The translations under genes and the position numbers were made by a program. The notes beneath the pieces were generated by a model that ran no database searches, had not been told where the DNA came from, and was given only the letters and a program-made list of their open reading frames with translations. Positions 1-32,000 of a stretch of 32,000 nucleotides of DNA are shown piece by piece (within the stretch, counting starts at the first letter, position 1; every line of letters begins with the position of its first letter). The stretch comes from Candidatus Scalindua sp. (GTDB lineage: Bacteria; Planctomycetota; Brocadiia; Brocadiales; Scalinduaceae), in the NCBI GenBank assembly GCA_031316235.1, contig JALDRA010000001.1, forward strand, positions 3,630,001-3,662,000. The letters are read 5' to 3'.

Positions 1-3
1 AAA

Positions 4-519
4 ATGAGACTCACGACAATTGTCCTTGCACTGCTGCTTGTTTTTTCAGGAAGCAATACCTGTTTCGCTATTGGGAAAATTGTAGACTATTTTCTTGACA
101 ACGAAAATGCCTGGGACGTGACAAAAAATATTATTCAGGAGACCCCTGAGAAAATTGTCGTTACCGGAGGAACACAAGGTTTGGGGTTTGACCTTGAAGA
201 ATTAACGGGCGGTGATGAGGTCTCTTTGGTCTTTTTAAAGCCCGGAAAGTCAGTTACTCTCAACTCTGAGGGGTTTTGGAACGCTGAGGACAAACTTCTG
301 CCTGGTGAGAACAGGGTGGTGTCCGTTATTACCCGAAATTACGGGGACCGTACAAAGTTCCACTATAAATTTAAATTACAGAGGAACAAAAGTGACGGAG
401 GTACGATGCTGTATAATAATACAAAACCCATCCTGGAGAGTAAATATGATGGGAGTGGTCCGGTCACGGACTTTGCAGATTTATCAGGAATCAGGATGTG
501 TGTAATCGAGATCAGGTAG
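4..519 (+). CDS. exported hypothetical protein
   Basis: ATG at 4. The N-terminus MRLTTIVLALLLVFSGSNTCFA looks like a cleavable signal peptide. I recognise no domain. Confidence 0.55.
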   Translation: MRLTTIVLALLLVFSGSNTCFAIGKIVDYFLDNENAWDVTKNIIQETPEKIVVTGGTQGLGFDLEELTGGDEVSLVFLKPGKSVTLNSEGFWNAEDKLLPGENRVVSVITRNYGDRTKFHYKFKLQRNKSDGGTMLYNNTKPILESKYDGSGPVTDFADLSGIRMCVIEIR

Positions 520-611
520 TTGCTTTTTTGTTTTGTAAACCATCCATGTTAAGAATAGAACGAAGTGAATTAAAGTAATATTTTGATAATTTTCTTGAAA
601 GGAGTCCAGGT

Positions 612-959
612 ATGACAAGAATTGGATCTGTTATAATTTCTCTCGTGGTTGTTTTTGTATTCATAAATTCTTATGTAGACACCTGTACATATGCTGACAG
701 TTGCTGTGATACGAGACAAGCCTCTGATACCTCTGCTGAAAGCTGCATGGTTTGCGGAAAAGCGGTTGATAGTAAAGGGGGAAGAGTTGAAGTAGAAGTG
801 GAAGGTAAGAACGTACCGCTTTGTTGTAAGGGATGTGCAAATGCTTATAAAGAAAACCCTGACAAATACTCTCAGCACGAAAAAAAACAGGAATCTTATA
901 GAGATACATACCAGAAAGAAGTACCTCAGAAACGACAAAGAGGAGAAGGGTATTATTAA
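612..959 (+). CDS. membrane-anchored or exported YHS/TRASH-type metal-binding domain protein
   Basis: GGAG lies a few nt upstream of the ATG. The N-terminus is hydrophobic. The Cys pattern CMVCGKAVD...PLCCKGCANAYKENPDKY resembles the YHS domain (C-x-C-G...C-x2-C...F/Y-x3-P-x2-Y). Confidence 0.6.
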   Translation: MTRIGSVIISLVVVFVFINSYVDTCTYADSCCDTRQASDTSAESCMVCGKAVDSKGGRVEVEVEGKNVPLCCKGCANAYKENPDKYSQHEKKQESYRDTYQKEVPQKRQRGEGYY

Positions 960-989
960 AGGACGGTAACGTTCAACAGTTTTTTATCC

Positions 990-1032
990 AGAGGCATCCT
1001 TGCATGATTTCATCGCAAGAATGCCTCTTTTC
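990..1032 (+). terminator. candidate intrinsic terminator after the YHS gene
   Basis: Arms 990-1003 (agaggcatccttgc) and 1015-1028 (gcaagaatgcctct) pair at 13 of 14 positions around an 11-nt loop, followed by only TTT. The U-tract is weak. Confidence 0.4.
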
Positions 1033-1557
1033 ATATGAAGAGATACACATTTCCGATCATAGTAATTTTTTAATTATTGTTTCTCTGGCAGCTTTATCAA
1101 AATTGTGCCAGCTATCTAAACCAAGAGAAGTTACTGCTGATTCTGACGCTCTACCGTTGGATTCGAGGCGAAAAAGATCTTGAAAAAACGACCTCGACCA
1201 AGCTGTTTTATATTGAAGACACTACCAGAACTAATCCTTTACTGACTGAAAGTAAATTAAGTGTTGAAATATTACGAAAGTACGCTCAAGCATTTGTAAG
1301 GGGCCAGAGCTATATGGAAAGGACCAGAAAGTCATTTATATGTGGACTTTGATTATGTAGTATAGTAATATAAACGATTTATGAATTCCCTCAATTTGGT
1401 CTTCATCTGGCAGTGGATAAGATCAGCAAATTGCACAGAACGACTCCGTCTGGTTCCCGGATAGATGCCGTTCTTTATGATTAAGATGTAATTCAAATCG
1501 TTAAGCTGTTCAACATTAGTACAGATGAGTTTTTTACGACACTATACGGAGATTAAG

Positions 1558-2397
1558 ATGCTGAAAACAATCCTAGTACCGATTGACGGATCAGATACCA
1601 GTCTGGTGGCTGTTGATTATGCAATAGAATTATCGAAGATATTCAATGCTGAGTTGATTGGCGTCTCAATTATTGATGTAAAAAGATTGGCAGGACCATT
1701 TATGAGGGATCTGGGAACAAGCATTGGTGGCATGGTACCATATGCTGATTTCCAGCAGAAAATCCGAAAGATATTGGAAGATATCGCTACAGCTGCTCTA
1801 GACGAGTTCGAAGGCAAATGTAAATCTGCAAATGTATCATTCATTCGTGAAATAAGTGAAGGCATAGTCAGTAAGGAAATCGTGAAAGCTGCTGAAAGAT
1901 GCGACATGATTTCAATGGGGATGGCCGGTGAACATGCCTTGTGGCGTGATGCGCTTTTGGGCTCAAATCTTGAATCTGTTGCCAGGCAGACACATAAACC
2001 GATAATGGTTTCTCCCGAAAAATTTAAGAAAATTTCAAAAATGCTTGTAGCTTATGACGGGAGCCTTTTTTCAAGCCAGGCCCTGACAACCGGTGCTGCG
2101 ATTGCCGAGAAAGCAGGCATTCCTCTAACCATTATCCATGTTTCTGATGATAAAGAGAAAAGTGAAAAAGTCCTTTCGCAGGCAGTAGAATCTCTCAAAG
2201 ACTATGATGTTACCTATGATACCTTAATTGAAGGCGGGGAACCCGCAAATGCCATTGTTGATACATGTAAGAAAGGCAACTTCAATCTCATGGTTATGGG
2301 AGCTTATGGTCACTCCCGGCTAAGAGAGCTTGTCCTTGGCAGTACTACAGTACAGATAATGAGAAAGGTAAAATGTCCATTGTTGCTTTGCCGGTGA
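1558..2397 (+). CDS. universal stress protein, tandem UspA domains
   Basis: There are two Usp-like halves: MLKTILVPIDGSD... and KMLVAYDGS...MGAYGHSRLRELVLGSTT (the ATP-binding G-x2-G-x9-G-S/T motif). I prefer ATG 1558, preceded by GGAG, over the ORF-track start at 1525. Confidence 0.85.
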   Translation: MLKTILVPIDGSDTSLVAVDYAIELSKIFNAELIGVSIIDVKRLAGPFMRDLGTSIGGMVPYADFQQKIRKILEDIATAALDEFEGKCKSANVSFIREISEGIVSKEIVKAAERCDMISMGMAGEHALWRDALLGSNLESVARQTHKPIMVSPEKFKKISKMLVAYDGSLFSSQALTTGAAIAEKAGIPLTIIHVSDDKEKSEKVLSQAVESLKDYDVTYDTLIEGGEPANAIVDTCKKGNFNLMVMGAYGHSRLRELVLGSTTVQIMRKVKCPLLLCR

Positions 2398-2475
2398 TGA
2401 GAGTTTTTGTTCTCGGGATTTCTTAAACTGCATTTTGTACACCCTTTTAATTTTAGATATATTCATCTCATACTG

Positions 2476-2609
2476 GATTTCGGATAAAATCCGAGATAAA
2501 ATTGAGCGAGTAAATTCCTAGGCGCTTTTTGTCCGGGGATACCTTCACCAGGATTTGGTTTCCGGTAAAACCGAAAACCAAATCGGTTTTAGTATATACA
2601 CTTGAATCT
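2476..2609 (+). repeat. double-hairpin intergenic repeat, family A, copy 1
   Basis: Aligns with 14486-14597. Hairpin A is tcggat-aaa-atccga. Hairpin B spans 2552-2584 (15-bp arms, one C/A mismatch, AAA loop) and is followed by cggttttagtatat. It carries about 27 extra nt (aattcctaggcgctttttgtccgggg) relative to copy 2. Confidence 0.85.
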
Positions 2610-2633
2610 GTTTTCTCTTAAAGGAGAAGTACT

Positions 2634-3092
2634 ATGATTAAACTGAAGAAGATCTTGTGTCCCATAGATCATTCTGACTGTTCAAAAGAGGCATTAAAGT
2701 ATGCTGTATCGTTTGCGTTGAGAGAGGAAGCATTGCTTTACTTATTACACGTAATTGATATTCGTACTTTTGATGAAAACCTGGACACTATAACAAAACA
2801 GATGCCTGATGATAAATCGATTCGTCAATTGCGTGAAAAACTTCTGGAGTGTGTACCGGAGGAAATTCGAAGTGATATGAAAATAGAAGCCATTGTGGTG
2901 CAGGGAATACCTTTTGTGGAAATTATCAGTGCGGCAAAACAACATAACGTAGATATGCTGGTACTAGGCACACATGGGAGAACAGGGCTTGCACACATTA
3001 TGCTTGGTAGTGTATCTGAAAAAGTTGTGAGAAAAGCCCCTTGTCCGGTACTGACCGTAAGACAACCAAACCATAAGTTTGTCATGCCGTAA
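2634..3092 (+). CDS. universal stress protein
   Basis: AGGAG RBS. Motifs: KKILCPIDHSDCS...LVLGTHGRTGLAHIMLGSVSEKVVRKAPCPVLTV, typical of the UspA family. Confidence 0.88.
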   Translation: MIKLKKILCPIDHSDCSKEALKYAVSFALREEALLYLLHVIDIRTFDENLDTITKQMPDDKSIRQLREKLLECVPEEIRSDMKIEAIVVQGIPFVEIISAAKQHNVDMLVLGTHGRTGLAHIMLGSVSEKVVRKAPCPVLTVRQPNHKFVMP

Positions 3093-3132
3093 ACAGCTTC
3101 CTTTTTCTTGTTTTAGCCTAAGACGGACTTCT

Positions 3133-3594
3133 ATGGTAGCGTTTCAAAAAATCTTATGTCCGGTTGATTTTTCTGAATGTTCACGTGAAGCGTTGAAGTA
3201 TGCCTTGCATCTTACAGAAATTGCACATTCCCAGTTAATCATAATTAGTATTATTGATGGAAATATTTATGAATTCGGTGTCGGAACAATCGAAAAGAAA
3301 GATTCTCGAATCAAATTGATGTCAAACCAGGAACTGGTAGACGTAATAAAAGTAAAACTGTTAGAAAGGATTCCAGAGAAGATGCGAGACAAGGTCTGCG
3401 TAATGGTAAAGTCAGGTATCCCGGATGTCGAAATTGTGAAAACTGCAAAGGAGAAGGATATTGACCTGATCGTGATGGGTACACATGGTAGGAGTGGGAT
3501 ACTGTACTTTTTGGTGGGGAGTGTAGCAGAAAAGGTTTCAAGAAAGGCCCCATGTCCTGTAATGACTGTTAAGGTCTCGCAGATTCGAATATAA
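3133..3594 (+). CDS. universal stress protein
   Basis: Paralog of the previous gene (FQKILCPVDFSECS...IVMGTHGRSGILYFLVGSVAEKVSRKAPCPVMTV). I prefer ATG 3133; the ORF-track start at 3079 overlaps the upstream gene. Confidence 0.85.
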   Translation: MVAFQKILCPVDFSECSREALKYALHLTEIAHSQLIIISIIDGNIYEFGVGTIEKKDSRIKLMSNQELVDVIKVKLLERIPEKMRDKVCVMVKSGIPDVEIVKTAKEKDIDLIVMGTHGRSGILYFLVGSVAEKVSRKAPCPVMTVKVSQIRI

Positions 3595-3598
3595 AGGT

Positions 3599-4312
3599 AT
3601 GAGTTTACAAGATATTGTTGATGATTTATTAGATGACCTTAAAACGTTGAGGTTCAGTGATCCGATAACCCATGTTTACAACCCACTTGAATATGCACGT
3701 GTATCCTATGACAGGTATTTAGCTCAATATGCAAATGGTCACAAGGAGATTGTTTTACTGGGGATGAACCCGGGCCCATGGGGTATGGCACAAACTGGTA
3801 TTCCATTTGGTGAAGTGAACTTAGTCAAAGAGTGGCTGCGTATTGAGACTCATGTGGACGCACCGGAGGAGGTACATCCAAAACGTCCGGTTCGTGGATT
3901 TATGTGCCATAGAAGTGAAGTGAGTGGTAAAAGATTGTGGGGGTGGGCGAGAGAAAGGTTTGGAACACCGGAGCAGTTTTTTAAACGATTTTTTGTGTTA
4001 AACTATTGCCCCTTGATGTTTCTGGAAGAAAGTGGCCGTAATAGGACACCGAATACTATTAAAAATGTTGAGCTCAGACCCTTACTTAATGCATGTGATC
4101 GGGCACTCCTTAAAATAATACAATGGTTACAACCCCGCTATGTGTTAGGTGTTGGGGTATTTGCTGAGCAAAGAGCTTTAGCAGCCCTGGCCGGAACCGA
4201 TATATTAATTGGCAGAATTACACATCCGAGTCCGGCAAATCCAAAGGCGAACCGAGGTTGGAGTATCCTTGTTGAGAATGAAATAAGAGCGTTGGGAATT
4301 GAGCTTCCATAA
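3599..4312 (+). CDS. SMUG1-family uracil-DNA glycosylase
   Basis: GMNPGPWGMAQTGIPFGE and HPSPANPKANRGW match the two signature motifs of SMUG1 (family 3 UDG) as I recall them. The start is 4 nt after the usp stop. Confidence 0.82.
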   Translation: MSLQDIVDDLLDDLKTLRFSDPITHVYNPLEYARVSYDRYLAQYANGHKEIVLLGMNPGPWGMAQTGIPFGEVNLVKEWLRIETHVDAPEEVHPKRPVRGFMCHRSEVSGKRLWGWARERFGTPEQFFKRFFVLNYCPLMFLEESGRNRTPNTIKNVELRPLLNACDRALLKIIQWLQPRYVLGVGVFAEQRALAALAGTDILIGRITHPSPANPKANRGWSILVENEIRALGIELP

Positions 4313-4786
4313 TAGGAGAGATACCGGTTTAACAGTATGGGGTCTTTCATGATGTCGAGGATAGACTGATTCTTAACACACTGATTGAGGCAGAGGCTGC
4401 ACGGAGCGTTGCCAGCTCTTGAGATTTGATCGCTTTATTAGCACTGCACCATTTTATCAGCTGCGGAATTTTGTCACTTCGGTGCCTGTCATACTTCGTG
4501 AGTATACAGAACTGAGGTTAGGGAGTTTTCCTGGTGTGACACTTCCATGAGATGAGAAACAGTACATTTGCAAAGTCTGGTAACTGGTTCTGAGAGGAGC
4601 CTTATCAACGAAGAAATTTAACGTATTGAGAAGTACCAGGAAAAAGGTGATTTTGCTGAAATGAAAGAAAGATGTCCAGTCGTTATTGACGCTGTTGCGT
4701 CTGGGGTGAAAACTCACGCAAAGGCACGGAGGGAGATCTTCGCGGGTATAACACGTATTACCGTTAATTTTCAATCTTGTTGTTTT

Positions 4787-5524
4787 TTAGAGAGTTTTTA
4801 TAAAGTTATTTATCACGATTTTGTCTTTTTCGTCCATTCCTGTAAAACGGATCCCCGCAGTTTGGTTCTTCTTCTTTTTTGACTCCCAGACACATACACC
4901 CGATGTCTCAATAATCCCTGAACTATTATTTATTTCTAGTTTCAGTTCATCAAGCTCACTTCCCGCCAGTCCTTTAGCTTCATGTTCTTCACCGGTTTTT
5001 GTATCAAAGGTCATTATCTGTTCAACAAGGAGCCCCTGTTCGCTTATGTTTAAAACTGCAGCCGAGGCAGATATTTTAGTATTAAAGTCTCGGTGATAGG
5101 TAAATTCTGTTTTGAGAGAGGTATTGACCCTGGGGTTGCGTCTACTCTTGGCACACTTGACTATTGAGTTATTTCCCAATATGTTCTCTTCTTCAAAAAG
5201 GCAAACGGATCTGTTGCTGTCAGTTTCATCAAACACCATAATAATTTTTTCTTTTCCTGATAATCGTAAAATGATTCGTATATCAGTCTGTACGTTGAAC
5301 AATCGGATTTTCATGCCGCGATCTATAAAATAGCCAAGGATATTTATTCCAAGTCCATCAATTTTGTTTACTTGTTTCAGGTCAATTAACTGGTAATGAC
5401 AACCTTTATCTAAACAACCGAACAGGTATTCCTGGAATCTTAAAGCGTCTCTACCAGTCAGATTTCCCTCAATCTCGATAATGAAAATTTTTGGATTAGT
5501 TGAAGATTTTGATATAATGTTCAT
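4787..5524 (-). CDS. STAS domain (anti-sigma-factor antagonist-like) fused to a PilZ c-di-GMP-binding domain
   Basis: The N-terminal half is STAS-like (IIEIEGNLTGRDALRFQEYL...LKQVNKIDGLGINIL). The C-terminal half has RRNPR (RxxxR) and NISEQG (D/NxSxxG), the two PilZ motifs. I prefer ATG 5524 over the TTG at 5566. Confidence 0.75.
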   Translation of the reverse strand: MNIISKSSTNPKIFIIEIEGNLTGRDALRFQEYLFGCLDKGCHYQLIDLKQVNKIDGLGINILGYFIDRGMKIRLFNVQTDIRIILRLSGKEKIIMVFDETDSNRSVCLFEEENILGNNSIVKCAKSRRNPRVNTSLKTEFTYHRDFNTKISASAAVLNISEQGLLVEQIMTFDTKTGEEHEAKGLAGSELDELKLEINNSSGIIETSGVCVWESKKKKNQTAGIRFTGMDEKDKIVINNFIKTL

Positions 5525-6092
5525 GATTCTTTTTTTAAAGAAATACCGTTGCTTACTCGCAAACAAAGCTCCAGAGTGAGAATTGCGGGGTAATATAACT
5601 TAAGCTGTTTAGACAAACCAATTAAGAAAGAGCAGGTTTCTGGCAATTAAATAAATATGTTAAGTTTTTAACAGATGACTGGATCTGATATGGATGGAAA
5701 ATATATTATCCTGAAAAGAACAAGCAACTTAAGCTATGTTATGAATCTGACACAGGAGTGTATGTTTCCTTACATTTTGTGTAAACCATTGCATTTGTGT
5801 GTGTTGAGCGTAGTGTGCAACGAATTGGGTACGAGTGTCGGGAATTATATTTACGATGGTTGAAAATAGGATAATCTGACAGGTTATGGTGAAGCAGGAT
5901 GATTTCCGGGCACCGCTTTTTCCAATAAATTTGTACCCAGTAAAACGTAAATTGCTGTTGCACACAGTTCATTTGATGTTATGATGCTGAGAAGATAAGA
6001 GGATTTGAAGTGGGCCTGTAACTATATTCACATGGTGTGATTTTTCCTATTATGCCGGTAGGTCAGTTTCATGATGGTTCTGAGTAAGATAG

Positions 6093-6126
6093 ATATACTA
6101 AAACCGATAAAGTAAAAACCGGGTGG
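6093..6126 (-). repeat. family A repeat fragment, reverse orientation
   Basis: The reverse complement of 6093-6108 is atcggttttagtatat, an exact 16-mer shared with copies 1 and 2. The flanking ccggttttt weakly resembles the hairpin B arm. Confidence 0.7.
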
Positions 6127-6196
6127 GGTAGTTTCAAAACTATATCCTGAATAATAATATATTTATGATTGAGTAAGAAAATTGAGGAAATGAGTC

Positions 6197-6724
6197 GTGA
6201 CATATGCTGTTTTTCTGGATAGAGACGGAACTATTAATAATGATTCTGGCTATGTTCACAAGCCAGAAGATCTCCTAATTCTGCCTGGTGTGATTGAGGG
6301 ATTACAATTATTAAATAGGTACAAGCTTTTCATAATTACCAACCAATCTGGTGTCGGAAGGGGATACTTTACTATAGAGGAGTTTTTTATCTTTAATGAC
6401 CTCCTGGTGACAAAACTGAATGAAAATAATATTACCATCGAAAACACTTATTGCTGCCCACACAGACCTGATGCTGATTGTGACTGCAGAAAACCAAAAA
6501 TAAAACATTTAAAAGATGCAGAAAAAAAGTATAAAATAGACCTTTCTCAATCGTATGTTATCGGAGATCGGGCTTCTGACATCGAGATGGGAAGGAGAGG
6601 GGGATGTAAGACTATGCTTGTGTTGAGCGGACATCTGAAAAAACATGATAATCTTGCCACTAAACCCGATATTATAGTTAACGATTTATATGAGGGGGCA
6701 AAAATTATTACAGAAAAAAGCTGA
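6197..6724 (+). CDS. gmhB: D-glycero-D-manno-heptose 1,7-bisphosphate phosphatase (HAD superfamily)
   Basis: GTG start with GAGGAA upstream. FLDRDGTIN is HAD motif I, and CCPHRPDADCDCRKP is the GmhB-type Zn-binding loop. Confidence 0.8.
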   Translation: MTYAVFLDRDGTINNDSGYVHKPEDLLILPGVIEGLQLLNRYKLFIITNQSGVGRGYFTIEEFFIFNDLLVTKLNENNITIENTYCCPHRPDADCDCRKPKIKHLKDAEKKYKIDLSQSYVIGDRASDIEMGRRGGCKTMLVLSGHLKKHDNLATKPDIIVNDLYEGAKIITEKS

Positions 6725-6860
6725 AATATTTCAGAGATCTTTTGCCATGCGGTTCGTGAAAGGTTTGCCTGTTTCCTCTGTCATGGTTGGTTTTGCTTCT
6801 TCCAGCCAGTTTTATATTGTAATTCTTATTTGTTGTGGATCGAAGGAGGGGAATTAAAAA

Positions 6861-7712
6861 GTGAAATTATTAAATCTCGTTGCATTTTTTTTGATAAATG
6901 CTTGTATTGTAATATTGACTATTGTGCCATCAATCACTCTTCATGCCGAAAATTATTCTTCATATGATTACACTTTAGGACCTGAAGATGTTATTGAAAT
7001 CAAGGTGTGGGATAACGATGATTTGAACCTTACAGTAGAAATTTCACAAGAAGGATCATTTACCTTTCCCCTTATTGGTACTGTTAAAGCACAAGGTCTT
7101 TCAGTCTTGCAACTTGAAAAACTTATCCGAGACAGATTGTCAGACGGTTACATAATGTCTCCCCAGGTAAATATTTACGTAAATAGTTATAGAACACAGA
7201 AGGTGTTTGTCCTTGGTCAGGTGAAAAACCCGGGAGTATATAATATAAAAAGTAATATCTATCTCTTAGAATTAATTTCTATGGCTGGAGGATTTACCGA
7301 TCAAGCGGAACACTCAGTTACCATAGTACGATCCAGATCCTCTCAAAATGTTGGGGAGGTGGTATCTCGCTCGGGAAAACAGGAAGAGATATACAAGATT
7401 GATCTTGGAGAGTTTAAAGAAGACAGAAAACACGACGCCTTTGTCATAAAAAACGGAGATTATATCTACGTCAACAAGAAATCACGTTTTTTCATAACAG
7501 GGCAGGTAATGAAAACTGGGGATTTTGCCTGGGAAAAAGATTTGACAGTTCGTCAGGCTCTCTCTCTTGCGGGAGGCACAACCACTTCTGCAGCTGAAAA
7601 GCACATTACGATCATTCGTGTAAAAAACGAGAAAGAAGTTATCGTAAAGGTAAAAATGGAAGATCTGGTTGAGCCTAATGATGTTATTCAGGTTCCAGAA
7701 CGTCTCTTTTAA
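6861..7712 (+). CDS. polysaccharide export protein (Wza-like, Poly_export plus SLBB domains)
   Basis: AAGGAGG RBS and GTG start. N-terminal signal or anchor. YTLGPEDVIEIKVW...GSFTFPLIGTVKAQGLSVLQLEKLIRDRL...SPQVNIYV is typical of the Poly_export domain. Confidence 0.8.
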   Translation: MKLLNLVAFFLINACIVILTIVPSITLHAENYSSYDYTLGPEDVIEIKVWDNDDLNLTVEISQEGSFTFPLIGTVKAQGLSVLQLEKLIRDRLSDGYIMSPQVNIYVNSYRTQKVFVLGQVKNPGVYNIKSNIYLLELISMAGGFTDQAEHSVTIVRSRSSQNVGEVVSRSGKQEEIYKIDLGEFKEDRKHDAFVIKNGDYIYVNKKSRFFITGQVMKTGDFAWEKDLTVRQALSLAGGTTTSAAEKHITIIRVKNEKEVIVKVKMEDLVEPNDVIQVPERLF

Positions 7713-7797
7713 TGCAGGAACTATAAATACCCATGGTAAATTGATTTTCGCTTTTCAGTATACCCGATTTCACATTGACAGTATATTTTTCTCAATC

Positions 7798-7868
7798 ATA
7801 AAATCCTCCGCGTATTTTGTCCGGGGGAAATCCTCAACCTGGTATTTCTCAGCCTCAGGTTTTATTCA
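7798..7868 (+). repeat. diverged family A repeat copy
   Basis: ataaaatcc...gcgtattttgtccgggggaaatcctcaacctggtattt...caggttttattca aligns at roughly 75-80% by eye with copy 1 (gcgctttttgtccggggataccttcaccaggattt...cggttttagtata). It lies between convergent genes. Confidence 0.45.
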
Positions 7869-8030
7869 ATCGAAAATTCAGAATTTTAAAGCAGATTCAT
7901 TGCCTGTAATCACAAAAATTTTTCTGTAATGGGTATAATCAGGTCTAAAGTAAGGATTGGGTTACTAACCGATGCCTAAGATTGCGGTGAGACAAAGAAA
8001 AAGCAAAAATTTCTCTAGCGGGCTGGATAG

Positions 8031-9218
8031 TTATTTCAATCTGTCCTTAAAAATTTTCTCTCCCGGTTTTGTGCTGACCCCAGGCCAGATCTTTCTACCA
8101 GGGTAGATCATAGTATTGATGCCCGTGTGAACATTATCGGCAATGATAGCTCCAAATTTCCTTAAACCAGTATCAACTACTTCATGTTTGACGATTGATT
8201 TTATATTTTTATTGTCATGGCGCAGATTTGCCGTTATTGTGCCGGCACCCAGATTACTGTTCTCACCAATGACACTATCTCCTATGTAGGAAAGATGAGG
8301 TACTTTTGCTTTGTCCATTATGATGCTATTTTTAATTTCAACCGCATGCCCGATATGGCAGTTATTACCGATAGATGTATTTCCTCTCAAGTAACAGTTA
8401 GGTCCAATTTTACAATCATCACCAATAACAACGTTTCCTTCGATATATGTACCAGACAAAATTTTCGTATTCTCTCCTATTGATACTTTGCCATGTATGT
8501 TAACATTTTTCTCAATTTTTCCATGTGAGTTATTTTTGATTCCAGAAACTAATGCATTATTTACTGTAAGTAAATCCCAGGGATACCCGACAGACAACCA
8601 CTGCTCTTTAACCTCCTCACATACCACTTTTTCCTTTTTTACCAGTACATTTACATAATCTACTATTTCGTATTCATCCCGTTGACTTTTTTGTAGTTTA
8701 TGGGTAAACACTGCTCTGTCAAAAACATATAAACCTGTATTTGCTAAATCTGAAACAAATTTTTTAGGTTTTTCCACAATTTTTTTTACTTCTTTTTTTT
8801 CGACAACAAAAACACCGAATCTGTCAGGATTTTCAACCTTGCATCCCAGGACAGCATATTTATGGTTTAAACATGACTGTATGTCTTTCCTGGAAAAGAT
8901 ATCATCACCACCGATTACCAGGAACCTGTCTTTAATTAATCCTTCAACCTGTTCAAGTGCGTGACCTGTGCCTAGTTGTGATAGTTGCTCCACATATGTT
9001 ATCCGTAATTTTCCCTGTTTGTGACCAATCTCATTTATTATCATCTCTTTCATAAAGCCAACTATTATGATCACTTCATCGACCAATCCTTGCAAGGCAT
9101 CAAGATTGTGTTTTATTATCTCTTTATTCATTACCTTGAGTAACGGTTTAGGTTTGGTCAATGTCAAAGGCCAGGTTCTTGTACTTTTCCCTGCAGCTAA
9201 AATCACGGCTTGTGTCAT
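8031..9218 (-). CDS. bifunctional sugar-1-phosphate nucleotidyltransferase / left-handed beta-helix acetyltransferase (short, archaeal-type GlmU-like)
   Basis: The N-terminus AVILAAGKSTRTWPLTLTKPKPLL is the NTP-transferase G-x-G-T-R motif. The C-terminal third is made of hexapeptide repeats. The start is 1 nt after the glmM stop. Confidence 0.8.
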   Translation of the reverse strand: MTQAVILAAGKSTRTWPLTLTKPKPLLKVMNKEIIKHNLDALQGLVDEVIIIVGFMKEMIINEIGHKQGKLRITYVEQLSQLGTGHALEQVEGLIKDRFLVIGGDDIFSRKDIQSCLNHKYAVLGCKVENPDRFGVFVVEKKEVKKIVEKPKKFVSDLANTGLYVFDRAVFTHKLQKSQRDEYEIVDYVNVLVKKEKVVCEEVKEQWLSVGYPWDLLTVNNALVSGIKNNSHGKIEKNVNIHGKVSIGENTKILSGTYIEGNVVIGDDCKIGPNCYLRGNTSIGNNCHIGHAVEIKNSIIMDKAKVPHLSYIGDSVIGENSNLGAGTITANLRHDNKNIKSIVKHEVVDTGLRKFGAIIADNVHTGINTMIYPGRKIWPGVSTKPGEKIFKDRLK

Positions 9219-9219
9219 A

Positions 9220-10572
9220 TTAAACTCCTATTTCGCTTTTTATCGCATTTGCAATTTCATTGGTTATTTTAGTAATATCCTCTTGGTTCTCACCTTCAAC
9301 CATTACTCTACACATATTTTGTGTTCCCGAATATCGGACAACTATTCTTCCTTTTTTTCCAAGCGTATTTTCTGCATAAGTGATTACTTTTTTTGCTTGC
9401 AGTGAATTGATATCTTTTTTCTCTTTTACTTCGATATTTTTAATTACCTGGGGCAGCGGTGTCATACATTTCGCTAATTCACTTAATTTCTTTCCTTCTT
9501 CTTTAATGATCAGTAACAATTGCAAAGCAGAGATAATACCGTCACCCGTAGTGGTATTATTTAAGAATATGATATGACCTGACTGCTCACCGCCTAAGAC
9601 ATACCCATTTTCCCTCATTGCTTCAATTACGTGTCTATCTCCCACCTGTGTCTTGACGACCTGGATGCCATTCTCTTCCATTGCGATATCAAATCCTTTA
9701 TTAGTCATGATGGTTACGGCAACACCGCTCTTGTGTAAGCTCCCCTTTTTTTGCATTGAAACAGCACATATTGCAATTATCTGATCACCATCAATAAAAT
9801 TTCCTTCTTCATCACAAACTATAACTCTATCTGCATCACCATCTAATGCGATTCCAATGTCCGCCTTCACTTTTTTTACCGTGTCTATCATATTTTCTGG
9901 ATGCAATGCCCCACAGTCTAAGTTAATATTCAGGCCATCAGGCCTGTCATTCAGTACCACGACTTCTGCACCCAACTCTCTGAAGACTTGAGGTGCGGTA
10001 CTGTAAGCGGCACCATTGGCACAATCTAACACAATTGTTAACCCTGCAAGGCATGCACTCTCTATGGAAGCCTTCGCAAATTCTATGTATCTTCCTTTTG
10101 CATCCTGCATTTTGTCTAATTTTCCGATTAGTTTACCTCGTATTGATTCTGTTTTTATCTCCTTCTCAAGAACCTTTGCTTCAATCTCCTCTTCATAACT
10201 TACTGATAATTTCTGTCCATCAGATCGGAAAATCTTTATGCCATTATCTTCAGCGGGATTATGTGATGCGCTGATGACAAGGCCGGCATCTGCCTTTAAT
10301 AATTTTGTTAAGAAGGCAATTGCAGGTGTCGGCAGGACACCAAGCATTACGGCATCAGCACCTGCGGATAAAATTCCAGCAGTCAGTGCATTTTCTATCA
10401 TGTAGCCACTGCGCCTGGTATCTTTTCCAACAAGAAACTTGGGCCTTTTTTTGCCACACTTTTCTTTGAAAACCGAAGCAATCACCTTTCCTAAATTAAG
10501 TACCATTTCGGGTGTTATAGGTGATTTATTTGCAACACCCCTAATCCCATCAGTTCCGAATAGTTTTTCCAT
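9220..10572 (-). CDS. glmM: phosphoglucosamine mutase
   Basis: MEKLFGTDGIRGVAN; the active-site loop ISASHNPAEDNGIK; the metal loop ALDGDADR; GEQSGH. Confidence 0.93.
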   Translation of the reverse strand: MEKLFGTDGIRGVANKSPITPEMVLNLGKVIASVFKEKCGKKRPKFLVGKDTRRSGYMIENALTAGILSAGADAVMLGVLPTPAIAFLTKLLKADAGLVISASHNPAEDNGIKIFRSDGQKLSVSYEEEIEAKVLEKEIKTESIRGKLIGKLDKMQDAKGRYIEFAKASIESACLAGLTIVLDCANGAAYSTAPQVFRELGAEVVVLNDRPDGLNINLDCGALHPENMIDTVKKVKADIGIALDGDADRVIVCDEEGNFIDGDQIIAICAVSMQKKGSLHKSGVAVTIMTNKGFDIAMEENGIQVVKTQVGDRHVIEAMRENGYVLGGEQSGHIIFLNNTTTGDGIISALQLLLIIKEEGKKLSELAKCMTPLPQVIKNIEVKEKKDINSLQAKKVITYAENTLGKKGRIVVRYSGTQNMCRVMVEGENQEDITKITNEIANAIKSEIGV

Positions 10573-10746
10573 TTCTTTCTCTTTTTATTTCAGAGTAAAA
10601 TATTTGCTAAGTAGTATTTTATGTTTTTTCGGAGCATGTATTTTTTTGTGGCTTATCCGGATAACACAGTTGGATGATTAAAGTGGTGCTTGGTTGCAGA
10701 TTGCATGTAAGAAACGGTACATATCGGCAGGCAAAGTGGAGCCGTT

Positions 10747-11451
10747 TCATTTAAAGGGTTCTATTATTTCTACAGTATCCGGTAATTCCAGTCTGAAAGT
10801 ATTATCGGATATTTCTCCGTTTATATTAATATTGCTCAAGGCTATAGTGTTTACGATTTCACCATCACTTTCGAACAGTTGAAATTGTGAAGGGAGCCAC
10901 TCCGTTTCTTTTATCCATAACAGGATTCGAGAATATTGAGATTCAGTAGTCTCTTTTGGTATTAGTTCTAAATGGAATATTGTTCCTTCTAAATTTGTTA
11001 AATCGTCTATGATTGAAATATCATACTTGTTTTTTATATTATCTACAGAGTACTCATAGCCAAGTTCGAAAAGATCAACTTCATGAGGAGCATTTACACC
11101 ATCATCAATCTTGTATTTTTCAACCTGTTTTTCTTCCGGATGGTAAATCCACATATAGGTACCATCGAAAACATTTACCTCATTTCTTGGGGGAAAGAAA
11201 TCTATCTTCATTTTTTTTGGTTTCTTGTATTTGAGCTTTCCATGGGATGTTTCAACAGAATCGAGCAGGGGTATATTTCTCGTATATGCTATGTCCGCAG
11301 CCATGGTCTTTACCTGCTGACTGGCATCCTCTACATAGTGTAATATTTCATCCAGTTTATTCTCATATTTCTCTTCACATGACAGGTTATTTACATAAAT
11401 AATGAGAATGCAGAAAGAAAAACCAATCACTTTGAGAATATTTTTCTTCAT
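10747..11451 (-). CDS. LolA-like outer-membrane lipoprotein carrier/sorting family protein
   Basis: I prefer ATG 11451 (MKKNILKVIGFSFCILIIYV, a signal peptide). The body pattern GKLKYKKPKKMKIDF...VFDGTYMWIYHPEEKQVEKYK resembles the LolA fold family. Confidence 0.6.
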   Translation of the reverse strand: MKKNILKVIGFSFCILIIYVNNLSCEEKYENKLDEILHYVEDASQQVKTMAADIAYTRNIPLLDSVETSHGKLKYKKPKKMKIDFFPPRNEVNVFDGTYMWIYHPEEKQVEKYKIDDGVNAPHEVDLFELGYEYSVDNIKNKYDISIIDDLTNLEGTIFHLELIPKETTESQYSRILLWIKETEWLPSQFQLFESDGEIVNTIALSNININGEISDNTFRLELPDTVEIIEPFK

Positions 11452-11600
11452 CCATTTTTCTCCTCTTAACAAGTAGCTCTTATATCGACAATGCGCGGCA
11501 TTATACCATACACACAATGGAAATGTAAGTATAATTAAGTCAATGCATCTGTTTTGAATTCTTTTCCTGTTTTTCAGCCTTCCCAGGAGCCAAACAAAAC

Positions 11601-11640
11601 TATTACAGCAACGCAGTAGGTGGGTAGTTGGTTCAACTTG
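11601..11640 (-). repeat. fragment related to the left end of MITE-like element 1
   Basis: Read on the minus strand, caagttgaaccaactacccacctactgcgttgctgtaat matches 18464-18503 (tggttgatccaaaactacccatctactgcgttgctgtaat) at about 33 of 38 positions. It begins right after the hydG TAG stop. Confidence 0.75.
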
Positions 11641-13017
11641 CTATAAATAGAGATCTCTTTCACCTTGAATCAGAGATTTTATGCAGTTTGAAGTTATTTT
11701 CCGGACCTCTGGATCTTCAATTTTCTCAAGCTCTGAGGATACGAGATTCTCAGTCTTTCGGGACAACTCTGGCTTGTGATCGAGAAGATATTCCTCGAAA
11801 GTGAGAAGAGCGTTTGGTTGACAGAGTTTTTTGATCTCTCCTGGTTTCGCAAGGCTCATAAAATTCCCGCCGGTTCTACCTGATCGATAACATGAGGTGC
11901 AGAAACTTGGGAGGAATCCCATGGAAGTCAAATCTTCTACCACTTCGGCAAGTGAACGGATGTCAGATATGCTGAACTGCCCTTGAGAATTCCCCTTACC
12001 ACTGTAACTCCCTGGACCGGTCTTTGAACCGGCCGATATCTGTGATACTCCAAGATGGAAGAGCTCATTTCTCAAGGATACCTTCTCCCTTGTTGAAAGG
12101 ATGATGCCCGTATAGGGAACGGCCAGTCTGAGAATCGCAATGATTTTTTTAAGTTCAAGATCTGAAACCCGATAGGGCGGGTGAACAGAAATATTAGAGC
12201 CGAAAGCGGGTTCAAGTCGTGGAATTGAAATAGTATGCGGGCCAACGCCAAATGTTTTCTCAAGGTGAAGTGCATGTAAAAGAAGTGCCAATACCTCGAA
12301 CCTGTAATCATAGAGGCCAAATAACGCCCCGATACCCACATCGTCTATACCGGCTCTTTGAGCATTACTGCAGGCATAAAGCCGCTTTAAATAATCAGAC
12401 TTCGGCCCACCGAGGTGCATGTTATTATACGTGCTCGAATGGTATGTTTCCTGAAATAACTGATAGGTTCCTATACCGGTATGTTTAAGCCTTTTAAAAT
12501 CCTGGATACTCATTGGTGCGACATTAACATTCAATCGCCTTATTGAGCCGTTTCCTGACTTTGTTTCATAGACGGTTTTAATAACTTCTTCTAAGTAATC
12601 GATAGTGACTGCCGGATCTTCTGCTGAAACAAGGAGTAACCGTTTGTGTCCCTGTGAGATGAGGGCCTTCGTTTCTTCCCTCACTTCTTTTGTGCTTAAA
12701 ATCCGCTTGTCACTATTTGAGGTCTCCCGGCTGAAACCACAATAAAGGCAGTTGTTAATACATCTATCTGACAAATAGAGCGGGGCAAATAATACAATGC
12801 GGTTTCCGTAAATTAAATCCTTGATCTGTCTGGCAGTTGTAAAGATCCTGTCTAATAGAATAACATCTTCACAATTAAGAAGGACGGATGCCTCTGCGGG
12901 ACTCAGGCCTTTTAATTGTAAGGACTTATTAATTATAGTCTTAACACTTTGATTGGAAGGACTTTCTGTTTTCTCCAGGATATAAGATATTTTGTCTTCG
13001 TTAATAAAGTTTTTCAT
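11641..13017 (-). CDS. hydG: HydG-type radical SAM tyrosine lyase
   Basis: CINNCLYCGF is the radical SAM CX3CX2C motif, and overall the protein resembles ThiH/HydG. The C-terminal CTSC-x22-C (CX2CX22C) motif separates HydG from ThiH. Confidence 0.8.
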   Translation of the reverse strand: MKNFINEDKISYILEKTESPSNQSVKTIINKSLQLKGLSPAEASVLLNCEDVILLDRIFTTARQIKDLIYGNRIVLFAPLYLSDRCINNCLYCGFSRETSNSDKRILSTKEVREETKALISQGHKRLLLVSAEDPAVTIDYLEEVIKTVYETKSGNGSIRRLNVNVAPMSIQDFKRLKHTGIGTYQLFQETYHSSTYNNMHLGGPKSDYLKRLYACSNAQRAGIDDVGIGALFGLYDYRFEVLALLLHALHLEKTFGVGPHTISIPRLEPAFGSNISVHPPYRVSDLELKKIIAILRLAVPYTGIILSTREKVSLRNELFHLGVSQISAGSKTGPGSYSGKGNSQGQFSISDIRSLAEVVEDLTSMGFLPSFCTSCYRSGRTGGNFMSLAKPGEIKKLCQPNALLTFEEYLLDHKPELSRKTENLVSSELEKIEDPEVRKITSNCIKSLIQGERDLYL

Positions 13018-13134
13018 ACGGGAAACCGGGATAGTCTCTCCTGTGAGCAGCTAATTTTAAATACGAATGAAATAGTATTCCTCCGAACGGACTGTTTTTA
13101 CTCTTCATTACAAAAAAAGTAACAAATTTCATAA

Positions 13135-14430
13135 TTAAATACCCAGGTCCGTAGGGGCCCTTCCAATACTTTTAAGTAATTTCAGCGCATCTTCTATCTG
13201 ATCCTCCACTGATACGTCTACCGTTGCCCTGTTGGGGTAAATATCGTAGAATCCAACATAATCTTTGGGCGTAAGGTTCAGCATTATTGAGTTTGCTCCC
13301 CCCATAAGGGCTTCCCTTCTTGCCTGTGAGTTAAGAGACTCCAGGGCCGTGGTTACAAGGATTTTCCCATACGGATCAATAAGTCTCAAGACAGAAAGGG
13401 CTTTGAGCACATATTCTATATCTGGTGTTTTACCGGCTGAAAGCGGGGTATCAGGATGCGGAATAAATGGACCGAACGAATACATATCACAACCCAGATC
13501 CTTTGCAAACAGAAAGTCATCGATAACGTTTTCAGGACTCTGTCCCGGAAGACCAATGAGACTTCCTGTAGCAATAATGTATCCGATGTTCTTCAAGAGC
13601 CTGATAAACCTGGTCCTCTCTTTAATGGAGGAATGAGGATGTAACGTTGAATATAGATTTTGATCTGACGTCTCAAACCTAAACAGGACACCCTTAGCTC
13701 CTGCATCAAAAGCCTTTTGATAAAAAACCTCTTCCCTTTCTCCCACACTCAGGAAAATAAAAACAGGATAATTTTCCCTTATCTCCTTGATTAGATGTAA
13801 AATATCTTCCGAACGGTAAGTATGGTCTTCACCGGATTGCAAAACGATACCCTTAAATCCGAAACGTTTTACCGCATCCGCAACAACTTCAAGAATCTCT
13901 TCGGTATCAAGACTGAATCTATTGAGGAGAGTGTTCTCCGCGTTTATACCGCAGTATGTACATCGACAGGCACAGATATTTGAGAACTCAATAATTCCAT
14001 GCACACAGCAGGCATTACCTAAAAATTTCTGCCGAATGAAGTTTGCGGCGTTGTGTAATACCGTCACTTCATCAGGATCTTCGCTTAACAGTAATTTCAA
14101 GGCTTCCTGGTCCGTTATTGACCTGCCATATGCCGCCCTGTTGATAATCTTCAGAAACTCCTTATCCACATTAGGCTTGTCATTATACAATCTGGATAAT
14201 CGTCCGTCAATTTTCTTAAGCTCAAAGAACAGCTCCCTCCACGCGTCAAGGATTTCCCCTGCAACCTTTTCATCTATTTTTTGTACAACAAACCCTCCCT
14301 GTGCATAAATATAGTCTCCCACCCGGAGCTCGTAAAAATCGTTTCTTGCCTTCCTCTCTTCTCCAAAATAATCCACTGTAATAAGGTTGCCAGCAATACT
14401 CTTTACGTTTCCGGGAATGGCGTAACACAT
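13135..14430 (-). CDS. hydE: HypC/HupF-like domain fused to a HydE-type radical SAM enzyme
   Basis: Residues 1-75 (MCYAIPGNVKSIAGNLITVDYFGEERKA...RVGDYIYAQGGFVVQKIDEKVAGEILDAW) match the HypC signature (Cys2, PG, VGD-x-V/I...GF). The remainder has IIEFSNICACRCTYCG and KGIVLQSGED, typical of HydE. Confidence 0.8.
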   Translation of the reverse strand: MCYAIPGNVKSIAGNLITVDYFGEERKARNDFYELRVGDYIYAQGGFVVQKIDEKVAGEILDAWRELFFELKKIDGRLSRLYNDKPNVDKEFLKIINRAAYGRSITDQEALKLLLSEDPDEVTVLHNAANFIRQKFLGNACCVHGIIEFSNICACRCTYCGINAENTLLNRFSLDTEEILEVVADAVKRFGFKGIVLQSGEDHTYRSEDILHLIKEIRENYPVFIFLSVGEREEVFYQKAFDAGAKGVLFRFETSDQNLYSTLHPHSSIKERTRFIRLLKNIGYIIATGSLIGLPGQSPENVIDDFLFAKDLGCDMYSFGPFIPHPDTPLSAGKTPDIEYVLKALSVLRLIDPYGKILVTTALESLNSQARREALMGGANSIMLNLTPKDYVGFYDIYPNRATVDVSVEDQIEDALKLLKSIGRAPTDLGI

Positions 14431-14485
14431 ATTTTTGCCTCAATCTGGATGCTACTAAACCACAATAATTAAAACAGATCTTAAT

Positions 14486-14597
14486 GATTTTCGGATAAAA
14501 TCCGAGATAAATCTGAGCGAGTATACCTTCACCAAGATTTGGTTTCCGGTAAAACCGGAAACCAAATCGGTTTTAGTATATTATAGATATTGAATCT
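14486..14597 (+). repeat. double-hairpin intergenic repeat, family A, copy 2
   Basis: Hairpin A is tcggat-aaa-atccga. Hairpin B (14536-14568) has perfect 15-bp arms (gatttggtttccggt / accggaaaccaaatc) and an AAA loop, followed by ggttttagtatat. It lies between the divergent hypC-hydE and thiC genes. Confidence 0.88.
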
Positions 14598-14683
14598 ACC
14601 AGCTTGGCCTGAGATTGTCTAACTTTTTCTAAACTGCAAACATGAGGGTGTATCAAGTAAATCATCATTACAGCAAAAACATT

Positions 14684-14712
14684 TTGACAATTATTGCTTA
14701 TTATCCTAGAAT
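14684..14712 (+). promoter_or_regulatory. near-consensus sigma-70 promoter for thiC
   Basis: TTGACA (14684-14689), a 17-nt spacer, then TAGAAT (14707-14712). It lies about 50 nt upstream of ATG 14765. Confidence 0.5.
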
Positions 14713-14764
14713 TTTACCATATTTTAGCCGTAATTTTACGTTAGTCAAAAAAGGGGAAGACAGA

Positions 14765-16093
14765 ATGAAGACTCAACTCGAAAGGGCAAGGGATGGTGAA
14801 ATAACGCCTCAAATGAGAGAGGCGGCACAATATGATGATGTGAGCCCTGAATTTATCCGTGAGGGTCTTGCGAAAGGTCAGATTGTAATCTATGGTAATC
14901 CGCAAAGAGAGGCACGGGTTGTTGGTATCGGGAAAGGGCTCAGAACAAAGATTAATGCGAGCATTGGGACTTCTCCGGATATAATAGACTTTGATATGGA
15001 AGTTGAAAAGGCGCTGGTTGCTGAAAAAACCGGTGCTGACACGCTGATGGAACTTTCAACGGGGGGTGATTTGGCTGAAGTGAGAAGGAGGGTTCTCGAT
15101 GCTACAAAATTAACGGTAGGAACTGTCCCGCTTTATCAGGCTGCCATAGAAACTATCCGCAAAAAAGGTTCCGTGATTCATATGGAAGCTGACTACCTGT
15201 TTGAAATTATTGAAAAGCAGGCAGCAGAGGGGATCGGCTTTATGGCTATCCATTGCGGTATTAACCTCATCACCTTGGAACGTTTAAAGAGGCAGGGATA
15301 TCGGTTTGGAGGGCTGGTAAGTAGAGGCGGCTCTTTTTTGACAGCATGGATGAACCACAATAAGAGGGAAAATCCCCTCTATGAACAGATCGACAGGCTC
15401 ATTGACATCATGAAGAAATACGATGTTATCTTAAGTCTTGGCAATGGCTTGAGGGCAGGTGCGGTACATGATAGTACCGATCGCGCCCAGATTCAGGAAT
15501 TGATCATTAACTCAGAGGTTGCAGAATATGCCCAGAAGAAGGGGGTACAGATAATTGTGGAAGGGCCCGGACACATCCCTATCGATGAAATAGAAGCAAA
15601 TGTTATCATTCAGAAACGGATGAGTAATAATGCACCGTTTTATATGCTTGGTCCCATCACAACTGATGTCGCACCCGGATATGATCATATTACATCGGCT
15701 ATCGGTGCCGCTTTGTCATCTCGATATGGTGCTGACTTTATCTGCTATGTGACGCCACCGGAACACCTTGCACTTCCGAAACCTGATGATGTAAGGGAGG
15801 GTGTCATTGCGGCCAAGATTGCTGTCCATATTGGTGATATGGTGAAACTTGGTGATAAAGCTAAAAACCGTGACTTAAAGATGGGTATTGCGAGGCGTGA
15901 TCTCGATTGGAAAACACAGTATGAGACTGCTATTACGTCTGAAAAGGCAAAACAGATAAGAGGTGAGAGGCCACCAGCGGATGATGATACCTGCACCATG
16001 TGTGGAAATGTGTGTTCATTAAAGGGTGTGAGAGAATATTACGAAGATGATTTAAATGAAAGCCGGAAGAAATCAGTTTCAACTGCATTGTGA
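14765..16093 (+). CDS. thiC: phosphomethylpyrimidine synthase (short anaerobe-type ThiC)
   Basis: AGGGGAAG RBS upstream of ATG 14765. Strong ThiC resemblance throughout (LMELSTGGD, GTVPLYQA, VEGPGHIP, FYMLGPITTD), plus the C-terminal Cys triad CTMCGNVC. The ORF-track start at 14642 adds an implausible 41-aa extension. Confidence 0.93.
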   Translation: MKTQLERARDGEITPQMREAAQYDDVSPEFIREGLAKGQIVIYGNPQREARVVGIGKGLRTKINASIGTSPDIIDFDMEVEKALVAEKTGADTLMELSTGGDLAEVRRRVLDATKLTVGTVPLYQAAIETIRKKGSVIHMEADYLFEIIEKQAAEGIGFMAIHCGINLITLERLKRQGYRFGGLVSRGGSFLTAWMNHNKRENPLYEQIDRLIDIMKKYDVILSLGNGLRAGAVHDSTDRAQIQELIINSEVAEYAQKKGVQIIVEGPGHIPIDEIEANVIIQKRMSNNAPFYMLGPITTDVAPGYDHITSAIGAALSSRYGADFICYVTPPEHLALPKPDDVREGVIAAKIAVHIGDMVKLGDKAKNRDLKMGIARRDLDWKTQYETAITSEKAKQIRGERPPADDDTCTMCGNVCSLKGVREYYEDDLNESRKKSVSTAL

Positions 16094-16136
16094 AATATCT
16101 CCCATTTCATCACATTTAACAAAACAGCTGTAAGTT

Positions 16137-16619
16137 ATGGATTGGCATGTAACCAAAGGGGCAAAGAACTGCTCACGTTGTGAAAAACTGTTTGAAGAAG
16201 AAGAGGAATATTTCTCTGCACTTTATGACAATGATGCTGAATTTACGAGAAAGGATCTCTGTTTAAGCTGCTGGGATATGAACCGACAGGAAGACTCTTT
16301 TTCTTATTGGAAAACAAAAGTACATAAAAAGGCAGAACCTGTTCGTCAATATGCGAACATAGAGGTGTTTTATGATCTGTTTGTTCGTTCTGAAAATGAA
16401 GATAATGCTTCGAATAAAAACTTTCGATACGTTCTTGCCTTATATTTGGTGAGAAAAAAAGTGTTAACACTGAAATCTATAAGTCGTGAAAATGGCGAAG
16501 AATTTCTGATCCTGCAAAAAAGTAAGGAAGACAAAGAGACTAAGGTCTTTAATCCGAGACTGGATCAGGAAGGGATACTCGCGGTTAAAGAAGAGATTGG
16601 CAAATTGTTAGGGTGTTAA
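16137..16619 (+). CDS. hypothetical protein with N-terminal 4-Cys zinc-ribbon-like motif
   Basis: CSRC...CLSCW pattern near the N-terminus. I recognise no other domain. It starts 43 nt after thiC. Confidence 0.5.
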   Translation: MDWHVTKGAKNCSRCEKLFEEEEEYFSALYDNDAEFTRKDLCLSCWDMNRQEDSFSYWKTKVHKKAEPVRQYANIEVFYDLFVRSENEDNASNKNFRYVLALYLVRKKVLTLKSISRENGEEFLILQKSKEDKETKVFNPRLDQEGILAVKEEIGKLLGC

Positions 16620-16924
16620 CATGATATAAGCTCAAGGAAAACGGGAATTGAATTCTACAGGAATTTGCATGGTAAAGATGATTACATGAATTGGTTACGT
16701 TTTTTTGTGAGATGGTATTCCCGCCTGAACGGGTTATCCGGCTGAGATATTCAGGTCCAAAGAAGGTACATGGTTTTTTTTGGCTGAAGGGATGAATCCG
16801 TTCGGAAATAATTTCTCCTCTCTGCGTGCACCGACGACTGGCAGAAAGCGTGTAACTCTCAGAATGCATAAACAATTATGCTGTTCAAAAAAGCTCCTGA
16901 ACTAAAAGTTACTTTTAAAGAGAT

Positions 16925-18463
16925 ATGTCCATTCTATTGTTGGAGCATCCAAGACCAGAAAATCCTAAAAGGTTTGCCGATGTGGTAAACACCCCTCTCT
17001 CCTCCTGTCTCATGACCGGATTCATTGCATCAGTTCTGAAAACTGAAAATCTTAATACTGAAGTTGTTGATGCAAATCTTCTTGGCTGGTCGTTATCGAA
17101 AACGGTAGAAGAGTTAAAAAGAAGGCATTTCAGGCTTTTGGGAGTTCATCTCATTTACCTGTGGGAGAAAACGGAAGAGGTATTTGAGATGATCTCAGAT
17201 CTGCGTAATGAAGGGATCGACGCACACATAAATCTTTATGGTCATTTTCCGACATTTGCTTATGGAGACATTCTCTTAAACTATCCATTTGTCGATTCTA
17301 TTAGTATCGGTGAACCAGAGTTCACCGTTCTGGAGCTTGCAAAAACGATTGTTACCGGCCGAGGTATACCAAAACTGCACGTAATTGATGGGCTGGCTTT
17401 TCACTCCTCCTCAAACGGAAACAGGAAGGGACAGACAATGAAAGGATCCGGCCTGATTAAGAATCATCGGTCTGATGTACGGCAGAAGACTGGAATTGTA
17501 AAATCAAATCCAAGGTCTGTTGTACCACATCTTGATACTTTTCCCTTTCCTTTCAGGTATAATTTTGAGGTGTTTAAAGAAAAGGGGATTGCTACCTATA
17601 TCCTTGGAAGCCGGGGGTGCTATGGAAAGTGCACATTTTGTTATCTTGACCGGTTTTACGGTGATGATTCTTCGTGGCGTGGGAGGAGTCCGGAAAACGT
17701 GTTTGAGGAGATCTCTGGTATGTATCGAGATTTTGGAGAAACCTATTTTTACTTCGCGGATGCGAACTTTTTCGGACCAGGGAGAAAGGGTAAGGAGCGG
17801 GCAGGTACATTTGCTCGGCTTATTATCGACCAAGGGGTAACCATTCAGTTTGGGATAGAGTGCAGAGTGAACGATATTGAAGCCGATTCACTTAACCTTC
17901 TTGTTGAAGCGGGATTGAAGGATGTATTTCTGGGCGCTGAAAGCGGGAGCCAGAATGTTCTTGACAGACTCAAAAAATTAACGACAGTTGAGGAGAACAA
18001 AAGAGCCATACGCATGCTCAGAGATTACCAAATTGAGCCAAATTATGGATTTATCATGTTTGAACCAGACTCTACTCTCCGTGATGTGAGGGAGAACTTT
18101 GAGTTTCTCAACGAAATGAAAATGTTACGCATACCCAGTGTCACGGCACATCTTCTCTATCATCAACAGACGATATTTAAAGGGATGCCTGATTTTGAGA
18201 CGAGAAAAGATGATGCCGAATCTGTTTCAAAGTTTAATTATGAGTATCGCTATCATCTGAGAGATGAGAGAGTCGCTATCTTGTCTGAAAGCGTAAATAC
18301 CTTTTGTCTTGATATCTTAAGCAGGTTGTCAGATGAGAGAGATGGGGAACATTTGAGTCAGTCATGCAGTTACGGGGAAAAGGATTCACTTTCGCAGGAA
18401 TTGAACCAGGAGCTGATCAACCATTTCGAGAAGATGTTGTCTTCTTTAGAAAAAAATAGCTAG
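16925..18463 (+). CDS. B12-binding (class B) radical SAM enzyme
   Basis: The N-terminal region of about 150 aa looks like a cobalamin-binding Rossmann fold. GCYGKCTFCY is the CX3CX2C motif. FLGAESGSQNVLDRLKK is typical of the radical SAM core. Confidence 0.8.
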   Translation: MSILLLEHPRPENPKRFADVVNTPLSSCLMTGFIASVLKTENLNTEVVDANLLGWSLSKTVEELKRRHFRLLGVHLIYLWEKTEEVFEMISDLRNEGIDAHINLYGHFPTFAYGDILLNYPFVDSISIGEPEFTVLELAKTIVTGRGIPKLHVIDGLAFHSSSNGNRKGQTMKGSGLIKNHRSDVRQKTGIVKSNPRSVVPHLDTFPFPFRYNFEVFKEKGIATYILGSRGCYGKCTFCYLDRFYGDDSSWRGRSPENVFEEISGMYRDFGETYFYFADANFFGPGRKGKERAGTFARLIIDQGVTIQFGIECRVNDIEADSLNLLVEAGLKDVFLGAESGSQNVLDRLKKLTTVEENKRAIRMLRDYQIEPNYGFIMFEPDSTLRDVRENFEFLNEMKMLRIPSVTAHLLYHQQTIFKGMPDFETRKDDAESVSKFNYEYRYHLRDERVAILSESVNTFCLDILSRLSDERDGEHLSQSCSYGEKDSLSQELNQELINHFEKMLSSLEKNS

Positions 18464-18587
18464 TGGTTGATCCAAAACTACCCATCTACTGCGTTGCTGT
18501 AATTATTTCGTAATCCTCACGTACTTGAGTACGCTCCGGTTACGAAATAATTACGCGCCTTGTATCCGGGCAGTTTTGGATCAACCA
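18464..18587. mobile_element. MITE-like element 1 (124 bp)
   Basis: Terminal inverted repeats are 18464-18482 (tggttgatccaaaactacc) and 18569-18587 (reverse complement tggttgatccaaaactgcc), matching at 18 of 19. There is a perfect internal 15-bp inverted repeat at 18499-18513 / 18540-18554. CTAG flanks both sides (18460-18463 and 18588-18591). No coding capacity. Confidence 0.7.
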
Positions 18588-18591
18588 CTAG

Positions 18592-18828
18592 CCCCAGTTT
18601 ACAAGTTATGACGAAAAACTACCAATACGTTTGTGTAACTTTTTTATATCAACAAGTTACAAATGATAGGCTTGTATTACCCTACCAACACATAAAAAGG
18701 AAAAAGGAAAAAACAGCAAACATACGTAACTATATAATTTTCAATGTGTTGCATGATGTTTCTCTAATTCTACAGGTAAGGAAAACTCTTAAAATAAGCT
18801 AAAATAGGCCGTAACTTGTAAACTGGGG
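18592..18828. mobile_element. MITE-like element 2 (237 bp, AT-rich core)
   Basis: Perfect 17-bp terminal inverted repeats ccccagtttacaagtta (18592-18608) and taacttgtaaactgggg (18812-18828). CTAG flanks both sides (18588-18591 and 18829-18832). The 80-aa ORF inside is not credible. Confidence 0.7.
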
Positions 18829-18856
18829 CTAGCGGCTTCGTCCAACACGAGAATTA

Positions 18857-18892
18857 ACTATGACCGAAAGCTGCAAGGCTTTCGGTCATAGT
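18857..18892. other. perfect 15-bp stem, 6-nt loop hairpin
   Basis: actatgaccgaaagc (18857-18871), loop tgcaag, gctttcggtcatagt (18878-18892). No U-tract follows on either strand. Confidence 0.6.
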
Positions 18893-18978
18893 GATTCCCA
18901 CCGTTATTAGGAATTTAACGGTATATTTAATGTAAAGTTTATGTCCAACCGAAGGATACCAGCAATGCAAAATAAACG

Positions 18979-20034
18979 ATGCAAATCCAGCTTTTTAACG
19001 AGTACCTGTGGCAAGAGCTAAATTCTATGACTAATTACGATAATCTTCACTATATTCATGAACTTGGTTATGGTTATTGGAAGTCACAGGTTCTTTTTGT
19101 TGCGGTGGAAATGGACGTGTTTACGCAGATTGGAGTTGGTGGTAAGAGCGGTAAGGATATCGCGAGTGAGCTTGAAACTCACCCCAGGTCAACAGAAATG
19201 CTTCTCAATGTCCTTGTATCACTTGGATTTCTTAAAAAGGTAAAGGGGATTTACAAGAATACGCCTCTTTCCAAACGCTATTTAGTGAAAGGTGAACCTC
19301 TCTATCAAGGTGACAGGATACACCACTTTCACAATTTGTGGGAACCCTGGTCGAGATTGAGCGATGCAGTCAGATCAGGGAAACCTACGGCTTTTGAGGA
19401 TGTTCAGGAGGGGGTAGATGAGCACCGATTAAGAGATTTTCTGAAATCAATGCACAATATGGCCTCGATACAGGTAGAAGAGGTGTGCAGAAAATTAAAG
19501 ATAGATGAGTATAGAAACCTCCTGGATCTTGGAGGAGGTCTGGGGACATATGCCCTAAGGTTTGCAAAGGAAAATTCAGATTTAAGGGCAACGATCTTTG
19601 ATCTTCCTGATGTCATCAAGATAACCGACGAGTATATTAGGGAATCAGGATTGACAGAAAGGGTTACGACGCAGGGAGGAAATTGTCTCAAAGATGGTTT
19701 CGGCAGGGAACGATTTGACATCATTTTCGTGTCAAATCTCTTACATGGTTACAAACCTGCTGAGAATCGAAGCATATTGAAAAAATGTTGGTATTCTTTA
19801 ATGAAAAAGGGTATAGTTGTCATTCAGGAATTTGCCTTAAATACGGGGAAAACAAGCCCTACTTTTGGCACACTGTTTGGTTTGAATATGCTGGTTGGAA
19901 CATTAGGAGGTGCGATGTACTCGGGAGATGAGATAAAAGAGTGGCTTATCAAGGTTGGTTTTAAAAAGATAAAAAAAATTGACATAAACAAAGATTCTCA
20001 TGTAATCATTGGATATAAAATGAATTGTGTTTGA
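18979..20034 (+). CDS. class I SAM-dependent O-methyltransferase with N-terminal winged-helix dimerisation domain
   Basis: LLDLGGGLGTYA is SAM motif I. The overall layout resembles the CrtF/BchU/ASMT-like Methyltransf_2 family. The start is uncertain (ATG 18979 or 19027), and neither has a strong RBS. Confidence 0.78.
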   Translation: MQIQLFNEYLWQELNSMTNYDNLHYIHELGYGYWKSQVLFVAVEMDVFTQIGVGGKSGKDIASELETHPRSTEMLLNVLVSLGFLKKVKGIYKNTPLSKRYLVKGEPLYQGDRIHHFHNLWEPWSRLSDAVRSGKPTAFEDVQEGVDEHRLRDFLKSMHNMASIQVEEVCRKLKIDEYRNLLDLGGGLGTYALRFAKENSDLRATIFDLPDVIKITDEYIRESGLTERVTTQGGNCLKDGFGRERFDIIFVSNLLHGYKPAENRSILKKCWYSLMKKGIVVIQEFALNTGKTSPTFGTLFGLNMLVGTLGGAMYSGDEIKEWLIKVGFKKIKKIDINKDSHVIIGYKMNCV

Positions 20035-20058
20035 GTGTCATGTTTGAAAGGAGTAAAG

Positions 20059-21003
20059 ATGTTTAAGAAGTTTCACGTATTGTGTATGGGTATTTTCCTT
20101 GTTCTTCAATGCGGGGCGATGGCTCTGGCAGAGGAAGATGGGGGAAAAGATAGAGACTGTATTGCGATTGTTAACGGAGAAAAAATCCCACCGGAGGCAC
20201 TTGAAAAAAGGTTAAGTGTCTATATGAGTTTAAATCAGGAGATAACGGATACAACGAAAAAGTTTGTATTAGACCAGATAATAGACAAACTGTTACTTAA
20301 ACAGTTTGTGGAAGAGCAGGGAATCATAGTAAGTGCTGATGAAATTGAGGCTGAGTTAGAAAAAGTCAAGTTCTTTTTCAGCTCCAGTCAAAAAGGTTCG
20401 GGAGCCTCATTAGAGAAGGTTTTAGAGTCTCGGGGTTCCTCTATTCTCCAGCTGAGAGAAGAGATAAGAAATACGGTTGCTTTGAGTAAGTACATAGGCA
20501 AAACTATCAAGGCAGACGAATTGAAGTCGTATTTTGATTCTAACCAGGACTATTTTAATGGAGAAGAGGTGAGAGCAAGCCACATTCTGGTTGATACAAG
20601 AGGTTTAAAAAGTGAGCAAGAGTTTGATAAAGCGAAGGAAAAAATAGATAAGTTGAAAAAAGAGATTGACAGTGGAGCTGATTTTGCAGAACTTGCAAAA
20701 AAGAATTCTGATTGTCCCTCTTCTGAGAAGGGTGGGGACTTGGGGTTTTTTGAAAAAAAAGGAACAATGGTCGAACCTTTTGCAAACGCAGCATTTTTGC
20801 TGAAAGTCGGAGAGGTAAGCGAACCCGTAAAAACTCAATTTGGTTTGCATCTCATAAAGGTGACCGAGAGAAGAGAGGGAGAAGAGGTGAGTTATGATGA
20901 TGAAGAGGTGAAAGAAAAAGTTGATCAATTTTACCGGGATGAAAAAAAAGAGAGTCTTCTGGAAAGTTTAAGAAAAAAAGCAAAGATAGAAATTTTTATG
21001 TAA
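20059..21003 (+). CDS. parvulin-type peptidyl-prolyl cis-trans isomerase (SurA/PrsA-like), exported
   Basis: AAAGGAG RBS before ATG 20059. Signal peptide [24 protein letters not shown]. The rotamase core is VRASHILV...[15 protein letters not shown]...GGDLGFF...FGLHLIKV. Confidence 0.85.
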
Positions 21004-21012
21004 GAGAATGAA

Positions 21013-21099
21013 GCCAGAGTGGTGGAATTGGCAGACGCGCCGGACTCAAAATCCGGTCCCCGCAAGGGGGTGTGGGTTCGATTCCCACCTCTGGCACCA
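21013..21099 (+). tRNA. tRNA-Leu (anticodon CAA), class II with long variable arm, CCA encoded
   Basis: Acceptor stem GCCAGAG / CTCTGGC. D arm GGTGGAATTGGCAGACGC. Anticodon stem CCGGA / TCCGG with loop CTCAAAA. Variable arm CCCCGCAAGGGGG. T arm GTGGGTTCGATTCCCAC. Ends in ACCA. Confidence 0.92.
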
Positions 21100-21562
21100 T
21101 GTTCCTTTGATTTTTAAGACAAGTCCGGTCTTTATCGCCCAGCCATAGTCAGGTAACCCTTATGTACCCAGAGATCCCTTCCCGATGTAACCCGGTACCT
21201 CGCCATTGTGAATTTATTCGAGGAGCTTCATTGTCAGCACTCACATGAGTAATAGATTCCGGATCACGGAATGTTATGTTCAATTTGAATGGGAATCTGA
21301 ATGACAACTCTCCGGTAACCTGTCAGCAGGTGACACCAATACGCAAAATAAACAACAGGTATGGTACCTCCCGATTATCATAGAATAGACAAGTTTTGAA
21401 TAAAAGATAACTTTGTCCAGTCAACCTATGCCTGTTTTGTGAGATTGGAATACTATCTTTACGGATCATATTACCGACGCTATCTGGTAATTATATATGA
21501 CGAATTACTTGCGGCATGTTTATTTAAGATTGTGTACTGTATCATCATAAATTTAAGTAACC

Positions 21563-21591
21563 TTGACAATAAATAACTCTTATATTATATT
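21563..21591 (+). promoter_or_regulatory. near-consensus sigma-70 promoter upstream of the lipoprotein gene
   Basis: TTGACA (21563-21568), a 17-nt spacer, then TATATT (21586-21591). It lies about 105 nt upstream of ATG 21699. Confidence 0.4.
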
Positions 21592-21698
21592 TAACCCATT
21601 AATACGTATGCACACGTCTGTATTTTATTTACTTGGTAGAGATCGGTAGATTTATCTGCTTTTCACAAGTTTTGAAGAAATAGAAAAGGAGGTTGCAA

Positions 21699-21944
21699 AT
21701 GAATAAAATGGTAATAGGAGGAATAATCCTTGCGTTTTTTGTGGCATCTGGATGCGAAAGTAAAATGGGTACTGCCGGACTGGGTGCTATCGGGGGCGCT
21801 GCAGCGGGAGCGGGTGGTTATGAGTACCACTTACAACGTCAAATGGACAGGATCGAAGAGGACTTTAAAGACGGCAAGATAGATGACAAAGAATTTGGAA
21901 TTCGTAAGGATCAGATAAAGAGGGATTCGTTGATAAAGCGATAG
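21699..21944 (+). CDS. small glycine-zipper lipoprotein
   Basis: AAGGAGG RBS. Lipobox FFVASGC. The Gly-zipper GLGAIGGAAAGAGG is followed by a charged C-terminal tail. Confidence 0.6.
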   Translation: MNKMVIGGIILAFFVASGCESKMGTAGLGAIGGAAAGAGGYEYHLQRQMDRIEEDFKDGKIDDKEFGIRKDQIKRDSLIKR

Positions 21945-22063
21945 GTTGGCCTGAGACATTTTTTAGTATATCTCATAATAACCATTCATTGTCCATTCAG
22001 TTCATACAATTGTAATGTTGAAGTCTGAACATATTCATTCCCAATTGTAAGCAGCCTGCCTTT

Positions 22064-24295
22064 TTACTGTTTCACGAAAAACGGTTGAAATTTTTCATAT
22101 AAGGTGAGGAGTTTCTTTTTATAGTATTCTACGTTTTCATCAGGCTCTTTTTCACTCCACTGTGAGGCAAGCTTACAGTTATCAAATACCCTGACTCTGC
22201 TTTTAGTCCCGGTCACATAGAAAGAGACCTGGTCACCGGGTTGGTAATTGCGTTTTGATTGAATGGCCAATTGATATGATGCTGATGCGGTCCGCCTCTT
22301 TTTCCTTACTTTTTCAGAGTAGACGGGGAGAGAATCCTGCAGTGTTTCGGTTTTAAGAAACATTTTCTTGTCCCATTTATGATTGGTAAGTTCATGGATA
22401 TATTTCTGCAGGAGCTCTTCAACCTCTTTCTCTTTATCAGTAAGTATGAGATAAAACATCTCTTCCATGAATTTTCTCTGAAAAAGTTCCAGCCCCCTCG
22501 AACGCAGGCCTGATCCTTTAATAATCATATGATTCTCGTAATCAAGAAGTACATAATTTTTGATCTTGTAGCTGAACATTGCTTTGTACCTGCCTGCAAG
22601 CTCAAGGTTGATTCCCGCTGGCAGTGTGCTTGATAATTTCTGGATTAACTTCTCCTCATCCTCATGTGTTATGATATCTGATGGTGGCACAAAATAGATA
22701 CCGTCCGTGTCTATTTCAATTACCGTGCAGTCGTTCTCCCCAAGCCAGGAAACCATAGACCTGATGATGTCTCTTCCCTTTGCCGCTACATTGTCTGCCA
22801 CATCAAAATCACCAAAATGTCCATAGGAAAATCCAAGATACCCGTAAAAGGAATTAATAAGTATCTTGAATGTCGATTGAAGGGCATCAAAATAGATCTT
22901 CTCCGCCTTCGTTTCTGCAATGGCAGCCATCTGTTTCGCCTTCAAACGGAAATCTTTCAGATCTTCCAGTAACGATTTGAATATGTGCAGGACATCTTTT
23001 TCCGGCAGATAATTGAACGTCAGGATGATGGAAGGGTACAACGATTGAATATCGCAATAGAGTATCCTTTTAACGACACCTTGATAAAAAATATCAGTAT
23101 ATCCACCAGAATATTCTTTTGATTTGGGTAGATGCGGGATCGAGTGGTTTGCATTGATATACTCTCGTATAAGAAGCGAATCAATCTTGGTTGCATTACC
23201 TCGTATTATGATATTCTGAAAAGAATAGGGAAAGATCTGCGCCTGATAAAAAAAACTTTGGCTCAAGATCTCGCTGATAGCCCGAGTCTCTCTTACATCG
23301 TCAAGTGCATATTTCAAAAGTTCCTGATGGTTATGGTGGAAATACCAATTTATCTTTTCAGGTTTTATGTAGGTCCTTTCAGGAGGAGCAACGTTAAAAT
23401 GACTTGCTATAACCTTTAACCCGTAACTTTCCAGGTTCCGTGTGGTAACATCATACATCTGCGCGAGTAAATAGGTGTCAACAATATGGCGGCCATACAC
23501 TTCAAATTTTCTGTAGACAATTGTTCGTTCAGCAATATTGAGGCGAGATTGATGTGATTTCAAGAGTTTCCCGCCACGTCCAATTGTTAAAGGTACTTTG
23601 TGCCTTTTTGCACGTATCTCTATATAATTCAAATCAAAATTAAAGATGTTGTGGCCTTCAATTATGTCTGGATCTCTTGCATGTATCTGTTCTATCATGA
23701 GAGTAATCATCTCTTTCTCATCCAATTCTCTTCCTGAGATAGTATATTCCCACCCGCTGCTGTCAGAAAGTGTGATCACGATAATTCTATCTGCTTCTCT
23801 TTCGGGATTCGAGAAATCATATCCCTCTTCACAGTAAGTTTCAATATCAAGTTGAAGTCTCACAAGTTGATGAAAAGACATTCCCTTGAAAAGTGTTTGT
23901 CCGGTAACGAGAAGATATTGAAGAACAGGATCATTCAAATAATAATAGGGTGCATTAAAGCTCGATGATGTTGTACCGGTAGTTGTTTTTAAGTACTGTA
24001 ATAACCTTTGCAGATCTGTCCAGTTATCCAGGAATACCAGATATTGATAATATTCCTCCCCCTGGAGCTTTTTTGTATCATGCATATGGGGCCATCTGTC
24101 GAGCAATAGTCTCTCTTTTAGGAAGAGAAATGGCTTGAATGATGTAACCTTGGATGTTACTTTTCCTTCTGATCGAAAAAATATCTCCATACCCTTATTG
24201 CCATCGAATTCTACAGCCGTGATACACGGTGTGGGATTTCTGCCAAAAAGGATTTCATTTTCGTGAAAGGAAACCTTTTGAAACTTCATATCCAT
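22064..24295 (-). CDS. polB: family B DNA polymerase (Pol II-like, with 3'-5' exonuclease domain)
   Basis: Exo I is LDIETY, Exo II is GHNIFNFDLNYI, Exo III is YALDDVRET. Pol motif A is CDIQSLYPSII, motif B is KILINSFYGYLG, and motif C is IEIDTDGIYF. A thumb-like C-terminus is present. Confidence 0.9.
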   Translation of the reverse strand: MDMKFQKVSFHENEILFGRNPTPCITAVEFDGNKGMEIFFRSEGKVTSKVTSFKPFLFLKERLLLDRWPHMHDTKKLQGEEYYQYLVFLDNWTDLQRLLQYLKTTTGTTSSSFNAPYYYLNDPVLQYLLVTGQTLFKGMSFHQLVRLQLDIETYCEEGYDFSNPEREADRIIVITLSDSSGWEYTISGRELDEKEMITLMIEQIHARDPDIIEGHNIFNFDLNYIEIRAKRHKVPLTIGRGGKLLKSHQSRLNIAERTIVYRKFEVYGRHIVDTYLLAQMYDVTTRNLESYGLKVIASHFNVAPPERTYIKPEKINWYFHHNHQELLKYALDDVRETRAISEILSQSFFYQAQIFPYSFQNIIIRGNATKIDSLLIREYINANHSIPHLPKSKEYSGGYTDIFYQGVVKRILYCDIQSLYPSIILTFNYLPEKDVLHIFKSLLEDLKDFRLKAKQMAAIAETKAEKIYFDALQSTFKILINSFYGYLGFSYGHFGDFDVADNVAAKGRDIIRSMVSWLGENDCTVIEIDTDGIYFVPPSDIITHEDEEKLIQKLSSTLPAGINLELAGRYKAMFSYKIKNYVLLDYENHMIIKGSGLRSRGLELFQRKFMEEMFYLILTDKEKEVEELLQKYIHELTNHKWDKKMFLKTETLQDSLPVYSEKVRKKRRTASASYQLAIQSKRNYQPGDQVSFYVTGTKSRVRVFDNCKLASQWSEKEPDENVEYYKKKLLTLYEKFQPFFVKQ

Positions 24296-24496
24296 TTGAA
24301 TTTTGAACCTTTAACGTTTCGAAAAAAAAGACCGAAATACGGTTTCAGGATGACATGTTTTATTAACAGCCTCATTGTATTGTACAGGCGACTTGAAAGG
24401 TGATAAGAGGGGAACAATGAGTATTTTTTTACGTTATCACATGTTGTATGGGAATGCAAATGCCATTTTGTCTGATTATGAACAGGCTGTATATGG

Positions 24497-24705
24497 GGTT
24501 TGATGCTGCGGAGAGCACACATTCAAAATAGCGTGGAGAGACGATATGAATGTCGTTGCCCGCGAGACCCTTCTGCACAGGCTATCTGTGCCGCTTCCCA
24601 CCTGCCCGGACTTTATGCCATGAGGGTTACCGGCACTGGCCAGCTGATGATCATTCCGGCGGGGATGAGACAGCAATTTTGAAGGAGTTACCCGGTATAT
24701 GACTC
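24497..24705. other. GC-rich structured intergenic island (candidate ncRNA or leader, unassigned)
   Basis: It is visibly GC-richer than the flanking AT-rich spacer. Local hairpins include acgata-tgaa-tgtcgt, gcacag-gctat-ctgtgc and tcattcc-ggcg-ggggatga. The overlapping ORFs have implausible composition. Confidence 0.3.
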
Positions 24706-24892
24706 TCCCGTTTAATCCCATAATCAATGGTGCTCTTTCTTACCATATCAAGAGAGTAAATATTTTATAGAATTCTTGTAAAGATTTCGTATAGAATAAG
24801 ACATAGTAGATCTATCGGTAATCTGTATGGGGAAATAGGGTATTAAAAACGGTTCACATGGACACTCTGCGAAAGAGATAGGAGTCAGAAAT

Positions 24893-26062
24893 ATGGAGAT
24901 TGTATCAAAGAAACTCTTTGATCATATGGTTCGCCTGCGTCGACAGATACATAAGTATCCAGAACTTGGTTATCAGGAAAAAAAAACAGCGGCCATAATT
25001 ATTGAAGAACTGAATAAACTCGGCATTGAACTAACTTCTGGCATTGGAGGGACTGGAGTTGTTGGAAAAATTAGTTCGCCCGGCAATAGCGGACCAATTG
25101 TAGCCTTAAGGGCTGACATGGATGCTCTTGCTATTCATGAGGAAACTGGACTTGAATTTGCATCCGAAGTAGACGGCGTAATGCACGCCTGCGGGCACGA
25201 TGGACACGTATCGATGCTTTTGGGTGCTGCAATATTGCTAAAAGAGTCTCTTAAATCCGGGAGCGTGCTCCTTATCTTTCAGCCTGCAGAAGAGGGAGGA
25301 GCAGGAGCAAAAAAGATTATGGATTCTCAGTTACTTGATAAGGCAGACGCAATATTTGCCTGTCATCTGGACAGACATTACAAGGTGGGGCAGGTGGTCG
25401 TTCAGGACGGCCCCATATCAGCACTTACCGATAGGTTTGACATCTCTGTCAAGGGGAGAGGGGGGCATGCGGCTCAACCACACGATACTGTTGATGCCAT
25501 TATTGTGGCCAGTTTAATTGTTATGTCTCTGCAGACAATCGTATCGAGGGAGATAAATCCTGTCTACCCTTCAATAGTATCTGTCGGCAAAATTGAGGGG
25601 GGGTCCGTTCCCAACGCAGTCGCCGCCAGTGCAAAGCTCTCCGGAACGATACGTACAACTGAGATTCACGTGAGGGAACGGATAATAGCGGGTATTCAAC
25701 GTATTGCAAAGGCCGCGGGCGTATTACACAATGCAGAGGTTAAAGTGGAAATTACTGAAGGTTACCCGTCCGTTATCAATACTGTTGAGGAGTCAAAGAT
25801 TGCTGGAGAAGCGGTTGTGAAGATTATTGGAGATCAGGCGCTCATAAATACAAACTATGTAAACATGGGAGGCGAAGATTTTTCCTATTATCTTGAGAAA
25901 ATTCCCGGTTGCTTCGTACGGATTGGTGCCCAGAAGAGAGGGTTGGAAAATGTTCCCGCCCACAGCTCTGAATTTGACTTTGATGAAGATGCTCTGGGAG
26001 TTGGTGCACAGTTCCTGGCAGAAGTAGCACAACTGGCTATTGAACGTCTGGTAACAAAATAA
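24893..26062 (+). CDS. M20D-family amidohydrolase (N-acyl-amino acid / hippurate hydrolase-like)
   Basis: AGGAG RBS. Motifs: RRQIHKYPELGYQE, LRADMDAL, MHACGHDGH, FQPAEEGGAGA, GGEDFSYY. Confidence 0.88.
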   Translation: MEIVSKKLFDHMVRLRRQIHKYPELGYQEKKTAAIIIEELNKLGIELTSGIGGTGVVGKISSPGNSGPIVALRADMDALAIHEETGLEFASEVDGVMHACGHDGHVSMLLGAAILLKESLKSGSVLLIFQPAEEGGAGAKKIMDSQLLDKADAIFACHLDRHYKVGQVVVQDGPISALTDRFDISVKGRGGHAAQPHDTVDAIIVASLIVMSLQTIVSREINPVYPSIVSVGKIEGGSVPNAVAASAKLSGTIRTTEIHVRERIIAGIQRIAKAAGVLHNAEVKVEITEGYPSVINTVEESKIAGEAVVKIIGDQALINTNYVNMGGEDFSYYLEKIPGCFVRIGAQKRGLENVPAHSSEFDFDEDALGVGAQFLAEVAQLAIERLVTK

Positions 26063-26175
26063 GAGAGAGTGTGCAGGATTGCCTGCATCCAGCATGACTA
26101 CCCGTACCGAAGGATCCAAGCCGGGCATTGAGTCTAAAATGACTACTGTGAAAGCCTGGCCGGGCCGGATTTGGG

Positions 26176-26673
26176 TCAGAAGAGTCTATGGTTCTTTCTT
26201 TTTGCTATTGGAGGTCCGAGTATCTCAGCAAACACGATTGCACCCTGAAGATCATCCTTCGAATTTGTTTCCCACGGACGTTTTTTCTGAAGAGGATCTT
26301 TCTTTTTGAGATGAAGAGGCTTCTTTTCACCTATTGCGTGTTCAGACAAAGGGTAGGTAGACTCACCAATCTTTTTTCTCGCTTCTGGTTTTGGGCCAAC
26401 TCTCTCTGGTTTAGCGCTTGTTTTTTTCTCTAAAGCCTTAATCTGTTGTTTTCTCTCATGCACGAGCGGTTTTCTCTCCAGCTCTTCTCTGATAAAAATC
26501 TCTTCCAGGAAGTTGCTGAGCCTGTCACGCCCTCCCCTTGTCCTGAGTTTTTCCCCACGGGGTTTATCTTCAGCCTGACCACTCTTCATCCTTGCCCGGT
26601 TTTTCAGGACAGTGACGACAAGAAATATTACAAATAATATGACCCATATTAATTGGCTAAATCCAGTATCCAT
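26176..26673 (-). CDS. membrane-anchored, highly charged (Lys/Arg/Glu-rich) hypothetical protein
   Basis: GGAGG-type RBS. One N-terminal TM helix (LIWVILFVIFLVVTVL). The remainder is low-complexity and charged, and the tail is AIVFAEILGPPIAKR. It sits last in the nfeD-floA gene string. Confidence 0.55.
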   Translation of the reverse strand: MDTGFSQLIWVILFVIFLVVTVLKNRARMKSGQAEDKPRGEKLRTRGGRDRLSNFLEEIFIREELERKPLVHERKQQIKALEKKTSAKPERVGPKPEARKKIGESTYPLSEHAIGEKKPLHLKKKDPLQKKRPWETNSKDDLQGAIVFAEILGPPIAKRKNHRLF

Positions 26674-26731
26674 ACATTAACTCCTTCCGTGACCAAAGCT
26701 TTCATTGATAATCAGGAAACAATAGTTTCCA

Positions 26732-27760
26732 TTATGTTTTTGTACTATCATCACCTGTCTTGGAAATTGTCGTCCTCATTTCGGTATCAGCCTGAATATT
26801 CTTAAGGTGATAATAATCCATTATTCCCAGATTTCCCTCCCTGAATGCTTGAGATATCGCCTTGGGTATCTCTGCTTCTGCAAGGACAACCTTTGCCCTG
26901 TTTTCAACTACCTGGGCCCTCATTTCCTGCTCTCTTGCGACAGCCATTGCCCTTCGTTTTTCAGCCTCCGCCTGTGCAACAATTTTGTCAGCTTCTGCCT
27001 GGTCTGATTGAAGTTTTGCCCCGATATTATCGCCTACATCAATGTCAGCAATATCAATAGACAGAATCTCAAATGCAGTTCCTGAATCCAGCCCTTTCTC
27101 TAAAACTCTTTTAGATATAGAATCGGGATTTTCTAATACTTTTTTGTGTGTTTCTGCCGATCCAATCGTGGTAACAATACCTTCGCCTACCCGTGCAATG
27201 ATTGTCTCCTCAGTGGCACCTCCCACTAATCGTTCTATATTTGCTCTTACCGTTACCCTTGCCTTTGCCTTAAGCTGAATACCATCCATAGCTACTGCAT
27301 CAATAGTCTGTCTGCCTTTCTTCGGATCAGGGCAATCGATTACCTTCGGATTCACGCTTGTTTTGACTGCATCGAGGACATCTCTCCCCGCCAGATCAAT
27401 AGCACATGCCCTGTCGAAACCAAGATCAATCTTCGCTTTGTCGGCAGCTATTAAGGCTCTTACAACATTTTGCACATTTCCTCTTGCCAGATAATGTGCT
27501 TCAAGAAGGGGGGTTGAGCAATCCAGGCCTGCCTTTTTTGCCATGATGCGAGATTCTACAATAATCCGGGCATTAACCCGTCTGAATGTCATTCCAATTA
27601 ATTGGGTAAGTTCAACGTTAGCCCCGGATGCTAACGCTTGTATATATAACCAGCCATATTTAAATATGAGGAGAAGAATAATAACGAGAAAGATTAAGCT
27701 AATAACAATTCCAACAGTTAATATTTCCTTTGAAATGGCCAGTAAGGGCAGATTGAACAT
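26732..27760 (-). CDS. floA: flotillin-like protein FloA (SPFH domain, YqfA family)
   Basis: AAGGAG RBS. Long stretches match B. subtilis YqfA as I recall it: [69 protein letters not shown]. Confidence 0.9.
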
Positions 27761-27779
27761 GGGTTTCTCCTTAATTTTG

Positions 27780-28241
27780 TTATAATTTTACCGGTTTAAC
27801 AACTATTCTGTTTCCTTTAACGTCTATTACCTTTATCCTGGTATTCTTTGCAATCATCTCTCCCCCTGAAATAACGTCTACTCTGAAACCGTTAATGCGT
27901 GCGGTACCTGATGGTCGTAATGTCGTAAGTGCAACACCTTCTTCAGATAATAGCTCTTGTGTTTTATCATCCGCGGAAAAAAAACCTTTTTCTGAAGCCT
28001 TTATCGTAAAAGTTTTTGAAAGTATCTTATACCATGAGACAAAAAAAATTGGTATAAAACAGATACCGAGGGTGAGTAAGATGTGGCCTAACAAATTTGA
28101 TATGTGCACATAAGCAAGAATGATGCTCGTTATAACAAATCCGGCTCCGCAAAGGCCCACTATTGCACCTGGGATGAAAAGCTCAATAGTAATAGCCACA
28201 AGACCGATGATATATAACGTGAGAATGCTTGCAATACTCAT
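27780..28241 (-). CDS. NfeD-family membrane protein (short form, C-terminal OB-fold)
   Basis: The N-terminal half has several TM helices. The C-terminus [47 protein letters not shown] is the NfeD OB domain. Confidence 0.8.
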
Positions 28242-28271
28242 TCTTGATTCCTCATACCTGCTAAAACATGC

Positions 28272-29777
28272 TTATATCGATTTTACTACTATCCTGTTTC
28301 CCTTAACCGCTACAATCTCCACGGTGTATCCCTTCTCAACAAACTCTCCGCATGTTACAACATCGAATGTCTGATCCTCTAATTCTATTTTGCCTGTAGG
28401 ATGCAAAGTTGTTAAGGTGATACCTCTTTTTCCTGTTAAACCGCATTCAGATTTTGGTTGAGGGGCTATGGCAAAACCGTCTTTTGTTGCCGCTTCTGCA
28501 GTTAAAATCAAATGACTGAAAATGGGTATGCCAGGCATGTATTTTACAAGCATGAAAATAGCAATCCCACTTCCCAGAAGGCTACACAAGACGGTGAAAA
28601 TATTTTTTGTAAATAGTTCTGTGTCGTATGGTGTCTTTGGGAGGGTAAAATCTTGAAATGATAAGGTAACTCCTATTAATATGAGAATAATCCCTGCAAT
28701 TCCCGCTATACCGAATCCTGGTATTATCAGTATTTCTGCAGCAAGGAAAGCAATACCGACAAAAAAGACAATAATTTCCGGTGCCTCTGCCAGACCTACA
28801 AGATACTTACTGAGAAAGACGGTGGCCAGGCAGAGAACTCCAATTATTCCGGGGAGTCCAAAACCAGGGGCTTTAAATTCTATCCAAAGGGCGACGAATC
28901 CGATTCCTAATAAAATGGGAGCTATCCTCTCGAGAAATCGAACCATCTCTTCAGACCAGTTAGTTTTCAGTACGGTTATTGTGCCCTCGTCTATACGCAG
29001 CAAACTGAGCAGGTTTTCTCTGTCTTCTACTATCTGCTTTGCGAATCCATATTCATATGCCTCATTTGCATGCATGGTCAGGAGTTTTCCTTCTTCAATT
29101 ATCAGCTTCTTGGACGTGATTTTCTTCAGTTCTTCTTCGGTTAGTTCTTTCAGTGTTCTGCCTGAAATATAATATCCTTCCGGTCTATCTTCAGTTTTTA
29201 CAAAGTAGATCTCGATCTCCTTGGTTACCATAGCTTCTGCAAGCAAGACAGGATAACCGTTTTTTTCAGCAAACTTTCTGAATTTTGTCCTTAAGACCGT
29301 CTGAATTTTTTCTCCCACGGTTTTATACCCTCCCTCAGAAGAAGGTATGATAGGCTCACAATCACCTAACTCTGATTGGGGGGCCATGTAGATTTCATTA
29401 CATGAAATTGCTATGAGTGCCCCAGCAGAAATTGCTTTTGTGGGGATAAAGGCTACTGTCCTGGCAAAATCAATATTGCTGATGTATTCGGATATCTCAA
29501 AAGCCGGTTTTAAACTCCCTCCGAATGAATCAATCTCCAATATGATGAGGTCTGTGCTACTTTCTTTTGCGAGAGCTACTCTTCTTTCAAGTGAGCTTCG
29601 AAGTCCCCCGTCGATCATCTCGCTTAACGGGATAATAAAAACCCTCTGGTAAGAAATATCCTCTTTTATCTGTGGTGAGTCCTTGTTTTCTTCAGAACCG
29701 TCAGTCGTTGATTGTGTGAAAGTGGCAGGGATTATGAGGTATACGAACAGGGCTATGGTGCTTATAAGTTTTTTCAT
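28272..29777 (-). CDS. NfeD-family membrane-bound ClpP-class serine protease (long form)
   Basis: A signal peptide is followed by a ClpP-like domain (ILEIDSFGGSL...ISAGALIA), a TM bundle and a C-terminal NfeD OB domain ([47 protein letters not shown]). Confidence 0.82.
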   Translation of the reverse strand: MKKLISTIALFVYLIIPATFTQSTTDGSEENKDSPQIKEDISYQRVFIIPLSEMIDGGLRSSLERRVALAKESSTDLIILEIDSFGGSLKPAFEISEYISNIDFARTVAFIPTKAISAGALIAISCNEIYMAPQSELGDCEPIIPSSEGGYKTVGEKIQTVLRTKFRKFAEKNGYPVLLAEAMVTKEIEIYFVKTEDRPEGYYISGRTLKELTEEELKKITSKKLIIEEGKLLTMHANEAYEYGFAKQIVEDRENLLSLLRIDEGTITVLKTNWSEEMVRFLERIAPILLGIGFVALWIEFKAPGFGLPGIIGVLCLATVFLSKYLVGLAEAPEIIVFFVGIAFLAAEILIIPGFGIAGIAGIILILIGVTLSFQDFTLPKTPYDTELFTKNIFTVLCSLLGSGIAIFMLVKYMPGIPIFSHLILTAEAATKDGFAIAPQPKSECGLTGKRGITLTTLHPTGKIELEDQTFDVVTCGEFVEKGYTVEIVAVKGNRIVVKSI

Positions 29778-29820
29778 AATAATGCCTTAGGTTTTACGGT
29801 AAACACTTTGTCTATTTTGA

Positions 29821-29849
29821 AATCTATCAGAAATTAAAATTATTGTCAA
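29821..29849 (-). promoter_or_regulatory. candidate sigma-70 promoter for the nfeD-floA operon
   Basis: On the minus strand: TTGACA (29849-29844), a 17-nt spacer, then TAGATT (29826-29821). It lies about 45 nt upstream of ATG 29777. Confidence 0.4.
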
Positions 29850-29877
29850 CTTTAAAAGCCCGGGCTGAAAGTATTGA

Positions 29878-29906
29878 TTGACATTAATCTTAGAAAGTTA
29901 TATATA
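29878..29906 (+). promoter_or_regulatory. candidate sigma-70 promoter for the histidine kinase operon
   Basis: TTGACA (29878-29883), a 17-nt spacer, then TATATA (29901-29906). It lies 45 nt upstream of ATG 29951. Confidence 0.4.
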
Positions 29907-29950
29907 TACTGTTTAATTTCTCTAAACAACCTTTCTCCATGTAAATTGCC

Positions 29951-31111
29951 ATGCCACATCAACTGAATTCAGAACCAAGAGATACGAGTAATAATGAGGA
30001 TTTTGATAAACAGGTAAATGCCCGTGATCTCCTGCACTCTTTGGTGGAGAACGCTGGTGATGGGATTATCGGTATAGCAAAAGATGGAACTATCTTGTCC
30101 TGGAACCTATATGCTGAAAAAATTTTTGGATACAGTAAGTCAGAAGCTATAGGGAGAAATATCGATATTATCGTACCTCAGGATAAGAAGGATGAAAAAC
30201 AGCGATTACTTGATAAGGTGATAGTTGAAAATGAAGTTGTAAAACGGTTTGAAACGGAGAGGATCAACAAGGATGGAGAGAAAGTTGTTATCAACGCAAC
30301 AGTGTCTCCCATTAAAAACAAAACAGGTCAGATAGTGGGTACTTCAGAGATATACAGGACATTGAGTGAAGAAGAGTTTATGAGAAAGAGAATTACTCAA
30401 TTTGAGAAACTCATTTCTATGGGGAAATTAGCTGCTGAGATTGCCCACCAGGTCAACAGCCCATTGGGTGCAGTCATGGGAAGGATTCAGCTGTTATTAA
30501 AGAATATTGACAAATTTGACAAAAAGATATTCGTAAAAAATCTGGAACAGATGTTAGGCAGCTGTGACCATATTCGAACTACCATAGGAAGTCTTTTAGA
30601 TTATACAAGAAGAATAGTGACCAAAGAACCGGTATCCATAAATGATATATTAGATGATTCCCTAAAGATGATGTCCCATAGATTAATGATTAAGAGGATT
30701 ACCCTGCATAAGACTTTTTTAGAAAAACTGCCATCTATCTTGGGAATAAGCGGGGAGTTAATCCATGTTTTTGTAAATATCATATCTAATGCGATTGATG
30801 CAATGGAAAATGGCGGAGAATTAAAGATTGTGACTGATTTGATAAAGGCTTCTCCTCCAATAGATCAGGACATGGTCCGGGTTTCAATAAGTGATAATGG
30901 GCATGGTATTTGCGAAAAAAATGTTCAAAAAGTCTTTACTCCGTTTTTTACGACAAAGGATGTTGGTAAGGGTACAGGCCTGGGACTCTCTGTAGTAAAA
31001 AGGATTGTGAAAATGCATAAAGGTGATGTGACGGTACTGAGCAAGGAGACACAAGGGGCCCAATTTATATTTACCTTTCCCGTTTTGAATGATAGTGAAA
31101 AAACAGACTAA
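29951..31111 (+). CDS. PAS-domain sensor histidine kinase (cytoplasmic)
   Basis: PAS region: LVENAGDGIIGIAKDGTILSWN...GYSKSEAIGRNI. H-box: AEIAHQVNSPLG. N, G1 and G2 boxes: NIISNAIDAM, DNGHGI, GTGLGLS. No TM segments. Confidence 0.88.
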   Translation: MPHQLNSEPRDTSNNEDFDKQVNARDLLHSLVENAGDGIIGIAKDGTILSWNLYAEKIFGYSKSEAIGRNIDIIVPQDKKDEKQRLLDKVIVENEVVKRFETERINKDGEKVVINATVSPIKNKTGQIVGTSEIYRTLSEEEFMRKRITQFEKLISMGKLAAEIAHQVNSPLGAVMGRIQLLLKNIDKFDKKIFVKNLEQMLGSCDHIRTTIGSLLDYTRRIVTKEPVSINDILDDSLKMMSHRLMIKRITLHKTFLEKLPSILGISGELIHVFVNIISNAIDAMENGGELKIVTDLIKASPPIDQDMVRVSISDNGHGICEKNVQKVFTPFFTTKDVGKGTGLGLSVVKRIVKMHKGDVTVLSKETQGAQFIFTFPVLNDSEKTD

Positions 31112-32000
31112 TTTACTCATAGTAGAAGATGATTTGAGTATGAGAGAATTTCTCAACGATCTCCTTGGTAGCGATTATACTGTGGATTGTTCTGCAGATG
31201 GCGGGGATGCGAAGAAGAAACTTCTCGATAAATCATATGATTTGGTAATAACAGATGTTATCATGCCGGAAGTAAGTGGCATTGAAGTACTGAAATATGT
31301 AAAAGAGAAGTGCCCGGAAACGTCAGTAATTGTGGTAACCGGCCACTCTACGATAAAACAGGCTGTTGAACTTGTTAAACTGGGAGCTGACGATTATTTT
31401 AGTAAGCCTTTTAATATTGATGATATGCTGCTCGTAATTGAGAAGACACTCAAACACAGGGAATTTCTCAATGAAAGGAAAAAATTAAAAGAGACAGATG
31501 GAAAACCGAGTATTTTCCCAGAGATCATTGGTAAAGCAAAGGTCTTGAAATCAATATTTGAGATGATGGGAAAGGTTGCAGAGACTGACGCTACCGTTTT
31601 GATTCAAGGCGAAAGTGGAACGGGGAAGGAGCTTGTTGCAAGGGCAATTCATGAGAAAAGTCTAAGGAATGGTCGTTCTTTTATTCCGATAAATTGTGGT
31701 GCTATTCCTGAAACATTGTTGGAAAGTGAGCTGTTTGGGCACGAAAAAGGTGCCTTTACTGGTGCTTTGGTGAGAAAATACGGTCTGTTTGAGGTGGCAA
31801 ATGAGGGTACTATTTTCCTGGACGAAATTGGTGAAATGTCTCTTACGTTGCAAATAAAACTGTTGAGAGTATTAGAAACGGGAACTTTTAGACATATAGG
31901 TGACACGAAGGACATACATGTTAATGTAAGAATCGTTGCGGCTACAAACAAGAATCTGAAAGATGCCGTGGAAAATGGTGAATTCCGGGAAGATCTTTAT
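31089..32000 (+). CDS. sigma-54-dependent response regulator (NtrC family), 3' end cut by the window
   Basis: My own translation from ATG 31089 is open to the window end. The receiver domain has LLIVEDD...DLVITDVIMP...SKPF. The AAA+ domain has GESGTGKE (Walker A), GAFTGA and FLDEIGE (Walker B). It overlaps the kinase gene by 23 nt. It is absent from the ORF track because it has no stop. Confidence 0.9.
   Translation, partial: MIVKKQTNLLIVEDDLSMREFLNDLLGSDYTVDCSADGGDAKKKLLDKSYDLVITDVIMPEVSGIEVLKYVKEKCPETSVIVVTGHSTIKQAVELVKLGADDYFSKPFNIDDMLLVIEKTLKHREFLNERKKLKETDGKPSIFPEIIGKAKVLKSIFEMMGKVAETDATVLIQGESGTGKELVARAIHEKSLRNGRSFIPINCGAIPETLLESELFGHEKGAFTGALVRKYGLFEVANEGTIFLDEIGEMSLTLQIKLLRVLETGTFRHIGDTKDIHVNVRIVAATNKNLKDAVENGEFREDLY

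Follow-up and report, generated by a model that had tools for sequence, protein, structure and literature searches.

A HypC-domain/HydE-like fusion protein encoded beside HydG in Candidatus Scalindua: a candidate module for [NiFe]-hydrogenase maturation

Introduction

In the textbook view, the maturation of [NiFe]-hydrogenases is strictly dependent on HypA–F, including the [NiFe]-specific chaperone HypC, and the canonical scaffold ligands are provided by HypD Cys41 and HypC His51. An additional protein, HypX, aerobically synthesizes CO for [NiFe]-hydrogenase from N10-formyl-THF. In the [FeFe] system, HydG yields Fe(CO)2(CN), which differs from the Fe(CO)(CN)2 of the [NiFe] site, and HydE accepts complex B made by HydG; the hyd maturase genes are often scattered over the genome. 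To our knowledge, HypC has no role in assembly of the H-cluster. A 2025 review listed only HypA–F and HypX for [NiFe] cofactor biosynthesis, and regarded the anaerobic origin of the CO ligand as the most pressing open question (PMC12134894).

In this study, we analyzed a pair of adjacent genes from the MAG of an anammox bacterium, Candidatus Scalindua, one coding for a HydG-type enzyme and the other for a fusion of a HypC domain to a HydE-like radical-SAM domain. The stretch of DNA analyzed, 32 kb in total, is referred to as the window. On our best reading of the sequences, the pair would constitute a self-contained maturation module, the client of which would be a [NiFe]-hydrogenase, and not, or not only, an [FeFe]-hydrogenase.

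Results

Organization of the locus

The features of the locus are summarized in Table 1. While the fusion and hydG genes overlap by 4 nt in most relatives, they are separated by 117 nt in the window, and no terminator-like site was found on the minus strand of this gap. On the other side, thiC is located 211 nt upstream of the fusion gene on the opposite strand. The region between these two genes contains a perfect palindrome with 15-bp arms (14536–14568) and probably harbors the putative promoter of the pair, and it gave no match to Rfam families including the TPP riboswitch.

Table 1. Coordinates of the hydG–fusion locus within the window
Feature	Position	Strand	Basis or remark
hydG, 458-aa radical-SAM tyrosine lyase of HydG type	11641..13017	-	ORF; NCBIfam; phmmer; NJ tree
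HydG C-terminal auxiliary-cluster motif CTSC-X22-C (CX2CX22C), residues 373–399	11821..11901	-	
HydG radical-SAM motif CINNCLYC (CX3CX2C), residues 86–93	12739..12762	-	
Intergenic gap between fusion and hydG, 117 nt	13018..13134	-	
Fusion gene, 431-aa HypC-domain/HydE-like radical-SAM protein	13135..14430	-	ORF; Pfam; NCBIfam
HydE-like radical-SAM TIM-barrel, fusion residues about 96–431	13135..14145	-	phmmer, Foldseek
Radical-SAM cluster motif CACRCTYC (C153, C157, C160) of fusion	13951..13974	-	Alignment
CCVH motif (C141, C142, H144) of fusion	13999..14010	-	Alignment
HypC-like OB-fold domain plus helix, fusion residues 1–78	14197..14430	-	Alignments, AF2, PDB HypC matches 2z1c, 3vyr
Divergent intergenic region fusion/thiC	14431..14641	.	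Palindrome and promoter-like hexamers

Pfam scans of the large ORFs in the 32-kb window detected neither HydA, HydF, Hyp proteins nor a hydrogenase, in line with the preliminary description, which had noted that HydF and HydA are missing nearby. Elsewhere on the same contig (4,149,782 bp), a group 3b [NiFe] large subunit (P0275) is encoded in a HyhBGSL-HycI operon. No hyp genes were found within the flank examined around this operon, and the matches listed for the contig included this 3b type and no Mvh-type (3c) hydrogenase.

The 458-aa protein is a HydG

The 458-aa protein scored 502 bits against the HydG model TIGR03955 (cutoff 312.15) and 292 against TIGR02351 for ThiH, the closest non-HydG family, short of the cutoff of 380. 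Its early assignment to HydG rather than ThiH was thus upheld. In a phmmer search it matched HydG from T. italicus (PDB 4WCX) with 514 bits (E 2.5e-153), and the two proteins were 52.5% identical in a MAFFT alignment. Retention of the C-terminal CX2CX22C motif, also claimed earlier, was verified; the motif aligned with CTACYR...C of both solved HydG structures. In the NJ tree, canonical HydGs from the PDB interleaved with those accompanying the fusion, and a separate clade of fusion-partner HydGs was not supported.

The fusion protein represents a distinct subfamily

The Pfam scan identified the HupF_HypC family PF01455 on residues 1–64 of the fusion (50.6 bits against a cutoff of 28.5), as well as Radical_SAM and BATS. 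Among the NCBIfam models, the HydE model TIGR03956 was passed as a borderline case (260.1 bits, cutoff 254.6), the HypC model TIGR00074 remained under its cutoff (43 against 48), and the HmdB model gave 68.7 bits against a cutoff of 320.9. In the AF2 model (pLDDT 93.3, pTM 0.92), the HypC domain is composed of five strands followed by a helix (residues 54–78). With Foldseek, the radical-SAM domain of the model was superposed on T. maritima HydE (TmHydE) with a TM of 0.92, an rmsd of 1.6 Å, and 36–37% identity, and also on the complex-B-bound forms of TmHydE; a phmmer comparison with TmHydE gave 224 bits.

Alignments of the fusion family revealed an invariant N-terminus, MCYAIPG, retaining the essential Cys2 of HypC. 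The upstream gene was confirmed to encode a genuine HypC–HydE-type fusion. At the position of His51 in E. coli HypC, the family has an invariant Gln44 (YAQGG). Furthermore, the C-terminal tail GRAPTDLG was invariant in 25 of 25 members. In the CCVH motif, which is missing in the canonical HydE of T. maritima and in that of an Omnitrophota locus (L077, see below), the invariant positions are C142 and H144, with C141 at least 90% conserved; this motif is a candidate for an extra metal-ligand site. The fusion belongs to a distinct, tightly conserved subfamily and is not a canonical HydE, the HydE label being weaker than the HydG label of its partner.

Distribution and gene neighborhood of the fusion family

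The fusion family was found in at least 386 species genomes from about 10 phyla, CPR and DPANN among them. The neighborhood was assessed for fusion loci with 10-kb flanks, in subsets of 79 or 83 loci; since many of these loci belong to related Omnitrophota MAGs, the counts that follow are not phylogenetically independent. A structural or maturation gene for [NiFe]-hydrogenase occurred in the flank of 54 of 83 loci, in 43 of them within three genes. The large subunit itself was encoded in the flank at 45 of 79 loci, and a maturation protease one or two genes upstream of the fusion on the same strand at 38 of 79. The typical order, also seen in Scalindua relatives, was hydrogenase-protease-HypA (80 aa)-fusion-(Rex)-HydG, so that in many uncultured anaerobes the pair closes a [NiFe]-hydrogenase operon. 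The [NiFe] neighborhood recurred in Omnitrophota, Planctomycetia, Brevinematales, Saganbacteria/WOR-1, a CPR Falkowbacteria, a Nanoarchaeota, and Scalindua. The hydrogenases beside the fusion included group 3b, 3c, and 4 enzymes; in one Scalindua locus (L020) the order was HdrCBA-MvhD-MvhG-MvhA-protease-HypA-fusion-HydG, and in a Spirochaetota locus (L038) it was HypA-HypB-fusion with a full-size HypA. The Scalindua pair had been regarded as apparently orphan, a status that these neighborhoods and the 3b hydrogenase with its protease on the same contig do not support.

HydG directly adjoins the fusion in 25 loci and is one gene off, usually across Rex, in a further 12. Together with a triple fusion, HypC-HydE-HydG (P0089), this adjacency suggests a functional linkage between the two proteins. 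About one third of the loci have no nearby hydrogenase, including this window and those of Aenigmatarchaeota and Altiarchaeota. In these archaea only the pair itself is conserved, and a wider conserved neighborhood was rejected. At six loci, an A6-type [FeFe]-hydrogenase is encoded between the fusion and HydG.

Hyp and Hyd genes in the related loci

Searches of 1.43 Mb of fusion loci gave no match to HypD, HypE, or HypF, while the same queries matched a Chloroflexi locus used as the positive control (E 1e-90 to 1e-128). In this control, the 3b operon is followed by HypF-HypA-HypC-HypD-HypB-HypE, namely in the slot taken by the fusion and HydG in the fusion-bearing loci. Nearby hyp genes were, however, also missing at one of the two control 3b operons, and hypD, hypE, hypF, hydF, and hydA may sit elsewhere in the fusion-bearing genomes, that of this Scalindua included.

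A complete HydF was likewise not seen in the 1.43 Mb, apart from a fragment at L077. This Omnitrophota locus encodes canonical HydF, HydG, and a 366-aa HydE (359.6 bits), along with the fusion, which follows a [NiFe] operon. The presence of a canonical HydE beside the fusion indicates that the latter is a separate paralogue and not HydE itself. By the same token, the existence of hydF or hydA elsewhere in a genome would not alone render the fusion ordinary.

Discussion

Comparison with described systems

The pair resembles the HydE/HydF/HydG system in the complete motifs of HydG, the HydE fold of the fusion radical-SAM domain, and the adjacency of the genes as in many hyd clusters. It departs from that system in that HydF and HydA are missing in the window and nearly all related loci, the neighbors are [NiFe]-hydrogenase genes, and the fusion coexists with canonical HydE at L077. 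Unlike HydE, a stand-alone protein of about 350 aa, the fusion carries the N-terminal HypC domain, the CC-x-H motif, and the invariant tail, lacks the auxiliary-cluster cysteines, and is not the sole HydE at L077.

The likeness to HypC-HypD-HypE-HypF lies in the OB domain of HypC type with its essential N-terminal Cys, and in the operon position following the large-subunit, protease, and HypA genes, which corresponds to the hypC/D/E/F site in a control locus (L092). In contrast to that system, the HypC part is joined to a radical-SAM enzyme and has Gln at the position of His51, the genes for the HypD scaffold and for cyanide synthesis by HypE/HypF were not found in the 1.43 Mb of loci, and the presumed source of the ligands is tyrosine via HydG instead of carbamoyl phosphate. 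Like HypX, the module would be an accessory route giving the CO ligand to HypC-bound iron, but it belongs to an unrelated protein family with unrelated chemistry, and its oxygen-sensitive radical-SAM enzymes occur in strict anaerobes, whereas HypX is oxic. With HmdB/HcgA of FeGP-cofactor synthesis for [Fe]-hydrogenase, the fusion shares a BioB/HydE-like radical-SAM domain and an Fe-carbonyl cofactor; it falls far below the HmdB cutoff, however, and hmd/hcg genes are not nearby, nor are the hosts methanogens. ThiH, the 2-iminoacetate synthase, shares the tyrosine-lyase radical-SAM core of HydG but has no C-terminal CX2CX22C domain.

Proposed role in [NiFe]-hydrogenase maturation

Based on these comparisons, we consider it probable, although by no means certain, that HydG uses tyrosine to form an Fe-CO/CN unit, which the HydE-like domain then processes onto the cysteine of the fused HypC domain for delivery to a [NiFe]-hydrogenase. 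The full conservation of the HydG motifs, together with the established chemistry of HydG, suggests that tyrosine would be cleaved by radical-SAM chemistry and an Fe-carbonyl-cyanide unit assembled on the auxiliary cluster. The HydE-like barrel would then take up the organometallic unit and strip or remodel its cysteine ligand, and the resulting Fe(CO)x(CN)y fragment would be caught in cis by the HypC domain through the invariant Cys2. More speculatively, C141, C142, and H144 may give the ligands otherwise furnished by HypD Cys41 and HypC His51. From the gene order, the HypC domain would subsequently dock on the apo large subunit and hand over the iron unit, after which the minimal HypA would insert Ni and the HycI-type protease cut the C-terminus. 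In this Scalindua, the module would have been split by rearrangement from the group 3b operon elsewhere on its contig. The carrier role that the preliminary description had proposed for the fused HypC domain is plausible. As for its proposal of an undescribed metallocofactor client, the comparative genomics favors a described one, the [NiFe]-hydrogenase large subunit; it is the pathway, rather than the cofactor, that appears undescribed.

The module would replace, or at least supplement, HypC/D/E/F and supply the CO ligand. In the most far-reaching version, which we put forward only tentatively, a HydG-dependent radical-SAM route would build Fe(CO)(CN)2 on the fused HypC, with both CO and CN derived from tyrosine and HypD, HypE, and HypF bypassed, and would represent a third, minimal [NiFe] maturation system in anammox bacteria, Omnitrophota, Margulisiibacteriota, CPR, and DPANN. 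Since the product of HydG is Fe(CO)2(CN) and not Fe(CO)(CN)2, an extra ligand-exchange step would be required. Counted against a [NiFe] client are the Gln in place of His51, a residue important in E. coli HypC, the A6 [FeFe]-hydrogenase at six loci, the hydrogenase-free surroundings of about one third of the loci, and the control 3b operon without nearby hyp genes.

Alternative explanations

An ordinary split [FeFe] maturation system, in which the pair would simply be HydE and HydG with hydF and hydA elsewhere and the HypC domain would be an accessory or a HydF substitute serving as scaffold or carrier of the [2Fe] subcluster, is in our estimation unlikely. It accords with the scores of both proteins above the NCBIfam cutoffs for HydG and HydE, with a HydG indistinguishable from canonical ones, with the superposition of the radical-SAM domain on TmHydE including its complex-B-bound forms, and with the six loci carrying the A6 enzyme. 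Scattered hyd maturase genes are common. Most archaea with [FeFe]-hydrogenases do not have the full HydEFG set (PMC11216029). These points are opposed by the canonical HydE, HydF, and HydG that L077 holds besides the fusion, by the 38–43 loci in which the fusion comes after a [NiFe] large subunit, a protease, and HypA, as against six with HydA, by the failure to find a complete HydF outside the L077 fragment in the 1.43 Mb, and by the lack of a known role for HypC in H-cluster assembly.

The same [NiFe] neighborhoods would also fit with a module that supplies CO only, that is, HydG-derived CO, on iron, fed into a canonical HypCDEF machinery encoded elsewhere, as an anaerobic counterpart of HypX. 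The open question of the anaerobic CO source (PMC12134894) and the occurrence of HypB with a full HypA at L038, showing that the fusion can occur together with parts of the canonical Hyp system, speak for such a supplier; nevertheless, HypD, HypE, and HypF were encoded in no flank, although the control shows them often to follow the protease, the fusion brings its own HypC domain, and the module occurs in tiny CPR and DPANN genomes. We accordingly regard this explanation as quite improbable. Least credible, to the point of being nearly dismissed, is a role in thiamine synthesis or sulfur relay, in which the 458-aa protein would be a 2-iminoacetate synthase similar to ThiH, or the pair would take part in sulfur trafficking. 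The divergent thiC, the ThiF, ThiS, ThiI, cysteine-desulfurase-like, and rhodanese genes around the pair in an Altiarchaeota locus (L005), and the position of ThiH as the nearest family outside HydG would favor it. The thiamine link was rejected because the thiC adjacency recurs in no other Scalindua locus, the TPP riboswitch is absent by Rfam, and the ThiH score lies below the cutoff while that of HydG is far higher; the complete C-terminal auxiliary-cluster domain of HydG likewise argues against it.

Significance

No paper on a HypC-HydE fusion or on HydG in [NiFe] maturation was found in the searchable literature, subscription-only papers being outside its scope. As automated annotation labels the pair as [FeFe] maturases, false inferences of [FeFe]-hydrogenase metabolism may be drawn from MAGs. 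The module proposed here would combine the enzyme that converts tyrosine to CO/CN in [FeFe] maturation with the iron chaperone from [NiFe] maturation in the slot usually occupied by hypCDEF, and it thus offers a concrete, testable candidate for the missing anaerobic CO chemistry, at least in some anaerobes. If the proposal is true, it would provide an evolutionary link between both hydrogenase maturation systems and a compact set, consisting of the protease, mini-HypA, fusion, and HydG, for heterologous hydrogenase production, and could account for the maturation of [NiFe]-hydrogenases in the very small genomes of CPR and DPANN.

Domain architecture of the fusion protein and its HydG partner

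The fusion and HydG ORFs were co-oriented on the minus strand and 117 nt apart. In the 431-aa protein, Pfam assigned residues 1-64 to HupF_HypC (50.6 bits, against a cutoff of 28.5) and the part C-terminal to it to Radical_SAM and then BATS, which bears out the fusion of a HypC domain to a HydE-like protein proposed in the preliminary description; the NCBIfam HydE model was passed only at the borderline (260.1 bits, cutoff 254.6). In an alignment of 25 fusion members, the N-terminal MCYAIPG, the YAQGG motif and the C-terminal tail GRAPTDLG were invariant. Directly N-terminal to the radical-SAM CX3CX2C, the same alignment revealed a CC-x-H motif with invariant C142 and H144 and with C141 conserved in at least 90%, which was present neither in T. 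maritima HydE (TmHydE) nor in the canonical HydE of the Omnitrophota locus L077. Alignment with E. coli HypC showed that Cys2, an essential residue of HypC, is retained and that His51 is replaced by an invariant Gln44. The AF2 model was confidently predicted as two domains (pLDDT 93.3, pTM 0.92), and its barrel superposed on TmHydE with a TM of 0.92 and an rmsd of 1.6 Å, including entries bound to complex B, the HydG product accepted by HydE.

Coordinates of features in the window
Feature	Position	Strand	Remark
hydG	11641-13017	-	458-aa ORF
HypC-HydE-like fusion gene	13135-14430	-	431-aa ORF
Perfect palindrome	14536-14568		15-bp arms
thiC ORF	14642-16093		Pfam match begins only at residue 44
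Cluster downstream of thiC	16137-20034		three genes
tRNA gene	21013-21096	+	adjoins family-B DNA polymerase gene
Family-B DNA polymerase gene	22064-24295	-	743 aa; adjoins tRNA gene

The partner scored 502 bits against NCBIfam HydG (cutoff 312) and 292 against ThiH, under the cutoff of 380, and its alignment with the T. italicus HydG of known structure (514 bits) covered the full length. Its cluster motifs are CINNCLYC (residues 86-93) and CTSC-X22-C (residues 373-399); its earlier designation as HydG rather than ThiH and the retention of the C-terminal CX2CX22C were both upheld. The two canonical HydGs of known structure interleaved with HydG partners of the fusion in an NJ tree, and the partner is, judged by sequence, an ordinary HydG. 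A second class of partner HydG, of approximately 498 aa with an N-terminal extension (e.g., L072:7271-8767 and L058:11968-13467), had a shifted auxiliary-cluster motif, CTAGYRCGRTG...C, in place of CX2CX22C; it adjoins the fusion, often past Rex, and also occurs in L077, among the canonical HydFGE genes. A Nitrospirota protein (P0089), encoded on a 2.4-kb contig and ending at the contig edge, joined HypC, the HydE-like domain, a linker of approximately 50 aa and HydG in a single chain, indicating that the two window genes are functionally tied.

The HypC-HydE-like fusion is a conserved family and no one-off: with one genome scanned per species, it was present in at least 386 genomes. The 431-aa protein itself matched a protein of a Candidatus Scalindua sp. 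MAG at full identity, and protein searches recovered fusions of the same architecture at approximately 50% identity in Scalindua, an anammox genus of Planctomycetota, and in Brocadiaceae, Omnitrophota, Margulisiibacteriota, Nitrospirota, Aenigmatarchaeota and Altiarchaeota.

Genomic neighborhood of the fusion

ORFs were called and clustered in 88 loci, and representative clusters were confirmed with NCBIfam and Pfam. The recurrent order was [NiFe] subunits, HycI-type protease, an 80-aa HypA comprising the N-terminal domain only, fusion, often Rex, and HydG, as in Scalindua L020 (MvhG-MvhA-protease-HypA-fusion-HydG, 15-nt gap). A [NiFe] large subunit flanked the fusion in 45 of 79 loci, a protease lay 1-2 genes upstream on the same strand in 38 of 79, and a [NiFe] structural or maturation gene was found in the flank in 54 of 83, within three genes in 43 of those 54; these MAG-derived counts are not phylogenetically independent, and some loci may be mis-binned (L011 is labelled Thermodesulfobacteriota yet Scalindua-like). 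The adjacent hydrogenases belonged to group 3b (HyhBGSL), group 3c (HdrCBA-MvhDGA, in Scalindua L018 and L020) and group 4 (Mrp/Mbh-like and formate-hydrogenlyase-like), and the hosts with [NiFe] context comprised Omnitrophota, Planctomycetia, Brevinematales, Saganbacteria/WOR-1, a CPR Falkowbacteria, a Nanoarchaeota and Scalindua.

The HypA of only 80 aa, seen beside the fusion in 25 loci (e.g., L020:9743-9985 and L032:4273-4515), kept the N-terminal MHE nickel-binding domain without the zinc-finger half of normal HypA. HypB was not found in the fusion flanks except in the Spirochaetota locus L038 (HypA-HypB-fusion). An archaeal-type S-adenosylmethionine synthetase (PF01941, 548 bits) stood divergent beside the fusion in Scalindua L012 (8520-9722), and also in L022 and L042, in the last a few genes from a broken fusion ORF; this fits a local SAM supply for the two radical-SAM enzymes. 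In the Altiarchaeota locus L005 (7086-14610), the pair was located amid ThiF, ThiS, ThiI, a cysteine-desulfurase-like aminotransferase, a DsbA/thioredoxin gene and a rhodanese, a sulfur-relay context seen only there among the loci examined.

HypD, HypE and HypF gave no match in 1.43 Mb of fusion-bearing loci in tblastn searches with E. coli and Chloroflexi queries, which matched the control locus at E values of 1e-90 to 1e-128. In this control, a Chloroflexi 3b operon without the fusion, HypF-HypA-HypC-HypD-HypB-HypE come after the operon, exactly where fusion-bearing loci have the fusion and HydG. The other control locus, an Actinobacteria one, had no hyp genes nearby, and local hyp absence is thus no proof by itself.

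Candidate client and other genes of the window

Apart from the pair, Pfam scans of all large ORFs in the window identified no HydA, HydF, Hyp gene or hydrogenase, in line with the reported lack of HydF and HydA. The pair had been called apparently orphan, and an undescribed metallocofactor client suggested. This reading is only partly right: the isolation of the pair in the window stands, and the [NiFe] operons of relatives and P0275, a 3b large subunit of Candidatus Scalindua sp., point to a client. P0275, 83% identical to the Scalindua 3b query, is encoded on the window's own contig (4,149,782 bp), in a locus that shares both sequencing runs with the window genes, and is therefore a plausible client in the same genome. 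Its locus, HyhB-HyhG-HyhS-HyhL-HycI with genes for a response regulator and a kinase after it, has no hyp genes in the operon flank and matches the arrangement of L012, which has the fusion another 4 kb along, so that the isolation of the pair looks like a rearrangement. No 3c-type large subunit on this contig was among the top matches of a search for one.

The remaining large ORFs encoded three Usp proteins, UDG, STAS-PilZ, HAD, Wza-like, GlmU-like, GlmM, LolA, ThiC, a B12-type radical-SAM enzyme, an O-methyltransferase, PpiC, PolB, an M20 peptidase, FloA/NfeD and a histidine kinase. The palindrome (GATTTGGTTTCCGGT AAA ACCGGAAACCAAATC) in the divergent fusion/thiC intergenic region may serve as an operator, or as a hairpin resembling a bidirectional terminator. 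Given where its Pfam match begins, thiC probably starts at the Met at ~14765. Riboswitch control is common for thiC; neither a TPP riboswitch nor another Rfam family was found upstream. The downstream cluster comprised a Cys-rich 160-aa protein without family match, a 512-aa B12-type radical-SAM enzyme whose top match, BchE, was far under the cutoff, and the O-methyltransferase. The family-B polymerase could be a Pol II-type repair enzyme or a mobile-element remnant.

Discussion

In this pair, known maturation machinery takes a new form. The evidence, all of it comparative, comprises domain composition, motif conservation, family breadth and gene order, together with the paralogy of the fusion to canonical HydE, the lack of HypD/E/F in its loci and the [NiFe]-hydrogenase that this genome encodes; the best-supported reading is that the module probably matures [NiFe]-hydrogenase. 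HydG would convert tyrosine into an Fe-CO/CN unit, which the HydE-like barrel of the fusion would take up and remodel; the iron fragment may then pass to Cys2 of the fused HypC domain, perhaps with C141, C142 and H144, and this domain would hand it to the [NiFe] large subunit. The CO:CN ratio of HydG's known product is wrong for the [NiFe] site, which limits this reading. Full replacement of HypCDEF is a tentative proposal, to which we give less than an even chance, and a module that does no more than feed CO into a canonical pathway with genes at another site seems quite improbable.

The main rival, ordinary or HydF-less [FeFe] maturation, is supported by the HydG/HydE identities of the pair and by six HydA-containing loci (L032, L043, L060, L062, L066 and L071), in which an NADH-dependent A6 [FeFe]-hydrogenase lies between fusion and HydG. 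There the A6 operon, which includes a NuoF-GltD fusion and also a NuoE-like subunit, sits between fusion-Rex-kinase and HydG, so that [NiFe] and [FeFe] operons and both maturase genes form one block. We nevertheless judge this rival unlikely, because [NiFe] context dominates around the fusion and because L077 holds both maturase types inside one 10-kb stretch: a fragmentary HydF (277 bits), HydG and a HydE of canonical type (366 aa, 360 bits) at 2-3424 and, a few genes downstream, a 3b [NiFe] operon ending in protease, HypA and fusion at 4264-10268. The fusion is thus a paralogue with its own role and not the HydE of that genome. A thiamine role is essentially excluded by the sub-cutoff ThiH score, the non-conserved thiC adjacency and the lack of a TPP riboswitch.

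Full-text searches, over literature that includes few subscription papers, turned up neither a HypC-HydE fusion nor a part for HydG in the maturation of [NiFe]-hydrogenase; an earlier description may exist. A full HydEFG set is missing from most archaea with [FeFe]-hydrogenases according to a 2024 survey (PMC11216029). Radical SAM and HydG both go unmentioned in a 2025 review of how the [NiFe] cofactor is made, in which the origin of CO under anaerobic conditions ranks as the most pressing open question (PMC12134894). The present finding points to a function of the module that is specific, open to testing and perhaps important.

Follow-up and report, generated by a model that had tools for sequence, protein, structure and literature searches.

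HypABCDEF is treated as the universal machinery for building the [NiFe] hydrogenase cofactor, and where its CO ligand comes from under anaerobic conditions is described as the most pressing open question (PMC12134894). HypC and its relatives HybG and HupF (PF01455, TIGR00074) are free proteins of about 80-90 aa, with an N-terminal Met-Cys, a conserved His51 and an OB barrel followed by a C-terminal helix, and their genes lie in [NiFe]/hyp operons beside those for HypA and a HycI-type protease. The Fe-CO/CN unit is held on the N-terminal cysteine of HypC in a scaffold with the [4Fe-4S] protein HypD, and the ligands of the canonical Fe(CN)2CO unit derive from carbamoyl phosphate via HypF and HypE. 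HypX provides an accessory route that gives a diatomic ligand to HypC-bound iron by formyl-THF/CoA-dependent chemistry, and it occurs in aerobes (aerobic CO synthesis).

For [FeFe] hydrogenases, HydG cleaves tyrosine, its C-terminal cluster is the site at which an Fe(CO)x(CN)-cysteine synthon is assembled, and two units are paired on canonical HydE (TIGR03956; T. maritima 3IIZ and 7O1O) to give the [2Fe] precursor for HydF. To our knowledge, HydE and HydG have been regarded as exclusive to [FeFe] hydrogenases. Known fusions of maturases in one polypeptide, such as Chlamydomonas HydEF, join partners within the [FeFe] pathway.

Here we describe a single protein of the anammox bacterium Candidatus Scalindua that consists of a HypC iron-carrier domain and a HydE-like radical-SAM enzyme, and so joins modules of two hydrogenase classes. 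It resembles HypC in its N-terminal Met-Cys, its fold and its operon position in relatives, but it is fused to a 350-residue enzyme, has Gln (Tyr or Thr in other fusions) in place of His51 and is found without a HypD partner gene within 10 kb. With HydE it shares the fold, the CX3CX2C motif, the pocket residues and a HydG partner, but it differs in having its own clade, a C-x-H motif, the HypC domain, scores around or under the family cut-off, and linkage to [NiFe] genes instead of HydF and HydA. As in the HypC-HypD scaffold, an Fe-CO/CN unit would presumably sit on the N-terminal cysteine of the HypC fold, with a HydE-like barrel in the place of HypD and with tyrosine, via radical-SAM chemistry, as the ligand source instead of carbamoyl phosphate. 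The parallel with HypX would lie in the delivery of a diatomic ligand to HypC-bound iron, by an unrelated fold and chemistry and in lineages that are anaerobes rather than aerobes. Databases currently label the fusion proteins as HydE, HypC or biotin synthase, and we found no description of the architecture, or of a HydG-linked [NiFe] route, in the searchable literature.

A HypC-like domain fused to a radical-SAM enzyme

The fusion gene is a single unbroken ORF of 431 aa on the minus strand of the window, by which we mean the whole 32,000-nt stretch of DNA analyzed. It opens at the first possible start codon past a stop, an ATG followed by TGT (Cys2), with GAGG located 8 nt 5' of the start codon. 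The features of the locus are:

13135..14430, minus strand: fusion gene
14197..14430, minus strand: HypC-like domain, residues 1-78 (Pfam, PDB match, AF2, alignments, translation)
13135..14196, minus strand: HydE-like radical-SAM TIM-barrel domain, residues 79-431 and stop (TIGR03956, match to T. maritima HydE, Foldseek)
13951..13974, minus strand: radical-SAM cluster motif CX3CX2C, CACRCTYC, with C153, C157 and C160 (translation)
13999..14007, minus strand: clade-specific C142-V-H144 on barrel strand beta1 (alignment, translation)
11641..13017, minus strand: hydG, tyrosine-lyase radical-SAM enzyme (TIGR03955, C-terminal CX2CX22C)
14536..14568, no strand: perfect inverted repeat (15 nt) 5' of the fusion gene, between it and its divergent neighbour (repeat search)

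A preliminary description of this DNA proposed an in-frame fusion of a HypC-like domain to a HydE-type enzyme and quoted four motifs (MCYAIPGNV, VGDYIYAQGGF, IIEFSNICACRCTYCG and LQSGED). All four are found in the 431-aa translation, and searches of Pfam, NCBIfam and the PDB match both parts of the protein. An AF2 model of the two-domain protein has a pTM of 0.92 and a pLDDT of 94.7.

The proposed HypC/HupF identity of the N-terminal segment is borne out by a significant match to Pfam HupF_HypC (PF01455) over residues 1-64 (50.6 bits, cut-off 28.5, E 2.1e-13) and by a PDB sequence match of T. kodakarensis HypC (2Z1C) to residues 1-67 (E 2.3e-11), while the NCBIfam HypC model TIGR00074 scores slightly short of its cut-off (43-47.5 bits, cut-off 48). 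The OB fold suggested for this segment appears in the AF2 model as a five-stranded barrel (strands at 7-13, 16-21, 24-29, 40-44 and 47-52) followed by a C-terminal helix (54-78), in a block with a pLDDT of 82-96. Cys2 (codon 14425-14427) directly follows Met1, with no in-frame start further upstream, and M1, C2, Y3, I5, P6 and G7 are identical throughout an alignment of 74 homologues. The fused HypC domains keep Cys2 but are missing His51 (E. coli numbering), a residue linked to Fe binding on HypC-HypD (review PMC12134894): the alignment places Gln44 at this position in the Scalindua fusion, and other, distant fused HypC domains have Tyr or Thr. At one locus (L086), a free-standing HypC beside the fusion retains His51.

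The preliminary description raised the question of whether the domain junction is genuine. The 4.15-Mb NCBI contig and an independently assembled Logan contig (run SRR28338162) encode 431-aa proteins with no differences between them, and both domains are present in over 110 full-length homologues drawn from many phyla. Relatives of the fusion are encoded in about 400 species genomes, in lineages including Scalinduaceae, Omnitrophota, Margulisiibacteriota, Elusimicrobia, Spirochaetota, CPR and DPANN. Some are triple fusions of HypC, HydE and HydG (L044, 921 aa; P0121, 906 aa; P0133, 881 aa), which resemble HydEF in combining maturases in one polypeptide, and the first of these sits on a closed Omnitrophota chromosome. 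The idea that misassembly or a frameshift falsely joined hypC to hydE is refuted by the two independent assemblies, by the homologues and genomes just described and by the pTM of the two-domain model.

Relationship to HydE and the adjacent HydG

The radical-SAM part matches Pfam Radical_SAM (147-306) and BATS (322-402), and its highest NCBIfam score is to the HydE model TIGR03956 (260.1 bits, cut-off 254.6); PylB (127.7), BioB (83) and HmdB (68.7) each fall far under their own cut-offs. T. maritima HydE matches residues 85-426 in a PDB sequence search (E 1.9e-65), and Foldseek aligns the model to 3IIZ with a TMt of 0.92, an rmsd of 1.6 A and 37% identity. The cysteines of CX3CX2C are invariant in the 74 homologues and align with C63, C67 and C70 of the T. 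maritima enzyme. The C-terminal GRAPTDLG is also invariant, and the domain has no auxiliary-cluster cysteines. Fusion clade and canonical clade alike keep the HydE pocket residues Q198, E253, T254, M316 and M383, which correspond to T. maritima Q107, E161, T162, M224 and M291; we take Q107, R159, T268/T269, M224 and M291 to be the residues of that enzyme with assigned roles, partly on the basis of PDB entry titles.

The scores, PDB match and Foldseek result agree with the preliminary description in placing this part closest to HydE rather than BioB or PylB. Its assignment as HydE needs qualification: the fold and the nearest family are those of HydE, but the domain belongs to a sister clade beside canonical HydE and is no ordinary member. 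Clade relatives score 227.6, 235.2, 254.8 and 273.4 bits with TIGR03956, compared with 359.6 bits for a canonical HydE (L074). In a tree built by neighbour-joining only, a single 44-tip clade takes in all 38 sequences that bear a HypC domain, with moderate bootstrap support (72% for the whole clade, 83% for its core), and the canonical HydE of L074 falls outside it. The radical-SAM domains of the fusions therefore appear to form their own clade, sister to canonical HydE. This clade is also marked by a change on barrel strand beta1, where the H-x-R of canonical HydE (H/Y/F at the first position; R at the last in 90%, n=115) is replaced by C-x-H, with C142 and H144 each conserved in 98% of 45 fusion-clade sequences. 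We regard C142 and H144 as a candidate extra metal or ligand site.

The next gene, 117 bp downstream in the same direction, is by family score (TIGR03955, 502 bits, cut-off 312.15) and by the C-terminal auxiliary-cluster motif CX2CX22C (SFCTSCYRSGRTGGNFMSLAKPGEIKKLC) a bona fide HydG. On the other side, the divergent neighbour of the fusion gene is thiC. The inverted repeat between the fusion gene and thiC may act as an operator or form a hairpin, and a search for a TPP riboswitch returned nothing at the Rfam threshold.

It is very improbable that this pair of radical-SAM genes has a ThiH/BioB/PylB-like role in making thiamine or some other cofactor. The adjoining thiC would fit such a role, as would the relatedness of HydG and ThiH, both tyrosine lyases, with the ThiH model giving 292 bits on hydG; this score is nevertheless under the ThiH cut-off of 380 while the HydG model is well satisfied, the HydG-specific CX2CX22C domain is present, and PylB, BioB and HmdB are excluded by the scores above. 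Two other Scalindua loci compared fully with the window (L008 and L016) have only the fusion and hydG in common with it, not thiC. Scores and fold together rule out a BioB, PylB, HmdB or ThiH assignment.

Gene neighborhoods of the fusion across lineages

No hydrogenase genes were found within the window, but a group 3b [NiFe] operon with HycI is present elsewhere on the same 4,149,782-bp contig; this hydrogenase was found by a single-sequence large-subunit search and is not among the matches listed for a two-large-subunit profile. A survey of co-occurring genes, suggested in the preliminary description, reveals a closer association in relatives, with neighbour family assignments checked against Pfam and NCBIfam. 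Of 79 loci, 52 have a [NiFe] marker, counted as a large subunit, a HycI-type protease or HypA, no more than 10 kb from the fusion; the other 27 have none within reach, many of them being on short contigs. The usual gene order is beta-gamma-delta-alpha-HycI-HypA-fusion-Rex-HydG, with Rex not always present and a median gap of 36 bp between HypA and the fusion, and a HydG-like gene occurs within 10 kb in 46 of 77 loci. The linked [NiFe] operons belong to groups 3b, 3c and 4. The fusion takes the HypC position in the [NiFe]-hydrogenase and hyp operons of these relatives, as in the orders HypA-HypB-fusion (L033) and HycI-HypA-HypB-fusion-HydG (L089), and in L087 a clade member that lacks the fusion is immediately flanked by a [NiFe] large-subunit gene on one side and HydG on the other. 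Searches with E. coli HypD, HypE and HypF (phmmer and tblastn) found none of the three within 10 kb in about 80 loci, versus 35 matches for HycI and 51 for HycE as comparison queries in the same loci.

[FeFe] genes are rare in these neighborhoods, with HydA in five of about 80 loci and HydF in one. One genome (L074) has both a canonical HydF-HydG-HydE set and, apart from it, a fusion (227.6 bits) that follows a 3b [NiFe] operon. As a control, the neighborhood of a canonical HydE (P0154) reads Rex-NuoE-NuoF-HydA-TM1266-HydF-HydG-HydE, without [NiFe] genes; P0139 is represented only on 1.5-kb contigs.

We think it quite unlikely that the fusion is a plain HydE for [FeFe] H-cluster maturation, with the HypC-like part as an accessory carrier that holds either the HydG synthon or the product of HydE. 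The TIGR03956 score slightly over the cut-off, the adjoining HydG, the conserved fold and pocket and the HydE database labels are all consistent with such a role, as are the five loci with a HydABC-type HydA close to the fusion, and a similar neighborhood of 3b, HydABC and hydEFG genes was taken as [FeFe] maturation by the authors of PMC7325909. Against it stand the excess of [NiFe] markers over HydA and HydF, the separate canonical HydE beside HydF in L074, the distinct clade with relatives under the HydE cut-off (227.6 and 235.2 bits), the HypC position in hyp operons, and the group 3b/4 [NiFe] hydrogenases reported from anammox genomes. Because the HydABC-type hydrogenase lies 3-5 genes downstream of the fusion in those five loci, the fusion may still have a role in [FeFe] maturation, or its HydG may be shared with that pathway.

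A candidate radical-SAM route to the [NiFe] cofactor

The presence of the fusion-HydG pair in [NiFe] operons across phyla points to a branch of maturation in which radical-SAM enzymes make or load the [NiFe] Fe-CO/CN unit. Based on gene neighborhood and homology, we think the fusion is probably a two-domain maturase that, together with HydG, supplies this unit, in place of HypD, HypE and HypF or only in addition to them. The hybrid route put forward in the preliminary description, in which a radical-SAM-made Fe-CO/CN species passes to a HypC-type carrier, gains support from HydG being the next gene and from the fusion occupying the HypC slot of [NiFe]/hyp operons; the hand-off itself we infer.

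In the proposed route, HydG would make an Fe(CO)x(CN)-cysteine synthon from tyrosine, as its family membership and intact CX2CX22C suggest. The HydE-like barrel would then take up the synthon, and a 5'-deoxyadenosyl radical would remove the cysteine scaffold, a step suggested by the conserved HydE pocket residues. Instead of pairing, a mononuclear Fe(CO)(CN) fragment would be caught by Cys2 of the tethered HypC domain, and the clade-specific Cys142 and His144 in the barrel may help in this capture. Like free HypC, the HypC domain would pass its fragment on to the large subunit in its apo form, and maturation would be completed by HypA, by HypB in loci that have it, and by the HycI-type protease. 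The known HydG product has 2 CO and 1 CN per Fe and the [NiFe] site requires 1 CO and 2 CN, a difference in ligand ratio that counts against the proposed maturase route.

Alternatively, the pair may supply CO only, loading Fe-CO on the fused HypC, with HypD, HypE and HypF encoded elsewhere adding the two cyanides. We consider this unlikely. HydG produces cyanide besides CO, HypD, HypE and HypF are missing within 10 kb in about 80 loci although HypA, HypB and HycI are there, and the His51 implicated in the iron site of HypC-HypD is gone from the fused HypC domains. The free-standing HypC with His51 beside the fusion in L086 counts in favour of a CO supplier, and such a supplier would speak to the question of anaerobic CO origin (PMC12134894).

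A bolder form of the two-domain maturase route, which we hold only tentatively and think doubtful, is that HydG and the fusion form a complete tyrosine-fed Fe(CO)(CN)2 pathway for [NiFe] hydrogenases, independent of HypD, HypE and HypF, in whole anaerobe lineages (Scalinduaceae, Omnitrophota, Margulisiibacteriota, Elusimicrobia, CPR bacteria and DPANN archaea). If so, these organisms would have a means of obtaining the CO ligand anaerobically, and [FeFe] and [NiFe] maturation would have radical-SAM machinery in common.

The fusion and HydG in [NiFe] operons represent a concrete candidate for a second route to the cofactor, with tyrosine-derived CO/CN delivered via a tethered HypC domain. The presence of HydE or HydG in metagenomic surveys should accordingly not be counted as a sign of [FeFe] maturation, and the compact gene set could help the heterologous production of [NiFe] hydrogenases.

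The HypC-HydE fusion protein

The fusion gene is an uninterrupted open reading frame on the minus strand (window 13135-14430) encoding 431 amino acids. Its ATG, the first start codon past the upstream stop, is followed by TGT, giving Met-Cys, and a GAGG box lies 8 nt 5'. Pfam recognizes three domains:

Residues 1-64: HupF_HypC (50.6 bits, cut-off 28.5)
Residues 147-306: Radical_SAM
Residues 322-402: BATS

Sequence searches of the PDB matched residues 1-67 to T. kodakarensis HypC (E 2.3e-11) and residues 85-426 to T. maritima HydE (TmHydE; E 1.9e-65), and the top NCBIfam model was TIGR03956 HydE (260.1 bits, cut-off 254.6). An AlphaFold2 model (input alignment of 74 homologues, mean pLDDT 94.7, pTM 0.92) places a five-stranded barrel (7-52) and a helix (54-78) ahead of the TIM barrel, which Foldseek matched more closely to TmHydE (3IIZ; TMt 0.92, rmsd 1.6 Å, 37% identity) than to PylB (0.86, 26%). 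PylB, BioB, and HmdB identities were rejected, with NCBIfam scores of 127.7, 83, and 68.7 bits falling far under the cut-offs. The preliminary description had read the protein from its motifs, all of which are found in the reading frame, as a HypC-like N-terminus joined to a HydE-like radical SAM part; that observation is confirmed.

An origin by frameshift or misassembly was ruled out by the identical protein in two independent assemblies, the 4,149,782-bp NCBI contig and a Logan contig, together with many two-domain homologues across phyla, leaving a negligible chance that the fusion is an artefact. Both domains occur in every full-length protein among the best 120 matches, which include relatives of about 50% identity in Omnitrophota, Margulisiibacteriota, Nitrospirota, Aenigmarchaeota, and Altiarchaeota. 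Relatives numbered about 400 in a pattern scan covering 185,579 species genomes, and M1, C2, Y3, I5, P6, and G7 are invariant over 74 sequences. The HypC-HydE architecture is real, widespread, and strongly constrained. Some relatives are HypC-HydE-HydG triple fusions:

L044 10001-12766: 921 aa, on a closed Omnitrophota chromosome, with a group-4 operon, a protease gene, and HypA immediately before it
L088 10001-12646: within a 3b gene cluster
P0121: 906 aa

Distinction from canonical HydE

Among 1.84 billion representatives searched exhaustively, fusions scored 466 to 258 bits, and the first canonical proteins, about 350 aa long, came at no more than 293 bits. In a neighbour-joining tree of the radical SAM domain (159 sequences), one clade of 44 tips takes in all 38 HypC-bearing sequences, the other six being fragments or unfused forms (bootstrap 72% for the whole clade, 83% for its core). 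The fusion's radical SAM domain is a distinct HydE-like clade, and the fusion is a paralogue, not an ordinary HydE. Locus L074 holds a canonical HydF-HydG-HydE set (HydE 366 aa, 359.6 bits) as well as a fusion that scores 227.6 bits, under the HydE cut-off, and is preceded by a 3b operon, a protease gene, and HypA. As a control, the canonical HydE P0154 lies in the order Rex-NuoE-NuoF-HydA-TM1266-Lyase-HydF-HydG-HydE, with no [NiFe] genes. Some canonical-type HydE proteins of about 440 aa (P0147, P0152, P0154, P0173, P0186, P0231, and L098 9202-10515) have an N-terminal extension of their own, 70-120 residues long and not of the HypC kind.

Fusion and canonical clades share the cluster cysteines, Q198, E201, E253, T254, R272, M316, and M383. 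By sequence alignment, the TmHydE counterparts of the conserved pocket residues are Q107, E161, T162, M224, and M291, which we take from HydE structural papers to have roles in binding the HydG product; PDB entry titles confirm that TmHydE binds complex-B as well as an Fe(CO)2CN species. C142 and H144 on strand beta1 are particular to the fusion clade (98% each), the canonical residues being H/Y/F and Arg (90%), and the fusion lacks the auxiliary-cluster cysteines that TmHydE has. Cys2 is kept in all fused HypC domains and His51 (E. coli numbering) is lost in all, with Gln at its position in the core family and either Tyr or Thr in the more distant fusions; a free HypC, in locus L086, has His. 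In HypC, C2 is essential; H51 may coordinate Fe on the HypC-HypD scaffold, and exchanging it abolishes activity (PMC12134894).

Gene context of the fusion family

We sampled 80 genome loci with 10-kb flanks, calling open reading frames and clustering 1,341 neighbouring proteins. Upstream on the same strand recur Fer4_22 beta, FAD/NAD gamma, Oxidored_q6 small, and NiFeSe_Hases large subunits, a HycI-type endopeptidase, and HypA, and downstream a Rex-type regulator and HydG. The large subunit carries RxCGxC...DPCxxCxxH, with sulfhydrogenase alpha as its top NCBIfam match. Group-4 Mbh/Mrp-like operons occupy the same position in other loci, and 3b or 3c types in Scalindua loci.

Genes within 10 kb of the fusion
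[NiFe] large subunit: 44/79 loci
HycI-type protease: 42/79 loci
HypA: 34/79 loci
At least one of these three: 52/79 loci (many of the remaining 27 are short contigs)
HydG-like gene: 46/77 loci
[FeFe] HydA: 5 loci
HydF: 1 locus

The genomic home of the fusion is the [NiFe]-hydrogenase operon, where it takes HypC's place. The gap to HypA has a median of 36 bp, and this HypA is mostly about 80 aa long, comprising the N-terminal nickel-binding half only (profile positions 1-70 of 112); the zinc-finger half is absent from the short fusion-adjacent forms, such as L043 9741-9986 and L016 9743-9985. Gene orders include HypA-HypB-fusion (L033), cytochrome b-HycI-HypA-HypB-fusion-HydG (L089), and free HypC-fusion-HydG facing a 3b operon in convergent orientation (L086). 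In L087, an unfused protein of the fusion's radical SAM clade is wedged between the [NiFe] large-subunit gene and HydG.

Searches of the fusion loci with E. coli queries (phmmer and tblastn, 10-kb flanks) gave no match to HypD, HypE, or HypF; the same searches found HycI (35 proteins), HycE (51), HypA (26), and HypB (1). A scaffold that works without HypD would be consistent with the loss of His51 and with no HypD gene lying nearby. The HydG/fusion pair might instead supply CO only, to conventional HypCDEF encoded elsewhere in the genome, a reading we consider unlikely but credible.

In L027, L038, L056, L058, and L062, the [NiFe] operon and fusion are followed, 3-5 genes downstream of the fusion, by a histidine kinase and an [FeFe] hydrogenase of HydABC type that has NuoE/NuoF-like subunits. 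HydG lies beyond HydABC in L038 and L058, and was not found within reach in L027, L056, and L062. Because HydABC follows the fusion in these five loci, HydG may be shared between [FeFe] and [NiFe] maturation. The same loci would suit a plain [FeFe] HydE, which we judge improbable given the scarcity of HydF and HydA against [NiFe] markers and the separate canonical HydE beside HydF in L074.

The Scalindua locus and a proposed maturation route

Candidatus Scalindua is an anammox planctomycete. Besides the fusion and hydG, the window has no hydrogenase-related genes. Its features include:

1525-3594, plus: three tandem universal-stress-protein genes
11641-13017, minus: hydG, the next gene on the fusion's strand, 117 bp apart
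16925-20034, plus: 512-aa radical SAM gene, then an O-methyltransferase gene
21013-21096, plus: tRNA
22064-24295, minus: family-B DNA polymerase gene

The other genes encode a UDG, STAS-PilZ, HAD, polysaccharide export, GlmU-like, PGM, LolA, SurA-like, M20 peptidase, and FloA/NfeD proteins. The hydG product matches TIGR03955 (502 bits, cut-off 312) and has the C-terminal CX2CX22C motif; a ThiH identity was rejected (292 bits, under that family's 380 cut-off). Some fusion-locus HydG partners (L024, L026, L029, L039, L042, L044, L050, L051, L053, L054, L068, L071, L074, and L075) have a second type of C-terminal cysteine motif, CTAGYRCGRTGEC(I/R)M...(F/L)C, in place of CX2CX22C. Upstream and divergent lies thiC, whose listed start is 14642, yet its Pfam match opens at residue 44; the gene probably starts close to 14765. 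No TPP riboswitch reached the Rfam gathering score 5' of thiC (14431-14765), and it is highly improbable that the HydG/fusion pair serves thiamine or another cofactor. A perfect 15-nt inverted repeat between the fusion gene and thiC (14536-14568; GATTTGGTTTCCGGT / ACCGGAAACCAAATC, 3-nt spacer) may be an operator or hairpin.

The organism's own 3b operon lies elsewhere on the same 4.15-Mb contig (runs SRR28338161/2), in the order beta-gamma-delta-alpha-HycI-response regulator-histidine kinase (L095 1164-7706). Its large subunit, P0409, is 83% identical to that of locus L008, and the 4 kb upstream and 10 kb downstream of the operon hold no hyp genes. Since several other Scalindua genomes keep the 3b operon just upstream of fusion-HydG, the window arrangement is a rearranged version.

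The preliminary description had also suggested a hybrid route, with a radical SAM product passed to a HypC carrier; HydG next door and the fusion in the HypC slot of [NiFe] operons support and extend this interpretation. HydG would convert tyrosine to an Fe-CO/CN-cysteine synthon, which the HydE-like barrel would process by radical chemistry. Cys2 of the tethered HypC domain, perhaps helped by C142/H144, would catch the mononuclear product and hand it to the apo large subunit, and HypA and the protease would finish maturation. The HydG product carries 2 CO and 1 CN per Fe, and the [NiFe] site 1 CO and 2 CN; this mismatch and the five HydABC loci are left unexplained by the proposed route.

Our searches of the open-access literature turned up neither a HypC-HydE fusion nor a HydG-linked [NiFe] route; a description may exist elsewhere. 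A 2025 review of the [NiFe] cofactor gives the machinery as six Hyp proteins, mentions neither radical SAM enzymes nor HydG, and calls the anaerobic CO source the key open question (PMC12134894). A 2024 Cell study of archaeal [FeFe] hydrogenases, which makes no mention of HypC, used TIGR03956 in its screen for HydE, and a serpentinite Actinobacteria paper reported a similar neighbourhood of 3b, HydABC, hydEFG, hycI, and hypA, with hydE read as an [FeFe] maturase (PMC7325909). The fusion makes a long-standing question directly testable.
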